64,000 bases of DNA from an uncultured bacterium. GTDB taxonomy: Bacteria > JAGOEH01. The notes beneath the pieces are model-generated. The model was not told the origin of the DNA, searched no databases, and saw only the letters and a list, made by a program, of their open reading frames with translations. Shown one piece after another: positions 1 through 64,000 of the stretch. How positions within the stretch are numbered: the stretch's first letter is position 1; each line of letters opens with the position of its first letter. A program made the translations under genes and the position numbers. The DNA is taken from contig CAZWDO010000009.1 in the NCBI GenBank assembly GCA_964632485.1, forward strand, positions 12,850 to 76,849. The letters are read 5' to 3'.

Positions 1-777
1 CAATCCCCAATCGGTGCGGAGAAAATAGCTGGAATCCATTCCGGTATAGCTGAATCCCCATTCACCATCTTTTAAACGCCAGTCGCTGGGCGGATACGGC
101 GCATTCCCTTCCTCATAAACAATGAACCGATCGATTCGGACGCGTTCCAGCGCGCCCTGGGGAGTCAATGGATAAATTGCATTAGCAAAGCTGATATTCA
201 TGGTATCGATATTGGATTTCACCCAATCCTCGGCAGAATAGGAACCCAGCATATTCGGCCAGGATTGATAATAATCGTAGGCCTGACGGGTGAGAAAAAT
301 CCATAGCCCCAGGGCATCGATCCGGTCATGTACCCGATTATTTCCTTCGCAGCTTTCGCTGATCTGATTGGCAGAATCCACGATAAATTCGATTTCATGG
401 CCCCACCCCTGCCAGGCCCACTGGATAGAAGTGGAATCCATTTCACCAACCCCTAAAGAATCCATATCCCCGCTTTCGACATTCATGCCATCGATGATCC
501 AATGAAAACCATAAGCAGGGGAAGCCTGCCCTCCTTTATTGATGACGGTCGCGGTGAAAGTTACGATTTCGCCGGAATCGGGCCAATGTTTGTCATCTTC
601 AGTACCCGGCATCAGGGTCGGAATTCCCGACGGATATATTACGTGATAATTGTAATAAAGCGGATTTCGGCTGATATGAGTTACATTTAAATCGGGCAAC
701 TCTGTTGCTGAAGTTCCTTCCGGGCACCAGAAGTAAAAACTGGAGAAAAGAATCAATAGTAAACTATACGTTTTCAT
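1..777 (-). CDS. Secreted CARDB-domain protein, 3' end truncated by the window edge (absent from the supplied ORF track)
   Basis: Read by hand: AAGGAGG RBS then ATG at 777, 259 codons open to position 1. Signal-peptide-like MKTYSLLLILFSSFYFWCPEGTSA, then PDLNVTHI...GEIVTFTATVINKG...FHWIIDG...HEIEFIVDSANQISESCEGNN, the CARDB Ig-like pattern. Confidence 0.8.
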   Translation of the reverse strand, partial: MKTYSLLLILFSSFYFWCPEGTSATELPDLNVTHISRNPLYYNYHVIYPSGIPTLMPGTEDDKHWPDSGEIVTFTATVINKGGQASPAYGFHWIIDGMNVESGDMDSLGVGEMDSTSIQWAWQGWGHEIEFIVDSANQISESCEGNNRVHDRIDALGLWIFLTRQAYDYYQSWPNMLGSYSAEDWVKSNIDTMNISFANAIYPLTPQGALERVRIDRFIVYEEGNAPYPPSDWRLKDGEWGFSYTGMDSSYFLRTDWGL

Positions 778-969
778 GATTCCTCCTTTTTTGGGTCATA
801 AAGAAAAAATTGGAAAACTCCAAATTTTAAATTAAATTGGATTTCTCCTCTAAATGGATTACAGCTCCGATACCCGGGTATATCCGGGGCTGACGGGACT
901 CAGGCTTTAAAACCTTTCGTTACCAACCGGGATGGGGTTGTAAATGGGGAAAAAAAATGAATTTAAAAT

Positions 970-1881
970 TTATGGAGCTGGGCTAAGGGTTACAGTTTTA
1001 TCTTTCTGCCGATATTGGCAGCCCAATACCAGGGCGATACTTTCCAAGAGTGTCTGCTGATTTTCCATATTGAAAAGTCCGCTGATCTGTTCACGATAGA
1101 GATTGCTATCAGTGACTTTGATGGCCAGTGAGAACTGGCGTTCGATTTCCTGCAACACGTTTATCAGGGGTGTTTGGAAAAAGAAGAGGCGTTTTTCCTG
1201 CCAGGCTGCTTGCTGAAGTCCAGTAATGGCTTCACTGAATAGTTGAAATTGTTCAGGGCCGGCCTTTAGCAATTCTCCTGGATTAACTTTAATGATGGTA
1301 TCCTGTTGTATTCCGTCGTCGTGGACAGGCAATTGGACGGTAACAAGGCCGCTGATGACACTGAGCTCATAGAACTGCTGCCGGTATTTGATGTTGAAAC
1401 GGGTTCCAACCACTCTCGTTATGATTTCGCCGGTTTCGATGATGAAGGGTTGGTCAGCGTGTTGAATATCGAAAAAGGCTTCGCCTTCCAGATGGACACG
1501 CCGATGTTTTTGGTTAAAGCCGAATTGTATCTGTAACCGGCTTTCGGCGTTCAAGTTTACCAAGCTGTTATCGGGTAAGGTAATATCTTGATGTTGCGCT
1601 TGAGCTGTTTCATAAATTTGTGGCCGGCTCATCATGAAAAAATAACCGGTCACTAAGCTGCTAACGAGAAGAAAAATCGCGGCAATGGACCATGGAAAGA
1701 ATATTTTTCTGCTTTTTGCCGGTATCTCATTGAGCCTTTTTTCCAGTTTCTGCCATTCAAGTGTGAGTTCAGGGGGTTGGGGGATAGAGATTTGACCTGC
1801 CTGCTCCCACAGTTCATTGAAAAGGGGGGAAGAGGGGTCGTCGCGCAGTGGCGCGGGGAGGGGTTCTTTATGTTTAAACAT
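970..1881 (-). CDS. fecR: FecR-family anti-sigma factor / transmembrane sensor
   Basis: Single TM (FFPWSIAAIFLLVSSLVTGYFF), FecR motifs ITLPDNSLVNLNAESRL, VHLEGEAFFDI, TRVVGTRFNI, C-terminal LFFFQTPLINVLQEIERQF. GAGGAG RBS favours ATG 1881 over the track's GTG 1899. Confidence 0.92.
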   Translation of the reverse strand: MFKHKEPLPAPLRDDPSSPLFNELWEQAGQISIPQPPELTLEWQKLEKRLNEIPAKSRKIFFPWSIAAIFLLVSSLVTGYFFMMSRPQIYETAQAQHQDITLPDNSLVNLNAESRLQIQFGFNQKHRRVHLEGEAFFDIQHADQPFIIETGEIITRVVGTRFNIKYRQQFYELSVISGLVTVQLPVHDDGIQQDTIIKVNPGELLKAGPEQFQLFSEAITGLQQAAWQEKRLFFFQTPLINVLQEIERQFSLAIKVTDSNLYREQISGLFNMENQQTLLESIALVLGCQYRQKDKTVTLSPAP

Positions 1882-1895
1882 GGATTGCTCCTCTT

Positions 1896-2429
1896 TCACC
1901 GTTTGATTTTTTGCCGAATCACTTTTAGCGCGTGAACCAACTGGTTTTCCACGGTCTTTTTAGTAATCTTCAGTTCATCGGCAATTGATTGGTTATCCCA
2001 CCCCTCCAGTCGGCTGAGGGTAAAAACCAGACGGCATTTTTCGGGTAAAAACTGATGGATGATCGAGATAATTTGTTCCTGCAAGAGGTGGTAGGATGTT
2101 TCCTCTTCAGGGCTCAGCGGCGCCTGAGATTGAATCGCGGCTTCGGCATGATGGCTGACGATTTTTTGGTGGCGCAGCAAATCCCAGATTAAATGGCTTG
2201 CAATCGTGGCCAGATAGGCATAGAACGAGGTCCCTGATCGTAATTTTCCGCGTTGTTGCCAGACCTTCAGAAAAAGGATTTGCATCAAATCGCGGGCGTT
2301 TTCTGTATTTCTGATCTTGCTATATACAAAACGCCACAGCGGGGGATAATAGGTTTCGAACAATTGGCGGAACGCTTCTTTGTCGTCAGATTTCACTCGA
2401 TTGATCAGTTCGTCAATATCGTTTCTCAT
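1896..2429 (-). CDS. ECF RNA polymerase sigma-70 factor
   Basis: Region 2 (DDKEAFRQLFETYYPPLWRFVY...ARDLMQILFLKVW) and region 4 (LPEKCRLVFTLSRLEG...IADELKITKKTVENQLVHAL); adjacent to fecR. Start uncertain (2429 or 2456); the track's extension to 2609 looks non-coding. Confidence 0.92.
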   Translation of the reverse strand: MRNDIDELINRVKSDDKEAFRQLFETYYPPLWRFVYSKIRNTENARDLMQILFLKVWQQRGKLRSGTSFYAYLATIASHLIWDLLRHQKIVSHHAEAAIQSQAPLSPEEETSYHLLQEQIISIIHQFLPEKCRLVFTLSRLEGWDNQSIADELKITKKTVENQLVHALKVIRQKIKR

Positions 2430-2657
2430 AGAATGTAATATAATACAATAGATCATATCCGCAAGTCTTTTATCGGCGAGGAAAAAAAACAGGGTATTAT
2501 TCTCCCTTTCAGATTGAGTGTCTAATTGGCGCCAGAACGCCGGAAAGAAATCCGGCATTATGGCGTCGGCCGTTGGGCTTCTTTTTGTGAGTTGTGGCAT
2601 GGCAAGCAATCCCCTGTTGGGTTTTGAATTTATCCGGGCACTATTTTTGGATAATCT

Positions 2658-3536
2658 TTAATGGGTGGGTAAAAGACAAGTATAATCCGAGAATGTGTAC
2701 CCGCTGATTAGCCCCACACAGTTTCCGTCAAGATTGCTATAGTCGAAGCTGATTACTTTCGCTTCAAATATTTCGTAGGAATCCTCGGTTAGATACACGG
2801 CCATATCTTTGGGGCAGGCGTAGAAACGAATCGTATAGGAGTGCAGTTTAAGGGGGAGCTGCTCGCGGTCGATTCTATCCTGAGCTTCCTTCAGGTTACG
2901 TTGGATGATCTCCTGCGTTATGGTATAATGGGTCAGTGTTTGCAGAGGAGTTTGACGGATAGTGTTGATGCCGTTGTCGGAATTTATTTCCCAATCAAAA
3001 ACAAAATCATCCATGCGGATAATGTGATCCTTTTCGATTCCCCAGACGGCTCCTGACAGGCAATAAGCCATGGCATCGGTAACCGGCGCCCAGGAGCATT
3101 CCAGCGAGCTGTCCGCCAACATTTCTACCACCGGGTTGATCTGCCCCGGAAAGCGGCAAAGGGCGACGGCTGAATAGCCATTCTCGTGTTGTATTTGTAC
3201 CCTGTATTCATGGAGCGCTCGAAAGGGAAATATAAAACGGATGCATCGTTCGATGGCGGTTTCAAAATATGGCACGGCTTCAATCTCAAACGGGATAATC
3301 TCTCCATCGATAGTGAATGTCAACTCCTCGAGTTCGCTGACTTCAATCAGTTCGTTAAAGTACATGGAATCATCTTTAACGTCGGCAATCCCGCCGATAA
3401 AGAGAGACTGGGTGGAACTGGTATCGGTGTTAAAGAAACCGGTTACAGCCCGTTTGTAGCTGATATCAGGATTGACCGGCATTTTTTCGCAGGCAAGCGC
3501 GCTTAACATTATGAGTATCATGACGATCTTGTTCAT
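2658..3536 (-). CDS. Putative outer-membrane lipoprotein partner of the TonB receptor (DUF4249-like)
   Basis: Lipobox-like MNKIVMILIMLSALA-C, AAGGAGG RBS, 11 bp downstream of the receptor; ending YSNLDGNCVGLISGY resembles DUF4249-type proteins (recognition only). Confidence 0.6.
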   Translation of the reverse strand: MNKIVMILIMLSALACEKMPVNPDISYKRAVTGFFNTDTSSTQSLFIGGIADVKDDSMYFNELIEVSELEELTFTIDGEIIPFEIEAVPYFETAIERCIRFIFPFRALHEYRVQIQHENGYSAVALCRFPGQINPVVEMLADSSLECSWAPVTDAMAYCLSGAVWGIEKDHIIRMDDFVFDWEINSDNGINTIRQTPLQTLTHYTITQEIIQRNLKEAQDRIDREQLPLKLHSYTIRFYACPKDMAVYLTEDSYEIFEAKVISFDYSNLDGNCVGLISGYTFSDYTCLLPTH

Positions 3537-3547
3537 AGTAATCCTCC

Positions 3548-6016
3548 TTAAAATTTATAGACAACGCCCAGGGACGGGATAATCGGCAGAGAACCGCCTT
3601 TTTGATTGCCACTGTCGTAGTAGATATAATTTTTAAAATTAAAAATATTCAGAATCTGGACGAAAAACTCCCAATGGTCCCATTCCCAATAGAGATTTAC
3701 ATCGATGCGCTTATTCGCTGGCAAGCGTCGTTTGTAGTTGGGATAGGCGATGACCATAGCTTCCGGCATGATTGCGATGTCATGTTTATAATATTTTCCT
3801 AATAGTTGATGTTGGAGCTGACCGGAAAAGTAAATGCCGGTCAATGTGAGGCGTCCGCTTTGTGAAAAATGCCAGCCGCCTGAGCATTTGAGAGAATGGC
3901 GTTGATCGAAATCCGGGAAATAAGTGTTTCCATCCTTATCGACCCGCACCACCCAGGCTAAGGTATAGACGCTCATTGCGAACCAGCGGTTCGATTCGTA
4001 TTTGGCGCTTACGTCGAAACCATAAGTTTCGCCCTTTTGGAATTGAAGCGCATTCTCATCGTCGTAGAGTTGATATTGGTTACGGACTGCCAATTTGGGG
4101 TAGCGTTTATAATAGGTTTCAAAGGAAGCCAGCAGGGCCTGGTGTTTATGTTCAATCCCTACGAGGAGTTGCCAGCATTGCTGGGAGGGGTGAGGGGATT
4201 CGATAGGGTCCCAGACATTAAAAATTCTTAGAATGGCGCCTTCGTCATTCAGGGCGGTAAAATTTTGCGAAAAGATTCCTCCACCGGCTTTTAAATTCCA
4301 TCGGGGGCCGATTTGCCAGCGGATGGCGCCTCTTGGCTCCCAGTTCAAGTTCTGATTATATGAGAAATAGTTAATACGCATTCCTCCCTCCAATAACAAA
4401 TTCTGCCATAATGTGTAATTGGTTTGGAAAAAGAACGAATAATCCTGGACTTCTTTAGTGTAATTTTTGATTTCATTTTCCTGGAGGTTGATATGGAAGT
4501 AGAGTTTGATGGTATGCGCTTCAATGCCGATTTTATTGAGCCATTTTTCGGTGAAATAGCTGGAACGCGAGGTTTTTATAAATGCATCGTCAATTAAATT
4601 GGCCAGGATCAAACGGGGATCACTCTTGAAATCGAAACTGAACCGGCTGAAATTGAGCGATGTTTCCCAAAACGTTGTGGCCGAGGCGATATATTTCCAA
4701 TTCAATCCTGCCGTGGCATTTCCCCAGTCTAAGTTAAAATCGTCTTCATCGCCGAAATTGCTTTCGTTTTTCAGAAAATCACGCCCCAAAAAACTATTGA
4801 AACGGAGTTCATGGTTGTCGCTCAGCCGGTAAGTGACTTTAGCGATACCGTCGAAAAAATAGTAGGGAATTTGACCGCTATCACTGAAAATGGCTAGTAG
4901 TTTATCGATATAGGTGCGCCGCAGGGAGAGCATGAAAGAGGCGCGGGAATTGAGCGGCCCTTCAACATGAAGGCGCGCGCTGATTAAACTCAGTTGGAAA
5001 TTGGCGTGCAATTGATCCATCTTGCCGTCGCGGCTAATCATATTGAGGACCGATGACATCCGGCCGCCATATTCAGATTCGAAGCTGCCGGATTTGAGTT
5101 CTACTACCCGCATGGCATTGGCATCAAATGTAGAAAACACGCTGCCCAGGTGATAGGGATTATGAATGGGAATTCCATCCAGCAGAATCAGATTTTCATC
5201 GGATTTTCCCCCCCGGACATGGAATTCAGAAGATAGATGGTTGGCGGTCTGCACTCCGGGCATGTATTGCAGGGCGCGCATTACATCAGTTTCCCCCAGT
5301 GATGGCAAAACTTTGATGATCTTGGGTGATAAATTAGTCCGGCCTATATTAACGGCTTCCTTGGAAACCGCTACATCGCCATAGACGACTATTTCTTCTT
5401 CCTGGATTGTTATTTCTTCGAGCCCGATCATCAGTTGCCGCTCTTTTTCATCCAGTTCCAGTGTCAGGATATAGGGCTGATAGCCAATAAAGGAAACAGA
5501 TAATCTATACGAGCCATAAGGAACGCCCACAATGCGAAAGAATCCGTCGGCATCGGATATCGCTCCCCAACGGGTGTTTTTCAGGATAATGTTGGCAAAG
5601 GGTAGAGCTTCCCGGGTTTTTAAATCGTAAATTTTGCCATGGATAGAACCCTTAGAATCCCGGGGAGGAGATATTGGAATGGGTGGGGCGTTTTTAGCGA
5701 TCAATATCCATTGCTGTTGGGAGATGATTTTCAATTCCAGGGGTAAAGGCTCTAACATCTCACGCAAGGCAGGGATCAGCAATTTGCTGCGGCATTGATA
5801 GCTTACATTTTGATCCGCGACTAACTTCTCGGAAAACAATAACGGAATGTTGTGGCGAGTGATTATTTCCTTCAGCACGGCAGAGAGAGGATGGTCCTTA
5901 TACTGCCAGTCGACTTTGACCGTATCCCACTTTGTTGCCGGGGGCTGAGCATAAATCATCCATGTCACACGGATGATGCATAAGATAAGTATGAGAATTG
6001 GCTTACTGGTGCGCAT
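3548..6016 (-). CDS. TonB-dependent receptor with N-terminal STN signalling domain and CarboxypepD_reg-like domain
   Basis: Signal peptide, STN-like YKDHPLSAVLKEI...LLFSEKLV, GSIHGKIYD...LPFANI, plug DVMRALQYMPGVQ...FHVRGGKSDENLILLDGIPI, C-terminal Phe (PSLGVVYKF). GGAGG RBS favours ATG 6016. Confidence 0.93.
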   Translation of the reverse strand: MRTSKPILILILCIIRVTWMIYAQPPATKWDTVKVDWQYKDHPLSAVLKEIITRHNIPLLFSEKLVADQNVSYQCRSKLLIPALREMLEPLPLELKIISQQQWILIAKNAPPIPISPPRDSKGSIHGKIYDLKTREALPFANIILKNTRWGAISDADGFFRIVGVPYGSYRLSVSFIGYQPYILTLELDEKERQLMIGLEEITIQEEEIVVYGDVAVSKEAVNIGRTNLSPKIIKVLPSLGETDVMRALQYMPGVQTANHLSSEFHVRGGKSDENLILLDGIPIHNPYHLGSVFSTFDANAMRVVELKSGSFESEYGGRMSSVLNMISRDGKMDQLHANFQLSLISARLHVEGPLNSRASFMLSLRRTYIDKLLAIFSDSGQIPYYFFDGIAKVTYRLSDNHELRFNSFLGRDFLKNESNFGDEDDFNLDWGNATAGLNWKYIASATTFWETSLNFSRFSFDFKSDPRLILANLIDDAFIKTSRSSYFTEKWLNKIGIEAHTIKLYFHINLQENEIKNYTKEVQDYSFFFQTNYTLWQNLLLEGGMRINYFSYNQNLNWEPRGAIRWQIGPRWNLKAGGGIFSQNFTALNDEGAILRIFNVWDPIESPHPSQQCWQLLVGIEHKHQALLASFETYYKRYPKLAVRNQYQLYDDENALQFQKGETYGFDVSAKYESNRWFAMSVYTLAWVVRVDKDGNTYFPDFDQRHSLKCSGGWHFSQSGRLTLTGIYFSGQLQHQLLGKYYKHDIAIMPEAMVIAYPNYKRRLPANKRIDVNLYWEWDHWEFFVQILNIFNFKNYIYYDSGNQKGGSLPIIPSLGVVYKF

Positions 6017-6087
6017 GTTGTCCTCCACGAGTTAAAGGTGTTGGTCATGACCTTTACTTCAATATACGCGTGAGGGAGAAAACACAC

Positions 6088-7320
6088 CTATGATTTTTTA
6101 TGAATCAGGGAAGTTAGAACGATATCATCTTCAATTTTAGAATTGGGATAAGATTTTCCGATGGTTTCATAAATTTGTTGGCAAGATACCAAAGGATTCT
6201 GAATCAGGATTTGCTGTATGATCTGGTTAATGTTTCCCACAGTGTTTTTAGTTTGAAAGTGGGTATAACTGTAAATCCCGTCGGAAAACAATAACAGCCG
6301 GTCTCCGGGATTAAATGGAATTGAATCTTCCATAAACTGATAATCGGGGTCGATGCCTAAAAGCAGGTTGTTGGCTTGGAGGGAATAGATTTGCAGGTTT
6401 TGATAAAGAAGCGGATACGGATTGCCTGCATTGGAAAAAGAGAGGAGATTTTTTTTCAGATCAATCAATGCGACTGTCACCGGGATAAGAAACCCTTCGA
6501 AAAGCATCCGCATAATATGTTGATTGAGAGCGGTGAGAATGGCTGCCGGAGTTTGGAACTGGCGAATGATGTAGATCATAAACGCTTTGATCATCATGGT
6601 ATATAAGGCTGCCGGAATTCCATGTCCGGTAACGTCGGCGATCACCACCAATAGCCGGTGTTCATCAAGGGGGATGAAATCGAAGAAATCGCCGCTGATG
6701 ACATTGAGTGGATAATAGAGATGTTCAGTGAGTAAATTGGGGAACGAAAAACTACGGGTTGGCAGGATTAAGCGTTGAACTGCCTCGCCTACTTTAAGTT
6801 CTTCCATGACATTTAATTGAAATTTTTGGATTTCAGCGTACTGCTGTGAGAGTTTTTGGTTGAGAAGGTTCAATTCGTAATTGGCGGCGCTAAGCTGTTG
6901 GTTTTGTTCTTGAGTTTGCCGGGACAGCAGGGCCCGTTCGAGGTGAACCTTAACGCGCGCCAATAATGTATTTGGATAAAAAGGTTTGGAGATATAGTCT
7001 GCACCGCCAACATCAAATCCGCGTACCACGTCCTCAGGTTGATTGCGGGCAGTAATGAAAATAATGGGTATTTGACGGGTGATATCCTCGCTTTTGAGGT
7101 GTTGGCAAACCGTATAACCGTCCATGTCCGGCATGTGGATATCCAGTAGTATCAGGTCAGGATGTTTGCTCATCGCCGCTTTAAGCGCCAATTTTCCGTT
7201 AGTTGCTGCGATGATGTTGTAGCCGTCTTGTTTGAGGATTGTTCCTAATAAATTGATATTCTGGGGCATATCATCAACGATTAGGATGCGGATATCCTTC
7301 ATTTTGTCGGGTGTTAGCAT
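6088..7320 (-). CDS. Response regulator with SpoIIE/PP2C (RsbU-like) phosphatase output
   Basis: REC motifs LIVDD, LILLDIHMPDMDG, SKPF; coiled-coil linker; PP2C motifs SGDFFD, IADVTGHG, LLFSDGI, EDD. Confidence 0.93.
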   Translation of the reverse strand: MLTPDKMKDIRILIVDDMPQNINLLGTILKQDGYNIIAATNGKLALKAAMSKHPDLILLDIHMPDMDGYTVCQHLKSEDITRQIPIIFITARNQPEDVVRGFDVGGADYISKPFYPNTLLARVKVHLERALLSRQTQEQNQQLSAANYELNLLNQKLSQQYAEIQKFQLNVMEELKVGEAVQRLILPTRSFSFPNLLTEHLYYPLNVISGDFFDFIPLDEHRLLVVIADVTGHGIPAALYTMMIKAFMIYIIRQFQTPAAILTALNQHIMRMLFEGFLIPVTVALIDLKKNLLSFSNAGNPYPLLYQNLQIYSLQANNLLLGIDPDYQFMEDSIPFNPGDRLLLFSDGIYSYTHFQTKNTVGNINQIIQQILIQNPLVSCQQIYETIGKSYPNSKIEDDIVLTSLIHKKS

Positions 7321-7323
7321 CTA

Positions 7324-9903
7324 TTACGTATTCTCCTTGATTATCGGCCGGATCAAATCAGGGAAAAGCTCAAACAGTTTTTGCATTTTATCGATTTGTA
7401 ATTGGTTGGAGGCGGTATAAAGTTCTTGCGCATAGTGGTGAATATTTTTTTCTTCATATCGATCGCATAGTTGCATCAACATCATTGAAAATGCTTCAAT
7501 TTCATCATTGAACAAAGTTTCCCGAATCGCTTCCCATTGTGGGTAGCATATTAGCAGGAGCTGATTGGAAAACTCCGGGGAATTAGTGGCGGAATTGGCG
7601 CTCAATGCGTTAAATTTCTCTTCTGGATTAATGGCCAGAACTCCCTCCGGCATAGATTCGTTTGTGAGGTGGATATCATTATTCTCATAAAAGGATATTT
7701 TTGCGGCTTTAGTAATGCGCACGGATGGAAGAAAAATACGGAATATGGATCCTTTGCGGAGTTCACTTTCTACTGAAATGGCGCCTCCCATCATTTCAGC
7801 CAGGCGTTTAGTAATGGTTAAACCAAGGCCGGTCCCCCCGAAGTGCTGGTGATTCTGGTTGCGGTGTTGTTGAAAGGGTTTGAAAATCAAATCGAGTTGA
7901 TCCGCTTCTATACCGATACCTGTATCATGAATCGCGATGTGAAGCTGGCAGGTCAATTCCTGCTGATTGATAGCATCAGGTTTGATTTCAATCGTTATCC
8001 CTCCGCTGATGGTGAATTTTATTGCATTGCCCACTAAATTAAATAGTATTTGCCGGATTCGTGTTTCATCCAGCGCCAGCCATTCCGGCAGATTGTGAGC
8101 GATTCGTTCTTTCAGATAGATTTTTTTCTCGTGAGCTTTCAGGCTGAATATCTGAATGATTTCAGTTACGACGACCTGTAGATTAACCGGTTCGATATTT
8201 AAAGGCAGCCGATCGGCTTCTATTTTGGAAAGATCTAAAATATCGGTGATAATCCGTAGCAGGCTGTTGCCGCTGAGCTGAATTCCCTTTAAGAACTGAA
8301 CTGCTTGCGGGTCATCAAGATATTGGTTTAAAATTTCACTATATCCAATAATGGCGTTAAGCGGTGTGCGAATTTCATGGCTAATGTTAGCCAGGAATTC
8401 GCTTTTGACTTTACTGGCGGTCTCAGCGATTTCCTTTGCTTCGAAGAGTTCCTGCTGTTGCTGCTGAATTGCTTCATTTTGAGCTAATAATTCTTTGTTA
8501 ATGCGCCATCTGGAATGATTTAACCGGAATAAAACGATCATAAAAATGATCAGACTGGAAAGGATCGCGGCTGAAAAGTAAAGGTAGAGTTTTTGTTTTT
8601 GCATAATTGCCGCATTCTCTTTCAGAATGAGATCGCGAATTTTTAATTCTTGTCTGGCTTTTTCCGTGTCCCACGCCATTTCCATCTGGATTATCTGTTG
8701 TCGATTCTCGAGATTGATCAGACTGTCTCTCATTATGATATATTGTTTGTACTGTTCGAAAGCTTCATGCAGTGATCCCTTTTTTTCTAAAATTTGGGAA
8801 CGGGTTAATAAGTTGTCACGAGTGATTTCCCTCCACTGATTGGCTGTAGATAGTTCCAGGCTCTGATCGATCATTGTCAAAGCTTGAGTGATATTGTTTT
8901 TTTTGAGTTGTAATTGACCATACCGACTTAATGTTTGGCATTTGAACATCGGCAGTTGATCCCGATCAGCAAGAATGAGAGAGTTTTGATAAAGATTTTC
9001 TGCTTTATCGAACCGGTTTTGAAGTTCAAACACTTCGGCCATCAAGTTGGAAACTTCAATGATACTGCCGATTTCATTGATACGAATGTTTATGGTTTTG
9101 GCTTTGTCAAAATAAAACAGCGAGGAGTCAAATATTCCGGCATCCTTGAATATTTCACCGGTAACGCCAAACGCATAGGCAATCGATTTAGATTGTTCAT
9201 TGTGATCGGCGTTTTTAATCGCCTCCCGGGCATATTTTAATGCCAATTGGGTGTTGCTTAATTTTTGATGAACCCGGGCAATATTAGCCAGAACCAGGGA
9301 GCTTGCGCCTTTTTTATTGTAATTTAGCGATTTGAAATAATAATTGAGGGCCTGATCATACCGTCCCCATTGGAAATAAATGACTCCCACATTGTTAGCT
9401 GTAATAGATATCCGATTTGAATCGTTCATTGCCTCGGATAGCTCCAGGCTTTTCCCGAACAGATCAATCGCATAAGCGAACTGATTGGCCCTCCAAAAAT
9501 TTAATCCGACCTGATTATAGGAACGAGAGAGTTGTATAGAATCGCCGCTCTCTTCCCATAAATCCAGCGCTCGTTGATGATAGATTATAGCGGTATCATT
9601 TTTTTGCTGATAATCATAGACATCGCCAATATAATCCAGCGCTTTGGCCTGCATGTTGCCAGAACGAAAGCTTTCAGCAATTTCCAGCGCTAATTGCGCG
9701 TATGCCAGCGCGGTCAGTGGCTCGAGTCTGTTATATCGTTCGCTTTTTGCCAGTAAACTGTCCATACGGATAGTATCATTGCGGATATCTGCAAGCGAAT
9801 CAAAACCAATTTGAGCAACTGTAATCTGAATGGCGAAGCTGAAAATAATCAGACTTATCAAGACCAGCATTAAAATTTTCAAGTATCGTGGCTTTTTTTT
9901 CAT
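7324..9903 (-). CDS. Membrane sensor histidine kinase with extracytoplasmic TPR repeats
   Basis: Signal/TM, TPR-like repeats, second TM, H-box [16 protein letters not shown]-box [23 protein letters not shown]; helical C-terminal tail, no receiver domain seen. Confidence 0.92.
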
Positions 9904-9909
9904 ATCCTC

Positions 9910-9937
9910 AATATAACTTATTTTTATTTCGAGTCAA
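9910..9937 (-). promoter_or_regulatory. Sigma70-type promoter for the histidine kinase, possibly leaderless
   Basis: Minus strand TTGACT-N16-TATATT, ending 6 nt before ATG 9903. Confidence 0.5.
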
Positions 9938-10117
9938 GTTATTTTATCAATAAGACCCAATATTCAGAAAATCGATAAGTTATTATAAAAAAATGATTAT
10001 TTTTAATGTCAACGTATTTGGATTCCTCTTGTTACTGAGTGATTTTATGTTTATCAGACGTCAGTAAAGATATTTAGGATTGTTTCCTAGAAAAATGCAG
10101 GATATGAAAATATAAAC

Positions 10118-10146
10118 TTGACATGTTGAAGTACAATGATTATATT
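10118..10146 (+). promoter_or_regulatory. Sigma70-type promoter upstream of leuS
   Basis: TTGACA-N17-TATATT. Confidence 0.7.
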
Positions 10147-10238
10147 AGGTTCAACTAACTGGAACTGAGAATAAATTTTCGTCAGTCCCTATATATTATC
10201 ATTATAATTGAAAATAGATTTGTTTCAAGGAGATCCGT

Positions 10239-12662
10239 ATGAGAGAGTATGATTTTTCCGAACTGGAACCTCGCTGGCGCAGATATTGGGAAGAACAGGG
10301 TACATATCGGGCCCGACTGGAGGAAAGCGAGCGGAAACTATATTGTCTGGTAATGTTTAGTTATCCGAGTGGGGATAAGCTGCATATTGGACACTGGTAC
10401 AATTTCGGACCGACGGATACGTGGGCTCGGTTTAAGCGTTTACAGGGATATAATGTATTTGAACCGATGGGATTTGATGCTTTTGGCCTTCCGGCAGAAA
10501 ATTATGCCGTGAAAACGGGTATTCATCCCTCCATCAGCACGGCGAGTAATATTGGCTTCATTCGTCAGCAGCTCAGGGAAATGGGAGCGATGTATGATTG
10601 GGAATACGAGGTGGATACGAGTCACCCGGATTATTATAAATGGACGCAATGGATTTTTTTACAATTATATAAAAATGGTTTGGCCTACAAACGGAAAGCT
10701 CCGGTCAACTGGTGTCCCTCCTGCATGACCGTTTTAGCCAATGAGCAGGTTAAGGATGGCGAGTGCGAACGATGTAGCGCGATTGTGGTTCAGAAAGATC
10801 TGGAGCAGTGGTTTTTTAAAACCACTGATTACGCGGACCGCTTACTGGAAGGTTTGGAGCGCATACAATGGCCGGAGAAAACCAAAATTATGCAGCGCAA
10901 TTGGATCGGTAAGAGTTATGGCGCTGAAATTGATTTTGACGTTGCCGGGCAACAGCATACGACGATCCGGGTATTCACGACCCGGCCGGACACTCTGATG
11001 GGCGTGACCTATGTCGTCCTGGCGCCGGAACATCCTCTGGTAGCGTTGTTAATGACGCCGGCGCAAAGAGATGCGGTTTTGCAGTATCAGGAATCGGTTC
11101 GGCGTATGAATGAAATTGAGCGTGTCAGCGCTGAAAAAGAGAAAACCGGCGTTTTTTTGGGCGCTTTTGCGATTCACCCGATCAGTGGAGAGAAAGTGCC
11201 CATCTGGATCGCTGATTATGTCTTGGCGTCCTATGGTACCGGAGCGGTAATGGCGGTTCCGGCCCATGATACCCGTGATTATGAATTTGCGCAAAAATTT
11301 AGTTTGCCCATCAAGATCGTGATTATGCCCGAACAAGGAGAAGCGCCTTCTAACGAGGCGTTTACACAATATGGAGTTATGCGCGAATCAGGGAGATTCG
11401 ATGGATTGAGCTCCGCGGAAGGGATTCGTCAGGTTGCCCAACATCTTGAAGAGATCGGCAAGGGCAAAGCCGCGATTACATACCGATTGCGCGACTGGCT
11501 GGTGAGCCGGCAACGCTATTGGGGCGCGCCTATTCCAATTATATATTGCGAGCATTGCGGCGCTCTCCCTGTACCCGAGGACCAACTGCCGGTTCGTTTA
11601 CCCGAAGATGTGGATTTTAGACCCAAAGGGCAATCCCCGCTCGCCACTTCTGAAAGCTTTCTCCATACTGTCTGTCCGCAATGCGGAGGGCCAGCCCAAC
11701 GCGAAGTTGATACCATGGATACCTTTGTCTGTTCTTCCTGGTATTATTTGCGCTATGTGAATCCGCGGTTGGCGGATAAAGCCTTTGATTCCGAAATGGT
11801 CAACCGCTGGCTGCCTGTGGACCAGTATGTCGGTGGCGCGGAACACGCGTGTATGCATCTCTTGTATGCGCGTTTTTTTACTAAAGTTTTGTATGATCTG
11901 AAATATTTAAATTTTGATGAACCATTCACATCCCTGGTTCATCAGGGAACAATTACTCGCAATGGCGCTAAAATGTCAAAATCACGAGGCAATGTGGTCA
12001 ACCCCGATGATTATATCCGGCAGTATGGCTCCGACACTTTCCGCTGCTATATGATGTTTATGGGGTCTTATGAAGATGGAGGGGACTGGGATGATTCCGG
12101 CCTCCAGGGCGTTCACCGCTTTGTCCAGCGAGTCTGGCGACTGGCGATGGGGAATGATGCGACCGGAATAGTGGTACAGGACGATAATTTGACTCGTAAA
12201 TTGCACCAGACCATAAAAAAAGTGGGCGAGGATGTTGAAAAATTTCATTTTAATACGGCCATTGCCGCTTTGATGGAAATGGTGAATGCCTGCTATGCCT
12301 GGTTGGATAAGCATAAAAACGGCAATCTGAGCGAATATTTGCGCCCCCTGGTCTTGTTGGTTGCGCCTTTTGCCCCTCATCTGGCAGAGGAATTGTGGCG
12401 GGAACTGGGCGGCAAACCTTCACTTTTCACAACGGCCTGCTGGCCTGAGTACAATCCCGCGCTGCTTCTTGAAGATATGATCACCGTTGTTGTTCAGGTC
12501 AACGGAAAATTGCGGGGAAAACTGGAAGTGTCCCGCGATATTGAGGACCATGAGATTAAGGAAATGGCGCTTCAGGAACCTAATGTAGTTAAATATATAA
12601 ACGGGAAAACGGCGAAAAAAATCGTCTATGTTCCTCAAAAGCTGGTGAGTATTGTCGTCTAA
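10239..12662 (+). CDS. leuS: Leucine--tRNA ligase
   Basis: MFSYPSGDKLHIGH (HIGH), FTTRPDT, GTGAVMAVPAHD editing motif, RDWLVSRQRYWG, KMSKS, C-terminal VVQVNGKLR. Confidence 0.98.
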   Translation: MREYDFSELEPRWRRYWEEQGTYRARLEESERKLYCLVMFSYPSGDKLHIGHWYNFGPTDTWARFKRLQGYNVFEPMGFDAFGLPAENYAVKTGIHPSISTASNIGFIRQQLREMGAMYDWEYEVDTSHPDYYKWTQWIFLQLYKNGLAYKRKAPVNWCPSCMTVLANEQVKDGECERCSAIVVQKDLEQWFFKTTDYADRLLEGLERIQWPEKTKIMQRNWIGKSYGAEIDFDVAGQQHTTIRVFTTRPDTLMGVTYVVLAPEHPLVALLMTPAQRDAVLQYQESVRRMNEIERVSAEKEKTGVFLGAFAIHPISGEKVPIWIADYVLASYGTGAVMAVPAHDTRDYEFAQKFSLPIKIVIMPEQGEAPSNEAFTQYGVMRESGRFDGLSSAEGIRQVAQHLEEIGKGKAAITYRLRDWLVSRQRYWGAPIPIIYCEHCGALPVPEDQLPVRLPEDVDFRPKGQSPLATSESFLHTVCPQCGGPAQREVDTMDTFVCSSWYYLRYVNPRLADKAFDSEMVNRWLPVDQYVGGAEHACMHLLYARFFTKVLYDLKYLNFDEPFTSLVHQGTITRNGAKMSKSRGNVVNPDDYIRQYGSDTFRCYMMFMGSYEDGGDWDDSGLQGVHRFVQRVWRLAMGNDATGIVVQDDNLTRKLHQTIKKVGEDVEKFHFNTAIAALMEMVNACYAWLDKHKNGNLSEYLRPLVLLVAPFAPHLAEELWRELGGKPSLFTTACWPEYNPALLLEDMITVVVQVNGKLRGKLEVSRDIEDHEIKEMALQEPNVVKYINGKTAKKIVYVPQKLVSIVV

Positions 12663-12679
12663 TTTCAAAGGAGTTTCCC

Positions 12680-13546
12680 ATGTGGGACTATACGGATAAA
12701 GTCAAAGAGTATTATCTTCATCCGCGCAATGTGGGTGAAGTCGAAGATGCCGATGTGGTCGCGGAAGTAGGTTCCCTGGTATGCGGCGATGCCCTGAAAT
12801 TGAGCATCAAACTGGATGAGTCGAAGACGCGGATTGTTGATGCAAAGTTCAAGACCTTTGGCTGTGGCAGCGCGATTGCTTCCAGTTCGGTACTAACTGA
12901 ACTTATTAAAGGAAAAACCATCGATGAAGCGTTGAAAATTACGAACAAGGATATTGCCGATTTTTTAGGCGGCTTGCCTGATGAAAAGATGCATTGCTCC
13001 GTGATGGCCGAAGAGGCATTGGAAATGGCAGTAAAAAAATTGAGAGGTGAATCCATAGAGAGTCATGATGAAACGATGGATCATCATAGCCGGCTGGTCT
13101 GCAAATGTTTTGGTGTGACTGAGCATAAAATCCTGAAAGCTATCGAAGAAAACGAGCTGAAAACGGTGGATGAAGTCACTCATTATACAAAGGCCGGTGG
13201 GGCCTGCGGAAAATGCAAAGATGATATCCAGATCATTATCGATCATTATTGGCGCGATCAAACAAATGTAACCCCGGCGCCTCCCCCTCGCCGGCTATCG
13301 AACTTGCAAAAGATCAATTTGATCCAAAAAGTGATTGCTGATGAAATTGGGCCTGCGGTTAAACAGGATGGCGGGCATGTCGAAATAATTGACATCGTTC
13401 TCCCCAAAGTCATTATTTCCCTCACCGGTACCTGCAGTTCGTGCCCGGTCAGTTCTTTTACCGTGGATAATTTGAAGCGAATCCTCTCGGACCGGTTGGA
13501 TGAATCCATCGAAGTGGAATTGGAATCATCAGGAAGGACAGGGTAA
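12680..13546 (+). CDS. nifU: Three-domain Fe-S scaffold protein NifU
   Basis: IscU-like domain (CGD, FGCGSAIASSS, KMHCSVM), BFD-like domain (VCKCFGV, GGACGKC), C-terminal Nfu domain (GTCSSC); starts WDYTDKVKEYY. Confidence 0.95.
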   Translation: MWDYTDKVKEYYLHPRNVGEVEDADVVAEVGSLVCGDALKLSIKLDESKTRIVDAKFKTFGCGSAIASSSVLTELIKGKTIDEALKITNKDIADFLGGLPDEKMHCSVMAEEALEMAVKKLRGESIESHDETMDHHSRLVCKCFGVTEHKILKAIEENELKTVDEVTHYTKAGGACGKCKDDIQIIIDHYWRDQTNVTPAPPPRRLSNLQKINLIQKVIADEIGPAVKQDGGHVEIIDIVLPKVIISLTGTCSSCPVSSFTVDNLKRILSDRLDESIEVELESSGRTG

Positions 13547-14703
13547 TGAATTTGATCTATTTTGACAACAACGCTACAACATCAGTTGACCCTCAGGTTG
13601 TGGAAGCGATGATCCCTTTTTTGAAAGATCAATATGGCAACCCGTCCTCTATCCATCGTTTTGGCGGCCAGGTACGGAAATATATTGAGCAGGCGCGTGA
13701 AGCAGTGGCGCAATTGCTGGGGGCTTTTGCGGATGAGATTATTTTTACCAGTTGCGGAACGGAAAGTGATAACAGCGCGTTTTTCAGCGCCATCAATTCT
13801 GCTCCCGAAAATAAACGTTTGATCACAACTCAAGTCGAGCATCCCGCCGTGCTGAATCCAGCGCAATACTATGAAAAGAAAGGGTATGATGTCCAATATA
13901 TTGGTGTCGATCGTCAGGGGCATCTGAATCTTGATGACCTGAAAAAAGCGTTGAATGAGCGAGCGGCGCTGGTTAGCGTTATGTGGGCCAATAATGAATC
14001 GGGGATGATTTTTCCCGTTGAGACAATAGCGCAATGGTGCCGGGAACGGGGCATTCTGTTTCATAGTGATGCGGTTCAAGTCGCCGGTAAGATGAAGATA
14101 AATGCGCATGAAGGCGGGATGGATTATCTCTCAATTTCGGGACATAAATTACATGCTCCGAAAGGTGTGGGCGCATTGTACGCGCGCCGTGGCGCCCCTA
14201 TGGCCCCCTTTATAATCGGCGGCCATCAGGAACACGGTTTACGTGGCGGAACTGAAGCGGTTCCTCATATTGTCGCCCTGGGAAAAGCCGCAGAATTGGC
14301 TCTTTCCCATCTGGAAGCTGAACAAATTCTGGTTAAAAAGCTGCGTGATCATTTAGAATCCAGGATTTTGAACGAAATACCGAAAAGCTATTTAAACGGC
14401 GATCCGCTGCAAAGGCTCGCCAATACCACCAATATCAGCTTTGAAGGCGTGGAAGGTGAAGCAATTCTTTTATTGCTTGATGAAAAGGGGATTTGCGCGT
14501 CTTCCGGTTCTGCGTGCACAACCGGATCACTTGAACCATCACATGTATTACGAGCTATGCAAGTCCCATATACTATCATTCATGGGTCATTGCGACTGAG
14601 TCTCTCATATCTCAATACAATTGATGAAGTGAACGAAGTGGTGGAGCAGTTGAAAGAGATAATCCACCATTTGCGGACGCTGTCCCCCTATTGGCAGGAA
14701 TGA
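13546..14703 (+). CDS. nifS: Cysteine desulfurase NifS
   Basis: YFDNNATT, FTSCGTESDN, EHPAV, SGHKLHAPKG (PLP Lys), ASSGSACTTGS (catalytic Cys); TAATG overlap with nifU. Confidence 0.95.
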   Translation: MNLIYFDNNATTSVDPQVVEAMIPFLKDQYGNPSSIHRFGGQVRKYIEQAREAVAQLLGAFADEIIFTSCGTESDNSAFFSAINSAPENKRLITTQVEHPAVLNPAQYYEKKGYDVQYIGVDRQGHLNLDDLKKALNERAALVSVMWANNESGMIFPVETIAQWCRERGILFHSDAVQVAGKMKINAHEGGMDYLSISGHKLHAPKGVGALYARRGAPMAPFIIGGHQEHGLRGGTEAVPHIVALGKAAELALSHLEAEQILVKKLRDHLESRILNEIPKSYLNGDPLQRLANTTNISFEGVEGEAILLLLDEKGICASSGSACTTGSLEPSHVLRAMQVPYTIIHGSLRLSLSYLNTIDEVNEVVEQLKEIIHHLRTLSPYWQE

Positions 14704-14721
14704 TTTTTTAAGGAGGACATA

Positions 14722-17193
14722 ATGGCTAAAAACAAGATGCCTTATAATGAAATACTCGAAGAAGCGAATATCGTGGAAGAAATCCAGTCCGATGAATCAG
14801 AAAAAAATGCCGGGTCCGAGGGAATCTTATTGGCAACGGATGTGTTGCCTTTGGAACTTTTCATCGTTCCGGTCAACCAGCGCCCATTTTTCCCGGGAAT
14901 GTTTTTACCGATTATCATTCCCCCCGGTCGATTTAAAAAATCGATTGAACAACTGATTAAAACTGAACAAAGCGCCCTGGGACTTCTTCTGGTTCGCAAG
15001 GAGTTGGATGACCAGATCAATCTGGATTATTTTTACCGCTTTGGAACCGTGGCTAAAATCGTTAAATCCTTCAATTTGCCGGATGGCAGTATCCAGCTAT
15101 TAGTCAATACCCTACAGAGATTCGAAACGAAGGAGCTGATTTCTGTAAAACCACATATTATCACCCGGGTTGTTTATCATAAAGATATTTACGATAAGGA
15201 TGATCCTGAAATTAAGGCTTTCGCCATGGCGATACTGGGTGAAATGAAAAAATTGATCCAGAATAATCCGCTCTTCACAGAAGAAATGAAACTAATGCTA
15301 TCCAAATTCAATATCAATGACCCGGGAATGCTGGCGGATGCTGCCGTTTCATTGACCAATGGGAAAAAGGAAGATATCCAGGAAGTGTTGGAGACTTTAC
15401 TTATCCGGCAACGAATGGAAAAAGTTCTGCTTTTATTGAAAAAGGAATCGGAACTGGTTGAGATCCAACAGAAAATTAATCGGCAGATCGAAGAAAAAAT
15501 CAATAAGCAGCAGCGTGATTTTTTTCTGCGGGAACAGCTTAAGGCCATTAAAAAGGAATTGGGACTGGAATCGGACCCTAAAAGCCTGGAAATCAATAAA
15601 TTTCAGGAACGGATTAAAAAACTCAAATTGAGTGAGGAAGCTAAGCAGAAAATAGACGAAGAGTTCGAGAAGCTTTCATTACTGGAGCCGGTAAGCCCGG
15701 AATTTAATGTGTCGCGCACCTATCTCGACTGGTTGACCATACTGCCCTGGGGAAAGTTTACCCGGGAGAACCATAATTTGGAGCGGGCGCAGAAGATATT
15801 GGATCGGGATCACTATGGGCTGGAAGATATTAAAAAGCGCATTATCGAATTCATCGCTGTCAAGAAAATCAATCCTGAAAGCCGGGGTTCTATTCTTTGT
15901 TTTGTCGGGCCCCCCGGAGTGGGCAAGACTTCGATTGGACGGAGTATCGCCCAAACTCTCAATCGCAAGTTTTATCGTTTTTCTCTGGGTGGCATGCGCG
16001 ATGAAGCTGAGATCAAAGGGCATCGCCGCACCTATATTGGCGCCATGCCCGGGAAAATCCTTCAAGCTTTAAAAGTGGTCGGCAGCGCTAATCCGGTGAT
16101 TATGTTGGATGAAATTGATAAATTGGCTGTTAGTTTTCAGGGTGATCCTGCGGCTGCATTGCTGGAAGTGCTCGACCCTGAACAAAATGTCGACTTTCTC
16201 GATCATTACCTTGATGTACGTTTCGATCTTTCCAATATTCTTTTTATTGCGACTGCAAATGTTCTCGATACAGTTCCCGGACCCTTGCTGGACCGTATGG
16301 AGGTATTGCGTTTGAGCGGGTATATCGAAAAGGAAAAACAGGAAATCGCCCGACGTTATCTGCTCCCCAAACAATTGAAAAGCCATGGTTTGAAACCAAA
16401 AAACATAAAAATTTCACCTGCCGGATACTCGATTATGATTAATGGTTATGCTCGTGAGGCCGGTGTACGGGCGCTGGAAAAAGAGATTGCCAATATTTGC
16501 CGGAAAGTAGCCACTCGGATTGTGCGGGAAGACAATCTGGATTTGCAGATCGCTATTGTTCCGAAGAATGTTGAAGAATTCTTAGGAAAACCAAAATTCA
16601 CCGATGAAAAGTACCATAAAGTTTTACCCCCGGGTGTGGTTATGGGTTTGGCCTGGACCAGTCTCGGAGGAACGACCCTTTATGTTGAGGCTTTGGCGAT
16701 TCCGGAGAAAAATAAAGGGTTTAAGCAAACCGGACAATTGGGTAATGTTATGGTTGAATCGAGTACCATTGCTTATAGTTACGTCATGTCCCAGGCTAAG
16801 AAATTTGGAATTTCGCCGGATTTCTTCAATGAAAATTTAATTCATTTACATGTGCCAACCGGGGCAACTCCCAAAGACGGCCCCTCGGCGGGCATTACAA
16901 TGGCTACTGCGCTCGTCTCATTGGCCCGACAGGAACCGGTTCGCAAAAATATGGCAATGACGGGGGAAATCACCCTGACTGGTAAAGTTTTGCCCATTGG
17001 AGGCGTTAAAGAAAAAGTAATCGCCGCCCGTCATGCCGGAGTGAAACTGATTATATTGCCCATTGAAAATCGGAAAGAGCATAATGAATTGCCCGACCAT
17101 ATCAGGGAAGGGATTGAATTTGTTTTTGTCGATACTTTTGAGGATGTCTTCCAGATCGCTATAAACCCGGTAAAAAAACCGAAAGAATCCTAA
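14722..17193 (+). CDS. lon: ATP-dependent Lon protease
   Basis: LON N-domain, Walker [22 protein letters not shown] (catalytic Ser), [10 protein letters not shown] (Lys). Confidence 0.97.
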
Positions 17194-18522
17194 ATGGCAA
17201 AAAAATTTTTCGTTCTCGACACCAATGTTATCCTGCATGACCATACCTGTATCTACAGTTTTGAGGATAATGATCTGGTTTTACCGATCACCGTTCTGGA
17301 AGAATTGGATAAATTTAAAAAAGGCAATGATCAGATCAATTTTAATGCCCGTTTTTTTACGCGCGAGTTGGACCAGTTGACTACTGGTGAGGATATTTTT
17401 CAACATGGTGTGTCGCTGGGGAAAAAGATGGGTAAACTCAGTATCGACCTGGGACTGGATATCCCCAACGGTTTCCGGGATATTTTCCATGAAGATAAAC
17501 CGGATAATCATATTCTTGGAGTTGCTTATAAATTAACTCGTAAGTACAAGACCCGGTCTGTCGTTCTTGTTACCAAGGATATTAATCTGCGCATGAAAGC
17601 CCGATCCTTGGGGATTGTGGCAGAGGATTACGAGACCGATAAGATTGATAGTCTCGAGGCATTATTTCCCGGGAAAACACTGATGGAAGAATTTCCCGCC
17701 GAGCTGATTCAACGTCTCTACCAGGAACCCTATCATCTGAGCCTGGAGGATATGCCCAAAGGATTTCCCAAACCGGTTAATAATCAGTACTATATATTCC
17801 GTAACGGATCGCTTTCGGCTCTGGCCTGGTACAATCCGTTTCAAATCCGTATCGAGCGGTTGGAATCGAAGGACGCTTATGGCATTAAACCGCGAAACGC
17901 TGAACAGACCTTCAGTCTGCACATTCTGATGAACCCGGAGATTAAATTGGCGACAATTATTGGCAAAGCGGGTACCGGGAAGACGTTGATTGCCCTGGCT
18001 TCGGCCCTGGCCCAGTTTAAAGACTACAAACAGATTTTTTTAGCGCGCCCGATTGTTCCGCTGAGCAATAAAGATATCGGTTTCCTGCCGGGCGACATTC
18101 AATCTAAAATTCATCCGTATATGGAACCCCTTTATGATAATTTGAAATTTATTCAGCATCAGTTTCATGAAACGGATGAACACTTTCAACGCATTGATCG
18201 AGCGTTGGAGAGCGAAAAACTATGTATTTCACCATTGGCCTATATCCGCGGGCGAAGTTTGAATAAAATTTTTTTCATTGTCGATGAAGCGCAGAATTTA
18301 ACGCCTCATGAAGTGAAGACGATTATTACCCGCGCTGGGGAAGGCACGAAAATTGTTTTTACGGGTGATCCCTATCAGATTGATACTCCTTATCTGGATT
18401 CCGAATCAAACGGCTTGAGTACGTTAGTTTCAAAAATGACGGGTCAAAAAATCTATGCTAATGTCCGGATGGAAAAAGGTGAACGTTCGGAACTGGCAGA
18501 TCTGGCCAGTACGATTTTATAA
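17194..18522 (+). CDS. phoH: PIN-PhoH fusion protein (PhoH2/YlaK family)
   Basis: PIN motif FVLDTNVILHD...VLEELD; PhoH ATPase GKAGTGKT, YIRGRS, DEAQN, GDPYQID; ATG directly follows the lon TAA. Confidence 0.93.
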   Translation: MAKKFFVLDTNVILHDHTCIYSFEDNDLVLPITVLEELDKFKKGNDQINFNARFFTRELDQLTTGEDIFQHGVSLGKKMGKLSIDLGLDIPNGFRDIFHEDKPDNHILGVAYKLTRKYKTRSVVLVTKDINLRMKARSLGIVAEDYETDKIDSLEALFPGKTLMEEFPAELIQRLYQEPYHLSLEDMPKGFPKPVNNQYYIFRNGSLSALAWYNPFQIRIERLESKDAYGIKPRNAEQTFSLHILMNPEIKLATIIGKAGTGKTLIALASALAQFKDYKQIFLARPIVPLSNKDIGFLPGDIQSKIHPYMEPLYDNLKFIQHQFHETDEHFQRIDRALESEKLCISPLAYIRGRSLNKIFFIVDEAQNLTPHEVKTIITRAGEGTKIVFTGDPYQIDTPYLDSESNGLSTLVSKMTGQKIYANVRMEKGERSELADLASTIL

Positions 18523-18706
18523 ATAGAGCCTGCTTTGTTATCTCGAACGAGATGAAAAGCTTATTTGATAATACCGTTTGGACCTGCGATGATATTGCAG
18601 GCTTAAACAGTCGGCCGAATTTTCTTTGAGATGATGGGATTCCAGGTATGGAAACAAAGACTCGATTATATAAAGCAAAGTAACTTCAGAAACAGAAAGT
18701 GGAGCG

Positions 18707-20053
18707 GTGAACAAGAAAAATCTGCATGCTCACAAGAGTTGGAAAAAAGAACTGCGTCAGCTTAACCGGATTTTTAAACATCTTAAACAGGAAAAAGAAG
18801 ATAAACGCGGCCAGCCTCAGGATGTAAAAAAGGATAATCACACTGAAACTGATCAGATAAAACATTCATTCAAGGGACTTTTTGGCAAGTTCCGCACGAT
18901 GAGCGCCACACGGGATCATCAGATTTTCAGAGATGCCGTCAATCGCGATTTTCAATATCTCAACTCCCGTCCCTTTGCTATCGATAACGATGCCCGGTGT
19001 TTACTGCTCCCCCAATCTGTCACGGGGCACGCGCTTTATGGTCATAGCCGTTTTATGGACGATTTAGGGCGGCCGTTGATTTTTGCCGACGCGACAATTG
19101 AATCCGTCGTAGCCGTTCTGGAACCCGGCAGTCTGCCTTTTGATCCCAAGACCATTGCCAAACGGCGCGAAGAAATGCTTGTCGATGTGTTCGACTTTCT
19201 TAAGGAAAATTTTGATAAGGACCATGTTCGTTTACTGGATAAAGAGGGTCGCGGATTGCTGGGTGTAAAATTTTTCGATCGTTTTGAAGTTAGCGGCAAA
19301 GAATTGATCCAGGGTTTTTATATAGCGGCTATGATGGATAGCTGGCATTTCCGCCAAATGACCAACCGCTTCTTTCAATGCGACCTGCGGGGTCATCTCT
19401 TTGAGATGGGCGGCGGCGTCATTCATTTGGTTGATCTTGAACGGTTCCGCCTGACCGGGTTGCGGTCACGCGATCTGAGTGACCGCCCGATACGTCCAGA
19501 GGATATTCAAAAAATGAAAGATTACCATATTATTATCAATGATGACCAAACCGACAAAACACGGCATGTTGGCGCCCTTTATTTTCGGCAAAAAGAGGGT
19601 TCCGGAGTCTGCGACGATGCCGCTCTGATTTTTATCGGCAAAAGCATTAGTACTGATGCCTTTTGGGGCGCTTTTCTCGCCGATGCCTGCGACACCTATG
19701 ATAAATACATCGTGAACTATCGTTCTGACGGGATGGATGAATATATGGCCAATTACCTCTATCACCTCTGGTACGAGAAATACCACGAACCCCTTATTGA
19801 TTCGGATGTGATTCAGAATATCATTTTTATGGCTGCTGAAAATAATTATCCCAAAATCAGCTTTAGCTCCTCGCACCGCCGGTTTGTCCAATACGAGGAC
19901 GATGCCCATAATCCAACGATCGTCAATCATTTGCATTTTATTCAAAAGAAGCCGGTGGAAAAAATCCAATTGGGATTTGAACGATTTCCATCGGATGAAT
20001 TTTATCAAATACTCAATGTCCGAGCGGAAATTATCAAATTTCCTCATTGGTGA
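18707..20053 (+). CDS. Hypothetical protein (448 aa), no family recognised
   Basis: Long ORF, GGAG before GTG, fills the gap between phoH and pdxA; soluble-looking with a basic N-terminus. Confidence 0.75.
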   Translation: MNKKNLHAHKSWKKELRQLNRIFKHLKQEKEDKRGQPQDVKKDNHTETDQIKHSFKGLFGKFRTMSATRDHQIFRDAVNRDFQYLNSRPFAIDNDARCLLLPQSVTGHALYGHSRFMDDLGRPLIFADATIESVVAVLEPGSLPFDPKTIAKRREEMLVDVFDFLKENFDKDHVRLLDKEGRGLLGVKFFDRFEVSGKELIQGFYIAAMMDSWHFRQMTNRFFQCDLRGHLFEMGGGVIHLVDLERFRLTGLRSRDLSDRPIRPEDIQKMKDYHIIINDDQTDKTRHVGALYFRQKEGSGVCDDAALIFIGKSISTDAFWGAFLADACDTYDKYIVNYRSDGMDEYMANYLYHLWYEKYHEPLIDSDVIQNIIFMAAENNYPKISFSSSHRRFVQYEDDAHNPTIVNHLHFIQKKPVEKIQLGFERFPSDEFYQILNVRAEIIKFPHW

Positions 20054-20367
20054 TTTATTTTCTCCGGGATCGGGATGTTTATATCCCTAATTTCTCAAAA
20101 TATATTTATAGCGTCCCCGTTATAGATTGTCAATAACACTACATCATGTAATTGCGATCGGGTTCAATGACGTATTGCGGGATACCAGAGATATCAACGG
20201 GTAATTCGTGATAAGCGGGTTGTCCCGGGATGGCGCTTTTCGCCCAGAACCTTCCCTTTGCGCAGTATGGCCGACCGGTGTGAAAAAAAATATTATTTGC
20301 TTGCATTTTCAGAAATTTTGGTTAATATACCTATTGAAAGCTTCTAAAATTCAACCAGGAAAAGAAA

Positions 20368-21381
20368 ATGTACCGTCCGTTAATAGGTATCACACCCGGA
20401 GATCCGTCGGGGATAGGTCCGGAGATTGCCCTGAAAGCCTTACGGGAAAAAGTATTATATAAAAAATGCCGGCCGCTGGTGATTGCCGGCCAGGATGTGT
20501 TGGCGGCGACGCAGCGAATGCTGGATGATGACCGCCGGTTAGTCCCCTATTCATTTGACAGAGCGAATGAATTTAATGCGGGCCGTATCATATACTATGA
20601 CAGTGGCGCGCGTCTTTCCAGTAAATTGGTTCCCGGCGAGATTAGCGCGGAGAATGGGCAATGGGCATACCGCCAGATTGAAACGGGAGTTCAATTGGCG
20701 CGCGACGGTTTAATTGATGCCCTTTGCACCGGCCCTATCCATAAAATCGCCATGAAACTTGCAGGGATTACGGTTCCCGGACATACCGAGATATTTGGCG
20801 GGTTATGCGGCATTGCCGAACCACTGACTATGTTTGAAGTCTATCGGCTGAGGATTTTTTTTCTAACTCGGCATCTATCCTTGGTGGATGCATGCAGGCA
20901 GGTTACTCGTGAGCGGTTGGTTAATTTTATTCCGCTAATATTTGACGGATTGCGGCAATTGGGCCTGCCGATGGGGCCGGTGGCAATCGCTGCGCTTAAT
21001 CCTCATGCCGGGGATGGGGGGCGTTTTGGAACCGAGGAACTAACTGAGATTATTCCGGCTATTGAATGGGCCAGAGAGAAAGGCTGGGATATGGTGGGCC
21101 CCGTTCCGGCTGATTCTGTGTTTCATTTGGCTGCTGAAGGGCGCTATATGGCTGTTCTTTCCTTATACCATGATCAGGGGCATATTGCTGCTAAATCTTT
21201 GGCATTCGATGAAACGGTTGCTTTGACCTTAGGCCTGCCTTTTTTACGGGTTTCCGTGGACCATGGCACAGCGATGGATATTGCCGGCAAAGGTCAGGCC
21301 AATGCGCAGAGTATGATTCGCGCTATCGAATCCGCGGCATTCTATACTAAAAATGGGGATACCCTTCATCCAATCGACTGA
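20368..21381 (+). CDS. pdxA: PdxA-family 4-hydroxythreonine-4-phosphate / D-threonate-4-phosphate dehydrogenase
   Basis: GITPGDPSGIGPE, GHTE, ALNPHAG, GPVPADSVF, YHDQGH, RVSVDHGTAMDIAGKG. Confidence 0.92.
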   Translation: MYRPLIGITPGDPSGIGPEIALKALREKVLYKKCRPLVIAGQDVLAATQRMLDDDRRLVPYSFDRANEFNAGRIIYYDSGARLSSKLVPGEISAENGQWAYRQIETGVQLARDGLIDALCTGPIHKIAMKLAGITVPGHTEIFGGLCGIAEPLTMFEVYRLRIFFLTRHLSLVDACRQVTRERLVNFIPLIFDGLRQLGLPMGPVAIAALNPHAGDGGRFGTEELTEIIPAIEWAREKGWDMVGPVPADSVFHLAAEGRYMAVLSLYHDQGHIAAKSLAFDETVALTLGLPFLRVSVDHGTAMDIAGKGQANAQSMIRAIESAAFYTKNGDTLHPID

Positions 21382-21552
21382 ATGGAATGCCGGACATGTT
21401 TTTCATTATAAATATGGGGTTAATGTTATTTCCAACCAATACATAGAATCCCCGATTAACGCCAATACAATAAGGATAAGCTTAAAAACTGCATACGGAG
21501 TTTTCCCGTCAAATTGTATTTGAATTTCAGCTAATAATCAAAGGAGCATTAA

Positions 21553-22986
21553 GTGAAACCCCGAATAAAACGTGAGCCTAAACTGTGGGAAGCGCTGATT
21601 CCGGTAATATTGTTGATGGGATTGATTGGCGTGAGTGTGGTGGGAATGCAGACCAGCGCGCATATCGCTCTGGTTTTAGGTATTATGATTGCTTCGTTTG
21701 TGGGTTGGCGCCTGGGTTATTCATGGCATGAAATGGAGCAGGCTATGATTTATGGGATCAATTTAGGTTTGCAGGCTTGCTTAATATTGATGACCGTCGG
21801 GATTCTCATTGGACTCTGGATATTGGGCGGAATCGTGCCCGCGATGATCAACTATGGCCTTAAACTGATTTCTCCCAGTGTTTTTTTAGTCTCGAGCTGC
21901 ATTATTTGCTGCGTTGTATCATTGGCTACCGGAAGTTCGTGGTCCACCGCTGGAACGGTCGGATTGGCGTTAATCGGTATCGGCAAATCGCTGGGGATTT
22001 CTCTGCCAATGGTAGCCGGCGCCATTATTTCTGGCGCGTATTTTGGTGATAAAATGTCCCCCCTTTCCGATACGACAAATTTGGCGCCGGCGGCGGCAGG
22101 CACCGATCTGTTTACTCATATCCGGCATATGGTTTATACAACCGGGCCCAGTCTTGCAATCGCGCTGACGCTTTATGGCTTTTTGGATTTTCATAATAGT
22201 GCCAAAGTAGAAGCGGGTCAGGATGTTCTAATCATGCTGGAAGCGATTCAAAGGCAATTCAGCATCAGCCCCTGGTTGCTGATTCCCCCGTTGGCGGTTG
22301 TGGCGATGGTGGTGATGAGGATTCCCGCCTTGCCAGCATTGTTTGTGGGATGCTTGTTAGGAGCCATGACGGCATGGGTTTTCCAGGGAAGCAGCGTATC
22401 CGTGATTTTTTCTGCCGCGCTGGATGGATTCCGCTCACAAACAGGGACGGCGGCTGTGGATGAACTGTTGACCCGGGGGGGATTACTTTCTATGATGCCG
22501 ACCCTGGCGATGATATTCGCGGCTTTGGGATTCGGGGGCGTTATGGAAAAAACGGGATTGCTGGCCCGCATCGCCGCCTCTGTTCTTTTCTTTGCCCGCA
22601 ATGTCGGACTATTAGTTACTACCACGATTTTAACCTGTATCAGCTTTAATTTCCTTGCAGCGGAACAATATATATCCATTATCATCCCCGGGCGAATGTA
22701 TCGGGAAGCGTTCCGCCGCTATAATCTTCACCCCAAAAATCTATCCCGTTGCTTAGAAGACTCTGGAACACTGAGTTCCCCGCTGGTCCCCTGGAATACC
22801 TGCGGCGCATTCATGGCGGCGGTTTTGGGTGTCTCCCCGTGGCTTTACGCTCCCTATGCCTTTTTGAACCTGATCAATCCCATGGTTTCCATTTTTTATG
22901 GCTTTACCGGGATTACCATGGAAAAACTTCCCGAGACGAATATGGAGCCTGGAAAAGATGCAATACCAAAAATGAATATTATGTAA
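21553..22986 (+). CDS. nhaC: NhaC-family Na+/H+ antiporter (or amino-acid/organic-acid transporter)
   Basis: Multi-TM; ATGSSWSTAGTVG, SGAYFGDKMSPLSDTTNLA, LEDSGTLSSPLVPWN; AAGGAG RBS before GTG. Confidence 0.92.
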   Translation: MKPRIKREPKLWEALIPVILLMGLIGVSVVGMQTSAHIALVLGIMIASFVGWRLGYSWHEMEQAMIYGINLGLQACLILMTVGILIGLWILGGIVPAMINYGLKLISPSVFLVSSCIICCVVSLATGSSWSTAGTVGLALIGIGKSLGISLPMVAGAIISGAYFGDKMSPLSDTTNLAPAAAGTDLFTHIRHMVYTTGPSLAIALTLYGFLDFHNSAKVEAGQDVLIMLEAIQRQFSISPWLLIPPLAVVAMVVMRIPALPALFVGCLLGAMTAWVFQGSSVSVIFSAALDGFRSQTGTAAVDELLTRGGLLSMMPTLAMIFAALGFGGVMEKTGLLARIAASVLFFARNVGLLVTTTILTCISFNFLAAEQYISIIIPGRMYREAFRRYNLHPKNLSRCLEDSGTLSSPLVPWNTCGAFMAAVLGVSPWLYAPYAFLNLINPMVSIFYGFTGITMEKLPETNMEPGKDAIPKMNIM

Positions 22987-23046
22987 GTTGAAATTATGTG
23001 TTTAGGGGCGATGATTCTGTTGCTGATAGAAATCGCTATCCCGAAA

Positions 23047-26000
23047 CTACTTCAGATGCAGCATCCGGCCCCGGTAGCTCTTGCTATCCGGCGCAGTGAT
23101 ACGATAAAAATAGATACCCGCCGGCCATTCATACGTATCCAGACGGATTGTGGTCAATTGCTTTGCAGGTACCCAGCAGACTTCTCCGTAGATTTTTTTG
23201 CCTAAAACATTATAAATATCGATTTTTATTTGACCTGAATTCGGACTGTAAAATCGAATGTGTGTCACTTTATCAAAGGGGTTGGGAAAATTTGAGTCGA
23301 GAATTAAAGTTTCAGACGTTCGTTGATTATCATCTCCGATACCGATAATCTGCGCCGTAAGCGTATCGCTGATATTATGGGAGAAATCCATGGCAGCAAT
23401 TGCATAGATCGCTGTAGGATCGTACAACCCCACTGAATATTCCAGAAACATATAATTCGAAGCAAGTTCCTGATACGTACCCGCGGTTATGCGATAAAGG
23501 ATATACCCCCTCAGATCGGGAGCCGGTGATGCATTCCACCTCAATACGACCTGCTGATTGGAATCGATAGCTGCTATTAAATTGGATGGAGCTTGCGGAG
23601 GAACTATATCGATGAAATCCATTGCTTGAGTTGTGAATTCCAGTGTAGTCTGTTGCGTATGGTTCAGAAAATCGGTTGCATAAACTATTAAACCATAATC
23701 TGTTTCGGGCGTAAGGCAGGTGAGCGCAATACGTTGCGCTTTCGCGTAGGATTGATTGGAAACGAAGACCGAGTCTTCGGTTGAATTCCTGGGATAGTAA
23801 GCGCAGGATGCCGTCGCCAGGATATTGACGCTCCAGTCAATGATCGCTGTAGAATTTGAAACCCAGGTCACCGCCGGCGGGACGATAAATTCCAGTGGTT
23901 CATTTTGGATACCACTACCTAATGTGATGGAATCGATATTGCTTTCAAACATTGTTTGATTAAAACAATCAAGGCCGGTTAGCTGGTAGTAATATTGCGT
24001 GCCATTGGAAATATTATTGAAAATCAGCAGATGCTCGTCACTGTATTTATTGTGATTAAAGTAAAATGGATTTGAAAACTGTTGGCTGCGTTCAACCAAT
24101 GCTTGAGCATAGCAGGAAGCGTTGGTCGTAAAGAAAATTGCAGCGAAATTATCGGTAAAAAATGGTTGAAATGCTTCCCGCAACTTAACATTGGTGGGTG
24201 GATTTTGCATGTATGTTGTAAACTGCAGAGACCCGCTGGTAGAATCCTGGTTGTTGGCGATGTCGGAAACCGTTATGGCCAAATCATATTGAGCGCCGGG
24301 GATCAGTCGAGGAAGAAATATAGTATGCTCCTGGCTGTAAACGTCACTTTCCCACCACAGCATCAATTGACGATTTTCATTATATCCCCGGATGGAAACC
24401 TGGGTTTGCTCACTCGTAACAAACTTAATCGCTGCCAGCGAATCGTATACCGCGACCAGATTGGGGAATTCGCTGAAACGGGGCGCGTTCGTGTCAGCCA
24501 CGGTTGAGGTGGTAAACGAGTTTCCAATAGATAGAAACTGCCGTGAAGGAAGAATTTTTTCCAGCAGGCTTTTCTCCCCCTGCCAGGTCCCGCTGTTGCC
24601 GGCGCGGTCCGTTAATTCAATTTCATAGGTATAAGCTGTGTTTTCATCCAGGTTTGAAAAATATATCTGATGATCCCGGATGAAATCGGACCAGGAATAG
24701 GTATCGGCTAAAAATCCGGTTTTATATAAGTGGATAACACCGTTAGCCGCTTCATCCGTTTCAAACGTCAGCAGCGCTTTGTTGGTGATCGTCGAAATTA
24801 CGGGGCGATTGATGATAAGCGGGGGAATTGTATCTATGATCTCGAAGGTAGTAAAGTGATATACAGGTCCGTAATAAACGGGTTGACGGGTGGCATTCAG
24901 AGTGCCGACCCGATACTTGTATGTCGTCCCCGGCAACAAATCGTCGAAATAGAATAAATGGTATTGTTGTTCAATTCCGTAATAGATCGGCTCATGCTCG
25001 GTGATTGAGGATTGATAAACATTGCAAATTCCGATTAACGGCGCGTCTGTCTCATAATCAATCATCACCGAATGATCGTTCAGGTAAATGATTTCCGGTG
25101 GTCTAAGCAACTGAAATTCTTTTGGAATGAACTCAAATAAAGTGGAGAATGAATTGGTATAAGTTTCAGAAATAAACAAGTGGTAGCTATCAAAAAGCTT
25201 GACTTTATAATAATAAGCCTGGGACGGATTCAATCCGGTAAGCTGAATATGAAACGTGGAATCGGGATTCGATGTGTTGACAGCCAGGACGTTCCATTCA
25301 GTTGAAGCATATTCGTCGGCATAGTACAAAGAGCAGATACAGGTTTTGTTGGTTTTCCATTGCAGAAAGGCAGATCTATCCGTCACAAAGGAGGCAGTGG
25401 GACCTTTGGTAACGTAGATCGACGGGGTCAACGTTGTGAAAAATCCATAGCGGCGCAGCTCAGGAATTTCCTGGTGTTCCGGATTCGATACATGTATTGA
25501 ATAGACATAGACGCGGTCGGGGATTAGTGGGCCCAGTTGCGCCCGGAAATCAGTTTTAGCCTCCTGGCTATTCCCTGTCCAGGCAATGGAATCATAGCCG
25601 ATCTGGCTATAAAAAAGGGAACAGATGGCAGGTGAGCTCAATTTCCATTCAATGGCAGTCTGGTCGGAAGTCAAGGCAGATACAGTAGGCGACTGAATAT
25701 AAAAAATCTCCTGGGATGATGAGACTGTCCAGTTGATCGTCGTAGTTTGATTGGCTGATATTATGATATGCGATGGATAGATCGCAGTATCAACCATCAA
25801 GTAATAATCATCCAGGATATAGGCCGTCAGTATATACTCGCCCGGTTCCATGCCGATCAGAGAATAATAGTTAGAGTCTGAATTGACCGGATTTAGCGCC
25901 CACGAATCGCAATTTTCGCTGGTTTGCTGGAGAAGAAAAGCTGCATAATAGTTATCCAATTCCTCATAGGACCATGCAATATTCAGAGCGCCTGAATTTT

Positions 26001-26451
26001 CAAATGAAAGATTGATGCCGGTTAGATTTTGGTTTACTATCAACGTATCAAAATATTGACACGATCCCTGTAATCGATGGTTGAAATGTACCATAGCGCT
26101 CGTTCCGTCCATGGTCACTATTTGAGCAAAGAGATGGTATTCCCCGGCTGACTCAGCTTCAAGGGAAAAACTACTCATCCCCTGGAAAAGGGTTTGCATC
26201 GATTCGGAATCGTTATTCAATCCCTCCAATACGACAATGGCATAAACCCAGGGGATGCTATTTGGCGCGATCAGTTCGCCGGAAACTGTCATGACTTGCG
26301 GATTAGGGGACTTGAATTTTGGGTGGGCCGCCGTTTCCCGGAGGGTTTCCATTCGTTGCTGGATGGAATCCAGTCGAATGATGCCGGCGTTCATCGGAAC
26401 TAATTGAAATATCAGAACAAAAATTAAGCAAAAGATAAAGAACGGTCTCAT
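23047..26451 (-). CDS. Secreted protein with a tandem Fn3-like array and a T9SS/FlgD-type C-terminal domain
   Basis: Signal peptide; about 7 repeats of P-x-V...A-x-I-x-W/F-x-T...H-x-I-x-L-x-x-L-x-P-x-T-x-Y-x-Y, one canonical Fn3 (PPQAPSNL...LRWNAS...GYILYR); ends NFPNPFDKVTHIRF...IYNVLGK...AGIYFYRI...GRMLHLK. Confidence 0.85.
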   Translation of the reverse strand: MRPFFIFCLIFVLIFQLVPMNAGIIRLDSIQQRMETLRETAAHPKFKSPNPQVMTVSGELIAPNSIPWVYAIVVLEGLNNDSESMQTLFQGMSSFSLEAESAGEYHLFAQIVTMDGTSAMVHFNHRLQGSCQYFDTLIVNQNLTGINLSFENSGALNIAWSYEELDNYYAAFLLQQTSENCDSWALNPVNSDSNYYSLIGMEPGEYILTAYILDDYYLMVDTAIYPSHIIISANQTTTINWTVSSSQEIFYIQSPTVSALTSDQTAIEWKLSSPAICSLFYSQIGYDSIAWTGNSQEAKTDFRAQLGPLIPDRVYVYSIHVSNPEHQEIPELRRYGFFTTLTPSIYVTKGPTASFVTDRSAFLQWKTNKTCICSLYYADEYASTEWNVLAVNTSNPDSTFHIQLTGLNPSQAYYYKVKLFDSYHLFISETYTNSFSTLFEFIPKEFQLLRPPEIIYLNDHSVMIDYETDAPLIGICNVYQSSITEHEPIYYGIEQQYHLFYFDDLLPGTTYKYRVGTLNATRQPVYYGPVYHFTTFEIIDTIPPLIINRPVISTITNKALLTFETDEAANGVIHLYKTGFLADTYSWSDFIRDHQIYFSNLDENTAYTYEIELTDRAGNSGTWQGEKSLLEKILPSRQFLSIGNSFTTSTVADTNAPRFSEFPNLVAVYDSLAAIKFVTSEQTQVSIRGYNENRQLMLWWESDVYSQEHTIFLPRLIPGAQYDLAITVSDIANNQDSTSGSLQFTTYMQNPPTNVKLREAFQPFFTDNFAAIFFTTNASCYAQALVERSQQFSNPFYFNHNKYSDEHLLIFNNISNGTQYYYQLTGLDCFNQTMFESNIDSITLGSGIQNEPLEFIVPPAVTWVSNSTAIIDWSVNILATASCAYYPRNSTEDSVFVSNQSYAKAQRIALTCLTPETDYGLIVYATDFLNHTQQTTLEFTTQAMDFIDIVPPQAPSNLIAAIDSNQQVVLRWNASPAPDLRGYILYRITAGTYQELASNYMFLEYSVGLYDPTAIYAIAAMDFSHNISDTLTAQIIGIGDDNQRTSETLILDSNFPNPFDKVTHIRFYSPNSGQIKIDIYNVLGKKIYGEVCWVPAKQLTTIRLDTYEWPAGIYFYRITAPDSKSYRGRMLHLK

Positions 26452-26457
26452 ATTTAA

Positions 26458-26486
26458 TATATAAACGATTCACCCGTTGATGTCAA
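26458..26486 (-). promoter_or_regulatory. Sigma70-type promoter, possibly leaderless, for the Fn3 protein
   Basis: Minus strand TTGACA-N17-TATATA, then 6 nt to ATG 26451; no SD present. Confidence 0.55.
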
Positions 26487-26599
26487 TAAAAAAAAATATT
26501 TTTTTTCCTGTTAACTGACTAATTCATATTTAAATCATGCATTTAGCCCAGATTGGTATAAAATTGCGTTGAGGAGTGTGGAAAGAAGACAGCCCGGGT

Positions 26600-29500
26600 T
26601 TATTTAGTCAGTAGTTTTTTACGGACTCCTTTGATATCGTCCAGAATCGCGACAAAGGATGGAATTACGAAAAGTGTTAACAGGGTGGATATAATCATAC
26701 CGAAGAGAATTACATTAGCCAAAGGAGACCACATGAGGGATATGCCGCCGATGCCGAAAGCCATTGGTATCAAACCGGATATTGTAGTCAGAGAGGTTAA
26801 AATAATGGGACGTAAACGCAATCGGCCGGCGTTTACAATGCTGCGCCAGTATTGAAAAATGCCCATATCATTGGCTCGTCGGTGGTTCATGAAATCGATC
26901 AGGACGATGGCGTCATTCACCACGATTCCGGAAAGCGCGACCACTCCAAAAAGCGCCACAACACTAAAGGGGTTCCCGGATATGATCAAACCCAGCATGG
27001 CGCCGATGAGTGAAAAGGGAACGGTGGATAATATGATCAAAGGTTGCGAATAGGAATTGAACTGTGTGCCGAGGATTAAGAAGATCAGTATCACACCCAA
27101 TGCAAAGAGTACCGCCATTTCCTTAAAAGTGTCCACGAATTCCTCGAATTGGCCGCCGATTTTGAACGTGATTCCCGGATATTTTTTTTCTAAAAGGGGA
27201 AATATTTTCTCTAAGCGCAGATTGACTTTATCCAGTGTGGTTTGGTTTTCATCGATATCCCCGGTGACTAAAATTGTCCGTTTACGATCGAAACGTTTAA
27301 TTTCGGTAGGTCCGGGTAGAATTGTGAAGGTGACCATATCCCGGAGCGCAACACTCTGTCCGGCAGGGCTGCTCAATTTAAGATTGAGCACGTCTTCCAG
27401 TGAGGAACGATTCGTTTGGTTATATTTGACAATCACATCGATTTCATCATCGCCATCGCGGTATTCAGTGGCTTTGATCCCATCAAAGGCGTAGCGCACA
27501 GCCAAAGCGATACGTTGCGCTGAAAAACCCAGCATAGCGGCTTTATTTTCATCCACCTGGATGCGAATCTCTTCTTTACCCGGGGGAAAATCATCAGTGA
27601 CCGATTGCGTACCTATTAATTCTTTGATCGAATCCTGCAGGGCCAATGACGCTTTTTTCATTTCTTCGAAATATTTCCCCTGTACCTTAACGGAAATGGG
27701 TTTGCCTACTGGCGGTCCACCCGCTATTTTTTCAAACTCCACCGATACCACGCCACTAATGCCCTGGGTTTTAGCGCGCAACATTTCAATCAGGGCGTCG
27801 ATGGGATGCTCGCGTTGTTCTTGCGGAATCAGTTCAATAAGCAACTGACCGACGTTTTTTTTGGTAATCCATTCTTCATTGCCTTGCAGCAAACCGACAT
27901 TGACGATCACAGACTGAACAGAGGAGCGGGGCAGGGAGATTGCTGCTTCCTCATATTTCCGCAGGATACGGTCGCTTTCTTCTAAACTGGCGCCCTCGGG
28001 TAAGCGGATCAGTACCTTGAACTGGTCGGCATCTTCTTCGCCAAACATTTCTACGCCCACCATCGGGATCAAGGCCAGCGACCCAATTAAGACCAGGAGC
28101 AAGACCGGCAACAACAGATACCGTTTTCGGATCACTTTTATCAAAAGATGCCCATAGAATTTGCGCATGACTTTAAAAAATTTTTTTTCACCCCGTTTAT
28201 AGACTTTGGAATGTACGGTCCAGTCAGCGTAGTGTGAGGGTAATAGCAGATAGGCCTCGAACATGGAGGCTAATAAAGCTAATGAATAGGTAATCGGAAC
28301 AATCCTCATAAATTTTCCCATTATACCCGGCAACAGCATTAAGGGTAGAAACGCAGCGATATTCGTGGCGATCGAGGAAAAAATCGGCGCTACGACTTCA
28401 TCTGAGCCAGTAATGGCGGCCTGATAAGAATTGTATCCCATTAATCGATAGCGGTGGCAGTTTTCCAAAACAATAATCGCGTCATCGACAATAATGCCGA
28501 GGACCATTACGAGAGCGAATAGAGTGGAACCATTGAAGGTAAAGCCGAAGAAATCCAGGAGTATGAATGTAATGAAAAAGGAGATTGGAATACCCAATGA
28601 AGCCAGCGCCGCATTGCTTTTGCCTAAAAACAGGTACAAAATCAACATGATCAGGATCATCCCGCTGATCGCATTATTGCGTAATACATTGACAATGCGG
28701 TTGATATAAACGGCGTTGTCGTTGGTCCATCCGAATGTGATCCCGTCGGGAACCCGGTTTTGATACTCTTTAACCAGGGATTTAATCGTGTTGATCACAT
28801 CAATGGAATTGGCATCGCTTTTTTTTGATATGGAAAAGGTGATCGATTTCTTTCTATCCATGCGGGAGATGATGTTCAGCTCTTCCCTGCGGTCTTCTAC
28901 CCGGGCGATATCCCGGATTTGGATCGGAAGTTTATTGGGTCCGCATCGGATAATACTCTGCCTGATTTCTTCGATAGATTGGTATTCTCCCAGAGATCGA
29001 ATCAGGTATTCAGTTTTTCCGAAAGTGAGGTTGCCTCCCGGAACATTTAAGTTGCGGGCGCTGAGAGCGAACATCACATCTTCAATGGAAAGTCCATAAG
29101 CGCTCAATTTCGCGGGTTCGACCTCGATCCAGATTTCACGTTGGGCCAGGCCGGAAACCTGTACTTTTGACACTCCTTTGATATCCGTCAAATCCTCTTC
29201 CAAATCGTCCGCGATTTGACTGGCGTTATCGTCGGGTATGCTGTAAGACATGTTGATGGTAATAACCGGCAAGAAATCGCCGCTGCCGAAATCGTCTATA
29301 ATCGGATCTTCGGCATCCTCGGGGAGTGGCACTTTATCAATTTCAGCTTTGAGATCGGTGTACCGTTCCCGGAATTCACTATCGGAAATATCGCCGAACT
29401 TTATTAAAAGGAAACCGAATCCCTCTCCGGCAGTAGATTGGGTTTCAGTGATTTTATCCACATCCTGGATTTCCGATTCGATGGGATCGATAATCAGGTT

Positions 29501-29680
29501 TTCGATTTCACTGGGAGCGGCGCCCGGATAGACAACGGTGACAAAAACCCAGTTGAAATTCACGTTGGGATTTAATTCGCGCGGCATACGAAACATTGAG
29601 ATTATGCCGAATATGAAAAGTCCGATCATCAATAGATTGACGAGAACAGAGTTTTTGACTGAAAATTTGGCCATGGACAT
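26600..29680 (-). CDS. RND efflux transporter permease (AcrB/CusA superfamily)
   Basis: 1026 aa, two TM bundles with two large periplasmic loops; GIIVDDAIIVLEN and GIVVNDAIVLID, RLRPIILTSLTT. Confidence 0.95.
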   Translation of the reverse strand: MSMAKFSVKNSVLVNLLMIGLFIFGIISMFRMPRELNPNVNFNWVFVTVVYPGAAPSEIENLIIDPIESEIQDVDKITETQSTAGEGFGFLLIKFGDISDSEFRERYTDLKAEIDKVPLPEDAEDPIIDDFGSGDFLPVITINMSYSIPDDNASQIADDLEEDLTDIKGVSKVQVSGLAQREIWIEVEPAKLSAYGLSIEDVMFALSARNLNVPGGNLTFGKTEYLIRSLGEYQSIEEIRQSIIRCGPNKLPIQIRDIARVEDRREELNIISRMDRKKSITFSISKKSDANSIDVINTIKSLVKEYQNRVPDGITFGWTNDNAVYINRIVNVLRNNAISGMILIMLILYLFLGKSNAALASLGIPISFFITFILLDFFGFTFNGSTLFALVMVLGIIVDDAIIVLENCHRYRLMGYNSYQAAITGSDEVVAPIFSSIATNIAAFLPLMLLPGIMGKFMRIVPITYSLALLASMFEAYLLLPSHYADWTVHSKVYKRGEKKFFKVMRKFYGHLLIKVIRKRYLLLPVLLLVLIGSLALIPMVGVEMFGEEDADQFKVLIRLPEGASLEESDRILRKYEEAAISLPRSSVQSVIVNVGLLQGNEEWITKKNVGQLLIELIPQEQREHPIDALIEMLRAKTQGISGVVSVEFEKIAGGPPVGKPISVKVQGKYFEEMKKASLALQDSIKELIGTQSVTDDFPPGKEEIRIQVDENKAAMLGFSAQRIALAVRYAFDGIKATEYRDGDDEIDVIVKYNQTNRSSLEDVLNLKLSSPAGQSVALRDMVTFTILPGPTEIKRFDRKRTILVTGDIDENQTTLDKVNLRLEKIFPLLEKKYPGITFKIGGQFEEFVDTFKEMAVLFALGVILIFLILGTQFNSYSQPLIILSTVPFSLIGAMLGLIISGNPFSVVALFGVVALSGIVVNDAIVLIDFMNHRRANDMGIFQYWRSIVNAGRLRLRPIILTSLTTISGLIPMAFGIGGISLMWSPLANVILFGMIISTLLTLFVIPSFVAILDDIKGVRKKLLTK

Positions 29681-29706
29681 TGTCTGTATTCTCCTTTCGG
29701 AACCGC

Positions 29707-30828
29707 TCAGCGGATCGATTCGATGGTGATCGGGGTTTTTTCACCTAAATTATTCATGCCTGTGACCACAATCGTATCGCCAAAAGTAAGTCCTTCTTTC
29801 ACGATCATCTGCCCGTTCAAAATTTCTCCAGTTTTTATTTCCCGCAGGTTGGCATATCCCTGGCTTAAACAGTAAACACAAAGTTTTTCGTCTTTGCGGA
29901 CGGTGGCATGATCGGGGATGACTACCTGATTCTCTACCGAAGTGAGAATCAAACGTATTGAGGCCGTCATTCCGGCCTTAATCGGATATCCATGGTCGTT
30001 AGGCGCATGAATTTCCACTGCAAATGAACCACTGACTTCATCGGCTTGAGGGGAAATATGCTTAACAATTCCATTGAAGGCGCGATTTTCAAGGGCGGCA
30101 ATGGTGATCCGCGCGTAATCATCAATGTGTATCCGGTTTCTAAACGTTTGAGAAACGCCGGCTTGAATTTTAAGTACCGATAGATCGACAATGCGATAAA
30201 CCATCATTCCCGGATTAACCATCGTTCCCAGATCGATGCTTTTACGAGAAATCAAGCCAGTGATTTGCGAAACAAAACGCGTATCGCGATAACTTTTTTC
30301 AGCCATTACCAGGGCGGCTTCAGCGGCGATGAGTCCGGCTTCAGCGTTTTGTACCGCCAGGAGTGAGTTGTCTTTAGCTAATCCGGATATATCGCCATTT
30401 TTATACAGGGTTTCATCGCTTTTATAATTGCTTTGGGCTATTGCCAAATTGGTTTTAGCCGTAATTACATGGGCTTGCGCCTGCCGATACTGGGCAAAAT
30501 AAACCCGGTCATCGATTCTGGCCAATGTATCCCCGGATATAATCGGATCTCCGAGTTCTTTGCCGATGTTTACGATTTTGCCGGATACTTCGGAAATAAT
30601 ATCGACTTCATGGATCGGTTGCGCCACACCTGTAAGAGGAATTTCCAGATTGGCGTTTTGGGGTTGCAATACCAGGGCTTCTACGGGTACTTTTTGTAGA
30701 TTTTCCGTTCCTTCTGCCATCGTACCTTTAGGTATCGTTGAGGTTTCATCCTGCTTTTGCCCACAACTGAAAATGATAATGGAAATTACGCAAACCCAGA
30801 TAAAACACGTAAAAAATCTTATGCGCAT
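29707..30828 (-). CDS. RND periplasmic adaptor (membrane fusion) lipoprotein
   Basis: Lipobox IIFS-C, VSGKIV lipoyl half, alpha-hairpin, LKAGMTA-like IKAGMTA, GDTIVVTG. Confidence 0.93.
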   Translation of the reverse strand: MRIRFFTCFIWVCVISIIIFSCGQKQDETSTIPKGTMAEGTENLQKVPVEALVLQPQNANLEIPLTGVAQPIHEVDIISEVSGKIVNIGKELGDPIISGDTLARIDDRVYFAQYRQAQAHVITAKTNLAIAQSNYKSDETLYKNGDISGLAKDNSLLAVQNAEAGLIAAEAALVMAEKSYRDTRFVSQITGLISRKSIDLGTMVNPGMMVYRIVDLSVLKIQAGVSQTFRNRIHIDDYARITIAALENRAFNGIVKHISPQADEVSGSFAVEIHAPNDHGYPIKAGMTASIRLILTSVENQVVIPDHATVRKDEKLCVYCLSQGYANLREIKTGEILNGQMIVKEGLTFGDTIVVTGMNNLGEKTPITIESIR

Positions 30829-30842
30829 AGGTATCTCCCGTT

Positions 30843-32216
30843 TTAATCGATAATGATGGTGAGTCGGCCCAACAAATAGTGTAATTCGACGACCGCAGCA
30901 ATCAGGTCATAGTGGGTATAAATTTCTTCCAGAGCGTTATTTTGGCAATTCAACTTGGCATCAATCAGTTCAATATTGGACAACAAATTTTGTTCCCATT
31001 GATGTTCGACGATCCGGTAGTTTTGATCGCTGAGTTCCCGGTTAGTCAGAGCTAATTCGTTGCGATATCGCAAGGTAAGTATTCGGTTCACCGTTTCGGT
31101 CAGCAGATAGCGGGTTTGTTTAATTTGATCCAAAAAATCAGCTTCACTTATTTTATACTCATAATATGAGGATTTCAATGCGGCGTAATCCTGAAAACTA
31201 TTAAAAATTGGGAATGTCAGGTTTAGCATCAGAGTTTTTGGGGAATAATCATCCAGAGCTATGGTATTGTTCTCCCGCCATCCGTGCGAATATGAAAGGT
31301 TGATTTCAGGGAAGAAGGAGCTGTAACCGTTGCGGTAAAGCCATTTATAGATATCTGTTCCGGCATGGGCAGCTCTCAGTGCCGCATTGTGTTTGATCAG
31401 TTCCTCGTCGTTGAGTTGAATCATCGCAAGAATATCTGATTCTGTTTGAACACAAACCCGATGGGTCTCCTGTTCCAGCCATTGTGGCAGCGCTTCATCA
31501 ATGTTGATAGTGATCTCTTCATTCAGATTCAATAAACGTCTGATCATGGTTTCAGCGCTGCGAAGCGCGGCTCTCGAAGTTTCAACGGCGCTTTTTTGCT
31601 GCTGCGCTTCCAGTTTCCAGCGCAATATATCGCTTTTAGCATAAATATCCGCCTGGTAGATTCGTTCCGCTTTTTGATAGTTGCGTTCGGATAAATCCAG
31701 GAATTGAGATTGCAATTGAGCTGTTTTTTGGGCTTTAAGCAGATTCAAGTAACTGCTGATCACCTGGAAAATGATCAGGTTATGAACAGACTCGTTTTGA
31801 TCATCGGCCATTGTCAGATTGGCGCGTGAGATCATCAGTCCATTCCATACTCCGGTATTGAATAGAGTAAGCGAGAGGTCAAAGGAAGAGGACCAGGATT
31901 TCTGGAATACAGTTTGCGGCATTTGCCCGGCCAGTTCTGGCGGCAAGTAACGACGAAAATCCCGTTCAGCAAAAGATTGGTCGTCGATGCGCATAAAGCG
32001 GGTATTGAAACTGATTTTGGGAAAAAGTTGGGTCCAGGCCCGGCGTTTATCCCATTGAGCCTTTTTAAGCGAAAAACGGCTGGAGAGTAATTGCGGATTA
32101 CGGTTTAAGGCCCGCGCGATGGAGGTTTTCAGAGTCAGATGAATACTATCGGCGGGTTGGGCAATGACAAAGACTGGCAGAAGAAAGAGAATAATTATGG
32201 CCAGTTTTGAATTCAT
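30843..32216 (-). CDS. TolC-family outer-membrane channel
   Basis: Signal peptide, LTLKTSIARALNRNPQL, FPKISF / FPEINL repeats, IELIDAKL; AAGGAG RBS favours ATG 32216. Confidence 0.9.
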   Translation of the reverse strand: MNSKLAIIILFLLPVFVIAQPADSIHLTLKTSIARALNRNPQLLSSRFSLKKAQWDKRRAWTQLFPKISFNTRFMRIDDQSFAERDFRRYLPPELAGQMPQTVFQKSWSSSFDLSLTLFNTGVWNGLMISRANLTMADDQNESVHNLIIFQVISSYLNLLKAQKTAQLQSQFLDLSERNYQKAERIYQADIYAKSDILRWKLEAQQQKSAVETSRAALRSAETMIRRLLNLNEEITINIDEALPQWLEQETHRVCVQTESDILAMIQLNDEELIKHNAALRAAHAGTDIYKWLYRNGYSSFFPEINLSYSHGWRENNTIALDDYSPKTLMLNLTFPIFNSFQDYAALKSSYYEYKISEADFLDQIKQTRYLLTETVNRILTLRYRNELALTNRELSDQNYRIVEHQWEQNLLSNIELIDAKLNCQNNALEEIYTHYDLIAAVVELHYLLGRLTIIID

Positions 32217-32469
32217 GGGCATGCTCCTTGTCATGGTTTCTTATCGAATATAGAAACTTCATGCGGGATACTCGTAATCAATAAGTCTATGATACGAGAT
32301 TCTGCATACAGTTTTCAGTAAAATGCGGGACCTATGTTCGGACCGGATTGGGCAGATTTTAAACAGGAACCTGCTTTGGAAATGAAGATATTTCATTCAA
32401 TGCGCCATCGCGAGCTTATTGTTGTCTGAAAATTCAACAGTTTCATAGGGAAAATCAGACTATATCGAG

Positions 32470-32907
32470 TTACACCTGATTGTCCAGATCGTTTAGCAGG
32501 CCGGAACCCAGGCCGGCCAGCATAACTTCGACACCTAATTGTTCATAATCGCCAGAAAGGGCGGAACGGTCAACCTGGGCATAGAATGAGCAACCGCCGG
32601 TTTCTTCAATCACGATGGCAGAAATCTGCTCGGCGCCTTCGCTGATAAACGTCACTTCGCCCATGCTTTCGGATACAACGATATTTTGGCAGTGGTGAAG
32701 TTGAAGATGCGAATTGGGGGTATAAACGACAATGAGAGCGCCCTGATGCTTCTGATCGGACAAACCGGGATAGATTTCGAGCGAGAGTCGTCGCTCGCTA
32801 TCCACTTCATTGAGCAAGGCAAAGCGGAAATGATCCCCTTCCTGCTTTAAGGCGCAGTTGAGAGTCTGGCAGATTTTTTCAAGCGTTTGGGTGTTAAATT
32901 CATGCAT
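32470..32907 (-). CDS. Hypothetical protein (145 aa)
   Basis: AAGGGG RBS, 12 bp downstream of cysS; alpha/beta-looking sequence (LSLEIYP, HLQLHHC, GEVTF). Confidence 0.7.
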   Translation of the reverse strand: MHEFNTQTLEKICQTLNCALKQEGDHFRFALLNEVDSERRLSLEIYPGLSDQKHQGALIVVYTPNSHLQLHHCQNIVVSESMGEVTFISEGAEQISAIVIEETGGCSFYAQVDRSALSGDYEQLGVEVMLAGLGSGLLNDLDNQV

Positions 32908-32919
32908 GGGTATTCCCCT

Positions 32920-34338
32920 TTAATTCAGAATCTTATACGTCGTTGTTTTATCGGGTCGATCTTCGAGGAGGACATTAAGCTCTCTGAGTTGATCGCGAAT
33001 TTGATCGGATAGTTGCCAATTTTTATCCTGGCGGGCGTTTTGGCGCAACGAAATCAGCAATTGAATCAACCGTTCGCTTAAATCGTTTTTTAAATCAGAT
33101 GGCGGAGCGATTTTAATACCCAGGACTTGATCAAGCCCTTTAAAAATTTTCATCACTAAAACACACTCCGACTGATTGAGTTTCCCGTTGATGACTGTCG
33201 GATTCCATTCTTTGATGAATTCAAAGATTTTTCCCATAGCGCCAGCAATATTCAAGTCATCGTCCATGGCATTTTCAAATTCGCGATTCATTTTATCAGC
33301 CGCTTCAACGATCCTGGAAACGGGTGATTGATTGGTTTGAATCACTTGGAGATTATGATGAAAATCACGAATGCGCTGCATGGCCTGTGAGGCCGCCAAA
33401 ACGCCTTCTATAGTGAAATTAAGGGGTTGGCGGTAATGAGTGGTCAGCAGTGTGTAGCGAATGGCCAGCGGGTCCAGTCCCTGGTGGATCAGGTCGCGCA
33501 ATGTGAAAAAATTACCCAGGGATTTACTCATCTTTTTACCATCGACAATCAGATGTGAGCAGTGCAGCCAGTAGTTGACAAAGGTTTTACCCGTAGCGGC
33601 TTCGGATTGGGCAATCTCATTTTCATGATGTGGGAACAGATTGTCGATGCCTCCGGTATGTATATCAAAGGTTTCTCCCAGGTATTTCATGCTCATGGCC
33701 GAACATTCAATGTGCCAGCCCGGTCGGCCTTTTCCGAGTTCAGTTTCCCAGTAAACATCGCCATCTTCCTCTGACCAGCTTTTCCAAAGCGCAAAGTCGC
33801 GCGCTTCTTCTTTTTCATATTCATCGGAATCAATGCGGGCGCCATCTCTCAAACCACTAATGTCCAAATGCGCCAATTTGCCGTAATTGGGGAACGAGTT
33901 TATTTTAAAATAGATGGAACCTTTTGATTCGTAGGTAAATCCTTTTTCCCTGAGTTGTTTTATTAATTGAACCATATCCGGGATATGATCGGTCGCCGCC
34001 GGGTATATCTCCGCGCGTTTTATATTGAGAGTATCCAGGTCTTCAAAAAAGGATTTTTTGTAACGGTCAGTGAACTGTTGGAGGGATATCTGTTCGTTAC
34101 GGCAACCCCGGATTGTTTTATCATCAATGTCAGTGAGATTCATCACCTGGGTAACCTCATGCCCTTTATAACGCAGATATCGTCTGAGCAAATCTTCAAA
34201 AATGTAAGCCCTGAAGTTGCCGATATGCGCATAGTTGTAAACCGTCGGGCCACAAGTATAAAGCTTAACTTTCTGCGGCGTAATCGGTTCAAAAACTTGC
34301 ATCTGGCGGGTCAACGAGTTATGGAATTGCAATGCCAT
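32920..34338 (-). CDS. cysS: Cysteine--tRNA ligase
   Basis: YTCGPTVYNYAHIGN, DFALWK, GRPGWHIECSAM, DIHTGG, FPHHENEIAQS, KMSKSLGN. AGGAG RBS places the start at 34338, not the track's 34494. Confidence 0.98.
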   Translation of the reverse strand: MALQFHNSLTRQMQVFEPITPQKVKLYTCGPTVYNYAHIGNFRAYIFEDLLRRYLRYKGHEVTQVMNLTDIDDKTIRGCRNEQISLQQFTDRYKKSFFEDLDTLNIKRAEIYPAATDHIPDMVQLIKQLREKGFTYESKGSIYFKINSFPNYGKLAHLDISGLRDGARIDSDEYEKEEARDFALWKSWSEEDGDVYWETELGKGRPGWHIECSAMSMKYLGETFDIHTGGIDNLFPHHENEIAQSEAATGKTFVNYWLHCSHLIVDGKKMSKSLGNFFTLRDLIHQGLDPLAIRYTLLTTHYRQPLNFTIEGVLAASQAMQRIRDFHHNLQVIQTNQSPVSRIVEAADKMNREFENAMDDDLNIAGAMGKIFEFIKEWNPTVINGKLNQSECVLVMKIFKGLDQVLGIKIAPPSDLKNDLSERLIQLLISLRQNARQDKNWQLSDQIRDQLRELNVLLEDRPDKTTTYKILN

Positions 34339-35104
34339 TTGAATACTCCTGCTGATATGTATGAAAAGAAAATTGTCCGGCTTGGTAAACCATATATGAT
34401 TCCTTATGTAGCCAGGGACCCAGACTGATAAACAATTTTTTATCAATCTGTTCGTGATGGGCATGATGGGTATGAGCAATGATAATGCCATCAAAATCGG
34501 TTTCTTCGAGCGTTTTTACAGCCCATTCTATATAGGGATCAATTTTAAGCTCGTCAATTTCTAATTCCGGATCATGGTTGGCCTGCCGGCTTATCGAAGA
34601 AGCGCTCATTCCCGAGCGCATACCCCAATCCGGATGGATTAGAGAAAAAAAAGCCTGGCATAAGGGGTTTCTCAGAATTTTTTTCAAAAGGCGATATCCT
34701 TTGTCGGCAGGGGCCCGGCCGTCCCCATGATCCAGTAAATAGCGTTTGCCGTCCACCTGCCAAATCCAGGGTTGATCGTGAGTGGTAATCTTGAGCGTTT
34801 CTGAAAAAAAAGTTCCCAATTGGAAATCATGATTACCCGCAAAATAGTGCAGCTCTTTGCCATGTTGGGGAAACTCTTCCATTATACGATAAATTTGGAA
34901 AAAATGTTTGGGTATATAGTAACGGTATTCATACCAAAAATCAAACAGATCACCGAGGATAAAGAGTCCGGCGCAATCCGCATCGTTGAGGCATTGAATT
35001 AAAAAGTCGCGGAGCCGGGCTTGTCGCTTCCCTTCAAAAGGGATGGTCGTCGGTTTAAGATGGGCATCGGCGATAAAATACCATTTACGATTGGGACGCT
35101 TCAT
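34319..35104 (-). CDS. lpxH: UDP-2,3-diacylglucosamine diphosphatase (LpxH-type metallophosphoesterase)
   Basis: IADAHL, GDLFDFW, GNHD, HGDG, AHTHH calcineurin-like motifs; 20-bp overlaps with both neighbours. Confidence 0.85.
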   Translation of the reverse strand: MKRPNRKWYFIADAHLKPTTIPFEGKRQARLRDFLIQCLNDADCAGLFILGDLFDFWYEYRYYIPKHFFQIYRIMEEFPQHGKELHYFAGNHDFQLGTFFSETLKITTHDQPWIWQVDGKRYLLDHGDGRAPADKGYRLLKKILRNPLCQAFFSLIHPDWGMRSGMSASSISRQANHDPELEIDELKIDPYIEWAVKTLEETDFDGIIIAHTHHAHHEQIDKKLFISLGPWLHKESYMVYQAGQFSFHTYQQEYSNGIAIP

Positions 35105-35729
35105 TGATTATTTCGTCGATTACCGCCTGATTCTTTGCTTCCCGATTCAGGCTCGCATCAATGTCATAGGTGCCAAACCGTTCATCGATCTGGACCTGGA
35201 AGCGGTCAATGATCTCGGAAAGCGAATTGCTGATTTCGATTATAATTCCACGGGCTGCGCTTAACTGTTGTGATGTGATATCCTGGAATTGTAAATCAGC
35301 ATAAATATCATTAAGTAAATCCTGGTTTTTCTGATTGGTCTCTTTAATTGTATTCACTACGTTTAGATGTTTTTCCGTGTCCACATCGATTTCCAGCAAT
35401 TTCGCATCAATCTCCATACTGTGATCTAAAATCTGGTCGATGCGGTCCATGATATTCATGGTTGTATTTTCGGTTTCGAGGCTAACATTTTCGATTTTCG
35501 TGCGGGCTACAGGCATTGAATTCAGACTGGTCTCGACTTTATGATGCATTTCGTTTATTTTTGGAAAAATCTCATGGATATCCTCAAAAATCCGGCTTAA
35601 ATCGGGAAGCAACCTTGGAATATCGGTGATCAATAGCTGGAAGTCAGGTTGGATTTTTTGTAGTAGATTAAACATCTCCTGAGCTTTTTGAATCGTGTCC
35701 AGGGCGTTATCGAGATCTAATTTTTTCAT
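35085..35729 (-). CDS. cheZ: CheZ-family protein phosphatase
   Basis: Helical; TENTTMNIMDRID, catalytic-type LQFQDITSQQL, C-terminal NQAVIDEII helix; AAGGAG RBS. Confidence 0.8.
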   Translation of the reverse strand: MKKLDLDNALDTIQKAQEMFNLLQKIQPDFQLLITDIPRLLPDLSRIFEDIHEIFPKINEMHHKVETSLNSMPVARTKIENVSLETENTTMNIMDRIDQILDHSMEIDAKLLEIDVDTEKHLNVVNTIKETNQKNQDLLNDIYADLQFQDITSQQLSAARGIIIEISNSLSEIIDRFQVQIDERFGTYDIDASLNREAKNQAVIDEIINEASQS

Positions 35730-35747
35730 CGTCCGCTCCTTTTTGGC

Positions 35748-35776
35748 AATATAAACAAGTTCAACGGTTTAGTCAA
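35748..35776 (-). promoter_or_regulatory. Sigma70-type promoter for cheZ-lpxH-cysS
   Basis: Minus strand TTGACT-N17-TATATT. Confidence 0.65.
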
Positions 35777-35814
35777 CATTTTTTTAAAAAAAAGTGTAAC
35801 AAAATGAAATAGGC

Positions 35815-35842
35815 TTGATTTTTTTTTATTTTTCAGTATAAT
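35815..35842 (+). promoter_or_regulatory. Sigma70-type promoter for the acyltransferase-rimO operon
   Basis: TTGATT-N16-TATAAT, divergent from the cheZ promoter. Confidence 0.55.
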
Positions 35843-35863
35843 ATCAACTTAAACAAGGAGTCG

Positions 35864-36649
35864 ATGATGAATTTAAAAGACCTGGATTCTAAGGTAAATG
35901 TTTTCTTTAATGAAAACGTAATGATCGGCGATGGTTCTAAATATGGTGAATTTTGTGTGTTTGAAGCAGATGTAGTTGTTGGGAGAAATTGCCAAATCGG
36001 GCATCATGTTGTCATTCATGGCGGATGTGTGATCGGTGATAATGTGCGCATTGACGATTTCACGGTTATTGGAAAACAACCCATGAAAGGTAAACGCTCA
36101 GCCATTGCCACCGGAGGGACTTTCCCCCCGGCGATGATTGGAGAAGACACCGTGATCGGCAGCGCAGTTCTTATTTATGCGGGGACAAATATCGGGCGCG
36201 GTTGTCTGATTGCCGATCAGGCTTCTCTCCGTGAAGATGTATCGATCGGTGATTTGACTATTGTTGGCAAAGGAGTGTCCATTGAAAATAAAGTTTCAAT
36301 CGGTCGCAAGGTCAAACTGGAATTAGGCTGTTATATCACTGCTCTATCGGAAATCGGCGATTATGTGTTTGTCGCGCCAATGGTCACGACAACCAATGAT
36401 AACTATATGGGACGAACGGAAGAACGCAAGCTGAAATTCAGAGGAGTAACGATCCGGACAGGCGGACGAATCGGCGCCAACTCGACAATCCTGCCGGGAC
36501 GAGTGATTGGCGAGGATGCAGTGGTAGCCGCCGGTAGCGTCGTAACGCATAATATCCCCCCCCGTGAATTGTGGCTGGGAAATCCCGCCCGTTTCTTACG
36601 TCCGGTTCCTGCTGAACAATTGCTTGAAAATCAGGGAGAAAATTTTTAG
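35864..36649 (+). CDS. Hexapeptide-repeat (left-handed beta-helix) N-acyltransferase
   Basis: Many [IV]G-x-x-x-x repeats; FVAPMVTTTND, GGRIGANSTILPG, VAAGSVVT, GNPARF. Confidence 0.9.
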   Translation: MMNLKDLDSKVNVFFNENVMIGDGSKYGEFCVFEADVVVGRNCQIGHHVVIHGGCVIGDNVRIDDFTVIGKQPMKGKRSAIATGGTFPPAMIGEDTVIGSAVLIYAGTNIGRGCLIADQASLREDVSIGDLTIVGKGVSIENKVSIGRKVKLELGCYITALSEIGDYVFVAPMVTTTNDNYMGRTEERKLKFRGVTIRTGGRIGANSTILPGRVIGEDAVVAAGSVVTHNIPPRELWLGNPARFLRPVPAEQLLENQGENF

Positions 36650-37263
36650 TGGTTCTGAAATTATCCTGTATGTATCCATCTCCACGCCAGATGCAACGCA
36701 TTATTTCCGCTTTCGAAGATGGACAGCTCGTTTGCTATCCCACTGATACGGTTTATGGTATCGGCTGCGGAATTCGCCATCCAGGCCCAATCGAACTGAT
36801 ATACCGTCTAAAAGGGATTTCTCGAAAAAGCAAACCCTTGAGCCTGATGTTCAGTTCTATCCAGCAGATTAGTGAGTATGCCCTGGTGCCGGATCATATT
36901 TTTAGCGTTCTGCGGCGCTATCTGCCAGGACCCTTCACTTTTATCCTGGAAGCCAGAAAATCATTGCCCCGCGCGTTATTTGGTGAAAAACGTAAAACTA
37001 TCGGCGTACGAATCCCCGATAATAATATTTGCTTAGAGATGATAAACGAACTCGGTACCCCGATTATTACTACCAGCCTGACTGATGAGTCAGGCGCCAT
37101 TATTAACGATCCGTATCTAATTGAATTAAGTTATCAGGGGCATCTCGGTTTAGTGATAGATGGCGGGGAAACGCCGGGTCTTCCGAGCACAGTGATCGAT
37201 CTGACGACCGACGAACCGACAATTATCCGCGAAGGCGCCGGTTTCGGAGAATGGTATGTATAA
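36649..37263 (+). CDS. Sua5/YciO/YrdC-family protein (threonylcarbamoyl-AMP synthase-like)
   Basis: YPTDTVYGIGC, KPLSLM, LPGPFTFIL, TIGVRIPD, IITTS, STVIDL. Confidence 0.9.
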   Translation: MVLKLSCMYPSPRQMQRIISAFEDGQLVCYPTDTVYGIGCGIRHPGPIELIYRLKGISRKSKPLSLMFSSIQQISEYALVPDHIFSVLRRYLPGPFTFILEARKSLPRALFGEKRKTIGVRIPDNNICLEMINELGTPIITTSLTDESGAIINDPYLIELSYQGHLGLVIDGGETPGLPSTVIDLTTDEPTIIREGAGFGEWYV

Positions 37264-38599
37264 AATCTATATTGAAACATTAGGGTGTCCCAAAAATAGA
37301 GTCGACAGTGAACGCTTTCTGGCTAATTTTAACGGCAGCCTCACGTCGCATCCCCGACTTGCTGATTTGATTATTGTCAATACATGCGCCTTTATCGATG
37401 ATGCCACTGAAGAATCGATCCAACGAATTCTGGAACTGGCCCGATTGAAAGTGCATCATCCTGAAATAAAGATACTGGTTTTTGGTTGCCTGGTCAATCG
37501 TTATGGCCGGGAGAAACTTTCTGAATTGATACCCGAAGTGGACGGTTTCCTGCCTGTCATTGATGATCAAAAACCGGAAGATACCGCTCTGTTCCAATCA
37601 TTTAAGGATGCTTCCTCTTCCTGCAAAGATCTAAATTTCCCCTCACTGACGCCTGCCTATTACCGCTATTTGAAGCTTTCCGAGGGTTGCAACAATCATT
37701 GCTCTTATTGTTTGATCCCCTCCATTCGCGGTAATCTGAGGAGTAGGGACCTTGAAGATATCGGCCGTCAGATCGGGATTTGGTCTCAGGATTTGCGTTT
37801 GCGTGAGATTATCCTGATCGCGCAGGACACTACCCGTTATGGAGATGATTTGGCAGTCCCATTGCGTTTGGTTCATCTGCTGCGTCTGATCGAAGAGAGT
37901 CCATTTCAGGGCTGGGTCCGTCTGCTCTATACTAATCCGGGATACTTTACTGCAGAATTAATCGATTTTTTAGCGAGTAGCCGCAAAGTGGTTCCTTATC
38001 TGGATATGCCGATTCAGCACTCGCATCGCGAGGTTTTAAAACGGATGAACCGGCGTTATGATACGAATCAACTAATCGATTTGTATCAGCAGTTACGGGC
38101 CCGTATCCCGTCTTTGATTCTGCGAACAACGGTAATGGTCGGATTTCCTTATGAGACGGAAAAACGGTTTGAGCATCTGCTGAATTTTATCCAGGAGTAT
38201 CCGTTTGATAAATTGGGGGCTTTTGTGTTTCAGCCGCAGGAAGGGACCCTTGCTTATCACTGGCGAAAGCATGCAGTGGCGCGTCATACTAAGGATCATC
38301 GCCTGGCCGAATTAATGGGGATTCAGCATGAACTGGCGCGTGAGCGCAATCAGCTTTGGATCGGAAAGTCCCTGCGCGTGCTGGTTGAGGGCAGGTGTAA
38401 TAAAAAAGGATATTCATGGGTGGGGCGAAGCTTTATGGATGCCCCTGATATCGATGGGCTTACTTACATCCGCTCCGGGAATGAGCTGACCCCCGGTGAA
38501 TGGGTGGATGTGACTATTGAAAAAGCCGATAGCTACGACACATTTGCTGCGGTAAATGAAGGCACTCTATCAATGGACGGGGAGGAGAATTGCAGATAG
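37256..38599 (+). CDS. rimO: Ribosomal protein S12 methylthiotransferase
   Basis: TLGCPKNRVDSE, VNTCAFI, radical SAM LKLSEGCNNHCSYCLIP, YLDMPIQH, C-terminal TRAM (GRSFMDAPDIDG). Confidence 0.93.
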   Translation: MYKIYIETLGCPKNRVDSERFLANFNGSLTSHPRLADLIIVNTCAFIDDATEESIQRILELARLKVHHPEIKILVFGCLVNRYGREKLSELIPEVDGFLPVIDDQKPEDTALFQSFKDASSSCKDLNFPSLTPAYYRYLKLSEGCNNHCSYCLIPSIRGNLRSRDLEDIGRQIGIWSQDLRLREIILIAQDTTRYGDDLAVPLRLVHLLRLIEESPFQGWVRLLYTNPGYFTAELIDFLASSRKVVPYLDMPIQHSHREVLKRMNRRYDTNQLIDLYQQLRARIPSLILRTTVMVGFPYETEKRFEHLLNFIQEYPFDKLGAFVFQPQEGTLAYHWRKHAVARHTKDHRLAELMGIQHELARERNQLWIGKSLRVLVEGRCNKKGYSWVGRSFMDAPDIDGLTYIRSGNELTPGEWVDVTIEKADSYDTFAAVNEGTLSMDGEENCR

Positions 38600-39384
38600 G
38601 ATTGAAAATCTGGTCGATCAATACGGATTGCGCATCCACGATTGAACAGATCATCCGGGAAAAATTATGCGACTATATTGAGTTATATATCGTTCCGGGA
38701 ACATTTTACGAAACGCATGAATTTTGGCGCTCTCTTCCGGTACCGTATATTCTCCATGCCCCGACGACTCTGCATGGATTAAATCCCGCCAGAGCTGAAC
38801 TGGCTGATTCCAATTGTCGCTTATATGAGGAAGTCGAATGGTTCGCAGCGGATTTGGGGACAGAAACAATCATCTTGCATCCGGGCATAGATGGCCCGTT
38901 GGCGACTTCCATTGCCTGGTTACGCGGGATTGCGCGACCTGGACTGTTGATTGAGAATAAACCCTGGTGGTCGCTGGACCGACGAGTCTGCGTGGGAGCG
39001 ACGCCGATTGCTATTCAATATATCATGAGCCAAACCGGAATCGGATTCTGCCTTGATTTCGGCCATGCCATCAAAACCGCTATTGCGTTGAAACTCAATG
39101 CCCTTGATTTAATCGATCGATTCTTAGAATTGAAACCCGCCATATTTCATATATCGGATGGGAATATGTTGGATATGATGGACCAACACTGGTCGCTGGG
39201 AAAAGGGGATTTCCCGTTTCCCCTTATTTTTCAACGACTTCTTTTATTCCAACCTTCAAAAATTACGGTGGAGACCGAAAAGGAGTTTCCCGATTTTTAT
39301 GATCAGTTTTATAGGGACATTATGTTCATTCGCCGACAATTTACAAATCTTGAATGCAACCCGAAACTCTCAGATGATATTTGA
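38590..39384 (+). CDS. Sugar-phosphate isomerase/epimerase-like (AP endonuclease 2) TIM-barrel protein
   Basis: DYIELY, ILHAP, ILHPG, LIENKP, CLDFGHA, FHISDG, DQHWSLGKG, TVET. Confidence 0.8.
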   Translation: MQIGLKIWSINTDCASTIEQIIREKLCDYIELYIVPGTFYETHEFWRSLPVPYILHAPTTLHGLNPARAELADSNCRLYEEVEWFAADLGTETIILHPGIDGPLATSIAWLRGIARPGLLIENKPWWSLDRRVCVGATPIAIQYIMSQTGIGFCLDFGHAIKTAIALKLNALDLIDRFLELKPAIFHISDGNMLDMMDQHWSLGKGDFPFPLIFQRLLLFQPSKITVETEKEFPDFYDQFYRDIMFIRRQFTNLECNPKLSDDI

Positions 39385-39529
39385 AAATGATTGGAATAGC
39401 TTCATTCCGCCCAAATTTATTCAAGGGTTGTACCCGAATTTTTGCATTAAGCGACTCAGTACGAGGATTGCTATTTTAAAGAATTTGGGTTTAAATAAAA
39501 TTTTAAAATGTTTTTTTTCAATTTTTTAC

Positions 39530-39558
39530 TTGACATTTTGAGGTTTTAGGATTATTAA
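39530..39558 (+). promoter_or_regulatory. Possible sigma70-type promoter for the M6 protease
   Basis: TTGACA-N17-TATTAA; the -10 element is imperfect. Confidence 0.45.
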
Positions 39559-39593
39559 GTAATTTGGTAGATTAGTTTTCAGCAGGAGGAAAA

Positions 39594-42335
39594 ATGTCTA
39601 AAAATTATTTGCTTGTGTTGATTGTTGTTATCTGTTTAATGAGTCAAGTTGTCGCTTTCCGTTTGCCGCCCAATGGGAGGATCAATGATGAAACCCGGCG
39701 TTGGGCGCAGTCGTTGGCCGAACATTATGCGGAAGGCAATTTGTATGAAATGATTCAGGCCCGTCGGGCGCGGCTGTTGTCAATCCACAATCCCAAGGAA
39801 CGGTTGGCAGCCATGCAGCGTGAAGCGATGGAAATTCATATTCCGGTGGTATGCGGGTATTATGCCGACGTGCCTCCCACCTATTCTGATTTTTCCAGTC
39901 GTATGCAGAACCGGCTGTTTGAGGGTACCGATACCACTATGCGGAATTTTTATCTGGAAAATTCCTACAACCAGTTCACTGTTTCCGGCCAGGTTTATAA
40001 TTGGGTAGCGCTTCCCGGGAATGAAAACGAATACGTGAATACCTCAACCGGCCATTCAGGCAATACCGGCAAACTGATCCACGATATCCTCGACGACTTG
40101 GACAACACCGTGGATTTTAGTATTTACGATAATGATGGTGATGGAAATGTGGAGAATTTGTGTGTGGTCTTTTCCGGCCCCGGGCAGGAGTATTTCGGAG
40201 ATGAGGATACCACCAATGTTCATATCTGGTCGCATAGTTCTTACTTACGGAGTAAAAGCGGCGGAGTGTTCCGTACGAATGACACGAATAGTATGGGGTT
40301 GCGGGTTAGCATCGATAAATATACCATTCAATGCGAGACCAAGGGAGATGGTTCGATTTCGGGTATCTCCGTATTTTGCCATGAATTCGGCCATGTTTTG
40401 GGTTTGCCCGATTTATATGATATCGATTATACCACCCGGGGTACCGGCAATTGGTGCCAGATGGCCAGCGGTTCGTACAATACGGAAGATTGCCCCGCTC
40501 ATTTCCATGCCTGGTGCAAGGAGATGCTGGGGTGGCTGATGGTGACTGAAATCACGGAAGCGACGCAAAATCTGGAGCTTTATCCCATTGAGACCCATCC
40601 GATTGCTTATAAAATATGGCGGAACGGCGTGATTCAGCCCTTTACCCCGTACCTGATCAATGGAAACCCCGGCCCCAATCTGGGCGAGGAATATTATCTA
40701 CTGGAATATCGCAAGCGGATCGGATTTGACCGGCATCTCAATGGCGAAGGATTGTTGATTTCTTATATCAATAACACGCGCGCCAATGGCTCAAACAGTT
40801 TTAACAGTTTCGATGACAGTCCGGGAGTAAAAATCATACAGGCCGACGGCCGGGATGATTTAAAGAATAAGCGTAATTCGGGCGACGATGGCGATGTTTT
40901 TCCCGGTTCCAGCGATAATCGGCTTTTCACCGATACCACGAATCCCGCCAGCATTGATTACGCTAATATCCCGACAATGGTTGAGATTTATGATATCGGG
41001 GACCCGGACACGACCATCCATTTTTCAGCCTTGGTTTCCTATCGCTACCCATTTTTTGTCCATATACAAAATTACGTAAAAAATGAGTGGAATCGATTAT
41101 TGCCAGGGCGTACCGATACGGTATGGTTTAAACTCTATAATAAAAAAGGCTCTGCCGGGCAGGTTTCGATAAGCGCATCGTCCTCGGATGAAACAGTCAG
41201 TTTTTTACAGGATGAGTTTGTTCTGGATAATGTTCCTCTTTTGGATACTATTATCACCCAATCTGTTCCTTTGGTGGTTCAGGTTCCCGCCGATGCTGCG
41301 GCCGGACGATCTCGCATCCGCTTGAATTTTTATAATAATGATGGATTTCAGCAAACACTTGAGTTTCCGATTATTATCGGATATCCTGAGCTGTTGGTAG
41401 TTAGAGAAAACCGTTATGTTATGGATTTGTCCGAGATTGATCATACTATGGACAGTCTGGCATTGAATTATGAATATTTTGACCTTGCCCGGGAAATCGA
41501 TTATGCGGGGGCGCTAACCCGACAAATCGGGTGGTCGCACCGTCGGACAATTTGCCTCTTCGGCGGTGATTATTTGGGCGCTTTTAATTCGCAAGCCATG
41601 AAAGACAGTATTCGGCAGTTTATCCAGCAGGGTGGAAATTTATTGATAAGCGGGGGAAAATTCCCCGTCATGATTGGACGGCAGGATTCTGTTTTTTTCC
41701 AGGAGTGTTTTCACGCCCGTTATGATACGGTACTGACTAATCGGTTGATTTTGCGCGGTTTTACCAATGATCCGCTTTCCAGCAATGCCCAGGGACAGCC
41801 CTGGGTGGTCCGGTTGTCCGGAGTATCGACCACTTCGTCCATCCAACCTATGCAGGGCGCGCAACCGATATGTTCTTATTGGGGATTGAATCAAAAATAC
41901 GGGGGTATCCGCTACGATAACGGCGCCGGTAAAACAGTTTTGTTCTCAATTCCCCTGGATGCAGTTACCAAATCCTATGATGCGGATGTTCCGCCGACTG
42001 AAATTATTCTAAGAATGTTGGATTGGTTCAATGGCGCTGTCGATATCGATGAAGTCGAAACGGAGCAAGAAATTGCCGGGAATCTGCGCTTCACTCTTTA
42101 TCCCAATCCGCTCGTTGAGGAAATCCATCTCCGATGGTGGAGCAAAAGCAGTCGCGCGGTGAATTTAAATTTTTTTGATCTTACGGGACGGAAAATCTGG
42201 CAGAGCAATTGGCAGGCGAAACCCGGTTGGAATGAATGGACCCTGACTGTTCCGAATTTGCCCTCGGGGATCTATTTTTACCGCTTTGAAACTGATTCGC
42301 AACACCAAACAGGGAGAGTGTTATTGATTAAATAG
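39594..42335 (+). CDS. Secreted M6-family (immune inhibitor A-like) metalloprotease with T9SS-type C-terminal domain
   Basis: Signal peptide; MRNFYLENSY, DFSIYDNDGDG, IWSH, HEFGHVLGLPDLYD (HExxH), WCQMASGS; C-terminal LYPNPL...FDLTGRKI...LPSGIYFYRF...GRVLLIK. Confidence 0.92.
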   Translation: MSKNYLLVLIVVICLMSQVVAFRLPPNGRINDETRRWAQSLAEHYAEGNLYEMIQARRARLLSIHNPKERLAAMQREAMEIHIPVVCGYYADVPPTYSDFSSRMQNRLFEGTDTTMRNFYLENSYNQFTVSGQVYNWVALPGNENEYVNTSTGHSGNTGKLIHDILDDLDNTVDFSIYDNDGDGNVENLCVVFSGPGQEYFGDEDTTNVHIWSHSSYLRSKSGGVFRTNDTNSMGLRVSIDKYTIQCETKGDGSISGISVFCHEFGHVLGLPDLYDIDYTTRGTGNWCQMASGSYNTEDCPAHFHAWCKEMLGWLMVTEITEATQNLELYPIETHPIAYKIWRNGVIQPFTPYLINGNPGPNLGEEYYLLEYRKRIGFDRHLNGEGLLISYINNTRANGSNSFNSFDDSPGVKIIQADGRDDLKNKRNSGDDGDVFPGSSDNRLFTDTTNPASIDYANIPTMVEIYDIGDPDTTIHFSALVSYRYPFFVHIQNYVKNEWNRLLPGRTDTVWFKLYNKKGSAGQVSISASSSDETVSFLQDEFVLDNVPLLDTIITQSVPLVVQVPADAAAGRSRIRLNFYNNDGFQQTLEFPIIIGYPELLVVRENRYVMDLSEIDHTMDSLALNYEYFDLAREIDYAGALTRQIGWSHRRTICLFGGDYLGAFNSQAMKDSIRQFIQQGGNLLISGGKFPVMIGRQDSVFFQECFHARYDTVLTNRLILRGFTNDPLSSNAQGQPWVVRLSGVSTTSSIQPMQGAQPICSYWGLNQKYGGIRYDNGAGKTVLFSIPLDAVTKSYDADVPPTEIILRMLDWFNGAVDIDEVETEQEIAGNLRFTLYPNPLVEEIHLRWWSKSSRAVNLNFFDLTGRKIWQSNWQAKPGWNEWTLTVPNLPSGIYFYRFETDSQHQTGRVLLIK

Positions 42336-42465
42336 AGCGCTTTATAGATGTATCGCGGCCATCATCCCGGATTGTGGGCCGAAATGGTGAATGTGAGAAA
42401 TCTATGGACAGACTCTAATTAGTTTGTTACATCTTGTGGTATCTTAACAGTAGGAGGAGTAGTTT

Positions 42466-45400
42466 ATGATCCAAAAAAAATTTTATTGTTGGTTAATGAT
42501 TATGATGCTGTTTGCATCATGGTCATGGGCAGGAATGACCGGGAAAATCAAGGGGAAAGTGATTGATGCGGAAACCGGCGAAGGGTTGCCCAGCGTGAAT
42601 GTGGTTTTGGTGGGCACTGTATTCGGCGCAGCGACCGATGTGGACGGCGAGTTCATGATTATAAATATTCCTCCGGGAAAATATGATATCGAGGCTCGCA
42701 TGATCGGGTATAAACCAACGACTATCAAAGATCTTTCTATTGTTCAGGATTTTACCCGTACTCTGGATTTTAAGCTCCAAACGGAAGCCATCGAGGGTGA
42801 GGAAGTTGTTATTACCGCTTCCCGTCCGATTGTGCAACGCGATGTAACGGCTTCCACCCGGACAGTCAGCGGTGAGGATATTATTAAAATGCCGGTTAGC
42901 ACGTTCAACGGGTTTATCAGCAATACCGGTGGCGCTGTAACGACCGGCGGCGGCGATGCGGGTGTGCATATTCGCGGCGGACGGGTCAGCGAAGTCAGTT
43001 TTGTGGTGGATGGCGTCAATACAAATGATCCGGTCATCGGCGGAACGAATTCAATCATTGATAACAACGCAATTGCCGAGATTATGGTGATTACCGGGGG
43101 ATTCAACGCCGAATATGGCGATGCGATGTCCGGGCTGGTCAATATAGTGACCAAAGAAGGATCCCGCGATGCTTACAGCGGCACGCTTGAGTATAATACC
43201 AGCAGTGTTTTTTCAGGGACCCGCTATGATAACGGAAATAATGAATACAAGTTTACGCTGGGCGGCCCTTTATTTTTTACTAAAAAAGCCACTTTTTTTA
43301 TCTCAGGTTCCTCCGTGGCCCGAGACAAACGCGCTGATCGGGTGGGGATTAAAATAAAAAACGATGATAAAAAGGATTTGAGCGGCACGTTTAAGCTGGT
43401 TTACCGTCCCATAAATAGTTTTAAAATGACCTTCAGCGGAAATTTATCGCAAACGGACTATCATCTTTATAACCATGCCCGCAGTTGGGGCAATTGGTTG
43501 AAACAAACTTCGTTGATCACGATTGGCAATAAGCAGTTCAATTTTCAGATCAACCATCAGCTTAGCGCCCGAACATTTTATGAAGTGCAACTTTCCCAGT
43601 TCAACACCTATACTACCTATGAGTCGCAGGATGGTAAAGATTACACGGAAATGAAGATAGTAACCTACGATTTGCCTTGGGCCTACTGGGCGTATCAAAA
43701 TGGATGGTTTAATGAGGAAACACTGGAGTGGACCCGCGATATGGATTCTGTGTGGATGGATTACTATATTGATCAGGGTTGGCTGGGTAACACTCCCGGG
43801 GCGACATCTGTTGAGGATAAAACCTTTAATGGTTGGTATTGGAGCGATGTCATCCGGATGCAGCGCGCGTATAATGATCGGTGGTTCGATACAGGCGGCT
43901 GGGACTTTAATTCAGATACGACGGATATTATATATCGCACCTTCAATATCAATAATTATCTCACCTACTTAGATATGATCCGGGCGGGAGAAACGGCTCC
44001 TGCGGAATGGGCCTATTTCGGTGATATTAATAATATGTACACCAATTTGGATCATACCGGAAATTTTAACCTGGATTTCCAACCCTGGTGGCGTGATCAA
44101 AGCACCACGCAATACAGCGCAAAATTCGATCTGACCAGCCAAATCAATAATTCCAACCAATTCAAATTTGGCGCGTCCTACCGAATGACAACCATGGACT
44201 ATATTGATTTGCAGTTTTACAATGCCAACCCCTATTATGACAGCTATCGCCATTACGAAGCGGAAAGCGGTGAATTGAAGAATGACTACCGTCCTGTCAA
44301 TATGGCGTTTTATCTCCAGGATAAGATTGAGTGGGAAGATCTGACCCTCAATCCCGGTTTGCGTTGGGAGTATTTGGATTTGGATGCCGATCACCCGATC
44401 GATCCGACCGATCTGGATTTGGGTTATAAAAAAACAGACGCTAAAACCCAGTTTTCGCCGCGCTTGGGAATTTCATTCGCAATGTCAGACAAGGCGGTCA
44501 TGTACGCGCATTATGGGCATTTCTTCCAGGTACCCGAATACCATGACGTGTTTATGAATCTGAATGCCGATATCAGCACCGGCCTGCCGTTGCTGGGAAA
44601 TCCCAATATCCAGCCGCAGAAACAGATCGCTTATGAAGCGGGCTTTAAATACGCTTTGACCCCGGATTTGAGCGTTGAAATCTCTTCGTATTATAAAAAT
44701 GTTGAGAATCTGACGGGAACGCGCCAGCAGACCACTTTTTATCACGATGCCCTGGCAAATTATACCTATTTCACCGTCGATGATTTCGCAAAAATTAAAG
44801 GGATCGAACTAAAATTCGATAAGCGTTTTGGGCCAGGTATTTCAGGAAATATCAGCTATAGTTTTATGCAGGCGAAGGGAACCGGCTCTGCGTCGTGGGA
44901 ATTTTATTTGAATTATCTTAATACAACGACTGAACTGCCGAAAATGGAATATCCGCTGGAGTTCGATATCACTCATTCCCTTAAAGTCAATCTGAATTAT
45001 TATATCGCTGAAAAGCAGGGGCCTATGATTTTCGGGTCCTATTTATTGGAAGAATCCAATTTGAATATGATGCTTGATTTGGCAAGCGGCCGCCCGTACA
45101 CTCCTGAGGATTCCAAGGGTAATCCGCGGGAGATCGGCTCGAAGCGGCTGCCTTCCTATTTTAATATTGATTTGCGTTATGAAAAAGTGGTCCGTGTGAG
45201 CGAAAAAATCTCTTTTTCCGTTTACATGATGGTTTGGAATATCCTGGATAAAGTCAATGTTCGCAACGTGGATGCGTTTACTGGTAAACCGGATGATAAC
45301 GGTATCCCGCCGGTACGGGATCCGAATAATTACACCGATTTTGCGCGTTGGGGATACGCTGACTGGGAATCGTTTTATAACGAAGACCTGCGTCGTTGGC

Positions 45401-45474
45401 GTATTCGCCAGAAAAATCCATTTAATTATTACGCGCCCCGTGAAATACGGTTGGGAATGATGTTCAGATTCTAA
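42466..45474 (+). CDS. TonB-dependent receptor with CarboxypepD_reg-like N-terminal domain
   Basis: Signal peptide, TGKIKGKVID...GAATDVDG...PPGKY, plug VHIRGGRVSEVSFVVDG, GGFNAEYG, FSPRLGISF, C-terminal NPFNYYAPREIRLGMMFRF. Confidence 0.93.
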   Translation: MIQKKFYCWLMIMMLFASWSWAGMTGKIKGKVIDAETGEGLPSVNVVLVGTVFGAATDVDGEFMIINIPPGKYDIEARMIGYKPTTIKDLSIVQDFTRTLDFKLQTEAIEGEEVVITASRPIVQRDVTASTRTVSGEDIIKMPVSTFNGFISNTGGAVTTGGGDAGVHIRGGRVSEVSFVVDGVNTNDPVIGGTNSIIDNNAIAEIMVITGGFNAEYGDAMSGLVNIVTKEGSRDAYSGTLEYNTSSVFSGTRYDNGNNEYKFTLGGPLFFTKKATFFISGSSVARDKRADRVGIKIKNDDKKDLSGTFKLVYRPINSFKMTFSGNLSQTDYHLYNHARSWGNWLKQTSLITIGNKQFNFQINHQLSARTFYEVQLSQFNTYTTYESQDGKDYTEMKIVTYDLPWAYWAYQNGWFNEETLEWTRDMDSVWMDYYIDQGWLGNTPGATSVEDKTFNGWYWSDVIRMQRAYNDRWFDTGGWDFNSDTTDIIYRTFNINNYLTYLDMIRAGETAPAEWAYFGDINNMYTNLDHTGNFNLDFQPWWRDQSTTQYSAKFDLTSQINNSNQFKFGASYRMTTMDYIDLQFYNANPYYDSYRHYEAESGELKNDYRPVNMAFYLQDKIEWEDLTLNPGLRWEYLDLDADHPIDPTDLDLGYKKTDAKTQFSPRLGISFAMSDKAVMYAHYGHFFQVPEYHDVFMNLNADISTGLPLLGNPNIQPQKQIAYEAGFKYALTPDLSVEISSYYKNVENLTGTRQQTTFYHDALANYTYFTVDDFAKIKGIELKFDKRFGPGISGNISYSFMQAKGTGSASWEFYLNYLNTTTELPKMEYPLEFDITHSLKVNLNYYIAEKQGPMIFGSYLLEESNLNMMLDLASGRPYTPEDSKGNPREIGSKRLPSYFNIDLRYEKVVRVSEKISFSVYMMVWNILDKVNVRNVDAFTGKPDDNGIPPVRDPNNYTDFARWGYADWESFYNEDLRRWRIRQKNPFNYYAPREIRLGMMFRF

Positions 45475-45494
45475 ATATAACAGGAGACAAATGA

Positions 45495-48400
45495 ATGAAA
45501 TGCATACGATTATTTTTGGGCTTACTATTTTGTCTGATGAGCGTGGTATGGTCTCGGCCTCCGCTAAACATGCCGGCGCCGGCTCCTACCCGGAATTTGC
45601 TGGGTCCCCGTCTCAATAAAACCACTGTTTTAGACACAACAGAGGGCCCCCACCAGTTCCGCATGACATGGATCGGAGTGGGAAATCTGGCAAAATACAC
45701 CATCACCAATGTAGGAAATAGCGGTTATTTTACCCCTCCGGCCACCTGGGACGGCTCGTATGATGGCAGCAATGAGACAGGTTATACGGCCGGTGGTACC
45801 GTTCATACCGGCGAATATCCCGCAGGTTCCCAGCAATTCTACGTCTGGGCGGCCGGGTTATGGGTCGGGGCCGAGGTTCCCGTGCCAACCAGCAGCGGAA
45901 CGCTTTATGATCGACGTGTCGCCGCCTGCGCTTATTATTCCGACCAGGGCTCTATGTTTCCCCTCTATACCAGTACCCAGGTCATTTCGGAAGATGAAGA
46001 GAATGGCGGGGCATTTCTCTTTCTCCAACCCGGTATGTCAAGTTCTGCATATCAGTATCAGTGGCCCTTCACCGATTACAAGTTGAATGCCCGTCGGGCG
46101 GAGATTGAACAGGAACGCGGCCTGAGCGGGTTGGTGCTTGATACGGGCGATATCGTCTCTAACCAGGATTCTTATACGGTTTATGGCGATTATATTCCCG
46201 AATCCGATGCCTTGACGGCGTTTTCCTTTAAGTATGATACCGAACCCGTAGGAGTAAAAATCATCCAGCGCACCTATTCCTGGGGATATAGTTATAATAA
46301 CTCTTATCTTTATCTGGATTTTTACATTATCAATATGAATGCCTTGCCCTTACGCAATGTTTACTTCGGCTATTTTATGGATACCGATATCGGCGATGCG
46401 AATACGCCGCAAGGCGCTTATGACGACCTGATCGGTTATGATGAAAGCCTCAATCTGGGTTACTGTTACGATTCCGATTTGTTTGAACCGGGGTGGCAAA
46501 CTCAGTCCGGGTATATTGGAGTGACCTTTGTGGAAACACCTCGGAATCAAAATGGCGAACCCCTGGGATTAACCGGTTTTCAAACCTGGGAAAACGGGGG
46601 CGAAGAGGGCACTAATGTTGAAGGCGAAGGCAATGATTTAGGGAAATATGACCAGTTATCTAAAGGCGGCTATGAGCTGTTCACCACGCCGCAGGATGTG
46701 CGCATGGTGCCCTGTTCAGGTCCGATTGTTGATTTTATGCCCGGCGATACGGCGCATTTGGTGGTGGCTATGGTAGTTGGTAATAGCGTGGCTGAATTGA
46801 AAGAAAACACGCAACGCGCCATCACTCAATATCAAAATGCTTATGTGGGCCCTACCGCGCCGCCCATGCCGCGGTATTCAGTTACGCCGGCAGACGGTAA
46901 ATGCTATATCCGCTGGGATAACTTTCCCGAAACGGTTCCCGACCCCATGTCCGCCGCGCTGGATTTCGAAGGGTACCGTATCTATCGGTCCAAAACCGGT
47001 ATTGCCGGTCAATGGGATGAAATCGCCGATTTCGATCAAGCCAATACCTTTACCGGCCGGGTGGTCGTTCCCAAATACAGCAAAGGAAACTCTACCTGCT
47101 CCATCGGGTTTAATAATTTTGTAACTGGGACGGAAGCTTTCTTCAGGGAAGCCAGATACACGATTGAGTTTCTGACTGATGAAACGATCATGGTCTATAA
47201 TGTATCCAGTTTGCAGAGTTATGGCTATCGCCGCGATGCCCGTAGTGTGGGCGCCGGATTTTGCCTCATCAACCCGGCGAATAACCAGGTGGCTACTGAT
47301 CCCGTCTATAAAAGCGGGTATTTGATTTATATTGATGGATTCACCGTGAAAATCAGCGATGGCATGGTCGTTAAACCCGATGACGATCCAACGCCCAACC
47401 GTGGCGATGTCTTTACTATTGAAACCTTTGAGGATTCTCCTATCGGAGATCAAACCGGTTTGCAATATGCGTTTATTGACGAAGGGTTAACCAATGGCCT
47501 GACGTATTACTACTCAATGACCAGTTATGACCGGGGGGATCTGGAACGCGGAATCGCGGCCCTGGAAACGGGCATTGAAATGAATAAAACGACAGCTATC
47601 CCCACCAGCCTCGGCGTTGATGTGACGGATGTCTCGGTGGTTGGCTTGACTCATGATCAGGGGAATGGCTATGGGACGATATCTATTGGCTTGCTTGATG
47701 CCGCGATCATAACCGGACACCAGTATCAGATCAGTTTTCATAAGCTGGCGTCAAATACCTCCGCTCTACCTTTGGCAGATTTCTGGCGTTTGACGGACAT
47801 GACTGCCAACACCATTGTGTGCGATACCAATACCCATAAAAGCAATCAGTCCAATCCGCTATATGACGGTTTAACGGTTCGCGTGACGACTCCTGCGGCA
47901 ACCGCCTTCGATTCGTCGTATTGGGTGATCGGGGAAACGACGTATGATTTTAATGTGTTGACTTCTACTACCCCGGATCCCTACGATTACGAGATTCGCT
48001 TTACGGCTGACGGCAGCTATGACAAACGCAATTTCAAAGCGCCTTTTGAGGTTTGGAATACCACAATTGATACGCAGGCGGTTTTTGTGTTTGGCGATAA
48101 AAACCGTAACGAAGCCTTTGACAGCAGTGATTTTATTTATATTATCCAGCGGTTCGGCAATCAAAATTCGGCGCAAATCATTATCAATTTCAGCGCCGGC
48201 GCTACTCCGCCCGTTACCGGGGATATCTTCCGTCTAACAACCCGCAAGCCATTTATGATTGATGATCTGTACACATTTTCCACGACCCGTCTGTTTGGCG
48301 AACGGGATGACTACGATTTAGATAATGTCCGCGTGGTGCCCAATCCCTATTATATGCGCGCGGATTGGGACCGGAACCGTTTTGAGCAAAAGATTTATTT

Positions 48401-48617
48401 CCAAAACCTCCCCTCTGAATGCCGAATCCGCATTTTCAACACGGCCGGCGTGCTTATTCGTAGCTTGGACCACAATCCAGCCAGCGCTACGGGAAGTGAA
48501 AGCTGGAATTTGCGTACTGAAGAAAACCTTAATGCCGTTAACGGTTTGTATATTTTCCAGGTGGAAGATTTAAAAAGCGGTAAAAAGACAACTGGTAAAT
48601 TTGCCATTATCCGTTAG
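45495..48617 (+). CDS. Large secreted protein (1040 aa) with an Fn3-like module and a variant sorting domain; function unknown
   Basis: Signal peptide without a canonical lipobox; GEYPAGS...WAAGLWVGA, DTDIGD, PTAPPMP...DFEGYRIYRS...LTNGLTYYYSMTSYD; ends VRVVPNPYY...IYFQNLP...IRIFNTAG...NGLYIFQV...GKFAIIR. Confidence 0.85.
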   Translation: MKCIRLFLGLLFCLMSVVWSRPPLNMPAPAPTRNLLGPRLNKTTVLDTTEGPHQFRMTWIGVGNLAKYTITNVGNSGYFTPPATWDGSYDGSNETGYTAGGTVHTGEYPAGSQQFYVWAAGLWVGAEVPVPTSSGTLYDRRVAACAYYSDQGSMFPLYTSTQVISEDEENGGAFLFLQPGMSSSAYQYQWPFTDYKLNARRAEIEQERGLSGLVLDTGDIVSNQDSYTVYGDYIPESDALTAFSFKYDTEPVGVKIIQRTYSWGYSYNNSYLYLDFYIINMNALPLRNVYFGYFMDTDIGDANTPQGAYDDLIGYDESLNLGYCYDSDLFEPGWQTQSGYIGVTFVETPRNQNGEPLGLTGFQTWENGGEEGTNVEGEGNDLGKYDQLSKGGYELFTTPQDVRMVPCSGPIVDFMPGDTAHLVVAMVVGNSVAELKENTQRAITQYQNAYVGPTAPPMPRYSVTPADGKCYIRWDNFPETVPDPMSAALDFEGYRIYRSKTGIAGQWDEIADFDQANTFTGRVVVPKYSKGNSTCSIGFNNFVTGTEAFFREARYTIEFLTDETIMVYNVSSLQSYGYRRDARSVGAGFCLINPANNQVATDPVYKSGYLIYIDGFTVKISDGMVVKPDDDPTPNRGDVFTIETFEDSPIGDQTGLQYAFIDEGLTNGLTYYYSMTSYDRGDLERGIAALETGIEMNKTTAIPTSLGVDVTDVSVVGLTHDQGNGYGTISIGLLDAAIITGHQYQISFHKLASNTSALPLADFWRLTDMTANTIVCDTNTHKSNQSNPLYDGLTVRVTTPAATAFDSSYWVIGETTYDFNVLTSTTPDPYDYEIRFTADGSYDKRNFKAPFEVWNTTIDTQAVFVFGDKNRNEAFDSSDFIYIIQRFGNQNSAQIIINFSAGATPPVTGDIFRLTTRKPFMIDDLYTFSTTRLFGERDDYDLDNVRVVPNPYYMRADWDRNRFEQKIYFQNLPSECRIRIFNTAGVLIRSLDHNPASATGSESWNLRTEENLNAVNGLYIFQVEDLKSGKKTTGKFAIIR

Positions 48618-48623
48618 AGGGAG

Positions 48624-49634
48624 ATGATCATGAAAAGAACAACGCTCTTATTGATAATAATGTGTTTGGCCTCGACGACTCTCTGGGCCCGCCTGGGAGG
48701 AGCCGGCTTGAATTTTTTAATCGTTAATGCCGGTAGTCGTCCCAGCGCTTTGGGAGGGGCGTATGCCGCTCTGGCTAATGATCTGGACGCGATTTATTTC
48801 AATCCGGCCGGGATCAGCGCTCTCAACCGCTTCAGTTTAAATTTTTCCTATACGCCCTATTTTGCCGATATGAGCTATCAGTCTATGGCTATGGCGATTC
48901 CTTCCGGCATGTTTGGAACGATTGGTTTATCCCTCTTGTCGTTACAGAGTGGAGATATTGAAAAGACGACTCTGGATGAACCCAATGGTACCAATTCTTC
49001 ATATAGCGCATCGGATTATGCGTTTGGCGTCACTCTTGCCCGTCCCCTGACTGACAAATTTTCGGTGGGTGGCACGATGAAGTTTATTACCGAAGGCATC
49101 GATGAAGTTTCCTGTTTCGGTTGGGCTATTGATCTCGGAGCGACTTACAACACCGGCTTTAAAAATTTTCGCCTGGGTTTTTCGATTCTCAATTTCGGTC
49201 CCGATATGCAGTTCAAAGGCGATGTGCTGAAGTTTCATTATAAACCGGTGGACCCCAATGATCCGGAAGAAAATGATCTGATGGAGGAAGATGCCCAGGC
49301 TCAATGGGAATCCGAAAAGATACCTCTGCCCTTGATGTTTCAATTCGGGTTGGCCGTTGATCTGATCCAAACTTCAGCCTACCGGGTAACATTTACTGCT
49401 GACAAGGTCAATCCCACTGACCAGGTTGAAACCTTTGCCGTTGGGATGGAAGTCGGCTATCTTGAGTTTCTGAATCTTCGTGTTGGTTATTCCGACAAAA
49501 ACGACGGTAATTTTGCCGCGGGGGCCGGGATCATTCTCCCGATGGGAAATAGCAAGGCCATTTTTGATTATGCCTTTCGGAATCATCAATATCTGGATGC
49601 TTTGCATACGTTTGCGTTAACTTTAGTGTTTTAA
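48624..49634 (+). CDS. PorV/PorQ-family (FadL-like) outer-membrane beta-barrel
   Basis: Signal peptide, FLIVNAGSRPSALGGAY, AIYFNPAGI, alternating beta-strands, LNLRVGY, FDYAF, terminal Phe (HTFALTLVF). Confidence 0.88.
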   Translation: MIMKRTTLLLIIMCLASTTLWARLGGAGLNFLIVNAGSRPSALGGAYAALANDLDAIYFNPAGISALNRFSLNFSYTPYFADMSYQSMAMAIPSGMFGTIGLSLLSLQSGDIEKTTLDEPNGTNSSYSASDYAFGVTLARPLTDKFSVGGTMKFITEGIDEVSCFGWAIDLGATYNTGFKNFRLGFSILNFGPDMQFKGDVLKFHYKPVDPNDPEENDLMEEDAQAQWESEKIPLPLMFQFGLAVDLIQTSAYRVTFTADKVNPTDQVETFAVGMEVGYLEFLNLRVGYSDKNDGNFAAGAGIILPMGNSKAIFDYAFRNHQYLDALHTFALTLVF

Positions 49635-49664
49635 GTCCGTTGATGCTGGGTACTCTCTTTTTCG

Positions 49665-49726
49665 GAAAGGGCCGGCGTATGCCCGCCCTTTCGGAATAGC
49701 AAAGGCCATCGATCGTTGCTATTCCG
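49665..49726 (+). other. Two adjacent intergenic stem-loops after the PorV/PorQ gene
   Basis: GAAAGGGC 49665-72 / GCCCTTTC 49685-92 (inner GGC-GTAT-GCC) and CGGAATAGCAA 49692-702 / TTGCTATTCCG 49716-26; no long U-tract. Confidence 0.6.
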
Positions 49727-49768
49727 TTTCAAGGTGTAAGGTTAGTTGGAGAATTCCGAACAGAGGGA

Positions 49769-49908
49769 GGAATCTCAGTTTAAAGGTGAGATTTCGATTG
49801 CCGGGACGATGTTGAAACGGCCCCTGGAATCTCAAAATAACCGACAGCGGAGTCAACCAAAATCCAGCGGTTTTGGGTGACAAGCGGCTGAAAGGAGGTG
49901 TTTGGCCG
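49769..49908 (+). ncRNA. Candidate structured cis-regulatory leader (no known family recognised)
   Basis: GGAATCTCA occurs twice (49769-77, 49826-34) around its complement TGAGATTTC (49787-95); hairpin GTCAACCAAAATC-CAGC-GGTTTTGGGTGAC; hairpin CGGCTGAA/TTTGGCCG with AGGAGGTG in the loop. Confidence 0.4.
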
Positions 49909-49966
49909 AAAATAGTTAAACTCTTGATGTCGTTGTATTTTTGTTCATTCTAACAGAGGAGAAGCT

Positions 49967-52162
49967 ATGTTGAAAAAGTTTGTGTTTGGTTTGGCTATGT
50001 TGAGCCTGCTCGTCCTGTCCGTACAGGCGCGCGCTCCCAAACAATCGATTACGGATCGTAACCTCGAGAAAATCACTCAATTTGTGGATGAAGCCGGTTA
50101 TTTGCATAAAATCGTTTACAAACCCGGCGTGGCGGTGATTGATACGGTTCAATATCTTGGTGACATTGTTATTACCGCTAATAATTATACGGCGGGAGGC
50201 GATTATGTCGCCACCTATTTCCGCCCGGCAGCCGATGGGTTTATTACCGATGTATTCATGCCTTTCGGGACAACTGGCGATTGTGAATTTCATGTCATGC
50301 GCGATACTCTAGTAACCAATGCTGCTGGAAGCTTGCGGTCATTCTGTAATTGGAATAACTGTGTCGTGGATTCGATCAATGGTTTTGTCGGTTCGAAAAT
50401 ATGGTCGGTAACCAAAGCCACGGCCGTTTCGACTGCGACATTATTGACCGAGGAGGAATATGAACATTTGAACATTAAAGCCGATGTAACCATGGGCCTT
50501 AGTGATATCCCGGTGGTTGAGTATTATCGGGTCTGGGTTGGCTTTAAGAAGTTGACTACCGGAGCGACTAATGAGTTATGGGCCCGCAGCTATGATTACG
50601 GATATACGGGCGATTACATTGGCCATACCTCTTTCAGCTATAATCAGAATTGGGCCAATCCGCTGGCCGGGCCCTATTCCATTATATGGGGCAGCAACTA
50701 TCAAGGCGATTGCCCGATGAAAGTCGTGTTTACTTATCCCGAAGGCACTCCTCCCCAGGTGCTTTCCATGGACTATGTCGCTAATACGTATAGCACTACA
50801 CCCAGCAAGAACGTATGGGCTTCTTTAGCCGATGCCGATGGCTCGGTAACCTCAGCCCAGGTCGTTTTCGGGGTAGGCTATGCCATGACGACGACCTCTC
50901 GGGTGGATATGACCTATAATGAAGATTATGATGAATGGTATGGAACCGTTAGCGGGACGTTCGCTCCCGGCGATTCCGTATATTATTACGTGGAAGCCAC
51001 TGATAACGAAAGCAAAGTGCGCGATAACTCCCTGCAGAAAAAGTATTTCGTCGTCAAAGCTCCCGCTGATCCCACTTCTGAAATTATGGTGATTTTAGAA
51101 AGTGAAGATGATTTTTCAGTTTATAGCACGGTTCTGGATCGTTTGGGAAAGACCTATGAAGTATGGGACGTTGATGAGAATAACGGAATCGATGCTTCAG
51201 TAGTGTCACTGCCGCAGATTAAATACATTGTCTGGGGCGCCCATGGTACGGGTAAGTTCGCTTATCCCGAGTTCGATAAAGAATTTCTTTCGGGAATAAG
51301 CTCCCTTTACGCGGGAATTTTCGATTTCCTCGATAACGGTGGCGGTTTGTTCATGAGCGATTATGATTATTTCTATACCCGCACTTTCGGCGGGGTGGAC
51401 ACCACCATGGTTTTAGGCGCCAATGAATGCAGTGTCAATATCGGCGAACTGGAACCCGGCAGCATCGGTTATGATTATTTTGGTGTCGGCAAATGGTGGA
51501 GCGATCCGTTCTATGTTAGCGATGATTATCATCCACAGGGCGAATTATCGTTTGCGGGCGTAGCATCCGATCCGATCACCAATAATTGGGCCACCACTGA
51601 TCTGAATGCGATCGATCAAACCGAACACTGGGGTGATTTTATCGAAGTGGCGCCGGGAGCGGAAGCAATTCTTCTCGGGAAAGCGCATGGTTATCAACAG
51701 GGCGTTCGCAAATCCAACGGCACGTGGGCCACGGTTTTCATTCCCTGGAATTTTGCGATCCTGGCCGATACTACCGGTGGCGCCAATACTTCCACCGACG
51801 CTGAACAATTTATGGCTAATGTTCTGGGTTATCTGGCCGCCAAAACTACCGGTGTTGAAGATGATCCCTTCTTTGTTAATCCACTGCGCACCGAACTGCT
51901 GGGTAATTACCCCAATCCGTTCAACCCGGAAACAGAAATCGCCTTCTCTCTGGCCGAAGCCGGAAATGTGAAAATCAGTATCTATGATCTCACCGGCAAA
52001 CTCGTCAGAAAGCTGATTGATGAAGAAAAATCGGTGGGCACCTATAAAGTTCGTTGGAACGGAACCCGCGCGAATGGACAACCAGTCGGTACTGGCATGT
52101 ATCTCTATAAGCTGGAAACCGGAACCAAGGTCCAAAGCAAAAAAATGATGTTTATTAAATAA
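49967..52162 (+). CDS. Secreted protein (731 aa) with FlgD-Ig/T9SS type-A-like C-terminal domain; function unknown
   Basis: Signal peptide (…LLVLSVQA), GAGGAG RBS; Ig-like segment (GDSVYYYVEATD), Rossmann-like segment (FLDNGGGLFMS); ends NYPNPFNPETEIAF...IYDLTGKLVR...GMYLYKL...KKMMFIK. Confidence 0.88.
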   Translation: MLKKFVFGLAMLSLLVLSVQARAPKQSITDRNLEKITQFVDEAGYLHKIVYKPGVAVIDTVQYLGDIVITANNYTAGGDYVATYFRPAADGFITDVFMPFGTTGDCEFHVMRDTLVTNAAGSLRSFCNWNNCVVDSINGFVGSKIWSVTKATAVSTATLLTEEEYEHLNIKADVTMGLSDIPVVEYYRVWVGFKKLTTGATNELWARSYDYGYTGDYIGHTSFSYNQNWANPLAGPYSIIWGSNYQGDCPMKVVFTYPEGTPPQVLSMDYVANTYSTTPSKNVWASLADADGSVTSAQVVFGVGYAMTTTSRVDMTYNEDYDEWYGTVSGTFAPGDSVYYYVEATDNESKVRDNSLQKKYFVVKAPADPTSEIMVILESEDDFSVYSTVLDRLGKTYEVWDVDENNGIDASVVSLPQIKYIVWGAHGTGKFAYPEFDKEFLSGISSLYAGIFDFLDNGGGLFMSDYDYFYTRTFGGVDTTMVLGANECSVNIGELEPGSIGYDYFGVGKWWSDPFYVSDDYHPQGELSFAGVASDPITNNWATTDLNAIDQTEHWGDFIEVAPGAEAILLGKAHGYQQGVRKSNGTWATVFIPWNFAILADTTGGANTSTDAEQFMANVLGYLAAKTTGVEDDPFFVNPLRTELLGNYPNPFNPETEIAFSLAEAGNVKISIYDLTGKLVRKLIDEEKSVGTYKVRWNGTRANGQPVGTGMYLYKLETGTKVQSKKMMFIK

Positions 52163-52193
52163 TCTCGTTAATCCGAGATAATTGACGATCAGT

Positions 52194-52228
52194 AAGGGGG
52201 AAATCGATTGCGATTTCCCCCTTTTTAT
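52194..52228 (+). terminator. Rho-independent terminator closing the TonB receptor/PorV locus
   Basis: AAGGGGGAAATCG-ATTG-CGATTTCCCCCTT followed by TTTATT. Confidence 0.88.
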
Positions 52229-52326
52229 TATGGGATCGATCGGGGTTGTCAGTTTGTTTGAGAAAGAAGGAACAATCTGTTGAAAGAAGAGTTTTATTTG
52301 TATAACAACGGTGTTACAAAGGAAAA

Positions 52327-54036
52327 ATGTTGGAAACGCTACTCATCCTGACAACGGTCAGTTTGGTTCTAGTTTTTTTTGCTATGGTTCTTTATATGAA
52401 ATTCAAGCCCAAAAAGAAAAAAACGTTTAACCGTTGTGAAGATAAAATTAGCGCGCCTTCGAGTTTTTCATTGCATGAAGCTGTACGCGGCGGTAATCAC
52501 AAACTGGTTTATAAATTGCTGCAAGAGCATAAAGACCAGGTGAATACACCCAATAAAAATGGCGAGACACCGCTTCAAATCGCGTTTAATCGGGGCGATA
52601 AGGAGATGGCTGATATGCTGATTGCCAGCGGCGCAAAAATGCTTCTCATGAATAATGAAAAAGATACGCCGCTTCATATTGCCGTTAAACGGGGAAATGT
52701 CAAGTTGGTGGAGCAGTTACTGGGTGAAAACTCGGATATCAACACTCCGAATATGCTGGGTGAAAAAGTATTACACCTGGCCGCCCGTTTAGGAGATGTA
52801 ACCATTGGCGAAATTCTTTTAAAGCAGAAGGCAGAAGGCAATACCCTTGATGGAAAAGGCGATACTCCATTGCATTTAGCTGCTGAACATGGACATTTTG
52901 ACTTTGTGAAATTGTTGGTTGGTTTCAAAGTCGATGTTAACCTTCAAAATAAAAAAGGGGAGACTCCGCTGCTAAAAGCCGTCGCGGCTGGAAAAGGGCC
53001 GATTGCGGAACTGCTGATTCAAAATGGCGCGCAGGTTAATTTGGCTAACCAGGATCAGAAATTACCGTTACACATCGCTATCGAGAATCAATCAGTTGAA
53101 TTGACGGATATTTTGTGCAAAGCGGGTAGTCTAATAACCGCGGCGACGAGTGAACACTTGAAAGGGATACACATCGTCTGTTTTAATGGGAATTTGCCAA
53201 TTTTGAAAATACTTGTCAGTCTGGGGGCGGACGTCATGGAGCGCGGGGGGATTTTAGAGGATACTCCTTTACATATTGCAGCTTTACAGGGTTATTTGGA
53301 GCTTTGCCAATTTCTAAGCGATAATCGGGCGCTGATTAATGAAATCAATCGGAATGGCGATACTGCGCTGCATCGCGCTTCCAAAGGCGGCCATAAGCGC
53401 GTCGTGGCTTTTCTACAGACCCGTGGAGCCAGCCTTGATATAAAAAATCAGTCGGGTTCGACTCCGCTTCATATTGCATGTGAGAATAGCCATCAGGAAG
53501 TAGTAGAACTGTTAGTAAAAAAAGATGCAAACATTAATATTAAAAATAAAGAGGATGAAACTCCCTTATTCTTTGCTGTCAGAAATGGAAATTTGCCGAT
53601 TAGCCGATATCTATTAGAAAAGGGCGCTTTTGCAGAAGTGATGAATAAAAACTACGAGACCCCCTTTTATTTTGCGCTCATCAAGCAGAATATGGCGTTG
53701 CTCCGGAGCCTCATTGAGCATGGGGCTGATGTCAACGCTTCATTTGGCGTCAATGATGAATCGGCTCTGCATGTAGCGATTAGTCTGCAAAATGTAGATT
53801 TGATTAAATATTTGCTGGATTTGAAGGTTAATATTAATTTCCGTAATAAGAATGGTGATATGCCCATTCATATTGCGGCCACTAAACAGGATATTGATAT
53901 TATAAAGCTTTTACTCAGTAAAGGCGCCCAGATCAACGCAAAAAATTTACAAGGCCAGACTCCTTTAACACGCGCCACCGAATCCAAAAGCGTTGCCATA
54001 ATAAAATATCTTCGTGGACAGGGTGGTGTTGCCTGA
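52327..54036 (+). CDS. Membrane-anchored ankyrin-repeat protein (about 16 repeats)
   Basis: N-terminal TM followed by KFKPKKKK; tandem 33-34 aa TPLHxA...G...LL..GA.VN units. Confidence 0.93.
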   Translation: MLETLLILTTVSLVLVFFAMVLYMKFKPKKKKTFNRCEDKISAPSSFSLHEAVRGGNHKLVYKLLQEHKDQVNTPNKNGETPLQIAFNRGDKEMADMLIASGAKMLLMNNEKDTPLHIAVKRGNVKLVEQLLGENSDINTPNMLGEKVLHLAARLGDVTIGEILLKQKAEGNTLDGKGDTPLHLAAEHGHFDFVKLLVGFKVDVNLQNKKGETPLLKAVAAGKGPIAELLIQNGAQVNLANQDQKLPLHIAIENQSVELTDILCKAGSLITAATSEHLKGIHIVCFNGNLPILKILVSLGADVMERGGILEDTPLHIAALQGYLELCQFLSDNRALINEINRNGDTALHRASKGGHKRVVAFLQTRGASLDIKNQSGSTPLHIACENSHQEVVELLVKKDANINIKNKEDETPLFFAVRNGNLPISRYLLEKGAFAEVMNKNYETPFYFALIKQNMALLRSLIEHGADVNASFGVNDESALHVAISLQNVDLIKYLLDLKVNINFRNKNGDMPIHIAATKQDIDIIKLLLSKGAQINAKNLQGQTPLTRATESKSVAIIKYLRGQGGVA

Positions 54037-54087
54037 TTTTATAGTATTTCATAACTTTGTTGAAGTTTGGCTGGTAAGGAGCTCATA

Positions 54088-55881
54088 ATGTTTAATCCGG
54101 AATATCTAAAAAAATTATTCTCTATCGATTCGAAATTTACTGAATTGCTTCAATCAGCGCCTTCCAAGCATGATGCCAGAAACGCGTTGAGCGATTATTG
54201 GGGAGGGAAACAGCGCCAACTTTATCGAAATTATCGGGAACGCCGTAGTATGGAATGGTTCCTTCAGGTAAGCTGCATTGTCGTTTTGCGGCGAATGATC
54301 TCTTTACGCAGCGAAATGCTGGCGCATTTCGATTTAATGGAATTGTTGTGGAATCTGGCTCATGAAAATTTTTCAAATCTGCCTTCTCAGTTATCGGATG
54401 CCTTTTTTGAGGATTTAATGCACGTCGTTAAAGGTGCCTGTGGTATTAGTGGCGTTTATAAAGATGAAAAAGTTCCGAGATTTTTCGGATTAAAGGGCCG
54501 GGAAGCCGCGATTGATCGCTCTCGCGAACTTGATGAGATCGCTCGTTGGTCGGATGATTTTTTGTCAGGTTATATTTCCGGTTTGGATGAGGAAATAATC
54601 AAAACACGGGAAACTAATCGCCGTCGTATTCAGAATGTTTTAGAAGGAACCGAGGAAGACTGGTTTAATTATCAATGGCAACTAAAACACGTCATCCGGG
54701 AAGTTGATACACTCGGCCGATTGATTCAATTATCAGAGACCGAAACAGAAGCCATTCGTTTGGCGAATCAGTATCATCTGCCTTTTGGTATTACGCCATA
54801 TTACGTCTCCCTGATGGATGAGGAAAGCCACCGTCGGTTTGATCATGCAATCCGCGCCCAGGTGATTCCTCCCCTTGATTATGTGCAGGCGATGATCCAG
54901 CATAAAGGGGATTTAAATTATTCTTTTGATTTTATGCTGGAACACGATACGTCACCGGTTGACCTGATCACACGCCGTTATCCACGTGTAGTGATTCTTA
55001 AACCCTATAATACCTGCTCTCAGATTTGCGTATATTGCCAGCGCAATTGGGAAATTGATCAGGTACTGGACCCTCATGCATTAGCATCAATGGAGCGAAT
55101 TGAAACCGCCATTGATTGGATTCGGGAACACCACTGGGTGGCCGAAGTGTTGATTACCGGAGGTGATCCACTGATTATGCATGATGATATGATTGATAAG
55201 TTGATGAAGATGGTGGCTGATATCGATCATGTGGAACGCATTCGCATTGGATCCCGTGTGCCCGTAGTTATACCGCAACGTATTACCCCGCAATTGATTG
55301 ATATTTTAGCGTCCTATCAAGTTCCCGGTCGGCGCGAAGTCGTTTTAGTCACTCATTTCGAACATGTTTCAGAAATTACGCCGGATTCCATGCAAGCGAT
55401 CCAACAGTTTAAACGGAACGGCATTTCAGCCTATAACCAGGCTGTTTATACCATTGAAAACAGCCGCCGATTTGAGTTGGTCGCCCTGAGGAGGCTTCTA
55501 CGCCTAATTGGCGTTGATCCTTATTATTCATTCAATGCCAAAGGGAAACAGGAAACGGCTCAATATCGAGTCCCTATGGCCCGCCTTCAGCAGGAGATTA
55601 AAGAGGAAGCTCGGTTGTTTCCTGGGATTATGCGCACCGATGAAGCGGTTTATAATGTGCCCCGGCTGGGGAAAAACTACTTGCGCGCCGAGCAAAATCA
55701 CACTCTTTTGACTATTTTGGCTGACGGACGCAGGGTTTATGAATATCATCCATGGGAAAAGAATTTAGTGATGGCCGATACGTATATCGATACTGATGTT
55801 CCTATCTATGATTATCTTAAGGCGTTGGAACGACGTGGGGAGAATCCGGAAAATTATAAGACGATCTATTATTATTTTTGA
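54088..55881 (+). CDS. KamA-family radical SAM aminomutase-like protein with N-terminal extension
   Basis: WFNYQWQL, RRYPRV, CSQICVYCQR (CxxxCxxC), EVLITGGDPL, RIRIGSR, GVDPYY, VPRLGKNY. AAGGAG RBS favours ATG 54088. Confidence 0.88.
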   Translation: MFNPEYLKKLFSIDSKFTELLQSAPSKHDARNALSDYWGGKQRQLYRNYRERRSMEWFLQVSCIVVLRRMISLRSEMLAHFDLMELLWNLAHENFSNLPSQLSDAFFEDLMHVVKGACGISGVYKDEKVPRFFGLKGREAAIDRSRELDEIARWSDDFLSGYISGLDEEIIKTRETNRRRIQNVLEGTEEDWFNYQWQLKHVIREVDTLGRLIQLSETETEAIRLANQYHLPFGITPYYVSLMDEESHRRFDHAIRAQVIPPLDYVQAMIQHKGDLNYSFDFMLEHDTSPVDLITRRYPRVVILKPYNTCSQICVYCQRNWEIDQVLDPHALASMERIETAIDWIREHHWVAEVLITGGDPLIMHDDMIDKLMKMVADIDHVERIRIGSRVPVVIPQRITPQLIDILASYQVPGRREVVLVTHFEHVSEITPDSMQAIQQFKRNGISAYNQAVYTIENSRRFELVALRRLLRLIGVDPYYSFNAKGKQETAQYRVPMARLQQEIKEEARLFPGIMRTDEAVYNVPRLGKNYLRAEQNHTLLTILADGRRVYEYHPWEKNLVMADTYIDTDVPIYDYLKALERRGENPENYKTIYYYF

Positions 55882-56048
55882 TTGGCCCTTCAGTCGCTAC
55901 ATGATTATGGTAAATTGGAAACAATTATTTTCACAGAACACTCATGCAGCCAGGGTTTGCTAAAATACGCCATTCAATTCGCATTTTTCAGATAATTCAA
56001 ATATTATATTGTGTAAAGAGCAGGGATTACATTGTTAAATGTTTTGGA

Positions 56049-56077
56049 TTGACTTTTTTGAATTTTTTTGCTATATT
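56049..56077 (+). promoter_or_regulatory. Sigma70-type promoter for the dipeptidase
   Basis: TTGACT-N17-TATATT; overlaps the track's TTG 56068, which supports a later start. Confidence 0.65.
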
Positions 56078-56109
56078 CTTTTCGGCTGTTTAACCCGGAA
56101 AGGAAATGT

Positions 56110-57822
56110 ATGAAACCGACTCTATTAATTTTGGTGATAATATTGAATAGTTTACGGATGATCCACGCCGATAACCTGGTCTGGCGGGGAAATATAAAGG
56201 ACAGCCTCCGCAATAGAGTAATTGAGGGCGCGCAAATACAACTCCGGGATTCGGACGGCGCAATCCTCACCAATGCGGAAAGTAATCGGTATGGTAACTG
56301 GCGTATTGAGTGGCAACCCAGCGCAATATCGGATAATGGCCCCCTCTCCTCAGCGTCCTCGGGCTCTTTAACCAATGCGCCCAATCCCTATTTATATGAG
56401 ACAACCCTTAATTTTCAACTCCCGTATGCGGGTTACGTACAAATTCGGGTATTTGATCTTCTGGGTCGGGTATTGGAGCAATGGAGCCGCGAATGTTCCG
56501 CAGGAAATCATGCTTTAAAATGGGGTGGCAAAGGCGGCTGCGGGATTCTTCTATTGACTGTTGAATGTGGATCTTACTCGAGAGTTCTTAAATTATGTCA
56601 ACTGCAAAGTGGAATTGCTGGTTTCTCGCAATATCAATACCAGGGTCCAGCGCATCAAACTCTTTCACGCGCAAACATGGCTGGTTCACTCCCATCATCG
56701 GAACTTTCCAACACCAAGGGAACGCTCTTCCACGATGCGCTTGATAATTATTCCCTGGTTTTTACTCATTCTCTTTACGAAGCTGAAACCTTATGGGTGC
56801 AGGAGGGCGACTCCCTGGTTCCTCCTCTTAAGCTCTACTCAAGACATGACCGCGCGTTAGTATTCGATTTGCATAATGATCTGCTGGAGGCCACCTATAA
56901 TGAGACCTATAATTGGGGTGAACGCCATGGATATCATCATACCGATCTGCCACGGTTAATAGAAGGCGGTGTCGATGGCCAGGTTTTTGTAGTCTGGGTT
57001 GATCCCGAATGGTACGGTTCTCCTTATCAGATAGCTAATACCATGATTGATGAATTTAATATGCAATGCGAACAAAACAGCGCGAAGTTGCGTGGCATCA
57101 CTCACAGTTCAGAACTGACTACATTACCTGCTGGTATGGTTGGCGGGATTGTTGGAGTGGAAGGAGGCCATATCATTGAGAATGATCTGGATAAATTACG
57201 CAATCTTTTCCAGCGGGGCGCCCGGTATTTAACGATAACCTGGAATAATAGTACCGATTGGGCAGTCTCTGCTCAGGACAACCGTTCCACTACTGTTGGC
57301 CTCTCCGATTTCGGCCGGCAAGTCATACGAACCATGGATTCTCTTGGTATGATGATCGATGTTTCCCATACCGGAATTAAAACCATTGAAGATATTCTGG
57401 CGATTTCCGCTAATCCGGTTATCGCTTCCCATAGCGGCGCCTACGCTATCCGACCCCATTATCGAAATCTCACCGATGAACAGATCATTGCGCTGGCCGC
57501 AACTGGCGGATTGATCGGAGTCGTTTTCTATCCGACATTTCTTGTAAATAGTGGAGAGGCAACGATAGATGATGTAGTTGACCACATTGATTATATTGTT
57601 AATCTTGTTGGGGTTGATTATGTCGCTTTAGGTTCGGATTTCGATGGAATCTCCCGTGTTCCCGTTGGATTGGAAAATGTCAGCCAATTCCCCAACCTCA
57701 CTCAAGCGCTGTATGAACGCGGATATTCATTTGCTGATATCGAAAAAATACTCGGCCTTAATTTTCTGCGTGTATTTGAACAGATTTCTCATAAAAAACA
57801 ACAAATCTCTATTAGTCAATAA
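56110..57822 (+). CDS. Secreted M19-family membrane dipeptidase with N-terminal accessory domains
   Basis: Signal peptide; M19 motifs FDLHND, HTDLPRL, GVEGGH, YLTITWN, IDVSH, ASHS, VALGSDFDG; internal PNPY...VFDLLGR module. Confidence 0.9.
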   Translation: MKPTLLILVIILNSLRMIHADNLVWRGNIKDSLRNRVIEGAQIQLRDSDGAILTNAESNRYGNWRIEWQPSAISDNGPLSSASSGSLTNAPNPYLYETTLNFQLPYAGYVQIRVFDLLGRVLEQWSRECSAGNHALKWGGKGGCGILLLTVECGSYSRVLKLCQLQSGIAGFSQYQYQGPAHQTLSRANMAGSLPSSELSNTKGTLFHDALDNYSLVFTHSLYEAETLWVQEGDSLVPPLKLYSRHDRALVFDLHNDLLEATYNETYNWGERHGYHHTDLPRLIEGGVDGQVFVVWVDPEWYGSPYQIANTMIDEFNMQCEQNSAKLRGITHSSELTTLPAGMVGGIVGVEGGHIIENDLDKLRNLFQRGARYLTITWNNSTDWAVSAQDNRSTTVGLSDFGRQVIRTMDSLGMMIDVSHTGIKTIEDILAISANPVIASHSGAYAIRPHYRNLTDEQIIALAATGGLIGVVFYPTFLVNSGEATIDDVVDHIDYIVNLVGVDYVALGSDFDGISRVPVGLENVSQFPNLTQALYERGYSFADIEKILGLNFLRVFEQISHKKQQISISQ

Positions 57823-57884
57823 CCCTTGAGTTGAAAATCAGATCCTTGTAATAATTTTTTATTTAAAGAAAAGGGAACTTTTTT

Positions 57885-58103
57885 TTAGTCGGTAGGATTT
57901 ATTTCTTCTAATAAATCTACATTGTAATGATTTTTAAAGTACTCCCTGATCAAATCCGCTTTTTGGCAATTTCGCTTTAACTTCCGATTATTTTGAAGAT
58001 GATAGTAGATCAGATTTCGATCAACTCCCAACTTTTTAGCAATTAAAGGGACCGTTTCTCCAAAATCTATCATTTTCTTTTTGATAAGTTTCAATTTGTT
58101 CAA
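57885..58103 (-). CDS. Small basic Cro/Ner-like helix-turn-helix protein
   Basis: HTH-like TVPLIAKKLGVDRNLIYYHL; AAGGAGG RBS 5 nt before TTG 58103 (the track starts at 58148, inside the predicted promoter). Confidence 0.7.
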   Translation of the reverse strand: MNKLKLIKKKMIDFGETVPLIAKKLGVDRNLIYYHLQNNRKLKRNCQKADLIREYFKNHYNVDLLEEINPTD

Positions 58104-58133
58104 AAAATCCTCCTTGGTTGCATTTACAATACT

Positions 58134-58162
58134 AAAATAATTCAGCATGTTGTATTTGTCAA
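58134..58162 (-). promoter_or_regulatory. Leftward promoter for the Cro-like gene
   Basis: Minus strand TTGACA-N17-TATTTT. Confidence 0.5.
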
Positions 58163-58257
58163 GTAAAAAAAAAGATTATTACAATTTTTTTTAAAAGTGA
58201 CTATTAATTCTATTTATATAAAAAAAAAATAAATAATAACTTTTTATTATTTTAACA

Positions 58258-58286
58258 TTGACAAAATAAAAGAAATTGCTTATATT
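58258..58286 (+). promoter_or_regulatory. Rightward promoter for the CI-like gene
   Basis: TTGACA-N17-TATATT. Confidence 0.7.
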
Positions 58287-58304
58287 AAAAAACCAAAAAA
58301 AGGA

Positions 58305-58736
58305 GTGAATTTGTTCAACCCTGAAGACGTTATTGATCGACTTGAAATCATCATTAGTGATTTATTTGGTGAATCACATGGACGAATCCGGCAATTTTCA
58401 GTTTTGACGGGAATTGGCATGACGACAATTTCCGCCTATCTCAACCAAAAAACGATGCCTGGGGCTAAGGCTCTGGCTCAGATAGCTTTAGCTTGCGATG
58501 TCAACATTAACTGGTTATTGATCGGCGAACTTCCGAAAAAAATTGGCGGGAAACTGAATCTAATTGAGAAATGCGCGAACATGTTCCCGGATAATTCTGA
58601 TCTGCAATTATTTGAACAGATCAGTCATCAATTGGATTCGATTTCAAAAGGCAAATTGCAGGAAGTTCAGCAAAAAATGAAGCTCACTATCAACGATTTG
58701 AAAGAAATTATTGACCGGGATGAAGAAGTCAACTAA
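58305..58736 (+). CDS. XRE/CI-like HTH transcriptional repressor without S24 peptidase domain
   Basis: IRQFSVLTGIGMTTISAYLNQKTMPGAKALAQIALACDVNINWLLIGE is an XRE HTH; AGGAG suggests TTG 58311 as the start. Confidence 0.85.
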   Translation: MNLFNPEDVIDRLEIIISDLFGESHGRIRQFSVLTGIGMTTISAYLNQKTMPGAKALAQIALACDVNINWLLIGELPKKIGGKLNLIEKCANMFPDNSDLQLFEQISHQLDSISKGKLQEVQQKMKLTINDLKEIIDRDEEVN

Positions 58737-58837
58737 GCTTTTTGAAATGGTTTGATCCGACGATATTCATTAAAAGTCTGTTTTGATCGTGTTGAGTGAT
58801 AACTAAGTGAGGTAGCGTGATTCGCAGAGGTAGCGCA

Positions 58838-59650
58838 TTACGATTGAGTCGTTTTATTTAAAAGATGTCGATAATATTCAGCTTGTCCGCGTACGGATTC
58901 CCCTTCCTTGGGGAAAATTACCGCGCGAGAGACATTGACGATCATGAGGCCGTCCGCTTGTCGTTTTCCCCATTGGCATACGGAGTCGATATCTCCCCCC
59001 TGCGCACCGATTCCGGGTATTAATAACAAGCGATCGGGATATAGTTCACGTATTTGTCTTAGTTCTTCGTTTTGCGTTGCGCCAACAACAAAACCGATTT
59101 GATCAGCGCCCCCCCAATTACTCATTTCACGGATCACAGATAAATAAAAGGGTTCTTCGTTTAAACCTACCGGCAATAGTTGTAAAGCTGCGGCTGAAGG
59201 ATTGGACGTACGGCCTAATCCAAAAATAAAACGATCTTCCCATTCCAGAAAGGGTTCAAATACTTCTCGTCCCATATAAGGCGACAGAGTGACGGCGGCG
59301 CCGCCAAACCCGTCATAGGCGGCTTGGGCATACATTCGGGATGTATTACCTATATCGCCCCGCTTCCCATCCAAAATGATGGGAATATGTTTAGGTATGA
59401 TGTCGATTGTCCGCCGCAACGATTCGTAACCCTGACTGCCCCAGCATTCATAAAAAGCAAGATTGGGCTTATATGCGCAAACTAAATCCGATGTTTCCTC
59501 TACAATATAGCGATTGAAGGCAAAAAGAGCATCTTCACTTTGTCGAAACCGCTGTGGAATTTTTCCAATTTCTGAATCCAATCCCACGCATAAATAGCTA
59601 TGATTGATTTTTACGACGTGTTTTAATTTATCAATAAAATTTAGTGGCAT
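58838..59650 (-). CDS. pyrF: Orotidine-5'-phosphate decarboxylase
   Basis: LCVGLD, AYKPNLAFYE, ILDGKRGDIGNTS, RTSNPSA, VVGAT, LIPGIGAQGG, NVSRA. Confidence 0.96.
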   Translation of the reverse strand: MPLNFIDKLKHVVKINHSYLCVGLDSEIGKIPQRFRQSEDALFAFNRYIVEETSDLVCAYKPNLAFYECWGSQGYESLRRTIDIIPKHIPIILDGKRGDIGNTSRMYAQAAYDGFGGAAVTLSPYMGREVFEPFLEWEDRFIFGLGRTSNPSAAALQLLPVGLNEEPFYLSVIREMSNWGGADQIGFVVGATQNEELRQIRELYPDRLLLIPGIGAQGGDIDSVCQWGKRQADGLMIVNVSRAVIFPKEGESVRGQAEYYRHLLNKTTQS

Positions 59651-59745
59651 GGGTTGCTTTCTATTGATTTCAGGTTGCTATAAATAGTATCGAACTTCTT
59701 TTGAGCTACGTTTTATGATTTTTGGAAAAAACTATAGAGCAGAGT

Positions 59746-60249
59746 TTATTCCAGTCCTTTCAGAAATTCTTCGGCTTGTTTTTTTGCATCGGAATCTCCA
59801 AATTCATCAACTACCTTTTGATAATACACACGGGCATCCTGCAAATCATTCAACGCTTGATAACACTGCCCAATATAAAGACAGAACTCTCCTTTTTGGG
59901 TATTATTAAACGCATCGGATTCAATCTTGCCCTGGAGCATCTCGATAGCCGCCATGACTTCACTACGGCGCGGATAGCGCTCACCGCCCTTATAATACAT
60001 TTCACTGCTCAGAGTTTCATCTTCCGCTTTTCCTCTAACTCCTGCTACCGGCTGAGGGGATTCCACTTTATATTTTCGATCCGATTCCTTGGAGACCTTT
60101 TGAATTTGTCCCCAATAGTTTCCTAAAAAAGCTTTATCCTTTACAGTTTCTTCGGTTTTTGGGGCAACTTTAACACTGTCTTTGGATTGGGCAAACGAAT
60201 AGATGTTCATTACAAATAGAACACTTACCAATGCCATTAAGGTTTTCAT
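59746..60249 (-). CDS. Secreted/periplasmic protein with a C-terminal TPR
   Basis: AGGAGG RBS, signal peptide (…NIYSFA), TPR-like LYIGQCYQALNDLQDARVYYQKVVDEFGDS. Confidence 0.75.
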   Translation of the reverse strand: MKTLMALVSVLFVMNIYSFAQSKDSVKVAPKTEETVKDKAFLGNYWGQIQKVSKESDRKYKVESPQPVAGVRGKAEDETLSSEMYYKGGERYPRRSEVMAAIEMLQGKIESDAFNNTQKGEFCLYIGQCYQALNDLQDARVYYQKVVDEFGDSDAKKQAEEFLKGLE

Positions 60250-60421
60250 ACGGGCCTCCTTGCATCAATCAACATTTCAGATTAAAAAAAATAAACTTCA
60301 ACGTTTTAACGTCAGTATCAATAATTTTAAACATTAAGTTCAGGAAAAAGTTCCTGAAAACCGAGCGGGTTATTATTCAAATTTAGCCTAACAATTCATT
60401 CTTATTTTATATTTTTGGGAA

Positions 60422-62377
60422 TTAGTAATAGGTGAGTTGTTCCAGCATATCTTGAGGTAATTCGTACAAAAATGAAGAGGGTTGGCTATCGAAAAAGTTA
60501 TTCCGCCATCTTTTTTGTTTCGACATGGAAAGGTAAACCTTTTCTTTAGCGCGCGTCAGCGCCACATAAAAGAGCCGGCGTTCTTCTTCTATATCTTCCG
60601 GGTTGTTTTGATTATGGTGGAGGGGAAACAGTCCATCTTCCATGCCGCAGACAAATACTACCGGAAACTCCAATCCCTTGGCGCAATGGATCGTCATCAT
60701 GGTAATCCGTTCATTATTCAAATCCGCCCGGTCGATATCGCTTTGCAGGCGGATTTGATTGAGAAAATCGCCGATATCGACACTCTCATTCCGTTCCTCA
60801 TAATCATAGACAGCGTTTAACAATTCGTTTATATTATCGAGCCGGCTCTGATTTTCAACGGTCAAGTCGTTTTCATATTGCATACTGTACCCAACGGCAT
60901 TATCTACTTCCTGGATTATTTTTCCAAGCGGTTTACGCCCCAATTCTAAGCGGAATGCTTCGATTATCTTTAGCAGTTCCTGCAATTTTTTTTTAATTTT
61001 GGGTGAGAATTGATCGACCAGTGAGGCGTCACTTAAAATTCGGTAAAGCGACGGATGAGAGGGTGAGCGGAATTGGAGCAGTTTATCAAGTGTCGCATCG
61101 CCGATTCCCCGTTTTGGCTCATTGATAATACGCAAAAATGCCAGGGTGTCGTCGGGATTGTAAAGTACACTCAGATAGGATAAAAGGTCTTTTACTTCTT
61201 TCCGTTCATAGAAGCGGAATCCACCGATGATGGTATAGGGGATTGGAACTTCGAATCGTCGACAATACTCTTCAAGGATACGGGATTGAGCATTGGTTCG
61301 ATAGAATATAGCAATATCGGAATAAGCGCGGTAATTATAAGTGACCTCTTTATAAATTTGCGTGACTAAAAAGCGCGCTTCCTCGTGTTCATTGGCGGCA
61401 GTAAATACAGATAATGGTTCTCCTGTCATACCCTCCGTCCAGAGTTCCTTCCTTTTGCGGTTCTTATTTCGATTTACGACATGGGAGGCTGCTGCCAGGA
61501 TTGTCTGGGTGGAACGGTAGTTTTGCTCAAGTTTGAAAATTTCCGCATCCGGGAAATCCGACTCAAACTCCAGGATATTGCGAATGTCGGCTCCCCGCCA
61601 ACTATAAATTGATTGATCATCATCTCCGACTACACATAGATGCTGATGTTTTTCTGACAATTGTCTGACGATCAAATACTGAGGATAATTGGTGTCCTGA
61701 TATTCATCGACCAGGACATATCGGAATTGGTTTTGGTATAACTCCAATAAATCCGGGGAACTTTTCATGATTTCCAGATATACCTTGAGGAGATCATCGA
61801 AATCTAATGCATTGTTTTGTTTTAGCAACTCGTCATATAATTGGTAATAATACTGATAAAACGCGCTATGGTGCATTGTATAATGAGTTAAAAAATCGCC
61901 CGGGACAATTAATTGAGTTTTAGCGCGTGAAATGATCTGTCCAATCCGGTAAAAATCGATTTTTTCCCGTTCAAAGGGAATATCCGTGTCAGCTATACGC
62001 TTAAGAAGTGTTTTCAGGGCAGATATTTTATCGCTGTCATCATAAATCAGAAAGCGTGATCGATAGCTGGAATGCCGTTCAATATGACGTTGCAGAACTT
62101 TATGGGTAAAAGAATGGAAGGTACTGATCCACAATTGTTCACAGGGAATATTCAGCATTTGCTCAACGCGGGATCTCATTTCAGCGGCGGCTTTATTTGT
62201 AAATGTCAATGCCAGAATTTCATGGGGAAAATACCCCAATTCCCGCACCAGATAGGCGATTTTATAGGTGATAACGCGCGTTTTTCCACTACCTGCGCCT
62301 GCCAGTATCAGTTCCGGCCCCTGGGTGTATTCTGCCGCCTGGCGTTGTTGAGGATTCAATTCATTCAGGTATTCCAT
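60422..62377 (-). CDS. uvrD: UvrD/PcrA/Rep-family SF1 DNA helicase
   Basis: LNPQQRQA, AGAGSGKTRV, TFTNKAA, DEYQDTN, VGDDDQSIYSWRGA, QNYRST, YRTNAQSR, KGLEF, EEERRLFYVALTRAK. GGAG RBS favours ATG 62377. Confidence 0.95.
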   Translation of the reverse strand: MEYLNELNPQQRQAAEYTQGPELILAGAGSGKTRVITYKIAYLVRELGYFPHEILALTFTNKAAAEMRSRVEQMLNIPCEQLWISTFHSFTHKVLQRHIERHSSYRSRFLIYDDSDKISALKTLLKRIADTDIPFEREKIDFYRIGQIISRAKTQLIVPGDFLTHYTMHHSAFYQYYYQLYDELLKQNNALDFDDLLKVYLEIMKSSPDLLELYQNQFRYVLVDEYQDTNYPQYLIVRQLSEKHQHLCVVGDDDQSIYSWRGADIRNILEFESDFPDAEIFKLEQNYRSTQTILAAASHVVNRNKNRKRKELWTEGMTGEPLSVFTAANEHEEARFLVTQIYKEVTYNYRAYSDIAIFYRTNAQSRILEEYCRRFEVPIPYTIIGGFRFYERKEVKDLLSYLSVLYNPDDTLAFLRIINEPKRGIGDATLDKLLQFRSPSHPSLYRILSDASLVDQFSPKIKKKLQELLKIIEAFRLELGRKPLGKIIQEVDNAVGYSMQYENDLTVENQSRLDNINELLNAVYDYEERNESVDIGDFLNQIRLQSDIDRADLNNERITMMTIHCAKGLEFPVVFVCGMEDGLFPLHHNQNNPEDIEEERRLFYVALTRAKEKVYLSMSKQKRWRNNFFDSQPSSFLYELPQDMLEQLTYY

Positions 62378-62389
62378 ATTCACTCCGCG

Positions 62390-63706
62390 TTAGCTCATAA
62401 TTCGAAGCAAATCATTAAAAATTACAAATAAAGAGAGCATGATGATAAAACCGAGGCCGATATACTGAATAACCTGGCGTTGTTTTAGAGTAAGTTGACG
62501 TTGGATGATCGTTTCTACCAAAATTATAAAAATATGTCCGCCGTCCAGAGCCGGAATGGGTAATAGATTAAGCAATCCCAGATTCAGGCTGATCAGAGCC
62601 ATGAACGAGAATAGGCTTTGCCAACCTGCCTGGGCCATTTTGCCAGAAAGCTGCGCGATATAAATGGGGCCGCCCATGTGCTTCGCAGATATCTCGCCGC
62701 CCAGAAGCATTTTGAGAAATTGCATCATTTGCGCAAGCGCATTCACACATTGTTGAAGGGATTGCTGAAATCCTTCAAAAATACCCAAACTTTTTTGAAT
62801 AAAAGGAAGCTGCCCCATAATCCCGATCACTCCGATGGTTTTTATTGAGCCATCCGCCTGTGGCATTTCCCGCGATTGAGGGACAACCTGGGTAGTACAG
62901 ATTTCCCCATGCCGGTTATAGACCAGCAGCAGGGTATCCTTGGCATAGGGACTGATTTGTGCTTTCAAGTCAGCAAATGTAGTGGTTAATATATTCCCAA
63001 CTTCCACGATTCGATCACCGGCTTTCAATCCCGCTTTTTCTGCCGGGGACTGGCTTTCGACCTGGTCAATGATGGTATTCATCATGGGAGTGATCCCGAT
63101 ATCACCCTCTTTCATCGTTTCTATGAGATCATTTTCCGCGGTAAGCGTTATCTGCCGGCTGTCGCGGATAACTGTTATCAGTTGGTTTACAACCGCATCG
63201 GTGGATAGCGCCAGGATAAGCTCATCCCAGTTACTGATGGATCGATTGCCCACAGCGATCAGCGAATCGCCATTTTTCAAATCCCAAACTTTGGCCAGGC
63301 CCTGAGCAGGCTCGCTTACTTCAATGCGGGTTGTGCTGATAATGGTTCGTCCTTCCACCATCAGGATAATCCAGAATAAACAAACGGCTAAAATAAAATT
63401 CATCATTGGCCCGGCGGCAATCACCGCGGCTCGAATCCATGATGGCTTGCTTAAAAACTCATCCTCCCTGCCGATCAGTTCGTCCTGAGTGGGATCCTCG
63501 CCGGCCATCTTCACATAACCACCCAAGGGTATTGCAGATAGGCAATACTCAGTTTCTCCCCATTTTTTTCGTAGCAAAATGGGTGGATAACCCAATGAGA
63601 ATCGTTCCACTCGTATTCCTGCCCACTTTGCCACCATAAAATGACCCAATTCGTGAAAAAAAACTAAAACTCCGATAACAAATATTGCAGATAAAATTGT
63701 GACCAA
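62390..63706 (-). CDS. rseP: RIP metalloprotease RseP with two PDZ domains
   Basis: HELGH, GGYVKM, AGPMMNF, two PDZ segments, NLLPIPALDGG. GGAG RBS before TTG 63706; the track's extension to 63913 looks non-coding. Confidence 0.95.
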   Translation of the reverse strand: MVTILSAIFVIGVLVFFHELGHFMVAKWAGIRVERFSLGYPPILLRKKWGETEYCLSAIPLGGYVKMAGEDPTQDELIGREDEFLSKPSWIRAAVIAAGPMMNFILAVCLFWIILMVEGRTIISTTRIEVSEPAQGLAKVWDLKNGDSLIAVGNRSISNWDELILALSTDAVVNQLITVIRDSRQITLTAENDLIETMKEGDIGITPMMNTIIDQVESQSPAEKAGLKAGDRIVEVGNILTTTFADLKAQISPYAKDTLLLVYNRHGEICTTQVVPQSREMPQADGSIKTIGVIGIMGQLPFIQKSLGIFEGFQQSLQQCVNALAQMMQFLKMLLGGEISAKHMGGPIYIAQLSGKMAQAGWQSLFSFMALISLNLGLLNLLPIPALDGGHIFIILVETIIQRQLTLKQRQVIQYIGLGFIIMLSLFVIFNDLLRIMS

Positions 63707-63737
63707 TGAGAACTCCTTTTTATAATTTTCGTATTCA

Positions 63738-63765
63738 AATATACGTTTTTTTTTGAAAAAGTCAA
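63738..63765 (-). promoter_or_regulatory. Sigma70-type promoter for rseP-uvrD
   Basis: Minus strand TTGACT-N16-TATATT. Confidence 0.55.
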
Positions 63766-63821
63766 TATGCAAGGAACATTTTACTCTAAAAATCGTATTA
63801 GCATGAAAAGGAGCCAACCCC

Positions 63822-64000
63822 ATGAATAGAACACCCCTTAATTTTATGATTTTACTTTTGATTCCCTCACTGCTTTTTGGCATTGACAAGACAATTACAC
63901 TGACTACAAACAAAGAATCCAGAGTTGTATTTAAAACGATTCATGTTAAAGAAAAAACTGAAATCGGACTAAATGTCAGAGTGAGCAAAAATGTCCGTTT
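63822..64000 (+). CDS. Start of a secreted protein, truncated by the window end (absent from the ORF track)
   Basis: AAGGAG RBS, ATG 63822, open to the end: MNRTPLNFMILLLIPSLLFGIDKTITLTTNKESRVVF... Confidence 0.6.
   Translation, partial: MNRTPLNFMILLLIPSLLFGIDKTITLTTNKESRVVFKTIHVKEKTEIGLNVRVSKNVR

Follow-up and report, generated by a model that had tools for sequence, protein, structure and literature searches.

SusCD-type loci serve as the standard model for polymer feeding in Bacteroidota and as a basis for predicting glycan use from a genome. Sediments, hot springs, digesters and the deep ocean are home to abundant degraders from Ignavibacteria, Calditrichota, Marinimicrobia, KSB1, WOR-3 and related groups. 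The locus described here, from a 64-kb stretch of DNA (hereafter the window), raises the question of whether a TonB-dependent receptor can work with a surface partner of a wholly different kind. The original prediction was that a large protein that a type IX secretion system (T9SS) secretes, and that is held at the cell surface by its own PorV/PorQ-family barrel, could replace SusD.

The locus consists of four genes on the + strand, encoding a 1002-aa receptor (42466..45474), a 1040-aa protein (45495..48617), a 336-aa barrel (48624..49634) and a 731-aa protein (49967..52162). The gaps between them are 20, 6 and 332 bp. BIG is our label for the 1040-aa protein and its family. An intrinsic-terminator-like hairpin (52194..52223, + strand; 13-bp stem with seven G-C pairs, then a T-run) ends the gene run and was the best terminator-like site in our scan. 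The strand, the two short gaps, the two types of C-terminal tail and the terminator are all as first described. The 332-nt spacer after the barrel (49635..49966, + strand) is structured, with a minimum free energy of -111.3 kcal/mol (z = -3.26; 0 of 100 shuffles fold as well) and two strong hairpins directly 3' of the barrel stop codon. It may serve as a partial terminator or processing site dividing the core triad from the 731-aa gene. An RNA element was dropped as a candidate: a Rfam search of the window, spacer included, gave no RNA family match, and the length of the spacer is not conserved (the equivalent gap is 73 bp in sister locus L085).

Our criterion for a TonB-dependent receptor was a plug domain with a 22-strand barrel domain after it. 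Behind a signal peptide, the first protein has a CarboxypepD_reg-like N-terminal domain (PF13715), a plug (PF07715, 37 bits; cut-off 23.9) and a barrel (PF00593, 94.8 bits; cut-off 27). Against the SusC/RagA model TIGR04056 it reaches only 60.7 bits (cut-off 368), with the N-terminal half alone aligned; the receptor of a Melioribacter module scores 79.3 bits. The window receptor aligns over its full length with this Melioribacter receptor, whereas with the other receptor in the window the alignment is limited to the N-terminal domain and plug. Judged by these alignments, it falls in a clade restricted to the module described here.

The second protein, BIG, begins MKCIRLFLGLLFCLMSVVWS and has a Sec signal peptide. 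It had been described as having no canonical lipobox, and this holds: its sole N-terminal Cys follows the residues L-L-F, and across 30 homologs the N-terminal region has no conserved Cys. Neither BIG nor 41 relatives match any Pfam domain, SusD-like domains included, and no carbohydrate- or peptide-binding module is recognisable in these 42 proteins. The SusD family is also missing from 96 neighbouring proteins, in agreement with the idea of a locus without SusD. All 416 BIG homologs are named "hypothetical", and a search at E<=1e-3 puts the family at 15,958 representative proteins (~16,000 clusters at 50% identity).

An AlphaFold2 model of BIG (pLDDT 82.7) gives some indication of its architecture. 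The N-terminal domain (approximately aa 50-450; 45642..46844, + strand) is a predicted beta-supersandwich that resembles the N-terminal domains of GH94 and GH116, as well as an aldose-1-epimerase-like protein (Foldseek, probability 1.0). The middle region (approximately aa 455-940; 46857..48314, + strand) is modelled as a row of FN3/Ig-like beta-sandwich domains and contains the motif DFEGYRIYRS, and its Foldseek matches are multi-FN3 and Ig proteins. In the most distant relatives tblastn alone sees just the middle region and tail, but a profile HMM of the N-terminal domain recovers that domain in 69 of 75 BIG proteins. The N-terminal domain has a conserved cluster of Asp, Asn and Glu, with N72, D232, N280, D296, D298, D310, D316, D326 and E331 invariant in close homologs. 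The N-terminal domain was also seen in a protein with a type A tail, which is encoded next to an M4 protease and has no adjoining barrel or receptor.

The C-terminal domain of BIG (aa 941-1040; 48315..48614, + strand) reads VVPNPYY...GKFAIIR and differs in type from the YPNPFNP...KKMMFIK tail of the 731-aa protein. At E<=0.01, BIG matches neither the type A models TIGR04183 and PF18962 nor the type B model TIGR04131. Its single NCBIfam match is to the C-terminus of the PorZ model NF052228 (24.2 bits against a cut-off of 260; residues 941-1040 to model positions 669-757), and the single significant PDB match of the tail is PorZ as well (5m11, residues 667-758, E 0.0035). PorZ is also the top Foldseek match of BIG, but with very low global overlap (TM 0.10-0.14). 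An HMM built from BIG tails has a median score of 146 bits on 81 BIG tails and 21 bits on 92 type A tails, and a type A HMM built from the same loci gives medians of 22 bits on BIG tails and 111 bits on true type A tails. The two classes nevertheless align with an hhalign probability of 97.9%. By these profile scores, the BIG tail is a distinct class of T9SS C-terminal domain, yet homologous to type A tails. The suggested variant sorting domain is a conserved class, confined to the C-termini of BIG proteins and present once per barrel. The BIG-tail HMM gives the PorZ tail 25.0 bits and the type A HMM gives it 19.4 bits; with so small a margin, calling the BIG tail "PorZ-like" is a weak statement. 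BIG was rejected as a PorZ ortholog, since the match is limited to the tail, the domains differ and there are several copies per genome.

With a mean identity of 51%, compared with 32-37% elsewhere in the protein, the tail is the most conserved part of BIG. Together with the presence of one tail per barrel and the co-diversification described below, this indirectly suggests, by analogy with PorQ-PorZ, that the tail is kept uncleaved and bound to the barrel.

The third protein has a signal peptide and passes the PorV/PorQ family model NF033709 with 177.2 bits (cut-off 90), its residues 28-336 covering positions 3-326 of the 326-position model; the Melioribacter barrel scores 199.8 bits. Both ortholog-level models were missed: PorQ, the better match of the two (NF033711, 112.4 bits, cut-off 220, N-terminal half alone), and PorV (NF033710, 62.7 bits, cut-off 250). 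The structure of PorV (PDB 6h3i) was matched with E 4e-9 over residues 4-210 alone. PorV/PorQ proteins are homologs of FadL (PMC12578637), and there are faint matches to DUF5723 and to Toluene_X, the latter precomputed for one relative. These speak for a third reading, in which the barrel passes small hydrophobic products as a FadL-type channel, or is a general housekeeping PorV/PorQ of the T9SS, and lies next to BIG by accident. We consider this scarcely credible: the window barrel has no match to FadL/Toluene_X (PF03349) at E<=0.01, it satisfies the family model and neither ortholog model, and genomes carry several copies, one per module. Each copy co-diverges with its own BIG and receptor, which argues for a dedicated barrel rather than an incidental one. 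On model scores and this one-per-module distribution, both identities were set aside, and the original assignment to the PorV/PorQ family, as distinct from plain FadL, was upheld.

The original prediction also depended on the triad being conserved, and it is: the triad recurs in many phyla allied to Bacteroidota, across hundreds of genomes. Counting only related loci with enough flanking DNA, a receptor lies directly upstream of BIG in 67 of 68 and a barrel downstream in 64 of 65, a recurrence that places the arrangement far beyond chance. The triad was seen in loci of Fermentibacteria, WOR-3 and Marinimicrobia, on four further contigs and in 80 genome loci. Its hosts include Ignavibacteria, Calditrichota, KSB1, Rhodothermales, Balneolaceae, the window's own Delongbacteria-like lineage and others, and it is found both in cultured Melioribacter isolates and in MAGs assigned to Ignavibacterium album and Caldithrix. 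Median gaps are 18 and 17 bp, and many of the genes overlap. Exceptions are locus L027, where BIG has no barrel, and WOR-3-like loci, where an NHL-repeat gene lies between BIG and the barrel.

The proposed co-phylogeny of barrel and BIG was found, and it extends to the receptor. Pairwise distance matrices of the three proteins correlate with r = 0.82-0.91. Two modules in one Caldithrix genome have mutual identities of 37%, 28% and 40% for the three parts, and all three parts of each module are nearest to one module from another genome (56-64% identity). These comparisons indicate that receptor, BIG and barrel diversify together, also between paralogous modules within one genome.

These data bear on a second explanation, in which BIG and the barrel are a T9SS display pair with a job of their own (adhesin, enzyme scaffold or enzyme), co-transcribed with the receptor for a shared substrate but neither touching nor gating it. 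The link between tail and barrel is the best-supported part of the whole scheme as judged from sequence, and it would serve such a pair equally. The type A relative next to the M4 protease places the N-terminal domain away from any receptor, and the conserved Asp/Asn/Glu cluster could serve in catalysis or bind Ca. Against this, the receptor is almost invariably the gene directly upstream, with very short or overlapping gaps; the correlation of distances between receptor and BIG (r = 0.91) is as tight as that between BIG and barrel (r = 0.82); and the receptors form a module-specific clade. When genes stay adjacent to this degree across phylum-scale divergence, they typically encode subunits of one complex, for example SusC and SusD. 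We therefore regard an independent display pair as unlikely, and favor a BIG that partners the receptor.

The genes flanking the triad bear on its substrate. An M6 (InhA-like) metalloprotease (39594..42335, + strand; TIGR03296, 185 bits, cut-off 110.8; PF05547) with a type A tail (TIGR04183, 35.4 bits) precedes the receptor, and an M6 gene is directly upstream of the receptor in L085 as well; by gene order it is an upstream accessory enzyme of the locus. The 731-aa protein has a type A tail at aa 648-728 (TIGR04183, 45.1 bits, cut-off 23), and this tail was the only part matched in searches against Pfam and PDB profiles. A structure model of this protein was left unused (pLDDT 37.8, from three homologs even with a tail-free query). 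Homologs follow the barrel in L085, L004, L056, L034, L086 and L088; other subfamilies have carbohydrate-active enzymes or carbohydrate-binding-module proteins in this position. The "second cargo" of the original prediction thus stands as a type A protein, but as a fixed fourth gene it belongs to the window's subfamily only.

The M19 dipeptidase (56068-57822, by profile match) is present as reported, but it lies beyond the strong terminator and two unrelated genes and is missing from L085. This gene and the ankyrin and KamA genes, all past the terminator and absent from the sister locus, were excluded as parts of the system. Three proteins with type A tails within the 64-kb window imply that the organism has a T9SS; none of the core genes sprA, porKLMN and porU was found within the window itself.

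With the M19 dipeptidase unlinked, the earlier hint at peptide substrates rests on proteases that recur in the window's subfamily: M6 here and S8, C10 and M10 elsewhere. As its accessory enzymes are proteases, the substrate of this subfamily is likely protein or peptide. The hint does not extend to the BIG family as a whole, which, from the gene content of its loci, is not peptide-specific. Other subfamilies carry the triad at the heart of starch, xylan and beta-glucan loci, and most family members are found in glycan loci. Neighbors there include GH13, GH16, GH3, GH10, GH43 and GH94 enzymes, T9SS type A proteins, CBM20, CBM48, CBM4_9 and CBM9 modules, and ABC sugar-binding proteins. The gene content of one locus, L041 from Melioribacter sp. 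OK-6-Me, indicates a complete starch locus: GH31, GH13, a PPIase, receptor, BIG, barrel and two T9SS proteins, one of CBM type and one a GH13. One BIG fold thus occurs across loci for very different substrates, which fits an adaptable, SusD-like partner and also a purely structural role.

Genes for ExbB, ExbD and TonB lie upstream of the module in L002 and L088, an adjacency compatible with a receptor working inward or outward. An outward, Oar-like function would have the receptor aid export of BIG or of the hydrolases, which the barrel then anchors. Oar of Myxococcus is reported to be required for secreting the protease PopC (PMC6434023). The CarboxypepD_reg N-terminal domain, and weak OMP_b-brl_3 and OMP_b-brl_4 matches in relatives of the receptor, are shared with Oar-type transporters. 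However, the T9SS tails on BIG and its neighbors already account for export, and many loci encode, downstream, ABC binding proteins and permeases that import sugars across the cytoplasmic membrane, which fits inward flow. Export by the receptor is therefore very improbable.

Taking these lines of evidence together, we propose, with a probability of roughly 55%, that the triad is the core of a SusD-free nutrient-uptake locus in which BIG is delivered by the T9SS, held by the barrel and partnered with the receptor. By analogy, BIG probably does SusD's job. In the proposed mechanism, all three proteins would be exported by Sec, on the basis of their signal peptides, and the T9SS would take BIG across the outer membrane by way of its C-terminal domain. 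The uncleaved tail would then stay on the barrel, whose gene starts 6 bp downstream, at its extracellular face, modeled on PorZ held by PorQ and on type B cargo held by PorP/SprF; homology, the 1:1 gene ratio and co-diversification point to this step. BIG would be tethered beside or over the receptor, where its supersandwich and FN3 stalk could catch fragments released by the hydrolases and hand them on, the role that SusD or surface glycan-binding proteins have for SusC. This step is suggested by the constant order of the genes, by gaps that are short or overlapping, and by what the loci contain. Import would be powered by TonB-ExbBD, whose genes are directly upstream in some relatives.

More tentatively, and somewhat short of even odds, we suggest a general three-part polymer-uptake machine in relatives of Bacteroidota outside the class Bacteroidia, made up of a module-specific receptor, an all-beta T9SS partner of about 1000 aa and a cognate PorQ-like barrel, which would hold the partner by a third, uncleaved tail class. 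If this is correct, the triad would be a marker for finding and classifying substrate-utilization loci, as susC and susD are in Bacteroidota, and the third tail class with its cognate barrel would join the sorting rules of the T9SS. A secretion system would then supply a structural subunit of an import machine, tying type IX secretion to TonB-dependent import, and a family of ~16,000 clusters, at present without a Pfam domain and called "hypothetical", would gain a role. Because cultured Melioribacter isolates carry the triad, the module is open to bench work.

Full-text literature searches, with subscription journals mostly outside their coverage, returned no published description of a receptor-BIG-barrel module. 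Genes of this kind may have been noted under other names: Kadnikov et al. (2013) list a "sus operon" for starch in Melioribacter roseus, Mros0764-0758, with GH31, GH13, three outer-membrane proteins named "SusC, SusD, SusE" and a secreted GH13-CBM48 protein (PMC3534657). Compared by gene list, L041 and Mros0764-0758 are probably the same locus, and the published list suggests that the M. roseus "SusC, SusD, SusE" may be this triad. Those names were assigned in annotating the genome, without experiment, and the 2013 paper remarks on neither a T9SS tail nor a PorV/PorQ-type barrel (PMC3534657). Contrary to the names, BIG and the barrel of L041 are not homologs of SusD or SusE.

Among known systems, several share parts of the module. 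In PorQ-PorZ, of the Porphyromonas gingivalis attachment complex, the uncleaved PorZ tail is the best match to that of BIG (both end ...FA(I/V)IR) and PorQ the best ortholog-level match to the barrel. Unlike PorZ, BIG has supersandwich and FN3 domains and many copies per genome, and BIG and its barrel are encoded in receptor operons rather than with T9SS genes. Type B cargo of Flavobacterium johnsoniae and P. gingivalis (PG1035) is likewise encoded side by side with a specialized barrel, its cognate PorP/SprF, and the pairing is specific (PMC12618676, PMC9143113). Here, in contrast, the barrel is PorV/PorQ and not PorP/SprF, BIG lacks the TIGR04131 match, and the known type B pairs are adhesins without a receptor. 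In BamG-BamH, a 14-stranded FadL-like barrel packs on another barrel and its extracellular loops hold a surface-exposed protein (PMC12578637). This pair, likened here by structure description and not by sequence, is a structural precedent for a barrel acting as adaptor for a surface protein on a large barrel, although it lacks a T9SS tail and its task is outer-membrane biogenesis.

The closest parallel in organization is with SusC/SusD and RagA/RagB. As in those systems, the gene for a CarboxypepD_reg-type TonB-dependent receptor is followed at once by that for a surface partner, the role we infer for BIG. Co-diversifying paralogous pairs share their loci with secreted hydrolases and importers of the inner membrane, and many substrates are served with one conserved partner fold. 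The differences are that the receptor falls below the SusC/RagA model, that a third gene, for the barrel, is obligatory here, and that BIG, in contrast to the helical lipoprotein SusD, is about 1000 aa long and all-beta, with a T9SS-like tail and no lipobox. If it works as proposed, this machine would be the counterpart of SusCD in function, and evolution may have reached it as an alternative solution.

The run of four genes on the forward strand (42466-52162) opens with a 1002-aa TonB-dependent receptor comprising a CarboxypepD_reg-like N-terminal domain, a plug and a barrel. After 20 bp comes the gene for a 1040-aa protein with a Sec-type signal peptide, here called BIG (45495-48617), and 6 bp further on that for a 336-aa barrel matching the PorV/PorQ family model; behind a 332-bp spacer follows a 731-aa protein that passes the type A tail model. 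The top-ranked terminator-like hairpin of the region (52194-52223) stands at the end of the run, and an M6 metalloprotease with a T9SS type A tail (39594-42335) lies 130 bp upstream of the receptor. Gene calls, domain models and the terminator scan agree, so the four-gene anatomy, gaps, tails and terminator described in the original prediction are all present in the window. The spacer (49635-49966) folds unusually stably (z = -3.26), with two long hairpins directly 3' of the barrel stop codon; it has no Rfam match, its counterpart in the sister locus L085 is only 73 bp, and an attenuator or a processing site may lie here. Annotation places the closest relatives in Candidatus Delongbacteria (55-63% identity).

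An indexed protein search returned 416 BIG homologs, all named ones being "hypothetical protein", and the BIG profile gave 15,958 matches at E ≤ 1e-3 and 2,286 at E ≤ 1e-30 among 1.84 billion representative proteins. Contigs of Fermentibacteria, WOR-3, Marinimicrobia and of four other lineages have the order receptor-BIG-barrel, and when GTDB was scanned with one genome for each species, at least 588 loci were confirmed. The best 80 of these at least 588 loci come from Ignavibacteria, Melioribacter (including the cultured OK-6-Me), Calditrichota, KSB1, Marinimicrobia, Stahlbacteria, Krumholzibacteriia, Kryptonium, Rhodothermales and Balneolaceae, as well as from MAGs labelled Chitinophagales or Cytophagia. 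The Calditrichia chromosome OZ245730.1 is among the triad-bearing sequences. Counting BIG copies with sufficient flanking DNA, the receptor is directly upstream in 67 of 68 and the barrel follows closely in the same orientation in 64 of 65, which bears out the expected synteny of the triad across genomes; the KSB1 locus L027 is the sole exception to the order. Across 45 triads with clean gene calls, the median gaps measure 18 bp and 17 bp, and overlaps between genes are frequent. One contig (L005, 1-14145) carries two complete, divergent triads head to tail, with counterparts 25-38% identical; the unit therefore duplicates as a whole. Two WOR-3-like loci encode a ~590-aa NHL/PKD-repeat protein, which has no BIG-type tail, between BIG and barrel (L002, 11412-13166; L088, 13403-15217).

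Distance matrices computed for receptor, barrel and the C-terminal 400 residues of BIG are correlated pairwise (r = 0.82-0.91), which by itself could reflect species phylogeny. Paralogs resolve this ambiguity. In two modules of one Caldithrix genome (L018 and L037), the counterparts are only 37%, 28% and 40% identical, all three L018 parts are nearest the Calditrichia module L057 (62%, 56%, 64%), and all three L037 parts are nearest L008 or L011 (62%, 57%, 63%). The co-phylogeny suggested for barrel and 1040-aa protein thus extends to all three parts, including paralogs in one genome; the parts evolve together and the barrel is dedicated to the module. We consider a FadL or housekeeping role less likely for such a barrel, which reaches 177 bits against NF033709, the PorV/PorQ family model with a cut-off of 90, and stays below the ortholog models for PorQ (112 vs. 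220 bits) and PorV (63 vs. 250 bits).

The receptors, too, are module-specific in alignments: that of the window aligns end to end with the receptor of a Melioribacter module, and with the other TonB-dependent receptor of the window it aligns in the N-terminal domain and plug alone. This second, unrelated receptor (826 aa; 3548-6028, reverse strand), with a ~125-aa N-terminal extension before CarboxypepD_reg, is without a BIG or barrel partner. Behind it come genes for a 292-aa protein that matches no Pfam family (2658-3536), for an ECF sigma factor (1896-2609) and for a FecR anti-sigma (970-1899), all on the reverse strand; together (970-6028) they look like a trans-envelope signalling unit.

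The C-terminal ~100 residues of BIG (aa 941-1040), its tail, are its most conserved part, with 51% mean identity across phyla, compared to 32% in the preceding 300 residues and 37% in receptor and barrel. A hidden Markov model of 81 BIG tails gave its own tails a median of 146 bits (minimum 80); for 92 type A tails of these loci the median was 21 and the highest score 36 bits. In the reverse test, a type A model gave BIG tails 22 bits and type A tails 111 bits. Since the models separate the two classes, yet hhalign relates them with 97.9% probability, the BIG tail is a third class of the T9SS tail fold. This class is found solely at BIG C-termini, one per barrel and one in the window. NCBIfam yields one match for BIG, that of its last 100 residues to the C-terminal end of the PorZ model (E 1e-5, 24 bits), and the only significant match of its profile in the PDB is the PorZ tail (5m11, residues 667-758), which ends in RFAVIR where BIG ends in KFAIIR. 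PorZ is also the top Foldseek match of the whole BIG model, with PorU lower in the list. This leaning towards PorZ is modest (the PorZ tail scores 25.0 bits on the BIG-tail model vs. 19.4 bits on the type A model). Shielding of such tails from cleavage by cognate PorV-like barrels has been proposed (PMC10947112; PMC10202324).

BIG of the window has neither a lipobox nor a Pfam domain, and no Pfam domain was found in 42 family members. In distant members, tblastn picks up no more than the C-terminal 60% of BIG. A model of the N-terminal domain nevertheless matches 69 of 75 BIG proteins; homology within the family thus spans the full length of the protein. An AlphaFold2 model based on 30 homologs (mean pLDDT 82.7) predicts a beta-supersandwich at ~50-450 and FN3/Ig-like sandwiches at ~455-940, followed by the tail. 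Foldseek matches of the supersandwich, all with probability 1.0 and low global TM-scores, are to non-catalytic N-terminal domains of GH94 phosphorylases, GH116 and dextran dextrinase, and to an aldose-1-epimerase-like protein. The N-terminal domain holds a conserved acidic/amide cluster (N72, D232, N280, D296, D298, D310, D316, D326, E331), of which N72, D232 and N280 are still invariant across the wide family, and which could be a Ca2+ or ligand site.

Relatives of the N-terminal domain also occur outside the triad. One (P0071) has an ordinary type A tail and adjoins an M4 protease, with neither receptor nor barrel beside its gene. BIG-like supersandwich proteins with type A tails are encoded beside M4 or M10 proteases in L090 (1-10288) and L089 (4363-10351), one of them four genes downstream of another triad's barrel; the distribution of the domain is therefore wider and protease-associated.

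Neighboring genes give clues to substrates. The families met most often among the 46 proteins directly upstream of receptors are type A tails (18), SurA-like PPIases (15) and CBM4_9 (six), along with CBM9 and GH43; most frequent among the 50 directly downstream of barrels are 26 with type A tails and eight with CBM20, along with CBM48, ABC sugar-binding proteins, GH94, GH16, GH3, GH10, alpha-amylase, pullulanase X25 and peptidase C11. No SusD family member is among these 96 proteins. ExbB-ExbD-ExbD-TonB genes lie directly upstream in L002 and L088. That the receptor works in export, in the manner of Oar, is a less likely reading. The SurA/PrsA-like PPIase (~565-620 aa, two rotamase regions; L041 3632-5341 and 14 other loci, mostly in Ignavibacteria, Melioribacter and Calditrichia) is absent from the window and may be a dedicated periplasmic chaperone of the module.

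In Melioribacter sp. OK-6-Me, the locus encodes in order a GH31 alpha-glucosidase, a GH13 cyclomaltodextrinase-like enzyme, the PPIase, receptor, BIG (with the PorZ-tail match alone, as in the window), the PorV/PorQ barrel (199.8 bits), a T9SS type A protein with weak GlgB-like similarity in its N-terminal, CBM48 region, and a T9SS GH13; its gene content marks it as a starch locus. NCBI names receptor and barrel "TonB-dependent receptor" and "PorV/PorQ family protein". The "sus operon" of Melioribacter roseus, with genes labelled SusC, SusD and SusE (PMC3534657), is very probably the same locus; if so, a functional analogy was guessed from position and the proteins were misnamed.

Accessory genes in the window's own subfamily are proteases. 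M6 is shared by the window and L085, and in L085 an S8 peptidase and an OPT peptide transporter are encoded close by as well; relatives have InhA-like and S8 (WOR-3), C10 (Marinimicrobia) or M10 (L087) proteases. The suggestion that flanking proteases hint at peptide substrates thus holds for M6 and fails for the M19 dipeptidase, which is absent from L085, lies beyond the terminator and the ankyrin and KamA-type genes, and is left out of the system here. Homologs of the 731-aa protein follow the barrel in L085, L004, L056, L034, L086 and L088. The trio past the terminator (52327-57822) consists of a 569-aa, almost pure ankyrin-repeat protein, a 604-aa KamA-family radical SAM aminomutase with a ~185-aa N-terminal extension, and the M19 dipeptidase with a ~255-aa N-terminal extension; it may act on beta-amino acids or peptides.

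Elsewhere in the window, a 1134-aa protein with purple-acid-phosphatase-N-like and FN3-like segments (23047-26451, reverse strand) is the third type A cargo and adds to the indirect evidence that the organism has a T9SS. A response regulator-SpoIIE/PP2C phosphatase fusion beside a TPR-rich histidine kinase (6088-9903, reverse strand) forms a signalling pair of the partner-switching type, for which no link to the triad is obvious. The remaining genes are unremarkable chromosomal ones, among them those for tRNA synthetases, Lon, NifU/NifS, UvrD and an RND efflux operon; the window contains neither a tRNA gene nor an Rfam match.

The data show directly the anatomy of the genes, their family memberships, the fixed order, the joint diversification, the exclusive tail class and what the loci contain. 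We infer that BIG would be exported by the T9SS and keep its tail, that the cognate barrel would hold it on the surface, and that it would serve there as substrate-capturing partner of the adjacent receptor, as SusD does for SusC. The SusD analogy is favored because a single conserved partner fold is found with receptors whose loci serve unrelated substrates, the BIG gene always (L027 apart) directly follows the receptor, receptor-BIG pairs diversify together, and these loci have no SusD. As the main rival, BIG and barrel would be a display pair that shares no more than regulation with the receptor. We place the triad among TonB-dependent nutrient-uptake loci; it is widespread, without annotation and testable in cultured strains. 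Every single component is of a known kind, and in the full-text literature, within its incomplete coverage, we found no description of the combination, the BIG family or the tail class. Type B cargo uses adjacent PorP/SprF barrels, and type B tails have been tested as fusions in Flavobacterium johnsoniae (PMC12618676); the barrel gene here likewise adjoins that of BIG. In SusC/SusD systems the partner gene directly follows that of the receptor and the pairs co-diversify, as receptor and BIG do here.
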